Shown: positions 1 to 43,158 of the stretch, in pieces | How positions within the stretch are numbered: the stretch's first letter is position 1 | How the letters are laid out: every line of letters begins with the position of its first letter | Virus record (IMG/VR): IMGVR_UViG_3300042904_000017 | Coordinates: 1-43,158 of that record | Length of the DNA stretch: 43,158 nt | Direction: 5' to 3' (one strand) | Source of the DNA: a virus | Lineage: Duplodnaviria; Caudoviricetes | Position numbers and translations under genes: made by a program | The notes under the pieces: generated by a model | Told to the model about the DNA's origin: nothing | Databases searched by the model: none | Seen by the model: only the letters and a program-made list of their open reading frames with translations

Positions 1-17
1 TGCGGGCACATCCCACG

Positions 18-30
18 TAAGTCATTGATT
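18..30 (-). promoter_or_regulatory. IHF consensus site (duplicate copy at 43049-43061)
   Basis: Reverse strand AATCAATGACTTA matches WATCAANNNNTTR. Confidence 0.55.
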
Positions 31-62
31 CCATTAGCAACACACTAGCTGATACAACTAAT

Positions 63-108
63 AAGCCTCACAAGGTGCCCGCATGTGGCCCTCGTGGGGC
101 TTTTTTTT
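63..108 (+). terminator. Rho-independent terminator
   Basis: aagcctcac...gtggggctt stem followed by T8. Confidence 0.65.
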
Positions 109-195
109 ACTGACTCGCTGGTCAGTTATCGGTGCCTGCATCAGGGCATCAGTCCGTTTTCCCTTCAGGTGTACCCTACGTCCCCCATCAGAACA

Positions 196-259
196 CCCAC
201 AGAGTCCCACAGGAGCGCCTACACGCCCACCACAGGCATTGGGTGGCACACACCCACAG
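196..259 (+). repeat. Short CCCACAG repeats near the presumed left end
   Basis: CCCACAG at 196, 206, 253 and CCACAG at 230; reminiscent of T7 terminal short repeats. Confidence 0.4.
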
Positions 260-320
260 GGACAACGCATGGCCTCTCATAGGGCCTCTATAGAGCTACT
301 GAGGGGCTCATAGTGAAACC

Positions 321-387
321 CTATCGATTACTCAACTGTTCATTGAAAGAAACAATTGCACAATCGAGACTGTTCCGATTATGATTC
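321..387 (+). promoter_or_regulatory. Sigma70-like early promoter 1 overlapped by a tandem operator-like array
   Basis: TTGCAC(356)-18 bp-TATGAT(380); GTTSC-N6-GSAAC-like units at 321/338/355/372. Confidence 0.6.
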
Positions 388-430
388 AGTCCATCAACCG
401 CAACTAACCGAACAACAACAGGAGCAGCAA

Positions 431-652
431 ATGAACATCGTCCGAGTAATCGCTACCGTTATGCGTGATGGCGTAGCAGTCCAAGTACCACGCAGTGAAG
501 CGGAGCAATTCACGGTCTACACCGGCCATCTAGACACCTTCCTGTGGGCCGCTGACCTGTCCACCTACGGCGAAGCCATGAGCATTGCCGCCATCCTGGC
601 CTATGAGGACGGCGCAACGGTGAGCGATGAGACCACTGCAGCAGGCCAATAA
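431..652 (+). CDS. Hypothetical early protein
   Basis: AGGAG RBS before ATG 431 (upstream TTG start lies inside the promoter). Confidence 0.75.
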   Translation: MNIVRVIATVMRDGVAVQVPRSEAEQFTVYTGHLDTFLWAADLSTYGEAMSIAAILAYEDGATVSDETTAAGQ

Positions 653-673
653 GACAACCACTAGGAGCTAATC

Positions 674-1129
674 ATGAGTAACGTAATTCACCAAGAAATC
701 ATTGAGCAACACGGGATCAAATTCCTTGTGGAGATTGAGCCCGATAGCGATACAGGTGCACCTTGGGAAAACCAAGACATCCTTGGCGATGTCACCGATT
801 GGGAGATGCGCTCTAAGCACCCTAGTGAGCGTGTGCTGAATCAAGACCGTGGCTCGTATCGCTTCTATGACTTCCAGTCAGCCATGAAGAAGGCACGCAA
901 AGAGTTCGGTAACACCAAGGATGCCGTCCGCGCGGTGGAGCGTGAGTTCTCGTGGCTGCGTGACTGGTGCAGGGACGAGTGGTCCTATGTAGGGGTGATT
1001 GTCACCGTACTAGATGAAGACGGCAGTAAGACAGAACGGGAAGATGCACTCTGGGGCGTTGAGGATAACGACGGATACCCAATGCAGGTGGCACAAGAGC
1101 TGGCTATGGGTCTTGGCATTTTCGAGTGA
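674..1129 (+). CDS. Hypothetical early protein (acidic, Trp-rich)
   Basis: 151-aa ORF, ACTAGGAG RBS. Confidence 0.85.
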   Translation: MSNVIHQEIIEQHGIKFLVEIEPDSDTGAPWENQDILGDVTDWEMRSKHPSERVLNQDRGSYRFYDFQSAMKKARKEFGNTKDAVRAVEREFSWLRDWCRDEWSYVGVIVTVLDEDGSKTEREDALWGVEDNDGYPMQVAQELAMGLGIFE

Positions 1130-1139
1130 TTTTTTTACC

Positions 1140-1178
1140 CACATAGTTCCACATAAGGAACAATTGCAACTAGGAGAT
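1140..1178 (+). promoter_or_regulatory. Operator palindrome GTTCC-N6-GGAAC overlapping a weak phage-promoter-like motif and an RBS
   Basis: gttcc acataa ggaac at 1146; CCACATAAGGA matches the promoter core. Confidence 0.5.
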
Positions 1179-1182
1179 AATA

Positions 1183-1425
1183 ATGTGCAAGAGCAAAGGC
1201 TACAACGGCCACAAGAACTGGAACCACTGGAACGTATCCCTGTGGATCAACAACGATGAAGGTCTGTACAACTTGGCTAAGGCGTGCATCCGCAACAACC
1301 CGAAAGACCGCGCTGAGGCCGCTTGGGAGATGTGCGCGAACCTGCGCGGGAATGGCATCACTAAGACCCCTGATGGTGCGCCTTACTCGGTCTCCAGCAT
1401 CCGTGCTGCTATGGTGGGGATGTAA
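1183..1425 (+). CDS. Conserved phage hypothetical protein (YNGxxNWxxWNVxLWIxNDEGLY motif)
   Basis: Motif familiar from small phage proteins; strong RBS. Confidence 0.85.
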   Translation: MCKSKGYNGHKNWNHWNVSLWINNDEGLYNLAKACIRNNPKDRAEAAWEMCANLRGNGITKTPDGAPYSVSSIRAAMVGM

Positions 1426-1427
1426 TC

Positions 1428-1505
1428 ATGGCCCTCGTCATCATCGCCTGTGTGGTCACCGGCTACATCATCTCGCGGCCTGTAGTGCGCGCCCTGGGGG
1501 TGTGA
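1428..1505 (+). CDS. 25-aa hydrophobic peptide
   Basis: MALVIIACVVTGYIISRPVVRALGV fills the gap between two genes. Confidence 0.5.
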   Translation: MALVIIACVVTGYIISRPVVRALGV

Positions 1506-1506
1506 C

Positions 1507-1752
1507 ATGCGCCTGCATCTCATCTCCCCGAACATCATCGAAGTGGCCTTCAGGGACGGCACGTTGGTGCTGTTCTTCCACGACTGGCCGGTAGCTGCCC
1601 ATACCCCACAAGGGTTGGCATATCGGACCACTAAGCAGCTCCCTGCAGGGGCATCCAGCGCTATCCGCGTGTGGCTTGGTCAGCACCCCGCAAGGGGCAC
1701 CTACTCGATGCCGCAAGAGTGGTTTGAGCACCTCATTGAGGACCGCTGTTAG
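1507..1752 (+). CDS. Hypothetical early protein
   Basis: 81-aa ORF in a tightly packed operon. Confidence 0.7.
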   Translation: MRLHLISPNIIEVAFRDGTLVLFFHDWPVAAHTPQGLAYRTTKQLPAGASSAIRVWLGQHPARGTYSMPQEWFEHLIEDRC

Positions 1753-1783
1753 AATCTCCTAAGGGAATCACTGGGAGAACACC

Positions 1784-1885
1784 ATGCGCAAGCCTAACGG
1801 TGTGCCAATGCCTCACCCTGTGGTGTGTTTGGTAGTGGCTGGTCTGATCGGAATGGGGCTGTGGGTCTTCCCATTCCACCTCTAA
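1784..1885 (+). CDS. 33-aa membrane peptide
   Basis: GGGAG RBS; MRKPNGVPMPHPVVCLVVAGLIGMGLWVFPFHL with one hydrophobic segment. Confidence 0.55.
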   Translation: MRKPNGVPMPHPVVCLVVAGLIGMGLWVFPFHL

Positions 1886-1904
1886 CACAAAGCCCTGGCC
1901 GCGA

Positions 1905-3221
1905 TCAGATGGTCAGGGCCACTTTCCCGAGCCATTCAGCTTTCACCCTGAGCCCATAGCCGGTGCCGTACTGGTTCCCGATACCCTCGCTGGCCCATCC
2001 TCCGATAGCCAGGCGGACATCCTCAGGGCACTGCACGTCCCTCAAGCGGTCCGCCATGGTGTGCCTCAGCTCGTGGACGATGTGCTTGATGCCCTGGGCC
2101 TTGAACCACTTGATGAGCGTTGCTGAGGCGCTATCGGCCTTGGTCTCCGCCTCCTTGTTGTACTGCGGGAAGGCGAACTTCTGGCCCTTCTTGGCCCTCT
2201 CACAGATACGCCTGGCTGCCCACAGAGCCATGCCGGTGAGGGGCACCTGGCGTTGGCTCTCGGCGGTCTTCACGGACCTCCACGGATGCGGCTGGATGAC
2301 GATGTAGGGCACCTCAGCGTTCACGTGGATGTCCTCCAGGGGCAACCCTGCGATCTCCGCCAGCCTGGCTCCGGTGTCCATGAGCATGGCAGCAAGCCAC
2401 CTTGGCCCATCATCCTTGGCCTTGCAGAGCTGGGCCAGGTTGAGCAGCTCGTCACGCTTGAATGGGTTGCGCTTCCTCCTGTCCTTGCCCTCATCAGGGA
2501 TCGGCAGGGACGCGAAGGGGTTCCTGCGGTCTATCTCCTTCTCCTTGAAGTAGGACGACAGGATAGCCGCATAGGCGTTGACCAGGCGGCGAATGGTGCC
2601 CGTGGAGGCCCCTTCGGCTTGGAGCCGGGAGACCACGCTGTGTGCATCCTCTCGCGTGATGGCATCGACTACCTTGTCCCCGATCATGGCCGTGATCTTC
2701 CCGAAGGCCATCGTGGCGTACCCTACGAACTTCTGGTCGTTCTTCTTCTTGTGCCGCTCCAGGTACAGCTTCAGGGCATCGCTGAGGGTGTCCTTCAGTG
2801 TCCCGGCGATCATCTGCGCTGCAGCGATCTCGTGGGGCGCCAGGTAGTCCCCTGCGGATGCCATGCGGTACACCCGTTCGTCTCCAGCCGCGTGCAGCTC
2901 CCGCTTCCGGTCCAGGTGGTCATAGAGCAGGGATAGGGCCTGTGGGTCCCGCTCGCCCAGGTCAATGCCCCACTGCGTGAGCAGCTCTGCGGCCTTGGCC
3001 TTGGTGGTCTTAGGGGGTGCCGTGAGGTTGCCCCGCATGGATGCCCATTCGGCCTCCAGTGTGGCATTGAGGCGCTCCACCTGGGCCGCAGCCAGCCTGG
3101 GGTCCGTGGTGGTGAGCTTGATCTTGACCCGCTTGGATTCGTAGCGGGCCTGAAGATCATCGGGGATCGCGCGCTGGAAGTAGATGGTGTTCCCTCGCTG
3201 GTAGGCGTAACGAATTGACAT
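1905..3221 (-). CDS. int: Tyrosine integrase 2 with DUF6538-type N-terminal arm-binding domain
   Basis: DTGARLAEI (R), VKT (K), HELRH, IGGW, NQYG (Y); N-terminal YFQRAIPDDL...LTTTD motif; likely start MSIRY at 3221. Confidence 0.9.
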   Translation of the reverse strand: MSIRYAYQRGNTIYFQRAIPDDLQARYESKRVKIKLTTTDPRLAAAQVERLNATLEAEWASMRGNLTAPPKTTKAKAAELLTQWGIDLGERDPQALSLLYDHLDRKRELHAAGDERVYRMASAGDYLAPHEIAAAQMIAGTLKDTLSDALKLYLERHKKKNDQKFVGYATMAFGKITAMIGDKVVDAITREDAHSVVSRLQAEGASTGTIRRLVNAYAAILSSYFKEKEIDRRNPFASLPIPDEGKDRRKRNPFKRDELLNLAQLCKAKDDGPRWLAAMLMDTGARLAEIAGLPLEDIHVNAEVPYIVIQPHPWRSVKTAESQRQVPLTGMALWAARRICERAKKGQKFAFPQYNKEAETKADSASATLIKWFKAQGIKHIVHELRHTMADRLRDVQCPEDVRLAIGGWASEGIGNQYGTGYGLRVKAEWLGKVALTI

Positions 3222-3255
3222 CGAAAGTAGTCCAGAAGTAATTTTCATCTCAAAG

Positions 3256-3448
3256 ATTACCACACTTTCTACCACACTCCCGTGGTGAAAAGAGGGGGGT
3301 TATCCTTTGTAATCAGGGGTTTATGGGAAAAGTCTCGCCCCCTTCTCCGGCACCAATTACCACATCTCTTAAAGCCCTCCCCCTGTAGAGGGGGAAGCCC
3401 AAGCGGCGGATCAGGGCGATTACCACATAGATTACCACGTTTTACCAC
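3256..3448 (+). other. Candidate attP2: tRNA-3'-like core CCCTTCTCCGGCACCA (3340-3355) with TACCAC arm repeats and an IHF-like site
   Basis: (A/T)TTACCAC at 3256, 3356, 3419, 3431, 3441 and TCTACCAC at 3268; AATCAGGGGTTTA at 3311; adjacent to the int2 5' end. Confidence 0.7.
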
Positions 3449-3451
3449 GCG

Positions 3452-3480
3452 AAAGCCTCAGGTCACCCCTGGGGCTTTTT
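3452..3480 (+). terminator. Rho-independent terminator downstream of the attP2 core
   Basis: aagcctcagg/cctggggctt stem plus T tract. Confidence 0.7.
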
Positions 3481-3539
3481 GCCTTCTTCTTGTCATTCTT
3501 TCATCAATATAGTTTTTGACTATCAATTTTCGATAATCG

Positions 3540-3590
3540 ATTGAAACAATAAATTTCCACAATCGGAACTGTTCCGTTACAGTGACTACA
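3540..3590 (+). promoter_or_regulatory. Sigma70-like early promoter 2 with operator units; paralogous to promoter 1
   Basis: TTCCAC(3555)-17 bp-TACAGT(3578); shares attgaaa...cacaatcg..actgttccg with 342-377. Confidence 0.6.
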
Positions 3591-3708
3591 TCGCATCTGC
3601 AAATGTTCCTGATGCGGGGCTGACCGGAGCCTAGTTCAAACGCCGGGGCATCGTGCGGACGCCCAATCGGGACAAGCGATGCACCTAGAACCCTCGCTGC
3701 GGTGAGGG

Positions 3709-3751
3709 CCTAGGAGTGAGGGTCCCACGGTGGGGCCTTCATCACTAGGAG
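3709..3751 (+). promoter_or_regulatory. 43-bp hairpin element (RNase III-site-like), copy 1
   Basis: CCTAGGAGT-stem-loop-ATCACTAGGAG. Confidence 0.55.
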
Positions 3752-3761
3752 GCAATACAGA

Positions 3762-4508
3762 ATGGCAAATGCACGTAAGCACATCGAGACCGAACGCAAA
3801 GAGGTGGTGAAGGTCAAGGAAATCTCCCAGGAGATGGTTACGCTGGTCATGACCAAGGCCGAAGCGGAGACCCTGCGGGTAATCCTGGGGCGTGTGGGCG
3901 GCAATCCAGAAAAGTCCCCACGCCGCTACGCAGCTCGCATCTTCGCTGCTTTGGGCGATGCCGGAGTGGCTTGGGAGACGGATCACTACAAGACTGACCC
4001 AAGCTCCAGCATCCACTTCCTCAATTACCCCCAGAAGGCCAAGAAGGCCCCTGAGGTGGTCCTGCAGGCTGCTGCCCCTCGCGGTCCTCGGGTGGGAGAC
4101 ACCATCGAATTCCGGACTAACTACGCTGGAGTGGCGAAGAAGGGAGAGCACATGGTCATCACGAAGTGCCCTGCGGACGGTTACACGGTGGAATCCGGCG
4201 TGGTCTTCGGCATCACGAACGGTGGTAACAATTGCTGGATCGGCCCGGTGAACTACCGCCTGATTCCTGCTGAGGAGCTTCTGAAGTTGGAAGTAGGCGC
4301 CCGGATCGAGATGCTTGAGGACCATGGCAGTGCACGGAAAGGTCTTCAGGGAACGATTATGAGGATCACGGATAGCCACCCTAACCCTTCCCCAGGCGAG
4401 ACCAAGTTGGTGACCATCCATTTTGACAAGGGCATCACGGTAGTGATGTACGAGAAGCGCTTCAAGGTGATCTCGCCTACCCAGGACACCTTCGCCCTGG
4501 CCGCGTAA
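3762..4508 (+). CDS. Hypothetical protein (248 aa)
   Basis: AGGAGG RBS; phage-like codon usage. Confidence 0.85.
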   Translation: MANARKHIETERKEVVKVKEISQEMVTLVMTKAEAETLRVILGRVGGNPEKSPRRYAARIFAALGDAGVAWETDHYKTDPSSSIHFLNYPQKAKKAPEVVLQAAAPRGPRVGDTIEFRTNYAGVAKKGEHMVITKCPADGYTVESGVVFGITNGGNNCWIGPVNYRLIPAEELLKLEVGARIEMLEDHGSARKGLQGTIMRITDSHPNPSPGETKLVTIHFDKGITVVMYEKRFKVISPTQDTFALAA

Positions 4509-4556
4509 CACCTCAGGGCTCCCTTCGGGGAGTCCCCTTAGCCTCCCCACGGAGGC

Positions 4557-4599
4557 CCTAGGAGTAAGCCTCGGATGGTCCGGGGTTTATCACTAGGAG
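4557..4599 (+). promoter_or_regulatory. 43-bp hairpin element (RNase III-site-like), copy 2
   Basis: Same ends and length as 3709-3751 with a different but still paired stem. Confidence 0.55.
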
Positions 4600-4824
4600 C
4601 GTTAGTGGTTCGCTAACCATATCCCCCACCTACCACCTAAAACGCGTGGGGAGTCTGTTGAAATTAGAACACGTCTTTGTCATAGATTTCTCACGGAATG
4701 TAACACAGCAACTAACGATGAAGCACGGAAATGTAGTCTTACTCCTACAACTGCATGGCAATACTTGCAGAATAAAATAAACCATCGCCTCGTGGAGGCG
4801 AACTTCTTCTAAGGACAAACGAGT

Positions 4825-5031
4825 ATGTTCATTAAACTGTGGGGCCTGGAGATTTTTGCCGAGATCGTTCCTATTGCGGAAAAATTCATTGACCGGTACA
4901 ATTCCTCAGACGAAAATCATTTCTGGTTCGGACCGCTCCATGTGGTCTGGAACCACACAGGAGAGAAAAATGAATGGGGAAAAGAAGATGGAATCACTGA
5001 TGGCAGCCCTGGAAACGTTCCGGGGCCTTGA
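4825..5031 (+). CDS. Hypothetical protein
   Basis: AAGGA RBS; overlaps the start of the next gene. Confidence 0.45.
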   Translation: MFIKLWGLEIFAEIVPIAEKFIDRYNSSDENHFWFGPLHVVWNHTGEKNEWGKEDGITDGSPGNVPGP

Positions 5032-5296
5032 TCCCGACATGCCGATGGCAATGGCCCTCAGCCTCTTGGTCATTTCCAAGAACGAGGGTCTAAGCCTGAA
5101 GGAGCTTGCCGAGAAGGTAGGCATCGGGATGGCTTCGGTGTCCCGCTACGTTGCCTTCTTCGGCAAGCCCAACGCCTCCGGCAAGAAGGGGTTGGGCCTG
5201 GTGGTCGCCGTTGAGGACCCTCTGGAGCGCCGTAAGAAGACCATCACGCTCACCGCCAAGGGCCGGGCAGTGATCGCCAAACTGGAGGCCGCCTGA
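4970..5296 (+). CDS. MarR-like winged-helix DNA-binding protein (candidate repressor or directionality factor)
   Basis: HTH LSLKELAEKVGIGMASVSRYV and wing DPLERRKKTITLTAKG; GGAG RBS; stop overlaps the int1 start. Confidence 0.85.
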   Translation: MNGEKKMESLMAALETFRGLDPDMPMAMALSLLVISKNEGLSLKELAEKVGIGMASVSRYVAFFGKPNASGKKGLGLVVAVEDPLERRKKTITLTAKGRAVIAKLEAA

Positions 5297-6348
5297 TGCC
5301 CATCAAAAAGAGAGGGAACTCCTACCAGGTCACTGTCGGCTCTGGGAAGAACCGCTACCGCCAGATGTTCCCGGACGAGGGGGACGCCAAGCAGGCGGAG
5401 CTGGACGAGATCAAGCGTAGGAAACTTCAGGGGACCTCAGTGGCCCCGAAGCCAGCGAGCGAGACCCCCAAGGGTAAGACCCTACAGGAGGCTTACGATC
5501 TGACCTTGCGCCTGCACTGGAAGGGCACCGCTGCCGAGAAGACCCACAAGATCAACTCGAAGGCCGTTCTGGACTTCCTCGGGAGGGACACCCCGCTGAC
5601 CAGCATCACATCGGAGATGGTCAACGAGATGATCTTCGAGTTCGAGGATCAGGGGAACTCCGGCTCCACGGTGAACAAGAAGGGCTCCTGCCTGCGGATG
5701 ATGTTCAAGACCGCAGTGGAGCAAAAGTGGGTCAAGGAGTTTCCCAACCCGCCATTCCGCAAAGAGGCCAAGCACCGCATCCGGTGGATGGACGAGGCGG
5801 AGGAGGGGAGGGTCCTGGCCCTGTGTGACCACCTCGGACTGAGCGACCTGAAGGACTACATCATCGTCGCCATCGACACAGGCTTCCGCCGTGGTGAGAT
5901 GCTGGGGTTCAAGCCTCAGGACTTCTCGAACGGCCTCCTGCACCTCCACGAGGGGGAGACCAAGACGGAGGAAGCGAGGTCCGTGCCGGCCACCAGGCGG
6001 GTCACCGAGGTCCTCAACCGCAGGTCCAACAGGCCGTACACCTTCTACCCCCTTACGGTGTACACTCTGCGCGCCCAGTGGGAGTACCTGCGGGAGCTGC
6101 TGCAGATGCAGGCGGACCCACAGTTCGTGGTCCACATGCTCCGGCATACCTGCGCGTCCCGCCTGGTGCAACGTGGGGTGCCCCTGGCGATGGTCCAGAA
6201 GTGGATGGGCCACAAGAAGATCGAGACCACGCTGCGGTACGCGCACCTGGCCCCGAACAGCCTGCTGATAGGGAAGGAAGCCCTGGAGCAGGGCGCAACG
6301 ACGATAACCCCGCTGGAGGCCCCTGAGCTGGCCGAAGTGGACTTTTAA
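5296..6348 (+). CDS. int: Tyrosine integrase 1 (typical position for temperate T7-like phages, upstream of RNAP)
   Basis: DTGFRRGE, TKT, HMLRH, WMGH, RYAHL catalytic motifs. Confidence 0.95.
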   Translation: MPIKKRGNSYQVTVGSGKNRYRQMFPDEGDAKQAELDEIKRRKLQGTSVAPKPASETPKGKTLQEAYDLTLRLHWKGTAAEKTHKINSKAVLDFLGRDTPLTSITSEMVNEMIFEFEDQGNSGSTVNKKGSCLRMMFKTAVEQKWVKEFPNPPFRKEAKHRIRWMDEAEEGRVLALCDHLGLSDLKDYIIVAIDTGFRRGEMLGFKPQDFSNGLLHLHEGETKTEEARSVPATRRVTEVLNRRSNRPYTFYPLTVYTLRAQWEYLRELLQMQADPQFVVHMLRHTCASRLVQRGVPLAMVQKWMGHKKIETTLRYAHLAPNSLLIGKEALEQGATTITPLEAPELAEVDF

Positions 6349-6357
6349 GGAGGGCTT

Positions 6358-6513
6358 ATGCAGCCACAGATCAAATGGACCGGATACTGCTGGTGGTGTT
6401 CCACCCCGGACGGCCGCTATCAGGACGGTGCCCCTGGAACTTCACCTGAGGACGCCTTCAAGCGGTGGGAGGCTCTGAGGACTCCACCTAAGCCCTGGTG
6501 GAAGCTTTTCTGA
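6358..6513 (+). CDS. 51-aa hypothetical protein ending KPWWKLF
   Basis: AAGGAGG RBS; not in the supplied track because it is under 60 aa. Confidence 0.7.
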   Translation: MQPQIKWTGYCWWCSTPDGRYQDGAPGTSPEDAFKRWEALRTPPKPWWKLF

Positions 6514-6522
6514 GGAGGGCAC

Positions 6523-6723
6523 ATGCACCCGCAGACAAGAGATGAGCTGAACCAGCTCCACGGGAAGGTGCAGGACCTGGAAGCGGAGATCACCAACGCC
6601 GCAGCCCAAGCCCTGGACAACGAGAAGGACCTGACCACCTTCAAGCTGGAGGTCATGGCGAAGCTCGAAGAAATGAGCAAGAAGATCGACCAGATACACA
6701 AAATCGTCCACTACGGGCGCTGA
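6523..6723 (+). CDS. Small coiled-coil protein
   Basis: GAGGAGG RBS; heptad pattern. Confidence 0.75.
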   Translation: MHPQTRDELNQLHGKVQDLEAEITNAAAQALDNEKDLTTFKLEVMAKLEEMSKKIDQIHKIVHYGR

Positions 6724-6724
6724 C

Positions 6725-7017
6725 GTGTGCCCATTATGTGCCCGCGATGTGCCCGATAAGAGTCCGATTCGCCCCCTCCCAGGACAAATTCCTCAATCTT
6801 TTCAACGCTGAACCAGATTGAGGTGCTAGTCCCCGAAAGGGGGTGGAAGTTCGAGTCTTCTTGACCGCACCAGACTTTTCCACGAAGGGGAACCTAAGAA
6901 TCCACACGGATTTCAATAGGTTCCCCTTCTTTTTCGCCAGATAGTTGCAAATGTGGAAGTGTTCCTGACATGCATAACTTGCATGGCAGGTGTGCCCGCT
7001 GACACGCGATGTGTCCG
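6725..7017 (+). other. attP1: 55-bp core equal to the 3' half of tRNA-Leu(GAG) (6818-6872), with RTGTGCCC arm repeats
   Basis: Anticodon loop TTGAGGT, variable arm cccc-gaaa-gggg, T-arm ggaag-ttcgagt-cttct, TGACCGC-A-CCA; no 5' half; arm repeats at 6725, 6736, 6747, 6990, 7009. Confidence 0.9.
6884..6934 (+). terminator. Strong terminator downstream of the attP1 core
   Basis: 13-bp perfect stem gaaggggaaccta/taggttccccttc plus T5. Confidence 0.8.
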
Positions 7018-7069
7018 CCCGGCTTAGACTCAATTGATTCCTATATTGCAACTGTTCCTCCATTGCAGC
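6944..7069. promoter_or_regulatory. Operator-like arrays upstream of the RNAP gene
   Basis: GTTSC-N6-GSAAC-like units at 6944/6961/6978 and 7037/7054. Confidence 0.55.
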
Positions 7070-7082
7070 CACATAAGGATAG
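7060..7082 (+). promoter_or_regulatory. Phage RNAP promoter candidate upstream of the RNAP gene
   Basis: CCATTGCAGCCACATAA|GGATAG matches the repeated motif. Confidence 0.6.
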
Positions 7083-7173
7083 ACCGAGGGTGAACCTGAA
7101 GGGTACATCCTAAGTATTCATCTTCAATAGATTAAACCTATTGGAGAGACATCTATAGATAATCTACAAGCGG

Positions 7174-9726
7174 ATGACTATGACCACCGAACACAACAAC
7201 GAACCAGAAGACCTGATCGAGACACAACTCCGTCTGGAAGAGGAAATGACTCAGCGAGGCGCTGACCGTTTCATCCGCAATACGGCCAAGGCCCTGGAGG
7301 GTGGGCGGGAAGAACAGACAGCTTACGGTCGCACGATCTTGGCCGGTCGCGTTGAGAAGCTGGCCCAGGCCATCGGAGCCTGGCAGACGGCCACGGCTGA
7401 AGGTGCACCTGGTCTCCGCAACTCCGCAGCGTTCCGCCTGATCGGCACCCACGATGCCCGTGTGTTGTCCTTCCTGACCCTCAAGAACGTCCTGAGCGGT
7501 CTCTCATCCCCGCGTACGGTTCAGTACGTAGCTGTTGCCATCGGCACGGCCATTGAGGACGAGGCCCGGTTCGCTGCCATCCGCGAAGGCGAGCGGCACA
7601 TCTACGACCGAATCGTGAAGGGCTCGAAGAAGCGCACCTCCGCCCGCTACAAGCACATCTACGCAACCCGCGTGGCCGACAACCACGACGAGTGGCAAGG
7701 CTGGACCCGCACTGACCGCCTACACGTAGGGGTCAAGCTGCTGGACATCATGATGCAGTCCATCGGCCTGATCGAGGTGGGCACGAACGGGGAGGGCACC
7801 GAAAAGGCCCTGAAGTACGTGAAGCCGCTCCCGAGCACCCTGGAATGGATCGAGAGGAAGAACGCGGCCACGGCCCTGCTGCGGCCTGTCTATGAGCCGA
7901 TGGTAGTGCAGCCCCGCGACTGGACCACCCCGTATGACGGTGGCTACCTGTCCTCCGACATCAAGCCGCTGGTGATGGTCAAGACCAAGAACCGAGCGTA
8001 CCTGGAGGAGCTGACCTCCGTGGACATGCCGATTGTCTACGATGCCCTGAACGCCATCCAGCGCACGGCCTGGCAGATCAACAGCCAGGTGCTGGAGGTC
8101 ATGCGGACCTTCTGGGACCACGGCACGGTGATCGCAGGGATGCCCCCGCGTGAGGGCCTGGCGCTGCCACCGAAGCCCCACGACATCGACACGAACGCCG
8201 AGGCCCAGGCGGAGTACCGCAAGGCTGCCTTCAAGGTCCACTCGGAGAACCTGTCACTGCTGGGCAGCCGGATCGGCTTCAACATGACCCTGGACATCGC
8301 CGGTCGCTACGAGAAGTACCGCAAGATTTTCTTCCCGTACCAGCTCGATTTCCGTGGGCGCATCTACGCGGTCCCGCACATCAACCCGCAGGGGCCTGAC
8401 TACCAGAAGGGGCTCCTCAGGTTCGCCAACGGGAAACCGCTGGGGGAGGATGGATGGAAGTGGCTGGCCGTGCATGGGGCCAACGTGGCGGGCTACGACA
8501 AGGCCAGCCTGGAAGACCGTGTTCACTGGGTATTGGAGAACGAAGATGAAATCCTACGAATTGCTGCTGACCCATACGGAAACCGTGGGTGGGCAGACAC
8601 TGTTGGCGGGGTGGGGATCGACAAGCCGTGGCAATTCCTTGCTTTTTGCTTCGAGTGGGCCGGATATGCTCAGCACGGAGAGTCTTTCGTCTCCAAGATA
8701 CCCGTGGCTATGGACGGTAGCTGCTCTGGCATTCAACACTTTTCCGCTATGCTCCGAGACGAAAAGGGTGGAGCTGCCGTCAATCTGGTCCCGCAAGACC
8801 TCCCGGCCGATGTCTACCGCCAAGTCTCCGACCTGGTGACCAAGTGGGCTCAGTCGGATGCCACCAACGGGACCGAGGACACGCTGAAGCACGGCCAGGA
8901 CGGCACCCCATACGTGGTGGCCGGGAGCAAAACCCTGGCCCAGCAGTGGCTGGCCTTCGGGATCAACCGCAAGGTCACCAAGCGCTCCGTGATGACCCTG
9001 GCCTACGGCTCCAAGCAGTACGGCTTCAAGGAGCAGCTCATGGAGGACATCCTCTGGCCTGCCAAGCGGGCAGCCACGCGACCTGACGGCACCGTGGACC
9101 ACGAGAAGTTCCCGTTCGCCAACGATGGCTTCGCTGCTGCGGTCTACATGGCGGAGATGATCTGGGGTGCGGTGAACCAGGTGTTGGTCAAAGCCGGTGA
9201 GGCAATGGCCTGGCTCCAGGAGGCAGCCAGCCTGGCCGCGAAGGAGGGACTGCCGGTCCGCTGGACGACCCCGGTGGGCTTCCCGGTGATGCAGGCTTAC
9301 CCGGCCCTGGCCGAGCGCAGGATACAGACCGCTATCAACGGCACCGTCCTGCGGCTCGTGATGAACCAGGAGAAGGAAGGCTTGGACAGCCGGAAGCAGA
9401 GCCAGGGGATCAGCCCGAACTTCGTGCACTCCTGTGATGCGTCCCACCTCATGCTGACCGTGAGCCGCGCCAAGCAGGCCGGGATCAACTCCTTTGCGAT
9501 GATCCACGACTCGTTCGGGACCACCGCAGGGGACACCGAGAAGCTGTACCACGTTGTCCGCGAGGCGTTCATCGAGATGTACACCGAGGTGGATGTCCTC
9601 GGGAACTTCCGGGATGAGCTGAAGGGGCAGCTCAGCGAGAAACTGCAGAAGAAACTGAAGCCGCTCCCAGAGAGTGGCACCCTGGACCTTTCCGCCGTAG
9701 CGGATAGCCGGTTTTGTTTCGCCTAA
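7174..9726 (+). CDS. gp1: Single-subunit DNA-directed RNA polymerase
   Basis: DFRGRIY, DGSCSGIQH, RKVTKRSVMTLAYGS, PNFVHSCD, IHDSFGT, C-terminal FCFA. Confidence 0.99.
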   Translation: MTMTTEHNNEPEDLIETQLRLEEEMTQRGADRFIRNTAKALEGGREEQTAYGRTILAGRVEKLAQAIGAWQTATAEGAPGLRNSAAFRLIGTHDARVLSFLTLKNVLSGLSSPRTVQYVAVAIGTAIEDEARFAAIREGERHIYDRIVKGSKKRTSARYKHIYATRVADNHDEWQGWTRTDRLHVGVKLLDIMMQSIGLIEVGTNGEGTEKALKYVKPLPSTLEWIERKNAATALLRPVYEPMVVQPRDWTTPYDGGYLSSDIKPLVMVKTKNRAYLEELTSVDMPIVYDALNAIQRTAWQINSQVLEVMRTFWDHGTVIAGMPPREGLALPPKPHDIDTNAEAQAEYRKAAFKVHSENLSLLGSRIGFNMTLDIAGRYEKYRKIFFPYQLDFRGRIYAVPHINPQGPDYQKGLLRFANGKPLGEDGWKWLAVHGANVAGYDKASLEDRVHWVLENEDEILRIAADPYGNRGWADTVGGVGIDKPWQFLAFCFEWAGYAQHGESFVSKIPVAMDGSCSGIQHFSAMLRDEKGGAAVNLVPQDLPADVYRQVSDLVTKWAQSDATNGTEDTLKHGQDGTPYVVAGSKTLAQQWLAFGINRKVTKRSVMTLAYGSKQYGFKEQLMEDILWPAKRAATRPDGTVDHEKFPFANDGFAAAVYMAEMIWGAVNQVLVKAGEAMAWLQEAASLAAKEGLPVRWTTPVGFPVMQAYPALAERRIQTAINGTVLRLVMNQEKEGLDSRKQSQGISPNFVHSCDASHLMLTVSRAKQAGINSFAMIHDSFGTTAGDTEKLYHVVREAFIEMYTEVDVLGNFRDELKGQLSEKLQKKLKPLPESGTLDLSAVADSRFCFA

Positions 9727-9729
9727 TCA

Positions 9730-9784
9730 CTTCCTAATTTGCAACTATCACAGCCGGGGAAGCATTCCTGCCACATACGGATAA
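9730..9784 (+). promoter_or_regulatory. Operator units plus phage RNAP promoter
   Basis: Units at 9730/9747/9764; GCATTCCTGCCACATAC|GGATAA at 9762. Confidence 0.7.
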
Positions 9785-9826
9785 ACGAGCCGAGCCCCGG
9801 CTGACCACCTGTCACTGAGACTACCT

Positions 9827-9991
9827 ATGACCGAGATCGAAATCGAACGCGAGTACCACGACCGTACTCCTGAGCTGAAGCGCGCAATCAACCAATGGAA
9901 ACACGGGAACACCATCCCGCTGGACCTGGCGGTTGCTTTGATGGAGCAGGGCCACGACGTTGAGTCCCTCGCTGCCAAGTACCGAAACTAA
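9827..9991 (+). CDS. 54-aa hypothetical protein
   Basis: Read manually: [54 protein letters not shown]; typical codon usage. Confidence 0.7.
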
Positions 9992-10007
9992 CCCCAACAC
10001 ACACGAT

Positions 10008-10685
10008 ATGGCAGAAAAGAAACAGAAGAACTTCCAGGCTACCACCCCTCGCGGCATCTTCCGCTACCCGGCCCTGGACAAACCCGACTTCGGTAACGAG
10101 GAGTTTCCGAAGCCCCAGGGCGTCTACAAGGTCCAGCTCATCCTGACTGAGCAGGAGGCTGAACCACTGATCGCCAAGCTGGCCCCCCTGTACGACCAGG
10201 CCGTGGCCGAAGGCAATGAGAAGTTCAAGGGCCTGAAGGTTGAGCAGCGCAAGAAGCTGAAGGAACTGAAGGTCAACGACCTGTACGCCCAGGAGTACGA
10301 CCGCGAGACCGAGGAGCCTACCGGCAACCTGATCTTCAAGTTCGAGATGAACGCCTCCGGCGAGAACAAGAAGGGCGAGAAGTACACCCGCAAGCCAGCC
10401 ATCTTCGATGCCAAGGGCAAGCCGATGGTGAAGGTCCCGTCCATCTGGGGTGGCACCGAGGGCAAGGTGTCGTTCGAGGCCGTCCCGTACTTCATCGCAG
10501 GCACTGGTGCCGCTGGCCTGAAGCTACGCCTGAACGCTGCCCAGATCATCGAGCTGGTCTCTGGTGGTCAGCGAGCTGCGAGCGACTACGGCTTCGGTGA
10601 GGAAGACGGCTTCGAGGCCGGTGACCAGACCGAGGAAGATACCCCGTTCAAGGACGAAAGTGGTAGCGGCGAAGAAGAGTTCTAA
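10008..10685 (+). CDS. gp2.5: Single-stranded DNA-binding protein
   Basis: PDF...[26 protein letters not shown]; acidic tail ending in F. Confidence 0.95.
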
Positions 10686-11094
10686 GGCTTCGCTGACTGC
10701 CCGCCAGGTGGCCCTGAAGTACGGCTTCAGGTCCGGCCTGGAGGAGAAGATCGCAGGAACGCTCACCTCGAAAGGGGTGGGCTTCACGTATGAGGAACTA
10801 ACGATCCCTTACGTGGCTCCCGCAAAGCCTCATAAGTACACCCCAGACTTCGTGCTGGACAACGGCATCATCATCGAGAGTAAGGGCCGCTTCGAGACCG
10901 CAGATCGGCAGAAGCACCTGCTGGTAAAAGCCCAGCACCCCCACCTCGACATCCGTTTCGTCTTCAGCTCATCGAAGGCCAAGATCAACAAACGGAGCAC
11001 CACGACTTACGCGAACTGGTGCGAGAAGAATGGCTTCCTCTACGCAGACAAGGAAATTCCTGAGGCGTGGCTGAAGGAGCCTAAGAAAACATGA
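10660..11094 (+). CDS. gp3: Endonuclease I (Holliday junction resolvase)
   Basis: [29 protein letters not shown]; likely GTG start at 10660. Confidence 0.95.
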
Positions 11095-11543
11095 GTTACG
11101 ACGCAAAGACTAAGAACCGTGTACGCACGGAGTACCTGGCGATTCATTGCAGTGCCACCCGCCCGTCCCAGGATGTTGGCGCTTCGGACATCGACCGATG
11201 GCACCGCCAGCGTGGATTCGCTTGCATCGGATACAACTACGTGATCCGCCGTGATGGCACCGTGGAGAATGGACGCCCGCGTGATCAGATCGGCGCGCAT
11301 GTGGAAGGCTGGAACTCCGTGTCCCTGGGCATCTGCATGGTAGGAGGGGTCTCCGAGAAGGAAGCGAATGCCCCGGAGAACAACTTCACCAAGGAGCAGT
11401 TCGAGTCCCTGAAGAAGCTCCTGCTGGAGCTGCGCAAGGTGTACCCGAAGGCGCACATCCAGGGCCACCGAGATTTCCCGAAAGTGAATAAGGCGTGTCC
11501 GAGTTTCCAGGTATCGACCTGGCTGAAAGAAGTTGGAATCTAA
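11091..11543 (+). CDS. gp3.5: N-acetylmuramoyl-L-alanine amidase (T7 lysozyme-like)
   Basis: IHCSAT, IGYNYVIRRDG, GAHV, GHRD, KACPSF. Confidence 0.97.
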   Translation: MSYDAKTKNRVRTEYLAIHCSATRPSQDVGASDIDRWHRQRGFACIGYNYVIRRDGTVENGRPRDQIGAHVEGWNSVSLGICMVGGVSEKEANAPENNFTKEQFESLKKLLLELRKVYPKAHIQGHRDFPKVNKACPSFQVSTWLKEVGI

Positions 11544-11931
11544 GCAGTGTCCTAGGTGCCTCCAGGAGAGGCCCGCGAGTGAGTTCTACAAAGCCGCAAG
11601 TGGAAACCCTGGAGGCCAGTGCAAACAGTGCCGGTCTAAAGTGTCCCGAGAGAAGTACGGCACGGACCCCGCCAGCATCCTGGCACCGAGATACGGAATC
11701 ACGGTAGCGACCTTAAACGGAATTCTGGATGAGCAATCGTTTCTCTGTGCGATTTGTGAGGAACCTCTCCGGGGAGGCCGCTACCAGGCCATCGACCATG
11801 ACCACACTTCAGGGAAGGTTCGAGGGGTTCTCTGCGCCTCTTGCAATACCGCCATCGGCAAATTGAAAGATGATCCAGAAATAATTCGCCGCGCCGCAGA
11901 CTATGTGGAGCGGCATAAATTCCCCAACTGA
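11533..11931 (+). CDS. Endonuclease VII-like (HNH-fold) free-standing endonuclease
   Basis: CAIC...IDHDH...VRGVLCASCN plus N-terminal CxxC pairs; more AT-rich codons. Confidence 0.85.
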   Translation: MESKQCPRCLQERPASEFYKAASGNPGGQCKQCRSKVSREKYGTDPASILAPRYGITVATLNGILDEQSFLCAICEEPLRGGRYQAIDHDHTSGKVRGVLCASCNTAIGKLKDDPEIIRRAADYVERHKFPN

Positions 11932-11941
11932 AAAGGACCGT

Positions 11942-12070
11942 ATGAAAGACCTGAACAAGTACCAGCGCCCGACCTTCGAGCAATACGAAGCACTGAAGCA
12001 GAACAAACGGAGCATCCGCCAAGCTGGCTTGTTCCGTCTGGATGCACGTGCCCGGCTGGTGACCAAGTAA
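11942..12070 (+). CDS. 42-aa basic protein
   Basis: AAGGA RBS; MKDLNKYQRPTFEQYEALKQNKRSIRQAGLFRLDARARLVTK. Confidence 0.65.
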   Translation: MKDLNKYQRPTFEQYEALKQNKRSIRQAGLFRLDARARLVTK

Positions 12071-12090
12071 TCCCTGCCACATACGGATAA
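12068..12090 (+). promoter_or_regulatory. Phage RNAP promoter
   Basis: TAATCCCTGCCACATAC|GGATAA; 18 bp identical to the 9767 copy; aligns with the T7 promoter format. Confidence 0.75.
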
Positions 12091-12170
12091 GGGAGCCGAT
12101 CCCTCATCCGGTGTTTCCTTTCATCTCCTAGTAGTACTTCGGGCTGGCCTTCGGGCTGGCCCTCTTTTTT
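12085..12170 (+). ncRNA. Predicted ~86-nt small RNA
   Basis: Promoter +1, 5' hairpin, unpaired C/U-rich tract, UUCG terminator hairpin plus T6; no ORF. Confidence 0.45.
12141..12170 (+). terminator. Terminator hairpin with cUUCGg loop
   Basis: gggctggcc-ttcg-ggctggccc then tctttttt. Confidence 0.65.
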
Positions 12171-12179
12171 CTGGGCGAC

Positions 12180-13811
12180 ATGCAAGACACTGAAAGCGTT
12201 CTCGTCCGTAAGGAGCCGTGTCCTTCATGTGGCTCCCGAGACAACCTCGCAAGATATTCCGATGGTCACGCCTACTGCTTTTCCCAGGGGTGCGGCCACT
12301 ACGAACGTGGTGATGGCGAAGCCCACACCAGCACAACAAAGAAAGCACGAATGGAAGGACTGATCGCCGGGGAATACAAGCCCCTGCTGAAGCGCAAGAT
12401 TACCGAGGAGACCGCACGCAAGTTCGGTTACCAGGTTGGCGAATACAAAGGGAAGGTGGTCCAGCTTGCACCATACTACGATGCCTCAGGCACGATGGTC
12501 GCGCAGAAGGTCCGCTTCGCTGACAAAGGGTTCACCGTAGCGGGGGACTCCAAGGCCATCTCAGGAATCCTCTTCGGCCAGAACCTCTGGAACTCCGGGA
12601 AGAAGATCGTGATCACCGAGGGTGAGATCGATGCGATGACCGTGAGCCAGGTGCAGGGCAATAAGTGGCCCGTGGTCTCCGTCCCGAACGGTGCCCAGGG
12701 TGCCAAGAAGTCCCTCAGCAAAGCCCTCGAATACCTGAACGGGTTCGAGGAGATCATCCTGATGTTCGACATGGACGAACCTGGCAAAGCCGCTGCTGCG
12801 GAGTGCGCCGAACTGTTCGCTCCCGGCAAGTGCAAGATTGCTGCATTGCCGATGAAGGACCCCAACGAGTTACTGCAGGCGGGACGAGAGCAGGACATCA
12901 TCACTGCGATCTGGAACGCCAAGGCGTACCGGCCCGATGGCCTAGTGAACGTGATCGACTTACGGGAGGAGATGAAGAAGCCCACCGAAATGGGCCTCCC
13001 GTGGTTTCTCGATGAACTCACTCACCTCACCTATGGCAGGCGCTATGGGGAGGTCTATGGCCTCGGTGCCGGTACTGGGGTGGGGAAGTCTGACTTCCTC
13101 GCTCAGCAAATCTCATTCGACATCACGGTCCTCAACCAGCGCGTAGGCACGATCTTCCTGGAGCAGAAGCCCACGGAGACCGGCAAGCGTGTGGCTGGCA
13201 AGATCGCTGGCAAACGCTTCCACGTCCCCAACGCAGGCTGGACGGAAGAGGAGCTGGACTCTGCGGTCAACGCACTGGGTGACAACCTGGTCCTCTATGA
13301 CTCCTTCGGGGAAACCGAGTGGGACGTAGTGAAAGCGAAGGTCCGCTTTATGGCTCTCTCCGAGGGCATCAAGCTGATCTACATCGACCACCTCACGGCA
13401 ATGGCAGACACCGCCGATGAGAAGGGCAGCCTCGAACAGATCATGAAGGAGATGGCGGGCCTGGCCCAAGAGCTGGGCGTGATCATCCACTTCGTGAGTC
13501 ACCTCACGACCCCCGAGGGGAAACCCCACGAGGAAGGCGGAAGGGTCTCCATCAGACACTTCAAGGGCTCCCGAGCAATCGGCTTCTGGTCCTACTTCAT
13601 GTTCGGCCTGGAGCGTGACCAGCAGGCGGAAGACCCAGTGGTCCGCCAAACAACACTCCTCCGCATCCTGAAGGACCGCTACACCGGCCAAGCAACTGGT
13701 GAGGTGATCTACCTGGCCTACGACAAGGACACCGGCCTCCTTTCAGCAACAGAAGCGCCCAAGCAAGCAAACCCCTTCAAAGACGAAACCGGCACACCTG
13801 CCGAATTTTAA
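12180..13811 (+). CDS. gp4: DNA primase/helicase
   Basis: Zn finger CPSC...C...C, TOPRIM EGEIDA/DMD, Walker A GTGVGKS, IDHL; possible internal start at Met 12351 as in T7 4B. Confidence 0.98.
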   Translation: MQDTESVLVRKEPCPSCGSRDNLARYSDGHAYCFSQGCGHYERGDGEAHTSTTKKARMEGLIAGEYKPLLKRKITEETARKFGYQVGEYKGKVVQLAPYYDASGTMVAQKVRFADKGFTVAGDSKAISGILFGQNLWNSGKKIVITEGEIDAMTVSQVQGNKWPVVSVPNGAQGAKKSLSKALEYLNGFEEIILMFDMDEPGKAAAAECAELFAPGKCKIAALPMKDPNELLQAGREQDIITAIWNAKAYRPDGLVNVIDLREEMKKPTEMGLPWFLDELTHLTYGRRYGEVYGLGAGTGVGKSDFLAQQISFDITVLNQRVGTIFLEQKPTETGKRVAGKIAGKRFHVPNAGWTEEELDSAVNALGDNLVLYDSFGETEWDVVKAKVRFMALSEGIKLIYIDHLTAMADTADEKGSLEQIMKEMAGLAQELGVIIHFVSHLTTPEGKPHEEGGRVSIRHFKGSRAIGFWSYFMFGLERDQQAEDPVVRQTTLLRILKDRYTGQATGEVIYLAYDKDTGLLSATEAPKQANPFKDETGTPAEF

Positions 13812-13819
13812 GGACCACT

Positions 13820-14056
13820 ATGAAATCCATCATCGCTTTCTTCCAGTCCCTGACCTCCCCGACTACCACCACCTCCGCCATCGCCAACCTGGACCGCGCC
13901 ATCGCCAAGCTGAAGCGTGCTGAGGAGAACCACGCGGACGCCTACGACCAGCACCTGTACGCTGCAGAGGAACACCAGGCCGCAGCAGACAAGCACTACG
14001 CTGCCTCCGAGCGTGCTGGCCGCATCGCCGCCAAGCTGGAAGACCTGCTGGCCTGA
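13820..14056 (+). CDS. Small coiled-coil hypothetical protein
   Basis: AAGGA RBS; Ala-rich helical sequence. Confidence 0.8.
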   Translation: MKSIIAFFQSLTSPTTTTSAIANLDRAIAKLKRAEENHADAYDQHLYAAEEHQAAADKHYAASERAGRIAAKLEDLLA

Positions 14057-14057
14057 T

Positions 14058-14579
14058 ATGAACCTCCAGGACCAGTTGTACTTCTTCCGGGAGATTCTCC
14101 AGGAAGTGCAGGTCATGTTCCCTGGGGCCACTGCCGTGATCGGTGGTGGTGCCCTGCGGGACGCCTACCATGACCGACCCATCAAGGACGTGGATGTCTT
14201 CCTACGCGCAAAGGACTTCCCGAACGGCCTGAACCACCGCCTGATCAAGCAGCTCATTCCACCTTCGGTGTCCAGCTACGCACTGCGTTCGGACATGCAC
14301 GGTGTCTACGACTGCCTGCCACTGATGCAAGGCTACCAGGTGCAGTTCATCCTGGCCGACTTCAATGACCGCATCGACTTGGCAAACACCTTCGACCTTG
14401 GCCTGAGCCGCATCACATATGACGGCAACAAACTCTACCTCCACCCGGACTTTGTTGAGGACTCGGATGCCAAGCAGTTCCGCATCCTCCGTGCTGACGA
14501 TGACGGCCAAACCATCCGCAGCGAACGGCGCATCGACCGCCTGCTGACCAAATACCCTGACTTCAAGAGAGCCGCATGA
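14058..14579 (+). CDS. Nucleotidyltransferase (CCA-adding/poly(A) polymerase head-domain-like)
   Basis: IGGGALRD...KDVDVF signature and FDL. Confidence 0.85.
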   Translation: MNLQDQLYFFREILQEVQVMFPGATAVIGGGALRDAYHDRPIKDVDVFLRAKDFPNGLNHRLIKQLIPPSVSSYALRSDMHGVYDCLPLMQGYQVQFILADFNDRIDLANTFDLGLSRITYDGNKLYLHPDFVEDSDAKQFRILRADDDGQTIRSERRIDRLLTKYPDFKRAA

Positions 14580-14743
14580 AATCCATCACCTTCCGTACCC
14601 TAGCAACTGCCGCCTTGGCCGTTGCCATCGTTCCGTTCGTCCTCGCGGTCCTACTGGCAAGCGCTGCCGAAGGCAGTTTCAAGCGCACGTTGAAGGACAC
14701 TCCAGAAGCCATCAAGGCTCTGTTCCAGGTCATCTGGGAATAA
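14576..14743 (+). CDS. 55-aa membrane protein
   Basis: ATGA overlap; hydrophobic segment LATAALAVAIVPFVLAVLLA. Confidence 0.65.
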   Translation: MKSITFRTLATAALAVAIVPFVLAVLLASAAEGSFKRTLKDTPEAIKALFQVIWE

Positions 14744-14755
14744 CCGAAGGACGGC

Positions 14756-16804
14756 ATGAGGCTATTCGACATCGAGACCGATGGCCTCCTCGATTCCGTC
14801 ACCAAGATACACTGCCTGGTCATCCGTGACCTGGATACCCAGCAGACCTTCCGCTGTATCCCCGCAGGGTTCCCTATGGTGGCGGAGCTGACCATTGAGC
14901 AGGGCCTAGAGCTGCTGTCCAAGGGTCCCATCGGGGGCCACAACGTCATCAAGTACGACATCCCCGTCCTCAAGAAGCTGTACCCGAAGTGGACCTACGA
15001 GAAGCACCTGGTGTTCGACACCTTGCCCGCTGTCCGTGTGATCTGGTCCAACATCAAGGACCACGACAATGGTCTGCTGAAGAAGCAGCAGCTCCCCGGC
15101 ACCCTGTACGGGAGCCACTCCCTGGAAGCTTGGGGTTACCGCCTGAAGCTGATGAAAGGGGAGTACGCCTCCGAGTTCAGAGCCCGAGCTGGTGACGACT
15201 ACCAGCCAGGCGATGAGTGGAAGTTCCTCTCCCAGGAGATGCTCGACTACTGCGTCCAGGACGTGGTGGTTACTGAGGCCCTGTACCTCCGCATCCTCGG
15301 GAAGAATTATTCCCTGGAAGCTCTGGAACTCGAGCACAAGATTGCCTGGCTCATGGCCCAGCAGGAGCGCAACGGGTTCCCCTTCAATTCCGCTGCAGGT
15401 GCCCTGCTGTACGCCAAGCTGGCCCAACGCCGTGGCGAGCTGGAGCGGGAGCTGCGTGACTACTTCAAGTTCTGGTACGCACCGGACGGGAAGGTCCGCC
15501 ACCCGACCACCCGCAAGGTCTTCCACGAGTACCCCGATGGTCCCGCGCAGAGGCGCGTCAAGCTGAAAGGCAAGGACGCCTACTACCAGCAGGGCTACTA
15601 CGAGGAGTTCACCGAGGGCTGTCCGTACACCGCCATCAAGGTGGTGGAGTTCAACCCAGGGTCCCGTGATCACATCGCCAACCGGCTCCAGAAGCTGTAC
15701 GGCTGGGAGCCCGAGGAGTTCACTGACGGTGGTAAGCCGAAGGTGGACGAGAACACCGTAGGCGACCTTCCGTATCCCCCGGTCCCGCTACTCACCGAGT
15801 ACCTGACGGTAGCCAAGCGCATCTCTCAGCTCGCTGAGGGTGACCAAGCGTGGCTGAAGGTAGAACGCAACGGGAAGATTCACGGGTCCGTCAATCCGAA
15901 TGGAGCAGTAACTGGACGTGCAACACACGCATACCCCAACATCAGCCAAGTCCCAGCCTCAGGGTCCCTCTACGGGCACGAGTGCCGGGAACTCTTCTGT
16001 GTCCCGCCAGGCTGGACGCAGGTTGGCGCTGATGCTTCTGGCCTGGAGCTACGCTGTCTCGCTCACTTCATGGCTCGCTATGATGGGGGCAAATACGCTG
16101 ACCTGGTAGTCAACGGTGATGTTCACTGGCTGACCGTCCAGGCATTCGGTGTCATTGATGGGCCACGGGACAAGACGAACAAGCTACACGACTTGTACCG
16201 CGACTATGCCAAGACTTTCATCTACGGTTTCCTGTATGGAGCTGGCGATGCCAAGGCAGGCAAGATCATCTACAGCATGATCCAGGCAGCAAGGCTGAAG
16301 GGCTTTGACACAACCCACATGGTCAATGTGTTCTTTGGCGGGAAGGAAGTCCCGACCTCTGAGGACCTAGCGACCACCGGGAAACGCTTGAAGAAATCCT
16401 TCCTGAAGAAGCTGCCTGCCCTGAAGCTGCTGATCAACGCAGTGAAAGAGGCTGCCAAGAAGGGCTACCTCCGTGGTCTGGACGGCCGCCTGGTTCACGT
16501 GCGGTCCCCTCACGCTGCCCTCAACACCCTGCTGCAATCCGCAGGTGCCCTGCTCTGTAAGCAATGGCTGGTGTTCCTCAACGAGGATCTCGACGCCAAG
16601 GGCCTGCAGAACGGCTGGGTGGACTACGCCAACATGGCATGGTCGCACGATGAAGTGCAGTACGCCTGCCGAACCCCTGAGATCGCACAGACCATCCGCG
16701 AGACCGCCGAAGCCTGCGTGACCAAGGCCGGTGAGCATTTCAACTTCCGCTGCCCTCTGGCTGGCGAATCCAAGATCGGCACCAACTGGTCCGAAACCCA
16801 CTGA
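14756..16804 (+). CDS. gp5: Family A DNA polymerase with 3'-5' exonuclease
   Basis: FDIETDG, HSLEAWGYRL, FNPGSRDHI, DASGLELR, AKTFIYGFLYG, HDE. Confidence 0.99.
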   Translation: MRLFDIETDGLLDSVTKIHCLVIRDLDTQQTFRCIPAGFPMVAELTIEQGLELLSKGPIGGHNVIKYDIPVLKKLYPKWTYEKHLVFDTLPAVRVIWSNIKDHDNGLLKKQQLPGTLYGSHSLEAWGYRLKLMKGEYASEFRARAGDDYQPGDEWKFLSQEMLDYCVQDVVVTEALYLRILGKNYSLEALELEHKIAWLMAQQERNGFPFNSAAGALLYAKLAQRRGELERELRDYFKFWYAPDGKVRHPTTRKVFHEYPDGPAQRRVKLKGKDAYYQQGYYEEFTEGCPYTAIKVVEFNPGSRDHIANRLQKLYGWEPEEFTDGGKPKVDENTVGDLPYPPVPLLTEYLTVAKRISQLAEGDQAWLKVERNGKIHGSVNPNGAVTGRATHAYPNISQVPASGSLYGHECRELFCVPPGWTQVGADASGLELRCLAHFMARYDGGKYADLVVNGDVHWLTVQAFGVIDGPRDKTNKLHDLYRDYAKTFIYGFLYGAGDAKAGKIIYSMIQAARLKGFDTTHMVNVFFGGKEVPTSEDLATTGKRLKKSFLKKLPALKLLINAVKEAAKKGYLRGLDGRLVHVRSPHAALNTLLQSAGALLCKQWLVFLNEDLDAKGLQNGWVDYANMAWSHDEVQYACRTPEIAQTIRETAEACVTKAGEHFNFRCPLAGESKIGTNWSETH

Positions 16805-16811
16805 GACAACT

Positions 16812-17027
16812 ATGTTCCGAAATCCAAAACTGAAGGAGGTCCTGAAGCGGACCTACCTGTTCCCGTACAAGCTCCAATCGGACTACGCGCGGGACAACGC
16901 CATCGAGATCGCCGCACTGGCCTGCGCTGGCTACATCTCCACCCGCACGGACCCAGGCCAGTTCGGCAACAAGTGGCGCATCACCGGCATCGGCATCGAG
17001 AAGCTGCGGAAGCTGGGGGCACTATGA
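16812..17027 (+). CDS. gp5.7: T7 gp5.7-like protein
   Basis: QSDYARDNA...GYIST...WRITGIG resembles T7 gp5.7; syntenic. Confidence 0.75.
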   Translation: MFRNPKLKEVLKRTYLFPYKLQSDYARDNAIEIAALACAGYISTRTDPGQFGNKWRITGIGIEKLRKLGAL

Positions 17028-17326
17028 GCAAGCGCCCAGAGACCGTTCATATCCTGGGCCGCAACTACTCCATCACCTACGACCTGGACAATGGCGACTT
17101 CGGCTCCTGTGACACCATGGAGAACGAGATCGAGGTCCGTGAAGGTCTCCCTCCGATGGAGGAGCGGGACACCGTGCTGCACGAGATCATGCACGGCATC
17201 TGGGCAGTGATGGATGTGGGCCACACGAAGGTGGAGGAACACGTCATCCGCAAGATGGCTACCGGCCTGGCCCTGGTGTTCCAACACAACCCCGAGCTGG
17301 TCTCCTATCTGGGGGCCAAGGAATGA
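17024..17326 (+). CDS. Small HExxH metallopeptidase-like protein
   Basis: DTVLHEIMHGI motif and downstream EE. Confidence 0.75.
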   Translation: MSKRPETVHILGRNYSITYDLDNGDFGSCDTMENEIEVREGLPPMEERDTVLHEIMHGIWAVMDVGHTKVEEHVIRKMATGLALVFQHNPELVSYLGAKE

Positions 17327-18057
17327 GGGTCGCGCTGATCGATGCGGACGTGGTTGCCTTCCAGTCCGCAGTGGTCAACGAGAAGGCCATCGACTGGGGT
17401 GAAGGTGTGTGGACCCAGCACGCCCACGAGGAGGACGTGATCCGCTCCTTCCGTGCCAGCGTGAACTCCATCCAGGAAGCCGTGGGTGCCGATAAGGTGA
17501 TCCTCGCGTTCTCCGACAAGACCAACTGGCGTAAGGACGTGCTGCCTTCCTATAAGGCGAACCGCGCGAACACCCGCCAGCCGATGCTCCGCAAGTTCAT
17601 CACGGAGTGGGCCAAGGAGAACTACGAGAGCTTCACACGGGACACCCTGGAGGGTGACGATGTGCTGGGTATCCTGGCGACCCGCAAGTCCCAGGACGAG
17701 ATGATCATCTGCACCATCGACAAGGACATGAAGACCATCCCCGGCCAGCACTACAACTTCGGCAAGAAGGAGGTCTTCGAGGTCACTGAGGAGGAGGCTG
17801 ATTACTGGCACCTCTACCAGACCCTGGTGGGTGACGCGACCGACAACTACGCAGGGTGCCCCGGTGTGGGCCCTGTGGCTGCCAAGAAGGTTCTCGACAA
17901 GGACCCGAGCTGGGCCGGTGTGGTGAAAGCTTTCGACAAGGCAGGGTTGGGCGAAGAAGAAGCCCTGACCCAGGCCCGAGTAGCGCGCATCTGCCGCGCC
18001 TCGGATTACGACTTCAAGACAAAACAAGTGAAACTATGGTCCCCAAATACGAAGTAG
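17323..18057 (+). CDS. gp6: 5'-3' exonuclease
   Basis: LIDAD, YKANR, LEGDDVLG, DKD, GDATDNYAGCPGVG. Confidence 0.96.
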   Translation: MRVALIDADVVAFQSAVVNEKAIDWGEGVWTQHAHEEDVIRSFRASVNSIQEAVGADKVILAFSDKTNWRKDVLPSYKANRANTRQPMLRKFITEWAKENYESFTRDTLEGDDVLGILATRKSQDEMIICTIDKDMKTIPGQHYNFGKKEVFEVTEEEADYWHLYQTLVGDATDNYAGCPGVGPVAAKKVLDKDPSWAGVVKAFDKAGLGEEEALTQARVARICRASDYDFKTKQVKLWSPNTK

Positions 18058-18686
18058 GTCAGAAGGTCCGAGTGGTTGCCAACAAGGCTGGACATCAATT
18101 CGAGATCGGCTCAATGGTTGAAGTGCTTAAGGTGCTGGAGGGAGACCAGAATGTATACGACCTCTCCATTCAAAAAGAGGGCTATCCTCGCTGGTACGGC
18201 TACGAGTCCGACCTGGCGCCGCTGGAGGTGGAAGCTTCCCCAGCCAAGGACACCAACCCCAAGGACGCCATCGCTGCATCCAAGCTGCCCCTGAACGTGG
18301 TCCCGGATACCCTGAAGGTCTATGCCACTCTGGCGTTCACCGAGGGTGCCCTGAAGTACGGCTCGATGAACTGGCGTGTGGCTGGTGTCCGTGCGTCCAT
18401 CTACAAGGCCGCGCTGGAGCGCCACCTGGCGAAGTACTGGAACGGTGAGTGGGCTGACCCGGTGACCGGTGTTCCCCACCTGGCCTCCGTGATCGCCTGC
18501 GCTGGCATCATCCTGGACGCGAATGCTGCAGGTAAGCTGACCGATGATCGCCCTCCGGCAATCCCTCTGGCTGGAATCATCGATGGCCTGGAGCCTGCCG
18601 TGAAGCACCTGCAGGAACTCTTTAAGGACAAGCATCCGCATCACCACACGGAAGCGGACAAGCTGGGCCCAGTGATCCCGAAGTAA
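18036..18686 (+). CDS. dATP/dGTP diphosphohydrolase domain (DUF5664-like) protein with N-terminal KOW/SH3-like segment
   Basis: TNPKD...K.PL...EGALKYG..NWR...RHL...D..TGVPHL. Confidence 0.8.
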   Translation: MVPKYEVGQKVRVVANKAGHQFEIGSMVEVLKVLEGDQNVYDLSIQKEGYPRWYGYESDLAPLEVEASPAKDTNPKDAIAASKLPLNVVPDTLKVYATLAFTEGALKYGSMNWRVAGVRASIYKAALERHLAKYWNGEWADPVTGVPHLASVIACAGIILDANAAGKLTDDRPPAIPLAGIIDGLEPAVKHLQELFKDKHPHHHTEADKLGPVIPK

Positions 18687-18688
18687 TT

Positions 18689-18711
18689 CGATTCCAACCA
18701 CAATAGGACTA
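18689..18711 (+). promoter_or_regulatory. Phage RNAP promoter candidate before the virion genes
   Basis: CGATTCCAACCACAATA|GGACTA. Confidence 0.5.
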
Positions 18712-18716
18712 TCGCA

Positions 18717-18908
18717 ATGTCCAAGACCCCATTCCCGATGGTCCCGAAGGTATTGATCGAGGCCCTCGAAAAGCGATTCCGGGACACCGTTCCCACAAAC
18801 CCTAAGACATCCCTGGAAGACTTCCGACTCCTCCAGGGTCAACTGTCTGTGGTCCAGTTCCTGAGGCACCAATACGAGGAGCAGACCAAAAATATCTTGG
18901 AGAGTTAA
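18717..18908 (+). CDS. Conserved hypothetical protein before the portal cluster
   Basis: 63-aa ORF; AGGA RBS. Confidence 0.75.
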   Translation: MSKTPFPMVPKVLIEALEKRFRDTVPTNPKTSLEDFRLLQGQLSVVQFLRHQYEEQTKNILES

Positions 18909-18911
18909 TCC

Positions 18912-19124
18912 GTGTGTAGTGCACCCAAACCCCCGCCAGCTCCTCCGCCTCCAGCTCCTCCTCCACCGCCTGTAATGCCCAACGTGCTGCAGACGGCTGC
19001 CTCCTCGGAGGGCTCGAAGAACTCGAATGCTGGTGGCACCAATAAGGGCCGCAAGTCCCTGCGCATCGACCTGGCTACGTCCACCGCCGGTGGCGCTTCC
19101 GGCCTGAACCTGCCGACTAGCTGA
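18912..19124 (+). CDS. Small virion protein (gp6.7/7.3-like)
   Basis: MC start, Pro-rich, GRKSLRI motif; directly before the portal gene. Confidence 0.7.
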   Translation: MCSAPKPPPAPPPPAPPPPPVMPNVLQTAASSEGSKNSNAGGTNKGRKSLRIDLATSTAGGASGLNLPTS

Positions 19125-19132
19125 GGCCGCGC

Positions 19133-20662
19133 ATGGCAACCAAGAGCGCGTCTTCCCTTTACGCGAAGTGGAAGACCGACCGGGAGCCTTTCCTAAGGCG
19201 AGCCCGTGAATGCTCCGCACTGACCATCCCGACCCTGATCCCTCCTGAAGGACACACCGGTTCCTCCGACCTGCCCACCCCATGGCAGTCTATTGGTGCC
19301 CGTGGGGTGAACCACCTGGCAGCCAAGATGCTGATGTCCCTGCTGCCGGTGAACTCCCCGTTCTTCCGCTACTCGATTGACGACTTCACCCTGGAGCAGC
19401 TCACGCAGCAAGAGGGCATGAGGGCCAAGGTAGAGGAGGGCCTGAACAAGAGTGAGCGTGCAGTCCAGAACGAGATCGAAGCGAGTGCCGTTCGCGTGTC
19501 CTCCTTCGAGGCCCTGAAGCATCTCCTCACTGGTGGCAACATCCTGCTGTACCTCCCACCGGAGGGTGGCATGAGGACCTTCCACCTGAGCCGCTACGTG
19601 GTCCGCAGGGACCCGATGGGCAACGTCCTCGACATCATCGTGGAAGAGGAGATCGACCGCGATGTCCTGCCTGAGGCGATGCAGCTCCCGCCTGAGGAAG
19701 GCGACAAGAGCGATGAGCCGGTGAAGATTTACACCTGGGTCAAGCGTGTCGGTCGCAAGTGGACTGTGCACCAGGAAGTGAAGGACCTGATGGTCCCCGG
19801 CTCCCAGGGCACCTACCCACTCGACAAGTCCCCATGGATTCCCGTGCGGTTCACCAAGATCGACGGTGAGAACTACGGGCGTGGCTACGTGGAGGAGTAC
19901 CTGGGAGACCTGAAGTCTCTCGAAGGGCTCCAGCAGGCAATCGTGGAGGGAGCTGCAGCAGCAGCCAAGATTCTCTTCCTGGTGAACCCGAACGGTGTCA
20001 CCGACATGGACGACCTGGCGAAGGCCCCCAACGGCGCCTTCCGCGAAGGGATGGAGCAGGACGTGACGGTCCTCCAGCTCCAGAAGTACAACGACTTCCG
20101 TGTGGCCGCTGAGTCGGTCAAAGAGATCACCGAGCGCCTATCCTTCGCCTTCCTCCTGAATTCCTCCGTGCAACGCACTGGCGAGCGAGTGACGGCTGAA
20201 GAGATTCGCTATGTGGCGAACGAGTTGGAATCTGCGCTGGGTGGCATCTACTCCATCCTGTCCCAGGAGTTCCAGCTCCCGCTGGTCAAGCGCATCATCT
20301 ACCAGATGGAGAAGCAGAAGCGTCTGCCGATCCTCCCGGACAAAGCGGTGAAGCCTGTGATCGTGACCGGTCTCGAAGCACTGGGCCGTGGCAATGACCT
20401 GAGCAAGCTTGAGCAATTCGTAGGTGGCCTCGAAGCCATCCCTGATGCGGTCTCCCGGATCAACTGGGGTGACTACATGACCCGCCGTGGCACTGCCCTG
20501 GGCATCGACATCAAGGGCCTGGTGAAGAGTGACGACCAGATCGCTGCGGAGCAGCAGCAGCAACAGATGATGGCCCTAGCAGCACAGGGGCTGAATCCGG
20601 CGATTACCCAAGCCGGTAACCTCATTAAGCAAGGAATGCAGAATGGCGAACCCCCAGCCTAA
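19133..20662 (+). CDS. gp8: Portal (head-tail connector)
   Basis: WQSIGARGVNHLA, YGRGYVEEYLGDL, ERVTAEEIR. Confidence 0.98.
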   Translation: MATKSASSLYAKWKTDREPFLRRARECSALTIPTLIPPEGHTGSSDLPTPWQSIGARGVNHLAAKMLMSLLPVNSPFFRYSIDDFTLEQLTQQEGMRAKVEEGLNKSERAVQNEIEASAVRVSSFEALKHLLTGGNILLYLPPEGGMRTFHLSRYVVRRDPMGNVLDIIVEEEIDRDVLPEAMQLPPEEGDKSDEPVKIYTWVKRVGRKWTVHQEVKDLMVPGSQGTYPLDKSPWIPVRFTKIDGENYGRGYVEEYLGDLKSLEGLQQAIVEGAAAAAKILFLVNPNGVTDMDDLAKAPNGAFREGMEQDVTVLQLQKYNDFRVAAESVKEITERLSFAFLLNSSVQRTGERVTAEEIRYVANELESALGGIYSILSQEFQLPLVKRIIYQMEKQKRLPILPDKAVKPVIVTGLEALGRGNDLSKLEQFVGGLEAIPDAVSRINWGDYMTRRGTALGIDIKGLVKSDDQIAAEQQQQQMMALAAQGLNPAITQAGNLIKQGMQNGEPPA

Positions 20663-20795
20663 GAGCACCCCCAAAGAAACCGCCAAGGAGTCCCCGCAGA
20701 TTGTCGTGGAGGACTCCGTTGTGAAGTCCCCTGAGGCACCGAAGCCGGTGACCGTGACCGAACTGCCGAACGGCATCAAGATCGAGGACTTCTGA
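20643..20795 (+). CDS. 50-aa hypothetical protein
   Basis: AAGGA RBS; stop TGA overlaps the scaffold ATG. Confidence 0.6.
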   Translation: MANPQPKSTPKETAKESPQIVVEDSVVKSPEAPKPVTVTELPNGIKIEDF

Positions 20796-21586
20796 TGACA
20801 GACCAGATCGTTATCCACAAACCCCAAGAGGGTGATGATCCAGCTCACGTAGCTGCGATGGTCGCCAAGGCTGACGGCCAACCCGCACCGGACGCGAACA
20901 AACCCGCCGATCCCCCGGCTGGCGACTCCCGTCCTGCCTGGCTGCCGGAGAAGTTCAAGTCCGCAGAGGACATGGCGAAGGCGTATGCCGAGCTGGAAGC
21001 GAAGCAGAGCGGCAAGCCTGCAGAGGCTCCTGCGGAGAAGCCTCAGGGTGACCAGCAGGGCACCGACCAGGTGTCCCAGGAGCTGGCTAACAAGGGCCTG
21101 GACCTGAACGAGTTCAACACTGAGTGGTCCCAGAAGGGCGAGCTGAGTGCTGAGAGTTACGAGAAGCTGGAGAAGGCGGGTTACCCCAAGAACCTGGTGG
21201 ACCAGTACATCGCAGGCCAGAAGGCCCTGGGCTCCCAGTTCGAGGTGGACGTGAAGTCCGCTGCAGGCAGCCCTGAGAAGTTCGGCCAGGTGTCCGAATG
21301 GGCCGCTGCGAACCTGACCCGTGCCGAGATCGATGCGTACAACGCTGCCATCGATTCCGGTGATGTGGCGAAGGCGAAGCTGGCCGTGGCCGGTATCACC
21401 CAGAAGTACGATGCAGCGAACCCTTCCGAGGGCAACCTGATCGGTGGCCGCGCTGCTACCTCCTCGGGTGATGTCTATGAGTCCGTGGCCCAGGTGACCA
21501 AGGATATGGGTAGCCCTGAGTACAAATCCGATCCGGCCTTCCGCAAGAAGGTCCAGGACAAAATCGCTCGTTCCAAAGTGTTGTAA
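20795..21586 (+). CDS. gp9: Capsid scaffolding protein
   Basis: RPAWLPEKF...AYAELE; C-terminal YKSDPAFRKKV; synteny. Confidence 0.93.
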   Translation: MTDQIVIHKPQEGDDPAHVAAMVAKADGQPAPDANKPADPPAGDSRPAWLPEKFKSAEDMAKAYAELEAKQSGKPAEAPAEKPQGDQQGTDQVSQELANKGLDLNEFNTEWSQKGELSAESYEKLEKAGYPKNLVDQYIAGQKALGSQFEVDVKSAAGSPEKFGQVSEWAAANLTRAEIDAYNAAIDSGDVAKAKLAVAGITQKYDAANPSEGNLIGGRAATSSGDVYESVAQVTKDMGSPEYKSDPAFRKKVQDKIARSKVL

Positions 21587-21597
21587 AGAAGAAGCAA

Positions 21598-22026
21598 ATG
21601 AATCCCTTACTCGTCGGTCCGATCATGGACCTGTTCTCGAAGGTGGCAGACAAAATCTGGCCCGACCCCGAGAAGAAAGCCCAGGCACAACTGGAGCTTG
21701 TCAAGTTGCATCAGGCCGGAGAGTTCAAGGAACTTGAGGCGAATCTTGCCCTTGCCCAGGGCCAGATGGACATCAACAAAGCAGAGGCCAGCTCCGGCAA
21801 CGCCTTCGCTGCTGGATGGCGTCCCGCTGTGGGCTGGATATGCGCCTCAGGACTTGGCTATCAGGTTCTGCTGCGTCCGCTTGGAGGCTGGATTGCCTTC
21901 AATTGGTTCAACTGGACCAACCTACCGCCTGCCCTGGAAATGGACACTCTGATGTCCCTCCTGTTCGGCATGTTAGGGCTGGGCGCTTACCGCACCTTCG
22001 AGAAGGTGAAGGGCGTAGCCAAGTAA
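21598..22026 (+). CDS. Putative holin (GTA 3TM-holin-like)
   Basis: GWRPAVGW motif, hydrophobic segments, C-terminal GLGAYRTFEK. Confidence 0.75.
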   Translation: MNPLLVGPIMDLFSKVADKIWPDPEKKAQAQLELVKLHQAGEFKELEANLALAQGQMDINKAEASSGNAFAAGWRPAVGWICASGLGYQVLLRPLGGWIAFNWFNWTNLPPALEMDTLMSLLFGMLGLGAYRTFEKVKGVAK

Positions 22027-22041
22027 CTTCGAAAGGGCTCT

Positions 22042-22254
22042 ATGTGCGTAGCCACAAGCCGAGCGCTTGATCCTCTGAATATGGCCCCCACTCCGTCCAA
22101 CATCACCCGCCAGATGGACCCCCTAAAGCTCCATAAGGCGGGCGGTAATTGGACTGATCCTGGTGGCCTCATTGCGGGGACCCAACGCTCCATCAATAAG
22201 ACTGCGCCGAGTGCGCGTGTCAGCTCCTCTGGTCTTCAGATCAGGCGAGACTAA
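22042..22254 (+). CDS. Hypothetical protein (MC start, possibly virion-associated)
   Basis: 70-aa ORF with AAGGG RBS. Confidence 0.5.
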   Translation: MCVATSRALDPLNMAPTPSNITRQMDPLKLHKAGGNWTDPGGLIAGTQRSINKTAPSARVSSSGLQIRRD

Positions 22255-22487
22255 CGCTGGGAAGCGTTAAGAAATAAGAGGCCCGAGGGAGCCTCCACAA
22301 GAATCCCTCCTGTTTGCCGGTGAGAAGAAAAGCCAAGTCGCGCTGCGTATTTACGCGGCGACTCTGCTGCATTCCCAAGACAACCACAAGAGTATCTCTG
22401 GCCCCCCGAGGGGGACAACCTGACGAGAAAGTGTGTGAGTCAAGGAAAGCCGCTCCAACGACTTTTCAACTCATTCACTGGAATTAC

Positions 22488-23432
22488 ATGGCAAATATGA
22501 CTCCTTCCCGTCCTGGTCAAGCAAACCTGACCGGCGACGAAAAAGCCCTCTATCTGAAGCTGTTCGCAGGTGAGGTTCTGACCGCTTACGAAACCAAGCG
22601 TGTCGCTTCGCGCTACGTGCGCAACCGCCAGATTACCGCTGGCAAATCCGCGCAGTTCCCTGTCCTGGGTAAGGCGTCCGGTGGTTACCACACCCCTGGC
22701 ACTGAGATTAACGGCCGTCCGGTGGCATCGAACGAGGTGGTGATCACCATCGATGACCTGCTGGAATCGGACGTGTCCATTGCGAACTACGATGAGGCCA
22801 TGAGCCACTTCGACGTTCGTTCGGAGTACTCGTCCCAGATGGGCATCTTCCTGGCGAACACTGAGGACAAGCAGCTCCTGCAACTGGGCATCCTGGCCGC
22901 TCGTTCGGCAGCCCGCATCACGGGTGAGCAGGGTGGTTCTGTGATCACCTCCGCAACTGCTGGCACCGATGCGGATGCTCTGATCACCGCTGCCTTCGCT
23001 GCTGCCCAGAAGTTCGATGAGAAGGATGTGCCGGAAGACGAGCGTGCCTTCTTCGTGCGTCCTGCCCAGTACTACCTGCTGGCACAGTCCACCAAGCTCC
23101 TGAACAAGGACTGGGGTGGTCAGGGTGTCTACGCAGACGGTAAGGTTCTGCGTGTGGCTGGTATGGAGATCGTGAAGACGAACAACCTGCCGTCCACCAC
23201 CGTTGCCAACGGCACGACCGATGCAGGCACCGGCAACAAGTACGCTGGTAACTTCTCGACCACCGTGGCACTGGCGCTGCAGAAAGGCGCCCTGGGCTCC
23301 GTCACCCTGATGGACCTGGCGATGGATGCTGAGTACGAAGCCCGCTATCAGGCAACCCTGATGGTGGCTAAGTTCGCCAAGGGCTACGGCGTCCTGGCTC
23401 CTCAGGCAGCCATCGAAGTTAAGACTGCCTAA
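22488..23432 (+). CDS. gp10: Major capsid protein
   Basis: ALYLKLFAGEVLTA, GKSAQFPV, ITIDDLL, DVRSEYS; ATG 22488. Confidence 0.98.
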   Translation: MANMTPSRPGQANLTGDEKALYLKLFAGEVLTAYETKRVASRYVRNRQITAGKSAQFPVLGKASGGYHTPGTEINGRPVASNEVVITIDDLLESDVSIANYDEAMSHFDVRSEYSSQMGIFLANTEDKQLLQLGILAARSAARITGEQGGSVITSATAGTDADALITAAFAAAQKFDEKDVPEDERAFFVRPAQYYLLAQSTKLLNKDWGGQGVYADGKVLRVAGMEIVKTNNLPSTTVANGTTDAGTGNKYAGNFSTTVALALQKGALGSVTLMDLAMDAEYEARYQATLMVAKFAKGYGVLAPQAAIEVKTA

Positions 23433-23446
23433 TCAGCAGCAACCCT

Positions 23447-23495
23447 AAGCCTCACTAGGGGTCCCCATAAGGGGCCTCTGGTGGGGCTTTTTTTT
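23447..23495 (+). terminator. T-phi-like terminator after the capsid gene
   Basis: Long stem plus T8. Confidence 0.85.
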
Positions 23496-23506
23496 ATTGG
23501 ATTGCA

Positions 23507-24460
23507 ATGGCACTTCAAACACAGACTTTCCGCCCCGCTGAGGGGCAAACTGTCTTCCCGCTGCCGCTCCACGACAAGACAGCAACGGCTACAGTCAACG
23601 GTGGAGCCCGCACGATCAGCTCGCAGGGGGACTACAGTGTCACCTTGAGTGGTTCCATCGTGGCTTCGGACACCGTGGCGATCACCTACACGACCATCGA
23701 CGCTCCATCTTCGAGTGGTCCACTACCAGCTACGGCAACCCCTCTGGCTCCTGGAGTGGCTGCTGTCGGGACCAGCGTGAAGTACGCGCGGGAGGACCAC
23801 CGGCACGTAAGTGATGCTCCAGTAGCCGCTACGGTTCTCCCACTGGCAAACGGCACGGCTGCCATTGGTGTCTCCCCAAGGTACGCCAAGGAGGATCACG
23901 TTCACCCAGGAGGCGGTGCGGGCGGTGATGTCGTTCGGCTCATGAACCAAGCACTCCCTACCGGTGTCGCTCTCGTTGACCTCAGCACCCTGTTCACATC
24001 AGCCTATGATGAATATGATGTCTTTCTCGATGATGTGACAATCGCAGGCGCTGAAGGTCTCCGCTTTCGGTGGTCTGTTGGGGGAGCAGCAGATTCATCT
24101 GGCGCCCTTGGCTGGAACCACACGGACACTTCTAATACAGGAAGCCTAACGGCATCCGTAGGTACGTCGTCTGGTGGATACTTTAATCTGAACGATACAG
24201 GTACTGTGGCGTCTGGTGACCTTCACTCTGTTCACCTGAAGTTCTCCCATGTGAATAAGGTGGGCACCTCGAACAGCCATAACTTTGTCTGGACGGCATT
24301 CACGTATGCACCTGGAGCTACCATGACAAGCCGTAATCGTCGGGTCGGGGCCGCTTGGCATCGTTCCATCTCCGCAGCCTCGGGGTTTATTATCGCCTCC
24401 ACCTCTGGCTCGAACATTACTGGCGGCACCATTCGCGTGTATGGGTACAAGAATGCTTAA
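23507..24460 (+). CDS. Fibre/decoration-like structural protein
   Basis: Two AxxGxSxxYAxEDHxH repeats; S/T/G-rich beta-type C-terminal domain. Confidence 0.7.
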   Translation: MALQTQTFRPAEGQTVFPLPLHDKTATATVNGGARTISSQGDYSVTLSGSIVASDTVAITYTTIDAPSSSGPLPATATPLAPGVAAVGTSVKYAREDHRHVSDAPVAATVLPLANGTAAIGVSPRYAKEDHVHPGGGAGGDVVRLMNQALPTGVALVDLSTLFTSAYDEYDVFLDDVTIAGAEGLRFRWSVGGAADSSGALGWNHTDTSNTGSLTASVGTSSGGYFNLNDTGTVASGDLHSVHLKFSHVNKVGTSNSHNFVWTAFTYAPGATMTSRNRRVGAAWHRSISAASGFIIASTSGSNITGGTIRVYGYKNA

Positions 24461-24800
24461 ATCTATCTATGACCCAAAGACAGGTGGTTTCAAAACTGTC
24501 GATATGACGCCTGAAGAAGTGGCACAGATCGAGAAGGATCGAGCAGAAGCTGCGAAGCCTGTAGTTCCCCAGAAGGTCTCCATGCGCCAGGCTAAGCTGG
24601 CCCTCCTGGCTGCCGACAAGCTGGCAACTATTGAGGCTGCCTTCGATGCCCTGCCGGAGCCTCAACGCACTGCTGCAAAGATCGAGTGGACCTCCGCCAC
24701 TGAAGTGGAACGTGACTGGCCGCTGGTAATCCAGATGACCCCAATCATTGGTGGCGAGGCTGCTGTGGATCAACTCTTCATCCACGCCATCACCCTCTAA
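24453..24800 (+). CDS. Putative fibre assembly chaperone
   Basis: VPQKVSMRQAKLAL...IEW...V.R..P motif typical of genes following fibre genes. Confidence 0.6.
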   Translation: MLKSIYDPKTGGFKTVDMTPEEVAQIEKDRAEAAKPVVPQKVSMRQAKLALLAADKLATIEAAFDALPEPQRTAAKIEWTSATEVERDWPLVIQMTPIIGGEAAVDQLFIHAITL

Positions 24801-24808
24801 GGAACTGC

Positions 24809-25399
24809 ATGACAACTGCAACCACTCCGACCTCGGAGCTGGATGCTGTCAACCTGATGCTGCAGGTGATCGGAGAGAGCCCCCTAAGCTCACTCTCGGA
24901 CACCACTGTCGTCTACGCTGTGATCGCCCAGCAGGTTCTCTCCGAGACCTCACGGGCGGTCCAGTCCAAAGGCTGGCACTTCAACACCGAGGAAAATTTC
25001 CCACTCCTGCCTGACCTCTCCACCAAGGAGATCAACACCCCCCTCAACTGCCTCCGCGTGGACACCACCGGGGCCGATGCGAGTACCGATGTGGTCCAAC
25101 GGGGCAAGCGCCTCTACGACCGCACGAAGCACACCTTCCAGTTCGACAAGGGACTGAAGGTGGAGATGGTGGTCCTGCTGCCTTTCGAGGACCTGCCAGA
25201 GACCGCACGTCACTACATCGCAGTTCGTGCAGCTCGCATCTTCCAGGCCCGCACGGTGGGCTCCGAGACCCTGTACTCCTTCACTGCGCAGGACGAGCGG
25301 GACGCACTGGTGAACCTGAAGAAGGCTGAGGGGATCACCGCAGATCACAACATCCTCACGGACAACTGGACCGTGGCCCGATCACTCCAACGCCGATAA
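24809..25399 (+). CDS. gp11: Tail tubular protein A
   Basis: ELDAVNLML..IGESP, QSKGWHFN. Confidence 0.96.
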   Translation: MTTATTPTSELDAVNLMLQVIGESPLSSLSDTTVVYAVIAQQVLSETSRAVQSKGWHFNTEENFPLLPDLSTKEINTPLNCLRVDTTGADASTDVVQRGKRLYDRTKHTFQFDKGLKVEMVVLLPFEDLPETARHYIAVRAARIFQARTVGSETLYSFTAQDERDALVNLKKAEGITADHNILTDNWTVARSLQRR

Positions 25400-25401
25400 C
25401 T

Positions 25402-27759
25402 ATGCCTCTGGTTTCCTCGTCTATCGCCAACCTGGTGAACGGGGTCTCTCAGCAACCTTACACTCTCCGTCTCGCCTCCCAGGCTGAAGCACAAGAGAAT
25501 GGCCTCAGTACTGTGGCCCAGGGTCTGCAGAAGAGGCCACCCACCAGGCATATCAAGAAAATCGCTGAACCCGTCCTGGACGCCTACATCCACACCATCA
25601 ACCGCGATGAGAACGAACGCTACATTGTGATGATCGCGGACTACGATCTGCGGGTGTTCGATGAGCAGGGTAATGAGAAGGTGGTCAACTTCCCGGAAGG
25701 GAAGGCGTACCTGAACACCGCGCTGCCGAGTACAGCGTTCCAGGCCGTGACCGTGGCCGACTACACCTTCTTCGTGAACAAGACCGTGAAGGTTGCCCTC
25801 GGGACCGCTACGTCCCCCACGCGCCCATACGAGGCCCTCGTGGTGGTCAAGAACGGCCTCTATGGGAAGACCTACAAGGTCACCATCGATGGCGAGGTGT
25901 TCTCCTATTCGACCCCTGATGGGAGCACCGCATCGCAGTCCCCACAGATTTCCACGGACAACATCGCATCGCAGCTTGTCACAGAGATCATGGCAGGAAC
26001 TACAGGCGTCACCGCGACCCACGAAGGCGCTGTGATCTACCTGACCAGCAGCACCGACTTCACCCTCAAGACCGAGGACGGCTACGCCAATGCCGCGATG
26101 TTCGGAGTGAAGGGCCAGATTCAGAGGTTCTCGGACCTGCCGAACAATGCCTACGTCCAGGACTACACCGTGGAGATCGTGGGCGATAAGACTTCCGAGT
26201 TCGACAACTACTGGGTCAAGTTCGACAAATCGAGCGGGTCCGGTGTGTGGCGGGAGACCATCAAGCCTGGGATCAACCTGGGCCTCTCGAAGGCCACTAT
26301 GCCATGGGCTCTGGTGCGTGAGGCCAACGGGAGTTTCACCTTCAAGACCCTCTCGTGGGTAGAACGGAAGGTGGGCGATGATGGCTCCGCGCCTCATCCC
26401 TCCTTCGTGGGCCGGGCCATCCAGGACATCTTCTTCTACCGGAATCGCCTGGGCTTCATTGCTGATGAATCCGTGGTCTTCTCCGAGGCTGGGGAGTTCT
26501 TCAACCTCTATCCCACCACGGTCACGGACCTGCTGGACTCCGACCGGATCGATGTTTCTGCATCCCACGTCAAGGTCTCGAACCTGGCCGCTGCTGTGCC
26601 CTTCAGCAAGCAGCTCCTACTGTTCTCCGCCCAGACCCAGTTCGTGGTGGACTCCGGGGACCTGCTGACCCCCCGCACGGTCTCCATCAAGCCCACTACG
26701 GAGTTCGAGTGTGATCCTTCGGTGCGCCCTGTGGGCATCGGCAAGGTGGTCTTCTTTGCCACCCCGAGGGGTAAATACTCAGGCATCCGGGAGTACTTCG
26801 TGGACTCCGACCTGGGCACCAACGATGCCACCGAGGTGACGAGCCACGTACCGAAGTACGTACCGGCGAACATCAAGAAGCTCGCTGTGGCCCTCAACGA
26901 GGACACCATGTGTGTGCTGAGCGGGGATGATCTGCGCTCCATCTACGTGTACCGCTTCTACTGGAGCAACAACGAGAAGCTCCAGAGTTCGTGGTCCAAG
27001 TGGACGTTCGGTCCTGAGGATGTCGTGATGAATGCGGACTTCATCCAGTCCCGCCTGCAGCTCCTGATCCAACGCAACGAAGGCGTCTATCTGGAGACCT
27101 TGGACCTTTCGGAGGAGTCCACCTCGGAACAGGAACCGTACCTGGTTCACCTGGACCGCAAGAAGATGATCACCACAGATAAGCTGACCTATGCGAATGG
27201 GCAAACCACGTTCGCTGTGTCTGATCTAGGCTACTACCCGGACGATGGGGAGTATGTGGTGGTGGTCGCCAACACCCCGCTTGGGGCCAAGGCAGGGACC
27301 ATCCTGAAGGCCACCCTGAACGACACCAAGACCACCGTAAGCGTCCCTGGGAATTTCACCTCGTGCGACCTGATCCTGGGCCGCAAGTACGCCTTCCGCT
27401 ACCAGTTCTCGACCATCGTGCCGAAGATCAGGTCTGCGAATGGTGGCGAGCGTGCCGATAGCTCCGCACTCCTGCAGCTCCGCAACATGCAGGTGAACTA
27501 CGCAGACACCGGCTTCTTCCAGGCCAGGGTGACCCCACAAGGGCGCCCGACGTTCACCTACACCTTCTCAGGGAAAATCCTGGGACTGTCCTCCGCGACC
27601 CTCGGAGCCACCAACCTGGAGACCGGCAAGTACCGGTTCCCGATCATGTCCCAGAACACCTCGGTGAAGATCGAGCTGTACTCGGACTCACCGCTGCCCT
27701 GCGCCTTCCTGAGTGCAGACTGGGAAGGATTCTATGCAAAACGAAGCCAAGGCATCTAA
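25402..27759 (+). CDS. gp12: Tail tubular protein B
   Basis: NLVNGVSQQP, PSFVG..I.DIFFYRNRLGF, QSSWSKW. Confidence 0.97.
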   Translation: MPLVSSSIANLVNGVSQQPYTLRLASQAEAQENGLSTVAQGLQKRPPTRHIKKIAEPVLDAYIHTINRDENERYIVMIADYDLRVFDEQGNEKVVNFPEGKAYLNTALPSTAFQAVTVADYTFFVNKTVKVALGTATSPTRPYEALVVVKNGLYGKTYKVTIDGEVFSYSTPDGSTASQSPQISTDNIASQLVTEIMAGTTGVTATHEGAVIYLTSSTDFTLKTEDGYANAAMFGVKGQIQRFSDLPNNAYVQDYTVEIVGDKTSEFDNYWVKFDKSSGSGVWRETIKPGINLGLSKATMPWALVREANGSFTFKTLSWVERKVGDDGSAPHPSFVGRAIQDIFFYRNRLGFIADESVVFSEAGEFFNLYPTTVTDLLDSDRIDVSASHVKVSNLAAAVPFSKQLLLFSAQTQFVVDSGDLLTPRTVSIKPTTEFECDPSVRPVGIGKVVFFATPRGKYSGIREYFVDSDLGTNDATEVTSHVPKYVPANIKKLAVALNEDTMCVLSGDDLRSIYVYRFYWSNNEKLQSSWSKWTFGPEDVVMNADFIQSRLQLLIQRNEGVYLETLDLSEESTSEQEPYLVHLDRKKMITTDKLTYANGQTTFAVSDLGYYPDDGEYVVVVANTPLGAKAGTILKATLNDTKTTVSVPGNFTSCDLILGRKYAFRYQFSTIVPKIRSANGGERADSSALLQLRNMQVNYADTGFFQARVTPQGRPTFTYTFSGKILGLSSATLGATNLETGKYRFPIMSQNTSVKIELYSDSPLPCAFLSADWEGFYAKRSQGI

Positions 27760-28264
27760 GCCTTACGTGCGTCTCGCAACCCGTGAGGACGCCATCGACC
27801 TCGCTAAGCGCCTCCGCAAGGAGGACGTGGAGGAGGTCTATCACGCCCTGGCGCTGCCCGCTGAGACCGCCCTGAGGTACTCCCTCGGGGTTTCCAACAT
27901 CGGCTACGCGGTGGTGTGGAAGGGCCGGGTGATCGCGCTGTTCGGCATCGTCGGGCAGCTCACCTGGGGTCCCGAGAGAAGCCGTGGGTATCCGTGGATG
28001 CTGGCCTCCGATGAGCTGGTGTCCATCCGCAAGAGCTTCCTCAGGGAGTGCCGAGGGTACGTGCAGGGGTGGCTGAGGGTCCACGGGGAGCTGGAGGGAT
28101 GGGCCTGGGCTAAGAACACGGTCCACATCCAGTGGCTCAAATGGCTGGGGTTCCAGCTCGATGAGCCGGCCCCGTACGGCATCAACGACCAGCCGTTCCA
28201 ACGATTTTTCATGAAGGAAGAACTATGTGCGGTCCAGCCGCAATCCCTATCGCCCAGCTCGTAA
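27734..28264 (+). CDS. gp13: gp13-like internal virion/acetyltransferase-fold protein
   Basis: LRKEDVEEV, NTVHIQWLKWLGF; synteny. Confidence 0.8.
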   Translation: MQNEAKASKPYVRLATREDAIDLAKRLRKEDVEEVYHALALPAETALRYSLGVSNIGYAVVWKGRVIALFGIVGQLTWGPERSRGYPWMLASDELVSIRKSFLRECRGYVQGWLRVHGELEGWAWAKNTVHIQWLKWLGFQLDEPAPYGINDQPFQRFFMKEELCAVQPQSLSPSS

Positions 28265-28764
28265 TCACTGCGGTGGCCGCTGCTGGTGCGGCGTACGCCC
28301 AGAATAAACAGGCCGATGCTCAGACCGCTGCAAATCAGCAGCAGTACGAGAACGACATGAACGCCTACAGGAACAACCTGGCGAACCTGGAGGTGCAACG
28401 CAATCAGCAGCAGCAGGACGCTACTGAGCAGATCAACATGAACAACCAGGCCGGGCGCCAGGCCACCGCTACCGCCACCGTGGCTGCTGGTGAAGCTGGT
28501 GTCTCCGGGACCTCTGTAGATGCCCTGCTGGCTGAGCTGGCGGGCCGTGCTGCGTATGACAACGTGAACGTGGAGGAGAACCTGCTCCGCCAGGATCACG
28601 CCATCAACGTCCAGCGAGAGAACGCCCACAACGGTGTGGTCTCGCAAGTCAACTCCTACAGGACCCCGACCATGCCTGACTACCTCGGTAGTGGGCTGAA
28701 GATCGGCCAGGGGGCTGTGGATAGCTACAGCCTGTACCAACGCAACGTGAGGATGGGAGGCTAA
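28225..28764 (+). CDS. gp14: Internal virion (ejection) protein B
   Basis: MC start, hydrophobic N-terminus, GEAGVSG; synteny. Confidence 0.85.
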   Translation: MCGPAAIPIAQLVITAVAAAGAAYAQNKQADAQTAANQQQYENDMNAYRNNLANLEVQRNQQQQDATEQINMNNQAGRQATATATVAAGEAGVSGTSVDALLAELAGRAAYDNVNVEENLLRQDHAINVQRENAHNGVVSQVNSYRTPTMPDYLGSGLKIGQGAVDSYSLYQRNVRMGG

Positions 28765-31047
28765 ATGGCCCGAGTTCAAGTGGAGTATCAGGGCGACCGA
28801 ATCCGCCCACAGGTGGTCCCGGTCCAGCACATCCAATCTGCCCAGGCCAGGTTCGACCCGAATGATTCGACCGCGTTCCAGCTCGCCAAGGCCCTCGGTG
28901 CGATTGACGCGAACAGCCTCGGCGCCTCCGGCCAGAGGGCTCTTGATTCCACCCAGGACAGCGAGAAGCGGAAGGCTCTGGCCTATGCCAACTCCATGAC
29001 CGTGGAGGACCTGGGCAAGAAGATTCGGAGCGGTGAGATGCTGCCCTCGAAGTCCCCAGCGTTCGTGGCAGCCCTCCAGCACTTCTACGGGGAGAACTCA
29101 CAGAACGCCTTCGAGCGCGATACGCTGTCCCGCATCCAAACCGGCCAGCTCAAGTTCGAGACCCCGGAGGAGCTGGAGAAGTATCTCGTAGAGGGCCGTA
29201 ACGGTGCCCTGGAGGGGCAATCCGAGTTCACCACTGCGGGCTACGACAAGGGCTTCGCTGCGTTCCGTGAGCGTGCCATCGCGGCCAACACCAACCTCAC
29301 CAACCAGCAGGCCGTGGAGCGTGGCATCCAGACCTCCTCGGATAACCTGGGCAACGTACTGCTGCAGGTCACCCAGCCGGGCTTCAAGGGCGATCCAGCC
29401 CAGGCCCTGGTGGACCGCTACCAGCTCCTGAGGAAAACCTCTCTGCTGCGTGACGATGCCGCTAAGGAGGCCCTGAACGGGCTCCTGACATCCATCGCAG
29501 CTTCTGGCCGCACCGAGCTGGCCCAAGCCCTCCTGGACAAGAACCTCGATAACGGGGTGTCTGTCCGTGCTGTGGTGGGTGACATTCGCGCTGAGACAAT
29601 CCTGAAGTCCTCCGAAGCGGAGTTCGACAAGGGCCAGCGCCAACGGGTGGATGTGGAGCTGCGGCCATTCCTGGAGCAGGCAGATCGTGGTGAGCTGGAC
29701 GCCAAGAAGTTCGAGGAGTTCGCTGCAGCCAACGAGAAGTACGTCACCACGCAGACCCTGCACGCGATCACGAACGCCAACCGCGCGGCCCAAGAGAGGG
29801 CGCTGCGGGAACTCCAGAAGGCCCAGCTCGTGGCCGCTGCGCAGAAGTCCGAGGCTGAAGCGAACCAGCTCGTAGGCGCTGCCATCCGCAGTGGGAACCT
29901 GTCGTTCCTGCCACAGCAGAAGGTGATGACTCCGACCGGTGAGGTGAAGGACTTCGACACCAAGGCCGCAGCTCAGCGCATCCTATCGGAGGACGTTGAG
30001 CGCATGCAGATGCCCCTCGGGAAAGCCACGGAGTATTGGGCCACGAACAACGTGGAGAACCCTGAGTGGCAGAAAGAGATTCAGGCCGGTGCCTCGAACA
30101 TCGCTTCGGTGGGTTGGAGTTCCGATGGTAAGAATATCGGCCAGCTCAATGAGCAAGGTCAGCGAGCCATAGAAACCTTCATGCGGATCAACAAGACGCA
30201 CCCTGGATACGCTGAGAAGCTCGTGGGAAACGGGAAGGACTACAAGATGCTATCTGACATCCAGTTCCTCTACGAGCGTGGCGGGTATGAAGACATCAAC
30301 CGAGGTGCCGCGCTGGTCAACCAGGTGAACCGTTCGGACATCAAGGCGTCCGACTACGGCACCATGGCGAAGCAGGTGTCCTCCGCAGTGGACGAAGTGG
30401 TGAACCCTGGGTGGTTCTCCGGGACCGTTCAGTGGTGGAAGGGGATGTTCGGCAACGACCAGGTGAACCTCACCTCCGTGCAGGCTGACATCCGCCGCAG
30501 GGCCGAGCTGCTGGTTATGAGCGGCCAGGTGCCGAATGCTCAGGCTGCCGTGAAGGCATCCGTGGAGTACCTGGCGAACCCCGCTGTCACCACGAAGATC
30601 AACAACACCCTGTACTTCAACAAGGACCTGCCATCCGTGCCGAAAGGGGAAGACCCCGGTACGTGGATGGAGCGCTTCATCGAGGAGGTCCCCGGCAAGA
30701 CCGCGAGGGACCAGAAGATGTCCGGTGCTGTGCGCCTGGAGCCGAACCAGTACGGAGGCTTCACGGCCTGGGTGGGCGGGCAGCCACTTATCAACGCAGA
30801 CAACCAGGTGGTCACCTTCCGCAAGGAGGAGCTGTCCCAGTGGATTGACGGTGCCTACCGCGCTGACCAGGCCAAGGCCATGGCTGATCGGAACTACGAG
30901 CTGTGGCGTGAGCAGGAGCGCAAACGAATCTGGAAGGAAGCCAAGAAGATGGGCCTCACTCCGTTCGCTCCGGGAGCTGATGGCACTGGTCCGTTCCTTA
31001 CCCGCGAAGTTTATGAACGCCTGCTGCGGGAGGGCAAAATCAAATAA
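28765..31047 (+). CDS. gp15: Internal virion (ejection) protein C
   Basis: 760-aa helical protein; synteny. Confidence 0.8.
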   Translation: MARVQVEYQGDRIRPQVVPVQHIQSAQARFDPNDSTAFQLAKALGAIDANSLGASGQRALDSTQDSEKRKALAYANSMTVEDLGKKIRSGEMLPSKSPAFVAALQHFYGENSQNAFERDTLSRIQTGQLKFETPEELEKYLVEGRNGALEGQSEFTTAGYDKGFAAFRERAIAANTNLTNQQAVERGIQTSSDNLGNVLLQVTQPGFKGDPAQALVDRYQLLRKTSLLRDDAAKEALNGLLTSIAASGRTELAQALLDKNLDNGVSVRAVVGDIRAETILKSSEAEFDKGQRQRVDVELRPFLEQADRGELDAKKFEEFAAANEKYVTTQTLHAITNANRAAQERALRELQKAQLVAAAQKSEAEANQLVGAAIRSGNLSFLPQQKVMTPTGEVKDFDTKAAAQRILSEDVERMQMPLGKATEYWATNNVENPEWQKEIQAGASNIASVGWSSDGKNIGQLNEQGQRAIETFMRINKTHPGYAEKLVGNGKDYKMLSDIQFLYERGGYEDINRGAALVNQVNRSDIKASDYGTMAKQVSSAVDEVVNPGWFSGTVQWWKGMFGNDQVNLTSVQADIRRRAELLVMSGQVPNAQAAVKASVEYLANPAVTTKINNTLYFNKDLPSVPKGEDPGTWMERFIEEVPGKTARDQKMSGAVRLEPNQYGGFTAWVGGQPLINADNQVVTFRKEELSQWIDGAYRADQAKAMADRNYELWREQERKRIWKEAKKMGLTPFAPGADGTGPFLTREVYERLLREGKIK

Positions 31048-31059
31048 CCAAAGGAAGAT

Positions 31060-34000
31060 ATGCCGACTATTGATTTAGACGAGGCACGGAAGATCACCAC
31101 CGAGAAGGAGACGCAGTACGGCCTCCCCTCGGGAACACTGTTCAAAATTGGCGGCATTGAATCCAGCTTCAACAAGAACGCGGTGTCCCCTAAGGGAGCC
31201 CGAAGCTACTTCCAGTTCATGCCGGATACGGCCAAGAGCTACAACGTAACCTACGGGGACTTCAACTCGGAAGCTGACGGTGCCGCTCGATACATGGCGG
31301 ATAACCTCCGCAAGTACGGTGGCAGCATGGAGCTGGCCCTGGCGGACTACAACGGTGGTCCCAAGGCTGCTGCTGCGCTGGCTAAAGGGAAGCCCTGGGC
31401 GGAGACTTCGGGCTACCTGGCGAAGTTCTTCGGAGGCCCCCAAGGTTCCCCCTCCAAGCAATTCCTCACGGGCGCTGAAGTCCCTCTTACTGCATCCCCC
31501 TCTGCATCTGAACTCTATCGAGATTCACAGCAGCAGCAGTCAGAGTATGGGGGATTCCTCAATGGTCTTGGCAATGTGCCTGGCGCTGTGTCTCTTGGCT
31601 TCCAGGTGGACAACTCGGTCTTCAACTTCTTCCAGGACCGGGGGCTAGGCTCCGTAGACCCGGACTTCCGATGGACCGAGGAGAGGGGCAAGCAGTTCCT
31701 AGATGGCGTCCCTGAGCGCCACTGGGATTACATCCTTCAGTCCAAGTCAGAGCAGGAGGCTACCCTTCGTCGGTCCCGCATGATGGACACGATGGAGAAG
31801 GAAGCTGAGCTGGGCCGCATGGGCATGGCCGGTTTCGCTGGCCGTCTTGTAGGTGGTCTGGTTGACCTTCCCACGCTCGTAGCTTTCGTGCCCGGCATGG
31901 GTGGTGAGGGCCTCCTGACGGCAGGCTCCCGTGTCGCTAACGCTGCCCGCCTGGGCATCTTCACTGGCGCGTCCAACGTGGCCTTCGATGCCGCTGCAGG
32001 GCAATACAAGCCAACCTACACCCACAACGACCTGTACATGAGCGCGGCCATGGGCCTGGGCCTCGGTGCAGTGGTGGGTGGTGCAATCAACCCAGCCAAG
32101 CTCTCGCGCCTGAGCCGGGAGAATAAAGCCATCGCGGACCTTGGTCGCAGGGAAGCCACTGCAGCACAACGTAGCGAGCTGATCGACCTGGCCGGTGGTG
32201 AGCACGCCATTAACAAGGAGCGCTTGGACAACCACCTGCCGGAACGCACGGTGACCCAAGAGGAAACCGTGGAGCCTGTGGTCACCCGCCTGCGTGATGA
32301 GGTGGTGCCTGACCAGGTGAAGGCGGATGTTCCCACGTACGAACGCACCAACGTGGGCCGCAAGGCCATCAAGGGTCACGGCGACCTCTCCACGAAGGAA
32401 ACCCTGGCGCGCCTGAAGGGCACCTCCGATCCTCTCGTGGCTGGCCTAGCGGCTCGCCTGGAGGGGCAGATCGCGGATGACATCAAGATCGTGACCCGTG
32501 GTGAGAAGGTCCGCTCGTACTACGATCCGGTGTCTCACGAAATCCATCTGGCTAAGGGCGCCGATGACTGGGTTGCTCTACACGAGGTGGCCCATGCCGT
32601 TACCGCGAACAAGATTCGCTACGGGATGGCGAACCCGAATACCGCCCACGGCGAGCTGACGAGGGAACTCCATGAGGTCTACCAGGAGGTCCGCAAGGCT
32701 GCAGCAGGGAAGAAGTTCACCGACCACAAGACCGACTACTACCTGAAGAACATCGATGAGTTCGTTGCGGGGATTTACTCCGGCAAGTCCGAGTTCATCG
32801 ACTTCATGTCAGGCGTCAAGGTCTCGGAAGGGAAGCACACCCTCCTGAGCAAGGCCGTGGAGATCGTCCGCAAAATCCTGGGCATGGATCAATCCGAGAC
32901 CAGTGCGCTGACCAAGGCCCTGGGCATCACGGACAAGCTGATCGATACGCCCCTCAACGTGAAGCAGAAGTGGATCGAGCCGAAGACCGGCAAGACCCGT
33001 GATCTGGAATACCTCATGTCCCCCGGTGGTGACCCCGATGCGGCCACTGCAGCGACCCGTGCGGGTATCCCCACGGTGTTCGGCTGGGGCCTGGGCCTGG
33101 AGAACCGGCTGGGTGGTGGCAAGGCCCCTGCATCCGTGCGGGAGCTGGCCTCCAAACTGTTCGGCACCACCATTGGCTACAAGGACCATTCGGTGGTCAA
33201 AGCCAATGCCTGGGATGACACCACGAAGTGGGCCGATAGCTGGGCCGTGGAGATGCGTAAGGGCACCTACCCGGCCTTCGAGGAGTGGCTGAAGAAGCAG
33301 GACCGGAAGTGGCACGAGAAGGGCCAGGCATTCGAGGAATTCGGTGACCAGGTTTCCAACTACATCCGAGGCTTCGAGGGCGACTACGCTCCCGAGGTCA
33401 TCAAGGCTGGCGACCACATGCGGAAGACCCTGGACAAGGTGCGGGAGTACATCAACAACCCCCTCCGTGATGAGGGCCTGAAGAAGCGGGGCCTCACCGA
33501 GGTGGAAGTGCGGGACCCCGAGTCCGGTGAAGTGTCCCTCGTGGGGCAACTGGAGAAGAACTCGAACTACCTCCCGCGTAAGCACGACATCAACAAGTGG
33601 AACGACATGGTGAACTCCTTCGGGAGGGAAGCCGTGGAGGAATGGTGGGCTCGTGCCTATAAGGCTGGCCGCGCTGATGTCTCTGACGAGGCTGCCGCAC
33701 GGTGGGCCAAGTGGTACACCAGGACCATCGAGGAGGCCCATGCGAACCGCTCCCAGGACCTCTTGGAGGACATCATGCGGGGCACCGATAAGGATGCCCT
33801 GAAGGCGTCCCTGAAGGCCAACGGAGGGTTCTCCGACATGGAGGCCCAGCAGCTCCTGGACGAGATGTTCCCCGCAAACCAATCCAAGGACACGGGCCGC
33901 ATCGCCAACCTGAAGCACCGCAGCACCATTGACGAGACATACACGGAAACGTGGAACCGATCGGATGGCAGCCAGGTGCAGGTGAGTCTGAACGACTTCA

Positions 34001-35493
34001 TCCACACCAATGCGTTTGACGTGGTGGAGCCGTACCTGCGGAGGACCGCTGGTAGCGTCTCGCTGGCTAAGCACCTGGACATCTACAAGGGTGGTCAGAT
34101 CAACGAGGCCATCATCGACGCTACCTCGAACAAGCTGGGCACGCAGTTCAAGCACCCGGCCGAGCTGGCGAAGTTCCGCAAGGACCTGCAGTTCGCCTTC
34201 GACCGCATTCAGGGCCTCCCTCAGGAGGAGTTCACGGCCTTCAACAAGTCCATGGAGATGTGGCGTGGGTTCAACGTGATTCGCCTGATGGGCGGTGCAG
34301 TGTGGAACCAGGCCACCGAGATGTCCCAGATCGTGGGTTCGATGGGCTGGAAGGCCACCCTGGGAGCTGTCCCCGAGCTGCGGGCACTCCGCCGTGACAT
34401 CGCTACCGGCAAGGCCCCCAACGACATCCTAGACCACCTGGAGAACACCATCGGCGGCGTAGGGTCGGAGTACGTGGCCCGCATGGAGTTCACGGCCAAG
34501 GACGACTGGGTTCGCCACAAGGGGGACACAGCCTTCAACCGCAAGCTGGACGCCATCGACACGGCACAGCGCAAGCTGGCAAAGGGTGTGCTGGACTACA
34601 CCGGCATGACTCCCCTCCTGGTCCAGCAGAAGCGGGTCCACGCGGTGGCCCTGGTGAACCACTTCGTGAACACCGCGAAGGGTGCCGAGTCCAAGTTCCT
34701 GACCCCTGAGCGCCTGGCGTGGATGGGGATGGGCGAGGGCGACTACAAGGCTGTTCTGAAGGCCATCGACAAGTACACCAAACCAGCTCAGGGAGAGTTC
34801 TCCAAGAGCCACAAGATGGACTTCGCGGGGTGGGCCAAGGAGGACCCGCAGACGTACTCGAAGTTCATGACGGCCATCCACCGGGAATCCCGCAGGGTGG
34901 TGCAGGAGAATGATCTGGGCTCGATGATTCCCCTGATGGGAACCACGCTGGGCAAGACGGTCTTCCAGTTCATGAACTTCTCCATGCACGGCTGGAACAA
35001 GTCCCTGCAGTTCGCCATGAACCACAAGGACTGGACCACGCTGAGCACGGTACTCCACGGTGGCCTGTTCGCCTCGCTGGCGTACATGGGCCGCTCCGTG
35101 CTGGGTGCCCAAGGTATGGATGCGGAGAAGCGTGCGGAGTACCTGGAGAAGCGCCTGGCTACCGGTCAGATCGTTGCTAATGGCTTCGGTCGCATCTCCC
35201 AAGCTTCCATGCTGCCGGTGGCGTTCGATACCGTGTCCCCGTACCCGCTGTTCAGTGGGATGAGGACCACGAGCGACCTTTCGAGTATGGCCTCCAACCC
35301 AACTTACCAGGCCATCAACGGCCTCATCTCCATGAAGAAGCTCATTCGGAATGGAACCTCAGATGAGTACCAAACCACGGAGAAGGACATCCGCGCCTGG
35401 GGAAAGCTTCTGCCCCTCAACAACGTGGTCCCTGTCAGCACCCTGCTGAACAGCATCGCTAACGATTACCCGCATAGCGAGAACGAGCGTTAA
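31060..35493 (+). CDS. gp16: Internal virion protein D with N-terminal lytic transglycosylase and internal HExxH domain
   Basis: IESS...AVSPKGA...QFMPDTA...YNGGP; ALHEVAHA...DEFVA. Confidence 0.9.
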   Translation: MPTIDLDEARKITTEKETQYGLPSGTLFKIGGIESSFNKNAVSPKGARSYFQFMPDTAKSYNVTYGDFNSEADGAARYMADNLRKYGGSMELALADYNGGPKAAAALAKGKPWAETSGYLAKFFGGPQGSPSKQFLTGAEVPLTASPSASELYRDSQQQQSEYGGFLNGLGNVPGAVSLGFQVDNSVFNFFQDRGLGSVDPDFRWTEERGKQFLDGVPERHWDYILQSKSEQEATLRRSRMMDTMEKEAELGRMGMAGFAGRLVGGLVDLPTLVAFVPGMGGEGLLTAGSRVANAARLGIFTGASNVAFDAAAGQYKPTYTHNDLYMSAAMGLGLGAVVGGAINPAKLSRLSRENKAIADLGRREATAAQRSELIDLAGGEHAINKERLDNHLPERTVTQEETVEPVVTRLRDEVVPDQVKADVPTYERTNVGRKAIKGHGDLSTKETLARLKGTSDPLVAGLAARLEGQIADDIKIVTRGEKVRSYYDPVSHEIHLAKGADDWVALHEVAHAVTANKIRYGMANPNTAHGELTRELHEVYQEVRKAAAGKKFTDHKTDYYLKNIDEFVAGIYSGKSEFIDFMSGVKVSEGKHTLLSKAVEIVRKILGMDQSETSALTKALGITDKLIDTPLNVKQKWIEPKTGKTRDLEYLMSPGGDPDAATAATRAGIPTVFGWGLGLENRLGGGKAPASVRELASKLFGTTIGYKDHSVVKANAWDDTTKWADSWAVEMRKGTYPAFEEWLKKQDRKWHEKGQAFEEFGDQVSNYIRGFEGDYAPEVIKAGDHMRKTLDKVREYINNPLRDEGLKKRGLTEVEVRDPESGEVSLVGQLEKNSNYLPRKHDINKWNDMVNSFGREAVEEWWARAYKAGRADVSDEAAARWAKWYTRTIEEAHANRSQDLLEDIMRGTDKDALKASLKANGGFSDMEAQQLLDEMFPANQSKDTGRIANLKHRSTIDETYTETWNRSDGSQVQVSLNDFIHTNAFDVVEPYLRRTAGSVSLAKHLDIYKGGQINEAIIDATSNKLGTQFKHPAELAKFRKDLQFAFDRIQGLPQEEFTAFNKSMEMWRGFNVIRLMGGAVWNQATEMSQIVGSMGWKATLGAVPELRALRRDIATGKAPNDILDHLENTIGGVGSEYVARMEFTAKDDWVRHKGDTAFNRKLDAIDTAQRKLAKGVLDYTGMTPLLVQQKRVHAVALVNHFVNTAKGAESKFLTPERLAWMGMGEGDYKAVLKAIDKYTKPAQGEFSKSHKMDFAGWAKEDPQTYSKFMTAIHRESRRVVQENDLGSMIPLMGTTLGKTVFQFMNFSMHGWNKSLQFAMNHKDWTTLSTVLHGGLFASLAYMGRSVLGAQGMDAEKRAEYLEKRLATGQIVANGFGRISQASMLPVAFDTVSPYPLFSGMRTTSDLSSMASNPTYQAINGLISMKKLIRNGTSDEYQTTEKDIRAWGKLLPLNNVVPVSTLLNSIANDYPHSENER

Positions 35494-35498
35494 TACCT

Positions 35499-35527
35499 GC
35501 CCCGGCTTCGGCTGGGGCTTTCCTTTT
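35499..35527 (+). terminator. Terminator hairpin
   Basis: gccccggc-ttcg-gctggggc then tttcctttt. Confidence 0.65.
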
Positions 35528-35538
35528 CGGAGAACAAT

Positions 35539-38500
35539 TTGTCCGCATACAGTTACGTCACCCTACCCGGTGACGGATCAAACTCGACCTTTGCTTTTTC
35601 CTTTCCATACCTCGACCGTGCCCACATCCATGTGAAGGTGGGCGGTGTGGAAGTGCCCTTCAACTGGGCCACCGATTCCACCATCCTGATCCTCCCGGCC
35701 CCTACGGATGACGTTGAGATTCGCCGGATCACCCCGCTGAACCAGCCTCCGGTGGACTTCACGGACGGCTCTGTGCTGAGTGAGCAGGAGCTGGACTTGC
35801 TGGCTACCTTCAACCTGTATTGCGCCCAGGAGGCCCAGGACACCGCAGCAGCAGCTCTCCTGAACAGTGAGCTGGGGGCTGCCTTCTACGGGGTCTATCA
35901 GGGCGCCCAGGCCACCGTACCGACCACCCGCCGGGACGGCACCCCGCTGCAGGCAGGTGACCTGTACTTCAGCACGTCCCTGAACGCCATGCAGGTGTAC
36001 GGCTCGTTCGGCTGGAAGAACGCTGGCTCCAGCATCGATGCCATCCTGAAGCAACCGCCCAACGGTGAGCCCTTCGTTGCCGCTGGTGGAGAAACCTCCA
36101 TCCCCATCGCTGGTGGGTACGACCCCGGCAACGGCATCGTGTCCATCAACGGCTTGAACATGGCCGAGCCGGATGTGTCCATCACGAATGGCGAGACCAT
36201 TGTGTTCGCCACTCCGCTGTCCCCAGGGGATGAGGTTGACTACACCTTCTTTGGTGCCTTCACTCCGACAGGCAACATCAGCAACGTGCGGACCTTCAAT
36301 GGCCGTAACGGCGATGTGGTCCTGACCACCACGGACATCAGCACGGCCCTCGGGTTCACCCCGGCCAGCGCTTCGAGCAACTCACTGGTGAGTGTAGCGG
36401 CCCTCCGCGCAGCTTCGTCTACCGGTGTCACTGTGGCCTCCACTCAGGGCTACTACGCTGCCGGTGATGGTGGTGGTGCCACCTACTACAAGGACGCCAC
36501 GGACACCACGTCCACGGACAACGGTGGCTCCGTGATCGTTGCCACTGATGGTGCCCGCTGGAAGCTCGCCAAGGCCGTGGTTACCTCCGCCCGCCAGTTC
36601 GGTGCGAAGGGCGATGGCGTGACGAGCGATACCGCAGCGCTGCAGCAGTTCGCCAACTACCTGGGCACCAAGGGCACCCGAGGGTACATCCCAGGGGGCA
36701 AGTACCGCCTTACCTCGAAGGTGACCTTCTCGGAGAACTGCCTGGTCTACGGGGATGGCTGGAAGGATGTCCGCGATATGACCGGGGACACCACTCGAGA
36801 CTGGTCCCAGGCCAAGACGATGGGCACCATCATCTACGCTGACTATGTGAACTCCGGTGCCTCAACCGAGTCCACGTTCCACATCGAGGGCAATAGCGTC
36901 ACCATTCGGGACATGGAGTTCGAGGCCAAGCAGCCTCTGCCAGGACCTGGCTGGGTGAGCAACAACACCCCGTTCGCCATCTCCACTTACCGTGGTCCGT
37001 GGCTGGAGCAGGGCGGTAACTCGGTCCTGATCGAGAACGTCATGCTGCGCAACCACAAGCATGGCATCCACATGCAGGGCACCTCCCGTGGCCTCCTGCG
37101 TGGCATCTTCGGGCAGTGCTTCGGCCAGGCCATCTACGTCACCCAGAACTTCGATGTGCTGCGCATCGAGGACGTTCACCTCAACTGGCCGTTCTACTCC
37201 GGCCACTCCGCAGTCACCAGCTACATGGATACCAACGCGGATGCGTTGGTCCTGGCCCGCGTGGACAACCCGAACATCAACAACTTCTTTGTGTTCGGTG
37301 GCCGCACTGGCATCACCACGCAGATCGATGCGGACCCCACCTTCGGGGGAAAGACGGAGCGTCTGCAGGCCACCAACGTGGGCATCGATAACATCCTGGT
37401 GGGTCTGAAGCTGAAGGACGCCATCACGATGGACCTGGCGAACTTCTACGTCTTCTGCCGCCCCGTTACGGATAGCCGCTGCATTCACTCGCTGGCGGAG
37501 CTGGGTGGCGGACAAGTGCCGATCCGGCTGAACCTGACCAACGGTGACTTCCAAGGGTCCCAGGCGGAGGCCATGCGCTTCGAGGTGCAAGGCAACATCC
37601 AGCTCTCGAACATCCGCATCCGGGACTACAACGGCTCCGGTGGGGCCTTCCCTGGCATCGCTGCCTATGATGGTGTGAAGGTCCAGTACGCCAACCTGGT
37701 GGCTGAGAACACGGGCACCACCCCGCTTACCCAAACGTTCGGCACCGGGACCATCTCGGGTGGCTCTGGGGGCTCCAGTGGTGTCTCCAGCTTCAACTCC
37801 CGCACCGGCATCGTGAACTTGACCTCGGCGGACGTAACCACTGCGCTGGGCTTCACCCCGGCCAGTGCTTCTTCCTCGGATATCGCAGGCACCATCCGGT
37901 CCAAAGGAGCGACACCTCCGGCCTCTGGTGTTGGCGTGGAGGTGAGCTACGAGACCGGCCTAGATGCTGGCTTCGTGAACGCCTACGACCGCACCACACC
38001 AGGCTACAAGAACCTGAACATCGGGGGCCTCTCCGTCACGTTCAAGAGTGGCACCGCTGGCTCCAACCAGGGGGCCTTCGACAGCAACGGCTACTTCCTG
38101 CTGGGCTACGGCAACAGCCAAGGTGCGTACAAGCTGCAGGTCAGCGGAGACGCTCTGTTCTCCGGAGCCCTGTATGCTCCGACCCCGGCAACCTCCACCA
38201 CGGGCGGACGCCTGGCTACCTGCGATTACGTGATCAACAAGATCGCAGCCGGAGCGGTGCAGTCCTTCAATACCCGCACGGGTGCCGTTACGCTGACCTC
38301 CTCGGATGTCACCACGGCTCTGGGCTACACCCCCGCGAGTGCCTCCACGTCCCTCTTCACGGGCACCGTACGCTCCGCTGGGTTCGTCGCACCACCTTCG
38401 GGCGTTGGTGTTGAGATCAGCTATGACACTGGACTGCCTGCTGGCTTCGTGACCGCCTACGACCGGGATGCCTCGCAGTACAAGGACCTGAACATCGGTG

Positions 38501-39471
38501 GCCGCACGATCACCTTCAAGTCGGGGACCGCAGGTACCAACCAGGGCTTCATCGACACGAACGGCTACTTCGTCCTCGGCTACGGCACTAGCCAGGGTGC
38601 GTACAAGCTGCAGGTGAATGGCGATGCCCTGATCGGCGGTGCCCTGTACGCTGTGACCCCAGCCACATCAACCACCGGCTCCCGTGTGGCGACCTGCGAT
38701 TACGTGATCAACAAGATCGCTGCTGGTGGTGTCACAAGCTTCAACTCCCGTACGGGCGCTGTGTCCCTGACCAGTGGCGATGTGACGGGGGCTCTGGGCT
38801 ACACCCCGGCCACTACCGCATCGCCATCCTTCAGTGGCGTTACGGGCACCTCTGGCACCTTCCGGTCCACCGGTACTTCCAATCCAGGCTCCGGCACTGG
38901 TGTTGAACTGAACTGGGACCCAGGGTCCACGGCAGCCTACCTGAACTCGTACGACCGCACCGCAGCTCAGTACAAGAACCTGAACATCGGTGGCCTGGCT
39001 ATCGGCTTCAAGACTGGCGCCTCAGGTGCGAACGTGGGCACCTTCGATGCCAACGGGTCCTTCCTGATCGGCTACGGCACCACCAACGGTTCCACCTACA
39101 AGCTGCAGGTGAACTCCCAAATCTACGCGACGAGCGCAACCATTGCGACTTCGGACCGCCGTGTGAAGGAGAACATCCAGCCGCTGGAGCACGGCCTGGA
39201 CAAGGTGATGGAGCTGAAGCCGGTGACGTTCGATTTCAAGAAGCACTCGCGCCACAACTTCTCCACCGCCACGCAGGTGGGCTTCATCGCCCAGGACGTG
39301 GAGGAGGCTCTGGCTGGCACCTCGTACATGGGCTCTGTGGTGGCAACGAACGAGGACGGCTACGAGAACCTGAAGGGCCTCGCTGAGGTCAAGCTGGTTC
39401 CCCTGCTGGTGAAGGCCGTGCAGGAGCTGGCGGACCGTGTGAAGGAACTGGAAGCCAAGCTGGTCGCGTAA
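35539..39471 (+). CDS. gp17: Tail fibre/spike: T7 anchor, beta-helix depolymerase-like domain, tandem repeats, S74-type intramolecular chaperone
   Basis: FSFPYL...IRRITP...DFTDGS; FGAKGDGVTSDTAALQ; SDRRVKENI...GFIAQDV. Confidence 0.92.
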   Translation: MSAYSYVTLPGDGSNSTFAFSFPYLDRAHIHVKVGGVEVPFNWATDSTILILPAPTDDVEIRRITPLNQPPVDFTDGSVLSEQELDLLATFNLYCAQEAQDTAAAALLNSELGAAFYGVYQGAQATVPTTRRDGTPLQAGDLYFSTSLNAMQVYGSFGWKNAGSSIDAILKQPPNGEPFVAAGGETSIPIAGGYDPGNGIVSINGLNMAEPDVSITNGETIVFATPLSPGDEVDYTFFGAFTPTGNISNVRTFNGRNGDVVLTTTDISTALGFTPASASSNSLVSVAALRAASSTGVTVASTQGYYAAGDGGGATYYKDATDTTSTDNGGSVIVATDGARWKLAKAVVTSARQFGAKGDGVTSDTAALQQFANYLGTKGTRGYIPGGKYRLTSKVTFSENCLVYGDGWKDVRDMTGDTTRDWSQAKTMGTIIYADYVNSGASTESTFHIEGNSVTIRDMEFEAKQPLPGPGWVSNNTPFAISTYRGPWLEQGGNSVLIENVMLRNHKHGIHMQGTSRGLLRGIFGQCFGQAIYVTQNFDVLRIEDVHLNWPFYSGHSAVTSYMDTNADALVLARVDNPNINNFFVFGGRTGITTQIDADPTFGGKTERLQATNVGIDNILVGLKLKDAITMDLANFYVFCRPVTDSRCIHSLAELGGGQVPIRLNLTNGDFQGSQAEAMRFEVQGNIQLSNIRIRDYNGSGGAFPGIAAYDGVKVQYANLVAENTGTTPLTQTFGTGTISGGSGGSSGVSSFNSRTGIVNLTSADVTTALGFTPASASSSDIAGTIRSKGATPPASGVGVEVSYETGLDAGFVNAYDRTTPGYKNLNIGGLSVTFKSGTAGSNQGAFDSNGYFLLGYGNSQGAYKLQVSGDALFSGALYAPTPATSTTGGRLATCDYVINKIAAGAVQSFNTRTGAVTLTSSDVTTALGYTPASASTSLFTGTVRSAGFVAPPSGVGVEISYDTGLPAGFVTAYDRDASQYKDLNIGGRTITFKSGTAGTNQGFIDTNGYFVLGYGTSQGAYKLQVNGDALIGGALYAVTPATSTTGSRVATCDYVINKIAAGGVTSFNSRTGAVSLTSGDVTGALGYTPATTASPSFSGVTGTSGTFRSTGTSNPGSGTGVELNWDPGSTAAYLNSYDRTAAQYKNLNIGGLAIGFKTGASGANVGTFDANGSFLIGYGTTNGSTYKLQVNSQIYATSATIATSDRRVKENIQPLEHGLDKVMELKPVTFDFKKHSRHNFSTATQVGFIAQDVEEALAGTSYMGSVVATNEDGYENLKGLAEVKLVPLLVKAVQELADRVKELEAKLVA
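37783..39150 (+). repeat. ~474-nt (158-aa) tandem repeats in the tail fibre
   Basis: V.SFNSRTG.V.LTS.DVT.ALG.TPA at 37783, 38257, 38731 (related motif at 36286). Confidence 0.9.
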
Positions 39472-39518
39472 TCAACCGGCCTCTCGGGGAAACCTGAGTG
39501 GCCTCTTCAAAGGAATTT

Positions 39519-40181
39519 ATGAGCAATGCTAGTAGCATCTCGAAGCTGGCTAACCTGGCTTCGCATGTAGCAAACCTCGTGGGCTTATCGAACTCCAAGG
39601 CATCCATCGATGCCAAGGTCTCCGAGGTCTACCCCATCCCCGCAGGCGTCATCTTGGACTATGCCGGGTCTCCAGCGTCCGTCCCCAGCGGGTGGCTTCT
39701 GGCGGATGGCAGTGCTGTGTCCAGGACCACCTACGCTGCCTTGTTCACCATGCTCGGGACAACCCACGGTGCCGGAGATGGCTCCACCACGTTCAACCTC
39801 CCGGATGCTCGTGGCCGTGTGATCGCCGGTAAGGATGACATGGGAGGCACCGCAGCGAACCGCCTCACGGCTGCCAAGAGCGGCATCACAGGGACCACGC
39901 TAGGTGCCGCTGGTGGTTCGGAAGAACACGTTCTGACCACCGCACAGATGCCGCTACACGGTCACCCGTACCGTTCCCGCTCTGATGCCATCAGCTCTCC
40001 AACGGCAAACACCGGGGGTGGCTTCCTGATGAACTCCGGTGCCAGTGGGCTGGGGACCCGTACAGCATTTACTGGCACCCCCTCTGACACCAACGGTGAG
40101 CAGATTGGTGGCACTGGTGGAGGCGCTGCCCACAACAACACCCAGCCTACGCTGGTCCTCAACAAGATCATCAAGACGTAA
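39519..40181 (+). CDS. Tail collar domain protein (short fibre)
   Basis: PSGWLLADGSAVSRTTYAALF...GDGSTTFNLPD.RGR; HNNTQP..VLNKIIK. Confidence 0.88.
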   Translation: MSNASSISKLANLASHVANLVGLSNSKASIDAKVSEVYPIPAGVILDYAGSPASVPSGWLLADGSAVSRTTYAALFTMLGTTHGAGDGSTTFNLPDARGRVIAGKDDMGGTAANRLTAAKSGITGTTLGAAGGSEEHVLTTAQMPLHGHPYRSRSDAISSPTANTGGGFLMNSGASGLGTRTAFTGTPSDTNGEQIGGTGGGAAHNNTQPTLVLNKIIKT

Positions 40182-40182
40182 T

Positions 40183-40410
40183 ATGACCGAGCCTATTGAG
40201 CATCGAGTTACCCGCCTGGAATTCCGCGTGGATGCTCATGACACGGACCTCACGACCATCAAGGAGGACTCCAAGACCATGAGTGAAACCCTGAAGTCCA
40301 TGAAGGACAATCTTCTGCAAATCAAATGGATCGCTGCTGGGGCCGCTGGCGCCTTCGTGGTCCAGCAAGTGGGCATCGTAGAGGTGGCCCGCAAACTCCT
40401 GCACCTATGA
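40183..40410 (+). CDS. Small coiled-coil plus single-TM protein (holin-like position)
   Basis: C-terminal hydrophobic segment; lies where T7 has 17.5. Confidence 0.6.
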   Translation: MTEPIEHRVTRLEFRVDAHDTDLTTIKEDSKTMSETLKSMKDNLLQIKWIAAGAAGAFVVQQVGIVEVARKLLHL

Positions 40411-40700
40411 TCGATAAAGCCACTGAGAAGGAACTAGGCGAAGTCCATGGAGGTATGGCCGACTGGTGCAAGGTGATCCTGAAGGGAGTGCCGCTTACGG
40501 ACAAGGAGGGCAACGCTGTCCTCAAACCCGATGGGCAGCCGTGGCTCGTCCCTCCATCTCCTGCACACCTGAACGTCATCCGACAGTTCCTGAAGGACAA
40601 CCGCATCGAAGCTGCAGTCCTCCCCGGCCTGGGCAACCATGAAGGTCTGGACGATCTGCCTGTCTTCGATGACGAGAACGTAGTCCCCATCCGCAAGTAA
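40407..40700 (+). CDS. gp18: Terminase small subunit
   Basis: SPAHLNVIRQFLKDNRI motif; precedes TerL. Confidence 0.85.
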   Translation: MIDKATEKELGEVHGGMADWCKVILKGVPLTDKEGNAVLKPDGQPWLVPPSPAHLNVIRQFLKDNRIEAAVLPGLGNHEGLDDLPVFDDENVVPIRK

Positions 40701-40704
40701 TACA

Positions 40705-40775
40705 GCCCCTACAGGGCTTCCGAAGGGTCACTGAGGGAAATCCTCGGTGGCCCTTTTTTGTAAGCTCCTAGGGGC
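40705..40775 (+). terminator. Long hairpin with internal T6 (terminator or RNase III-like site)
   Basis: aagggtcactgagg/cctcggtggccctt inner stem; gcccct...gctt/aagc...aggggc outer stem. Confidence 0.6.
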
Positions 40776-40790
40776 CTCTAAAGGCTTCCA

Positions 40791-42473
40791 ATGGCATCCC
40801 CTAAACACCCGGCCCAGAAAGACTTCCGGGTCTTCATGTATTTGGTGTGGAAGCACCTCAATCTTCCAGACCCCACCCCAGTCCAATACGACATTGCCCA
40901 CTACATCCAGACCGGCCCACGCCGTGCTGTGATCGAGGCATTCCGTGGTGTGGGCAAATCCTGGGTGACCTCCGCAGCAGCCTGCTGGTTCCTGTGGAAT
41001 AACCCCGATGTGAAAATCCTGGTGGTGTCCGCATCGAAGGAACGGGCTGACGCCTTCTCCACCTTCGTCAAGCGCCTCATCAACGAGATTCCCGTACTGC
41101 AGCACCTGAAGCCTCGGGCCGATCAGCGTGACTCGGTGATCTCCTTCGACGTGGGTCCAGCCAAGCCTGACCACTCACCGTCCCTGAAGTCCGTGGGTAT
41201 CACCGGCCAAATCACCGGCTCCCGTGCTGACATCCTGATCGCGGACGACATCGAGGTCCCGAACAACTCCGCCACCCAGACGATGCGGGACAAGCTCTCC
41301 GAGGCGGTGAAGGAGTTCGACGCGATCCTGAAGCCCGGTGGCCGCATCATCTACCTGGGCACCCCGCAGACCGAGATGTCCCTGTACAACTCACTGCCTG
41401 AGCGTGGCTACGAGATTCGTGTGTGGCCTGCGCTGTACCCGACCATCCAGAAGGTCCTGGCCTATCAGGGACGCCTGGCGCCGATGATCACCAAGGCCCT
41501 GGAGAAGGACCCCACTCTCCAAGGGAAACCTGTGGACCCCAAGCGGTTCAACGAACAGGACCTGATGGAACGTGCGGCCTCCTATGGCCGTGCAGGCTTC
41601 GCCCTGCAGTTCATGCTGGACACCAGCCTATCGGACGGTGACCGCTACCCGCTGAAGATTCAGGACCTCATCGTGATGAACCTGAACCCCACCATGGCCC
41701 ACGTTAAGTTGGCCTGGGCTGCAGCTCCTGAGGTGGTCATCAACGACCTCCCCGCAGTGGCCCTCACGGGGGACCGCTACCACCGCCCGATGTGGAAGTC
41801 CGATGAGATGTCGGAGTACACCGGCTGCGTGATGGCTATCGACCCGAGCGGTAGGGGCCAGGACGAGACCGGCTACGCGATCATCAAGATTCTCAACGCG
41901 AACCTCTACCTGGTGGCTGCAGGTGGTCTCTCCGGGGGCTACTCCGATGAGACCCTGAAGACCCTGGCGAACCTCGCTAAGACCCACCAGGTGAACCACG
42001 TGATCATCGAGGCGAACTTCGGTGACGGCATGTACACCAAGCTGATCACCCCGTTCTTCGCCCAGGCTGGTCACAAGGTCCTCGTGGAGGAGGTCAAGCA
42101 CTCCACCCAGAAGGAGGCCAGGATCATCGATACCCTGGAGCCGATCCTCTCCACCCACAAGCTGGTGGTTGACCAGAGGGTGATCGAGCAGGACTTCAGG
42201 ACCGCTGAAGCTGACATCAAGTACAGCCTGTTCTACCAGCTCACCAGGATCACCCGTGACCGGGGAGCCCTGGCTCATGATGACCGTCTGGATGCTCTCG
42301 CCATTGCGGTAGCCTACTGGGTTGAGCACATGAGCAAGGACACCGCTAAGGCCCAGGAAGTTCACCGTGAGAAGCTCCTGAAGGAGGAGCTGAAGAGGTG
42401 GCAGAAGGGCATCACCGGGAAGGACCCTAAGCACCTCACCTGGATGTCCAGGAACGTGGGAACACGGAGGTAG
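40791..42473 (+). CDS. gp19: Terminase large subunit
   Basis: AFRGVGKSW, GSRADILIADDIE, LGTPQ, IDPSGRGQDE, HDDRLDAL. Confidence 0.98.
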   Translation: MASPKHPAQKDFRVFMYLVWKHLNLPDPTPVQYDIAHYIQTGPRRAVIEAFRGVGKSWVTSAAACWFLWNNPDVKILVVSASKERADAFSTFVKRLINEIPVLQHLKPRADQRDSVISFDVGPAKPDHSPSLKSVGITGQITGSRADILIADDIEVPNNSATQTMRDKLSEAVKEFDAILKPGGRIIYLGTPQTEMSLYNSLPERGYEIRVWPALYPTIQKVLAYQGRLAPMITKALEKDPTLQGKPVDPKRFNEQDLMERAASYGRAGFALQFMLDTSLSDGDRYPLKIQDLIVMNLNPTMAHVKLAWAAAPEVVINDLPAVALTGDRYHRPMWKSDEMSEYTGCVMAIDPSGRGQDETGYAIIKILNANLYLVAAGGLSGGYSDETLKTLANLAKTHQVNHVIIEANFGDGMYTKLITPFFAQAGHKVLVEEVKHSTQKEARIIDTLEPILSTHKLVVDQRVIEQDFRTAEADIKYSLFYQLTRITRDRGALAHDDRLDALAIAVAYWVEHMSKDTAKAQEVHREKLLKEELKRWQKGITGKDPKHLTWMSRNVGTRR

Positions 42474-42474
42474 G

Positions 42475-42514
42475 GCATACCCGCCACAATAGGATAGGGA
42501 GGCGTCTCTCTATC
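42475..42514 (+). promoter_or_regulatory. Right-end phage promoter (phiOR-like) with 5' transcript hairpin
   Basis: GCATACCCGCCACAATA|GGATAG; ggatagggag/ctctctatcc stem. Confidence 0.7.
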
Positions 42515-42999
42515 CGGGGGATCACGAGCCTTAGGGCTGTGCCGCATCACTGCGGACTGGGGAACCTCAGTGTGTGCGGTCAGACCTGTGCTTGTTACTG
42601 ACCACCGCTGGGGACACTCTAGGTTTCACTCCTGCACTCTCATAGACACTTATGGGGGGTAGGGGGGAAACATAGGTGTTCCTAGTGGTGGATCAGCCCT
42701 ATGCTTAGGATGAACCCTAAGTTTCCCTTCAGTTTCCCTTATGGGCTCCTGAAGGGAATACACCATCAACATCAACCCTATAGTCACCATCCAGCATGGT
42801 TCCTTTAGGCAGCCCCTTAGCTACCCTCAACACTCCCTGGTGACGACCTCAAGGGACACGAGGGGGGGAACCTGAGGGAGCTGCCTAAGGGACGAGTGGT
42901 CTCCCCCCGAAATGTTTTACCGCAAAAATCTGAAAGCCCACCTCGAACGCAAACGGTGGGCGATTCCCCCCGTGCCCCCGGCCCTCGCTGGCCGTCCCT

Positions 43000-43043
43000 C
43001 GGCACATCCGCACGCCCATTCGGGCACATCTTGCGGGCACATC
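43000..43043 (-). repeat. GGCACATC repeats, reverse complement of the attP1 arm repeats
   Basis: cggcacatc 43000, cgggcacatc 43021 and 43034 versus gatgtgcccg 6746. Confidence 0.75.
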
Positions 43044-43158
43044 CCACGTAAGTCATTGATTCCATTAGCAACACACTAGCTGATACAACTAATAAGCCTC
43101 ACAAGGTGCCCGCATGTGGCCCTCGTGGGGCTTTTTTTTACTGACTCGCTGGTCAGTT
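43032..43158 (+). repeat. Exact 127-bp repeat of positions 1-127 (circular-contig overlap)
   Basis: Direct comparison of the two ends; 127 is a common assembler k-mer size. Confidence 0.9.

Follow-up and report, generated by a model that had tools for sequence, protein, structure and literature searches.

Two integrase modules in a T7-like genome

The window, meaning the whole 43,158-nucleotide stretch of DNA analysed here, is a soil T7-like phage with two intact, unrelated tyrosine integrases (Table 1). Pfam and PHROG annotations recover a T7-like gene order and a single-subunit RNA polymerase (RNAP), which fits a temperate T7-like phage (Autographiviridae), and the MarR-like gene, an integrase and an attP all lie upstream of RNAP. 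ARAGORN and Rfam scans of the window returned nothing useful.

Table 1. Integrase genes, attachment-site elements and terminal features of the window
Feature	Position	Strand	Remarks
int2, DUF6538-type tyrosine integrase	1905..3248	-	PF20172 and PF00589; 447 aa from likely start 3248
Two Int2 arm-type repeats (TACCAC), directly upstream of int2 start	3258..3275	+	Same GTGGTA pair precedes int2 homologues
IHF-like site of attP2	3311..3323	+	One mismatch to the consensus; similar site in same place in homologous loci
attP2 core (core2), final 16 nt of tRNA-Thr(CGT), antisense to int2	3340..3355	+	
Four more Int2 arm-type repeats, 1 + 3	3358..3448	+	Same 1 + 3 layout at other end of G1123 prophage
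Hairpin and T-run downstream of core2	3452..3480	+	By eye
MarR-like regulator	4970..5296	+	phrog_9665; 70% to a protein named MarR family
int1, usual integrase of temperate T7-like phages	5296..6348	+	350 aa; PF00589 and PF13102
Three Int1 arm-type repeats left of core1	6725..6754	+	Motif scan
attP1 core: ACCAGA / anticodon loop 6818-6824 / GCTAGT, then tRNA-Leu(GAG) 3' half	6812..6872	+	
Long hairpin and T-run after tRNA half	6884..6930	+	By eye
Two Int1 arm-type repeats right of core1, one exact and one variant	6990..7016	+	
T7-type RNA polymerase	7174..9726	+	Pfam, PHROG
Terminal repeat of linear virion DNA	42941..43158	+	Left end at 42941; predicted right end near circular position 147 (about 238 bp)
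Int1 arm-type repeats within terminal repeat, two exact and one variant	43000..43042	-	
IHF consensus match, sole exact one in genome	43049..43061	-	Counted twice via the overlap
Core-type inverted repeat ACTAGC / 7-bp spacer / ACTAAT	43075..43093 (= 44-62)	.	26 bp from IHF site

The catalytic residues that a preliminary description credited to both enzymes are invariant in the respective family alignments: R198, K223, H280, R283, H306 and Y315 in Int1, and R286, K318, H383, R386 and Y418 in Int2 (numbered from position 3221), where W409 is nearly so. The same description had int2 running from 3221 to 1905; the gene and its DUF6538 type stand, but its start is probably at 3248 (MKITSG), because most aligned homologues carry this N-terminal extension. 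Int2 homologues are 44-63% identical and mostly betaproteobacterial where named.

Both genes adjoin attachment sites of the form first described. Beside int1, core1 (6818-6872) is the 3' half of tRNA-Leu(GAG), and the exact repeat RTGTGCCC occurs four times (at 6725, 6736, 6747 and 6990; 0.02 expected from 20,000 shuffles). Beside int2, a separate tRNA-3'-like core and an IHF-like site are accompanied by six TACCAC repeats (at 3258, 3270, 3358, 3421, 3433 and 3443; 0.07 expected, with none of 20,000 shuffles reaching six). At attP1 and attP2 alike, arm-type repeats flank the core on both sides. The terminators reported after each core are visible by eye as a hairpin and T-run, but a terminator scan listed neither stem. 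At attP1 the IHF-like box that relatives carry 31 bp before the loop was not recognisable when read by eye; attP1-type sites occur in 11 of 78 related loci. These data support two real and independent integrase-attP modules.

An Int1-type site in the terminal repeat

A third, Int1-type site, absent from the preliminary description, lies at 43000-43093. The window ends are joined by an assembly overlap of 127 nt (43000-43093 = 1-62). In run X1, one of two runs (X1 and X2) that may both be sources of the viral record, an adapter junction at 42941 marks the left end, and contigs reach a depth of 2777-3603 from 42941 to 43079, compared with about 960 elsewhere; where the repeat stops on the right is placed only by analogy with mapped repeats. 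The terminal core lies 135-153 bp inward from the left virion end as mapped, at or just past the stretch of measured high depth (to 43079). In vRsoP-WF2 (167 of 281), Pasto (157 of 271) and ProddE (153 of 271), too, such cores fall within annotated repeats, where the site, being in a direct repeat, is present twice on the linear DNA; for the window the same arrangement is predicted from the left end only. The genome ends of vRsoP-WF2 are described as Sanger-confirmed (PMC8703784).

Arm repeats at the terminal site lie on one side only, and its spacer matches that of attP1 at one of seven positions. Lambda-type integrases require spacer homology between partner sites; the terminal site would therefore recombine only with its twin, and not with attP1 or a host tRNA. 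Inversion of the early region through recombination of attP1 with the terminal site is unlikely, since the two spacers share 1-2 of seven positions.

The layout of the site was compared across related phages. At offset +26 from the IHF-like anchor, the inverted-repeat match in 21 of 35 phages is 3.76 of 5, vs 0.57-1.81 at 15 other offsets; this offset was picked after seeing the data, the comparison excludes the 14 phages with no IHF match, and three sites fall at +27. RHEph21, inspected afterwards, has its site at +27 with its own half-site. Terminal half-sites fit a phage's own attP better than those of others, both in 15 phages (p = 5e-5), seven of which share one core type and are therefore not independent, and in eight representatives (p = 0.017). 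Terminal arms likewise fit the phage's own attP motifs better than those of others (21 phages, p = 0.0013). A weaker blind test used automatic arm motifs, which were wrongly picked in several phages, and found at least two near-matches in 12 of 29 phages (mean 1.41, vs 0.49 for background and 0.68 with other phages' motifs).

The integrase and the terminal site are kept in BB8, DU_RP_I, BOESR1 and G005, where no core of the tRNA type separates int from RNAP. The site is absent from T7, gh-1, phiKMV, ICP3 and 3MF5, five controls with no annotated integrase; 3MF5 retains only the IHF-like box. No description of a terminal Int site was found in the literature searched, although Boeckman et al. 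2022, on temperate T7-like phages, could mention it.

Island relatives, host tRNAs and a related prophage

To judge from its relatives, the Int2 module derives from a family of small islands at tRNA genes. Of 86 homologous loci, 47 have a tRNA gene or tRNA end just upstream, 17 offered too little flanking sequence and 22 scored none (several of these with antisense or remnant ends by eye), and seven of the nine whole tRNAs beside homologues of at least 43% identity are Thr(CGT). Island integrases with DUF6538 (PF20172), a domain not named in the literature searched, share with Int2 the domain layout, the GTGGTA arms with an IHF-like site before the start codon, and tRNA-Thr(CGT) as the commonest target among close homologues; island L147 carries a 16-18-bp duplication that begins after the T-loop, as does the window core. 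Unlike these islands, the window int2 lies in a complete T7-like phage, with an uncut attP and a tRNA end antisense to the gene, a layout found in a minority of islands, among them L148. The integrated island form (attL plus attR) was not encountered in the window, where both arm sets flank a single core and the element is the whole phage. In IMG/VR, Int2 retrieved nothing by single query and two homologues by alignment, neither with a T7-like gene in its flank. Two viral att remnants carry the 16 nt of core2 exactly. Among sampled genomes, Int2 homologues occurred in 1 of 401 and 3 of 251, all distant.

The full 55-nt core1 has no exact match among GTDB representatives; its last 30 nt match about 280 stretches, of which the 120 listed are tRNA-Leu genes of alphaproteobacterial type, and among the tRNA-Leu(GAG) 5' halves compared, core1 fully pairs only with those of this type. 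Bacterial tRNAs ending exactly in 3340-3355, on whose existence in a host the proposed attP2 depended, do occur: of 151 genomes sampled from one betaproteobacterial order, two have a tRNA-Thr(CGT) whose final 16 nt equal core2, both Neisseria-like and with a tRNA-Leu(GAG) that does not fit core1. The core2 pattern was found in none of 151 genomes of one family, and an Int1 search in 301 genomes of a betaproteobacterial order found none.

A prophage relative, G1123, is 80% identical to the window phage in Int1, 83% in RNAP and 58% in Int2. An 11-bp core is duplicated at its two ends, one of which has two GTGGTA arms and an inward-pointing int2 and the other 3 + 1 arms; the distance from core end to adjacent arm is 18 bp, as at core2. 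The flanking host genes are ones we take, from their translations, to be fdhD-like and fdnG-like. The prophage has one copy of the terminal site, lacks an attP1-type core and runs MarR - int1 - RNAP ... terL - early genes - int2. Since it is bounded by an Int2-type site and is without attP1, the Int2 module has integrated a T7-like phage; its target is not a tRNA, so it supports the module and not the tRNA-Thr target of the window. Two prophage permutations had been proposed for the window's phage. Int2-type integration in this relative bears out a permutation unlike the usual int-RNAP one, but among the contig ends listed no junction was seen for the window's phage. The genus of G1123 is probably not the host of this phage, because core2 has no match under three mismatches in G1123 and four relatives. 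In the G1123 record, terL and tail tube B are frameshifted. Integration of G005 at the terminal site was considered and rejected, as G005 ends at the Int2 site.

Roles of the two integrases

Temperate T7-like phages (LUZ100, HTVC019P-type pelagiphages, Pasto, ProddE, RHEph01 and Lo5R7ANS) resemble the window in having a MarR-like gene, a tyrosine integrase and a tRNA-Leu-type attP before RNAP, and in their linear genome with a direct terminal repeat (PMC10134795, 10.1101/410191). The terminal-repeat Int site is common to the window and these phages and is not described in the available portions of those two reports; the window differs from them in having a second, unrelated integrase with a complete attP in its early region. 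The nearest cultured relatives are the Gyeongsanvirus Ralstonia/Bordetella phages DU_RP_I, vRsoP-WF2, BOESR1 and BB8 (RNAP 67-73%, Int1 54-57%), which share the terminal site; in the four inspected, the second integrase was not matched and a tRNA-type core after int was absent. They are reported as lytic, with an unexplained integrase (PMC8703784).

On balance, we think it probable that Int1 circularises the linear genome at the terminal repeats and that Int2-attP2 inserts the circle into the 3' end of tRNA-Thr(CGT). Int1 would bind and cut the terminal site and recombine its two repeat copies into a closed circle, which Int2 acting on attP2 would insert into the tRNA-Thr(CGT) gene, with Int2 adding to, or replacing, the route into the chromosome. 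The product would be ordered tRNA - MarR - int1 - RNAP ... terL - early genes - int2, as in G1123, and attP1 may still work where a host offers a fitting tRNA-Leu(GAG). This role would give a reason for the retention of Int1, because Int1 and the terminal site persist in relatives without attP1. When identical repeats recombine into a circle, the sequence keeps no trace of the event. How a blunt-repeat T7-like genome becomes a circle is not addressed in the available portions of the pelagiphage, cyanophage and LUZ100 literature.

We see even chances for a broader reading, that T7-like temperate phages circularise through their own integrase at a spacer-coded terminal site and outsource integration to swappable island integrases, the window being a snapshot of the hand-over. 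If so, the circularising job would keep the integrase alive in 'lytic' relatives, explaining intact integrases in biocontrol and therapy candidates described as lytic, and integration would be freed for new targets (tRNA-Thr in the window, the leader of a formate dehydrogenase in G1123), with both routes intact in the window. A phage that has lost the usual attP may still be capable of lysogeny if it acquires an island integrase. For tool builders, the system offers one integrase with natural pairs of orthogonal spacers, along with two DUF6538 integrases that differ in target.

It is unlikely, though deserving of weight, that the terminal Int1 site is real but resolves or joins concatemers, or regulates early transcription or packaging, with circles arising at the repeats through exonuclease-and-anneal or homologous recombination. 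Concatemer resolution, which shares its chemistry with circularisation, stays plausible. T7 and gh-1 form concatemers without the site, which their sequences lack, and this speaks against a concatemer role; pure regulation is at odds with the conserved inverted repeat, 7-bp spacer and fixed distance to the IHF-like site, which together have the layout of a cutting site. The one-sided arms would nevertheless suit a role other than circularisation, and the integrase and the site both persist in phages described as lytic (PMC8703784), suggesting use in lytic growth.

The preliminary description took the two attP as alternatives in one host, whose double use could invert or delete host DNA or strand the MarR-int1 segment (3356-6817) as a cassette. 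This we consider rather improbable. Both modules look complete; of ten alphaproteobacterial tRNA-Thr genes that differ from core2 by one mismatch at most, nine retain its initial 7 nt, and the TTGAGGT loop is present in the tRNA-Leu(GAG) of eight of ten genomes checked from that near-match list, so that one host could in principle offer both spacers. In those genomes, however, the anticodon stem would not pair with the phage 3' half, none of 251 alphaproteobacterial genomes holds an exact core2, and TTGAGGT occurs in 5 of 151 genomes of the betaproteobacterial order. No genome fitting both cores was found, core1 being of alphaproteobacterial type and exact core2 seen only in two Neisseria-like genomes, and the closest relative has dropped attP1. 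No rearrangement of host DNA was seen. Among the loose ends listed for the X1 and X2 contigs, neither a stranded cassette nor a host junction at 3340-3355 or 6818-6872 appeared; contig ends at 6818-6876 are other bacteria's tRNAs with mismatches.

That Int2-attP2 is an inactive passenger from a neighbouring island, leaving Int1-attP1 alone to integrate the phage, seems very improbable. An Int2-like gene was found in none of 34 related early regions (loci covering terL to int1), and no GenBank phage matched Int2 at high identity, as a passenger would predict; the module nonetheless has its catalytic residues intact, a core flanked by arms on either side and the GC and GC3 of phage core genes (0.62/0.82), and a relative is integrated by the same module at the same genome position. 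An assembly chimera at 1886-3540 is practically dismissed, being contradicted by single contigs that cross both borders unbroken in two runs (19-12000 of the window in X1; the entire window, as a 43,061-nt contig, in X2) and by the shared position of the module in G1123.

P1 Cre-loxP and XerCD-cer/psi also recombine directly repeated sites, circularising redundant DNA or resolving multimers, with one-sided accessory sequences; unlike these, a lambda-type arm-binding integrase with IHF would, under the proposed circularisation by Int1, serve both attP and terminal repeat. Phage vB_PaeM-G11 of Pseudomonas is, like the window, T7-like, a prophage with a 486-aa integrase in its early region (PMC10142737) that is distantly like the Int2 family (E 1e-20 to the Int2 alignment profile); unlike the window, it has one integrase in the 5 kb examined and no MarR-int1 module annotated before RNAP. 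At least two apparently intact integrases are reported, with roles given as unclear, in Gordonia phages Utz, Howe and Bowser and Psychrobacillus phage Perkons (PMC5559632, PMC13245101). These phages are not T7-like, and for one of their enzymes the search for an attP often came up empty, whereas in the window each enzyme has identifiable sites, and the relative shows which one integrates.

Two integrases in a temperate T7-like phage

The phage carries a T7-like gene set, and its nearest cultured relatives (RNAP 67-73% identical) belong to Gyeongsanvirus and infect Ralstonia and Bordetella. A single integrase before RNAP is the rule in temperate T7-like phages, as far as the consulted portions of published accounts go (10.1101/410191, PMC10134795). 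Phages with several integrases, enzymes of unsettled roles, are described in Gordonia and Psychrobacillus (PMC5559632, PMC13245101), and vB_PaeM-G11 has one early-region integrase distantly resembling Int2 (PMC10142737). In the literature covered, mostly outside subscription journals, we found neither a two-integrase T7-like phage nor an integrase site in a terminal repeat; the words 'circular', 'terminal' and 'linear' are absent from the text of PMC8776855.

The window is a complete IMG/VR virus record containing a 127-nt assembly overlap, and the phage is present in two soil sequencing runs (X1 and X2), either possibly its source. In X1, positions 19-12000 fall on a single contig, and in X2 the window is covered by one contig of 43,061 nt; these unbroken contigs cross the int2 region, which is therefore no chimera, an outcome that the preliminary description had named as refuting. 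Both integrases are intact; it had stated that both retain their catalytic residues. The two-integrase arrangement is real, intact and unusual, and the phage counts as a new variant among temperate T7-like phages. The int2 module is rare: of 34 related loci that cover terL to int1, none has a second recombinase at its position.

The preliminary assignment of the Int1 core to the 3' half of tRNA-Leu(GAG) holds, as do its flanking RTGTGCCC repeats (four exact, 0.02 expected). The last 30 nt of this core occur in about 280 GTDB stretches, of alphaproteobacterial type in the 120 matches listed, and a similar site lies 3' of the integrase in 11/78 related phage loci. The IHF-like box that precedes it in relatives is not recognisable by eye in the window, a weak hint of decay. 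Two related phages, L324 (11136 and 12315) and L327 (4458 and 5745), have the attP1-type site twice in tandem; the copies are separated by ~1.2-1.3 kb and each includes arms and half of a tRNA-Leu, which suggests cassettes captured between att copies.

Targets and hosts of Int2-type modules

The Int2 core proved to be the final 16 nt of tRNA-Thr(CGT), exact in 2/151 genomes of a betaproteobacterial order sample, and the six TACCAC repeats reported on its two sides compare with 0.07 expected. Both arm sets surround this single core, so it represents the uncut attP of the whole phage. Named Int2 homologues are mostly betaproteobacterial. Among 86 Int2-homologous loci, a whole tRNA gene stands immediately upstream in 35 and a tRNA end in 12 (the flank was too short in 17; 22 scored none); whole tRNAs adjoining the closer homologues are Thr(CGT) in 7/9. 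L147 is a complete 7-kb island whose 18-bp duplication begins after the T-loop, as the phage core does. The tRNA end antisense to int2 is a minority layout, shared with L148. Upstream of Int2 homologues in L143 (105-146), L144 (9846-9887), L181 (1285-1324) and L207 (64-104), antisense and sense tRNA ends stand back-to-back, as though a change of orientation or target in these elements had left the old end in place.

The related provirus G005 lies in genome G1123 as a prophage bounded by a duplicated 11-bp core (C1:7335418 and 7379106). One end carries two arms and an int2 that points inward, the opposite end 3 + 1 arms; core end and adjacent arm are 18 bp apart there and in the window. Its target is not a tRNA; it is the leader of what we take, from its translation, to be a formate dehydrogenase gene. 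These bounds, arms and target show that two related phages carry the Int2-type module at the same place in their genomes, that its target has changed, and that it has integrated one of the two. The prophage of this DUF6538 integrase cuts the formate dehydrogenase gene off from its upstream region.

The expectation that one host would match both cores was not borne out in any genome examined. In the two genomes with the exact Int2 core, tRNA-Leu(GAG) differs in loop and acceptor. Across 251 alphaproteobacterial genomes this core had no exact match and 12 with one mismatch; those checked mostly have the correct Leu loop, but their stem would fail to pair with the half that the phage supplies. 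G1123 and four relatives had no close match to the Int2 core. Each core may suit a different host, or one of them may be in the course of being lost, and the proposed host rearrangement through double use of both sites found no support.

A candidate Int1 site in the terminal repeat

The most valuable part of these data is a third site, which opens an unaddressed step of T7-like lysogeny to direct testing. The Int1 arm repeats recur, inverted, near the end of the record, followed by the sole exact IHF consensus match in the genome and, 26 bp past it, by ACTAGC/7 bp/ACTAAT, a copy of the anticodon-stem half-site of the Int1 core. In X1, the sequence is fused to an adapter at 42941, and from there to 43079 depth rises about threefold, which places the left end of virion DNA at 42941; by analogy with mapped repeats of other phages, the terminal repeat would end near position 147. 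A homologous core lies within the annotated terminal repeats of Pasto, ProddE and vRsoP-WF2, the ends of the last being Sanger-confirmed according to the portion consulted of PMC8703784.

Of 35 phages compared, 21 with an IHF-like anchor were kept and 14 set aside; in several of the latter the site can be made out by eye. Among the anchored phages the match to an inverted repeat is best at offset +26 (3.76 of 5, vs 0.57-1.81 elsewhere), a post hoc test since this offset had been noticed beforehand. Terminal half-sites follow their own phage's attP (p = 5e-5, 15 phages; 0.017, 8 representatives), as do the arms with its motifs (p = 0.0013; a blind motif test gave a weaker signal), and the spacers are mostly unlike the attP loop. 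The spacer TTAAATA is common to L333, L338, L346 and BB8, whose half-sites differ. The site is absent from 5/5 controls without annotated integrase, in the part examined. Control phage 3MF5 (L415), without an integrase before RNAP, has an IHF-like box at this position (116-128) lacking arms or core, possibly a relic of a temperate ancestor.

Whole-genome insertion by a site-specific integrase requires a circular substrate. A cutting-type site in each terminal repeat, its spacer matching its twin alone, would be the expected means of closing the DNA. We infer that Int1 closes linear DNA through these sites, after which Int1 at attP1 or Int2 at attP2 could insert it. BB8, DU_RP_I, BOESR1 and the provirus G005 (Int1 80%, RNAP 83% identical to the window) keep integrase and terminal site and lack the tRNA-type core, including attP1 in G005; a role in circularising the DNA would account for the retention of Int1 after attP1 loss. 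Alternatively, the same chemistry may resolve concatemers at the terminal site. Under the name Pseudoduganella lutea, G005 proteins and an Int2 homologue (58%) have adjacent accession numbers.

Other repeats and reading frames

Features of the window
Feature	Position	Note
int2	1905-3248 (-)	start codon probably at 3248
int1	5296-6348 (+)	
attP2 core	3340-3355	
attP1 core	6818-6872	
Inverted Int1 arm repeats	43000-43042	terminal site
D1, 21-nt imperfect palindrome family	356-376, 1147-1167, 3555-3575, 6945-6965, 7038-7058	
Hairpin-like leader repeat pair, CCTAGGAGT...ATCACTAGGAG	3704-3751 and 4552-4599	before genes; possible RNase III sites
34-nt repeat pair	9764-9797 and 12070-12103	before genes; possible phage promoter
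248-aa ORF	3762-4508	no Pfam family; weak PHROG matches only

The D1 palindromes lie at the early promoter, ahead of the MarR-int1 operon and in front of RNAP, and the MarR-like repressor likely uses them as operators; G005 and BB8 have motifs resembling them. The 248-aa ORF would be the first gene past the tRNA in an Int2-type prophage, and in G1123 the same leader precedes another ORF.

Follow-up and report, generated by a model that had tools for sequence, protein, structure and literature searches.

A candidate polymerase-dependent antisense RNA that mirrors a ribosome-binding-site tag of early genes in a temperate-type T7-like phage and its relatives

T7-like phages are taken to time the expression of their genes by transcription, and an older question in T7 is why early proteins cease to be made although their mRNA is still present. 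Phage antisense RNAs acting on phage mRNA are known, P1 c4 RNA being one of the single-gene type. The locus presented here, in which a putative small RNA is complementary to the ribosome-binding sites (RBS) of several early genes, invites comparison with several described systems. As with T4 RegB, the phage's own early mRNAs would be inactivated class-wide via the Shine-Dalgarno (SD) sequence; RegB is an early-made protein endoribonuclease (PMC3014915), whereas a middle-phase RNA made by the phage polymerase is proposed here. As with P22 sar, lambda OOP and aQ, a phage RNA would pair with phage mRNA and lower its expression; those RNAs address single regulatory genes, are mostly cis-encoded and bear on the lysis-lysogeny decision (PMC12197685), whereas the present one would be trans-encoded, would reach several genes via one tag and would depend on a T7-type polymerase. 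The start-associated sequences (SAS) of cluster K mycobacteriophages place an extended tag at the RBSs throughout a block of genes and have an infrequent copy in reverse, their partner, be it RNA or protein, having been left open by the authors (PMC3203893); the phages treated here belong to another family and carry another sequence, and in them the reversed copy is part of a promoter-terminator unit and changes along with the tag. Likewise, host-encoded cuckoo RNAs join a C/U-rich anti-SD stretch to an intrinsic terminator, with the motif exposed in the loops of 2-4 hairpins (PMC4615179), whereas the seed in the window lies between hairpins and not in loops. Two host RNAs in Rfam, SorY and MmgR, share the C/U-rich anti-SD stretch and terminator; in a scan of the window no family reached its gathering threshold, SorY (RF02651) scoring 28.5 of the 111 bits needed and MmgR-suhB (RF00519) 24.7 of 41. 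No description of the element itself was found in the literature searched, which was largely without subscription papers.

The window, i.e. the whole stretch of DNA analysed, is a complete phage genome of 43,158 bp with terminal repeats of 127 bp and a gene order of T7 type (RNA polymerase, SSB, endonuclease, amidase, gene 4, DNA polymerase). Beyond the T7 set, this phage of temperate T7-like type encodes a MarR-like regulator and integrases; it was detected in two runs, both soil metagenomes, and may originate there, no RNA run being among the matches listed. The two tyrosine integrases lie at 1905-3221 (minus strand, inside the early region) and 5296-6348 (plus strand), and after the second a tRNA-like 3' piece (~6830-6875) resembles, by eye, an attP site, where ARAGORN found zero tRNA. 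By RNA polymerase (RNAP) identity the closest cultured relatives are Ralstonia phages (68-73%), Bordetella phage BB8 (67%) and Limnohabitans phage YIMV22061 (56%), while G014, which together with G015 represents distant prophages, is 41% identical. In a joined tree of three proteins the window groups with G006, G008, L009, L010, L072 and L098 (support 96/93), and this clade adjoins the Ralstonia group (support 100/100).

Just before gene 4, the window carries a promoter, a hairpin, a pyrimidine-rich tract and a terminator (Table 1), a unit that the first-pass annotation had read as a small RNA gene of the middle phase. Its promoter motif was confirmed; the genome has five such motifs, with cores at 7070, 9772, 12078, 18699 and 42485, the first two preceding the RNAP and SSB genes and the last lying at the right end. 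The start of transcription is placed at 12085 because this fits the T7/T3 promoter register, and because predicted folds for the majority of the five aligned homologues pair the first four RNA bases with the hairpin's 3' foot. Both the 5' hairpin and the terminator appear in the predicted fold of the 86-nt RNA (z -2.81), and the terminator ranks first among all those in 1-20000. The tract between them, said to be unpaired, is predicted to be so for the most part: 12126-12140 comes out open and 12122-12125 falls in a weak 4-bp stem, which leaves 7 of the 10 seed bases open in the window; in L009 the seed is closed in the best predicted fold. The claim that no open reading frame is present holds for the strand of the unit, although a 94-codon frame on the minus strand (11901-12185) overlaps it; a gene was rejected there, the frames differing in length among relatives by eye. 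In the window, the unit hence has what a small RNA gene is expected to have, namely its own promoter, an intrinsic terminator and no coding frame on its strand. The 42-codon frame that ends at the promoter had no Pfam match. An alternative tetraloop hairpin overlapping the 5' arm of the terminator in the window and Ralstonia sequences was also discarded, comprising by eye 3-4 pairs and being lost in L009.

Table 1. Features of the unit, of the early tags and of the genes connected with them (coordinates of the window).
Feature	Position	Strand	Basis
Promoter for the phage RNA polymerase (five in the genome); +1 placed at 12085	12068..12089	+	
Predicted 86-nt small RNA, also leader of the read-through gene 4 mRNA	12085..12170	+	
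5' hairpin; homologues vary in sequence and mostly keep the fold	12085..12109	+	
Seed, perfectly complementary to the early RBS tag	12123..12132	+	
Intrinsic terminator: 9-bp stem, tetraloop, U tract	12141..12170	+	terminator prediction and alignment
T7-type RNA polymerase, which would transcribe the unit	7174..9726	+	annotation
Gene 4 primase/helicase, dependent on read-through of the terminator	12180..13811	+	annotation and promoter scan
42-codon ORF ending at the promoter; comparable small ORFs in relatives	11942..12070	+	
Tag at the RBS of gene 674 (phrog_11104, function not assigned)	660..667	+	
Tag at the RBS of gene 1183 (DUF7249), 10-nt exact match	1169..1178	+	
RNase III-like stem with internal loop; 3' foot carries the tag, RBS of gene 3762	3709..3751	+	
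Second RNase III-like stem carrying the tag, without gene start after it	4555..4599	+	

The place of the unit recalls that of T7 phi3.8, a promoter which also follows the lysozyme gene, has a hairpin at +1 and precedes gene 4, the hairpin being the R3.8 RNase III site. T7 differs in having no annotated terminator at phi3.8 and no shared early tag in the 8-mer test described below. As regards the other promoters, that of the SSB gene (9752-9805) lies between the arms of an inverted repeat, and transcripts from it would begin with the same bases as the unit, in relatives too; this is possibly an origin or an antitermination signal. None of the five lies directly before the capsid gene, unlike in T7; a long structured non-coding leader (22250-22480), conserved across the clade and without an Rfam family at gathering, stands 5' of the major capsid gene, and the same position is occupied in L004, L006, L007 and L227. 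Within it, a tract at 22305 forms, by eye, an 8-nt mirror of the gene 431 RBS.

What sets the tract apart is its relation to the early genes. As had been claimed, its 10-nt seed and positions 1169-1178 are perfect reverse complements of each other (a 10-nt complement also lies inside gene 4, at 12967), and the 8-nt tag ACTAGGAG occurs on the plus strand at 660, 1169, 3744 and 4592 and nowhere else. All four copies fall in the first 4.6 kb, against 0.26 expected by chance in the genome. Those at 660, 1169 and 3744 are the RBS of genes starting with the ATGs at 674, 1183 and 3762, while the copy at 4592 has no ATG start downstream. Of 20000 shuffled tracts, 30 attained a run of 8 nt at each of the three starts; these were 30 of the 4252 shuffles that preserved the anti-SD core. 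Neither annotation nor domain and profile searches assigned a known function to the target genes. Elsewhere in the early region, a local hairpin at 1754-1779 pairs an anti-SD stretch with the RBS of gene 1784 itself.

The tags at 3744 and 4592 form the 3' feet of long stems with internal loops, overlooked in the first-pass annotation and presumably RNase III sites given their likeness to the early sites of T7, and comparable stems with tags on their feet are found in the Ralstonia phages, BOESR1 and G006 (those folded). For the leader of gene 3762, the computed net binding of the RNA amounts to -13.6 kcal/mol once the stem has been cut, and to -5.9 as long as it is intact; five middle and late leaders range from -4.3 to -9.9. 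That tags sit on stem feet, and that the one at 4592 is not followed by a gene start, would suit an account in which pairing is real yet acts mainly on RNA processing or decay, by invading the stem foot or by marking the 5' ends of early mRNAs for degradation. Such an account is unlikely, however, for the tags at 660 and 1169 lie outside stems of this kind, binding to the intact stem is weak, and the seed of the Ralstonia phages follows the RBS-side strand of the stem and not its 5' strand. Binding energy by itself is a poor guide to targets: ranked by the duplex energy of the whole tract, the tagged starts of the window do not come first (1183 is fifth of 64), and this ranking was abandoned as unspecific. 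Moreover, the untagged early leaders of genes 431 and 1784 bind in the model comparably to the tagged ones, and therefore the target set may be wider.

Further evidence comes from relatives, in which covariation of seed and RBS had been proposed beforehand as a check, and in which each tract of the window and Ralstonia phages turned out to mirror its own tag. Three Ralstonia phages lack ACTAGGAG and carry instead CACTGGAG at 7, 5 and 7 early starts, with a mirror at the equivalent place; CACTGGAG is in turn missing from the window, and the orthologous seeds differ by the one base that matches the change in the tag. When 14 tracts were scored against 10 target sets by their mean perfect run, tracts on their own starts reached 8.7 nt in the window, 9.3 in PY04L1 and 8.6 in P-PSG-11 (8.6-9.7 nt over own pairs), whereas exchange between the window and the Ralstonia phages lowered the run to 5.0-5.1 nt (window), 4.7 (PY04L1) and 4.0 (P-PSG-11). 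High values off the diagonal occur where tags are shared, as with the window tract on the starts of phage LUZ100 (10.0), the YIMV22061 tract on Ralstonia starts (9.2-9.6) and the L072 tract on that of G006 (12). In the distant prophage G014 a different word, GGAGTAAC, is present in 4 copies, all at early starts, and is mirrored once, just 5' of a terminator; G015 has it at 2 early starts and a mirror likewise, both mirrors and terminators lying downstream of the amidase. The YIMV22061 tract mirrors the RBS of the RNAP gene over 10 nt, the sole such 10-mer in that genome. The structured leader of the capsid gene holds an extra mirror of 11-12 nt, not followed by a terminator, in three Ralstonia phages, namely DU_RP_I, P-PSG-11 and BOESR1, the last of which has no other.

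Not all relatives conform. G006 has a third tag, CCAGGAGA, at one start, its early region being possibly incomplete; its own run of 7 nt compares weakly with 5.0-6.3 elsewhere, and the L072 tract matches the G006 start better (12 nt) than does that of G006. The LUZ100 tract shows no match to its own tag (5.5 nt), in BB8 a tag is present in 5 copies with no mirror found, and G008 and L080 retain the unit with the anti-SD core absent. The seed thus appears from these comparisons to be conserved and to co-vary with its targets, LUZ100, BB8 and G008 being exceptions.

Two further explanations can be weighed on these grounds. Since the core is an anti-SD sequence, with some weak Rfam likeness to SorY and MmgR, and the LUZ100 tract lacks a match in its own genome, the RNA might be a general anti-SD RNA directed mostly against host mRNAs, its match to the phage tag being secondary; this seems improbable, for in three lineages the flanks outside the SD core track the tag of the phage itself. 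Alternatively, the tag might be the DNA site of a protein and the mirror one copy in opposite orientation; cluster K mycobacteriophages have one such reversed SAS per genome (PMC3203893). Here, however, the tag overlaps the SD sequence and RNA stems, and the reversed copy falls in the stretch predicted to be open between hairpin and terminator, which makes a DNA site highly improbable.

As to the unit as a whole, its full form (promoter, hairpin, tract and terminator, followed either by gene 4 or by a gene inserted there) occurs in L009, L010, L072 and G006, and its position before gene 4 is constant in the clade of the window; several relatives lack it. A promoter of its own was detected in the window, in these four and in YIMV22061. 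In L098 and the Ralstonia phages tract and terminator are retained directly 3' of a stop codon, and no promoter was seen adjacent to the seed in these or in G014/G015, where the seed likewise follows a stop codon. All 9 pairs of the terminator are kept in 5/5 aligned homologues, two of them with changes on both sides, while the 5' hairpin is conserved more loosely. A covariance model built from the five full-length copies and searched over 69 sources recovered L098 and three Ralstonia phages as orthologues (E 2e-6 to 4e-5), with weaker matches in G008/L080 (0.003-0.013), LUZ100 and G010 (0.09) and L044 (0.72). At E 1 YIMV22061, L128 and G014/G015 were not matched, and therefore they are counted as analogues and not as demonstrated homologues. 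The available sequences of L009, L010, L072, L098 and L128 do not include the early region. Pattern scans of viral and metagenome contigs returned few further relatives, a genome scan with gene 4 none above 69% identity, and the covariance model found nothing in the one bacterial genome searched. Reads of two DNA runs did not cover the element.

How widespread such pairs are was assessed in 30 genomes, by taking 8-mers common to at least two early starts and seeking their mirror no further than 32 nt upstream of any middle or late terminator. A mirror was found in 6 of the 22 genomes having such a word, against 0.17 expected naively, and reversed, complemented and same-strand words gave 0 matches; the test was not blind, all six cases having been seen previously, and the six represent three lineages. 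Across genomes 31 of 638 comparisons matched, 16 of them between genomes that share a tag, which leaves a background of about 2.4% (15/622 pairs without a shared tag). A blind set of 16 further, distant genomes (three excluded earlier for want of a terminase match) gave 0/13 with a mirror, the shared words there having two copies and once three; the feature is therefore patchy in its distribution, and the count of lineages alone is modest evidence, outweighed by the matched change between the orthologous window and Ralstonia sequences as the stronger piece. A related idea, that an anti-SD core before terminators is a general T7-like trait, was dropped, for it occurs before 108 of 841 terminators, compared with 93 and 145 for two control words. 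Apart from this, the related prophages L099, L100, L105 and L107 have a promoter after the amidase gene, and an anti-SD word with a terminator begins within ~15 nt of it, so that an RNA of ~45 nt could possibly arise; the same arrangement is seen in L158 and L159, prophages in Rhizobium genomes. No match to their own tags was found in G017 and G019.

Both the lack of enrichment of the core before terminators and the relatives without the unit would agree with an ordinary leaky terminator preceded by a pyrimidine-rich spacer, the complementarity being functionless. Leakiness is in any case required: the scan revealed no further phage promoter from 12078 to 18699 that could serve gene 4 and the DNA polymerase, so the terminator must be read through. 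Transcription units of LUZ100 indeed pass through several terminators, some of them promoter-proximal, and at its look-alike of the unit, with a mapped start at 20635, the listed units end at 20828 or later and none stops at the terminator, though the method may lose short RNAs (PMC10134795, Table S7). A terminator of this kind and nothing more is nonetheless improbable, as it leaves unexplained the matched one-base change of seed and tag in orthologues and the case of G014/G015. In LUZ100 (L001, 20633-20708) and also in G010-G012, the annotated gene gp39 overlaps the hairpin-tract-terminator unit and in LUZ100 starts upstream of the mapped phi7 start site; this region is likely a small RNA or leader instead of a gene.

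Read-through, and the constancy of the unit before gene 4 in the window clade, might also point to an attenuator of gene 4 whose tract senses early RNA, binding of which alters termination. Nevertheless, the gap between seed and terminator is shorter than 10 nt, a distance that a fast single-subunit polymerase would presumably cross too quickly for much pairing in trans, and mirrors without a terminator exist in capsid leaders; an attenuator is accordingly very unlikely. The unit is a leader and likely also an RNA gene.

The reading favoured here, to which I assign a probability of roughly 0.6, is that partial termination gives rise to a predicted middle-phase RNA of ~86 nt which blocks the ribosome sites of early genes. 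Covariation and complementarity sustain this part of the original proposal; the discrete RNA is still a prediction, and has to be reconciled with a terminator that leaks. Once middle transcription begins, the phage's own polymerase would transcribe 12085-12170, a fraction of the transcripts stopping at 12170 and the remainder continuing into gene 4. Host RNase III may cleave the early stems so that the tag comes to lie at a free 5' end, whereupon the seed would pair with the tag on early RBSs, exclude the 30S subunit and end translation. Where no adjacent promoter was seen (L098, G014/G015 and the Ralstonia phages), the operon upstream would supply the seed at its 3' end. A lysis-lysogeny lock, also suggested by the first-pass annotation, finds no support: given its need for the phage polymerase, the RNA is unlikely to help maintain lysogeny, and the starts at 4970 and 5296 (MarR-like regulator and integrase) are without the tag, at variance with the repressor, antirepressor or integrase targets of sar/OOP-type RNAs. 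The MarR-like leader shows moderate computed binding (-11.9), and a strong computed duplex with the integrase leader requires a melted terminator.

A broader proposal, which I hold at a little under even odds, is that the tag constitutes a private RBS address, exposed by RNase III and read by one polymerase-dependent antisense RNA, the whole amounting to a switch from early to middle translation made of RNA only, the counterpart in RNA of T4 RegB, mobile between sites and arisen repeatedly, with feedback on the RNAP gene in YIMV22061. Cultured Ralstonia phages that bear the element (DU_RP_I, P-PSG-11 and vRsoP) make it open to small-RNA testing, and a tag and its silencer, if confirmed, would form a compact pair usable in synthetic biology. 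If true, the proposal would also offer RBS tags like SAS a partner; class-wide silencing of early mRNAs would add a translational layer to the timing of T7-like phages, and would bear on how early protein synthesis halts despite persisting early mRNA.
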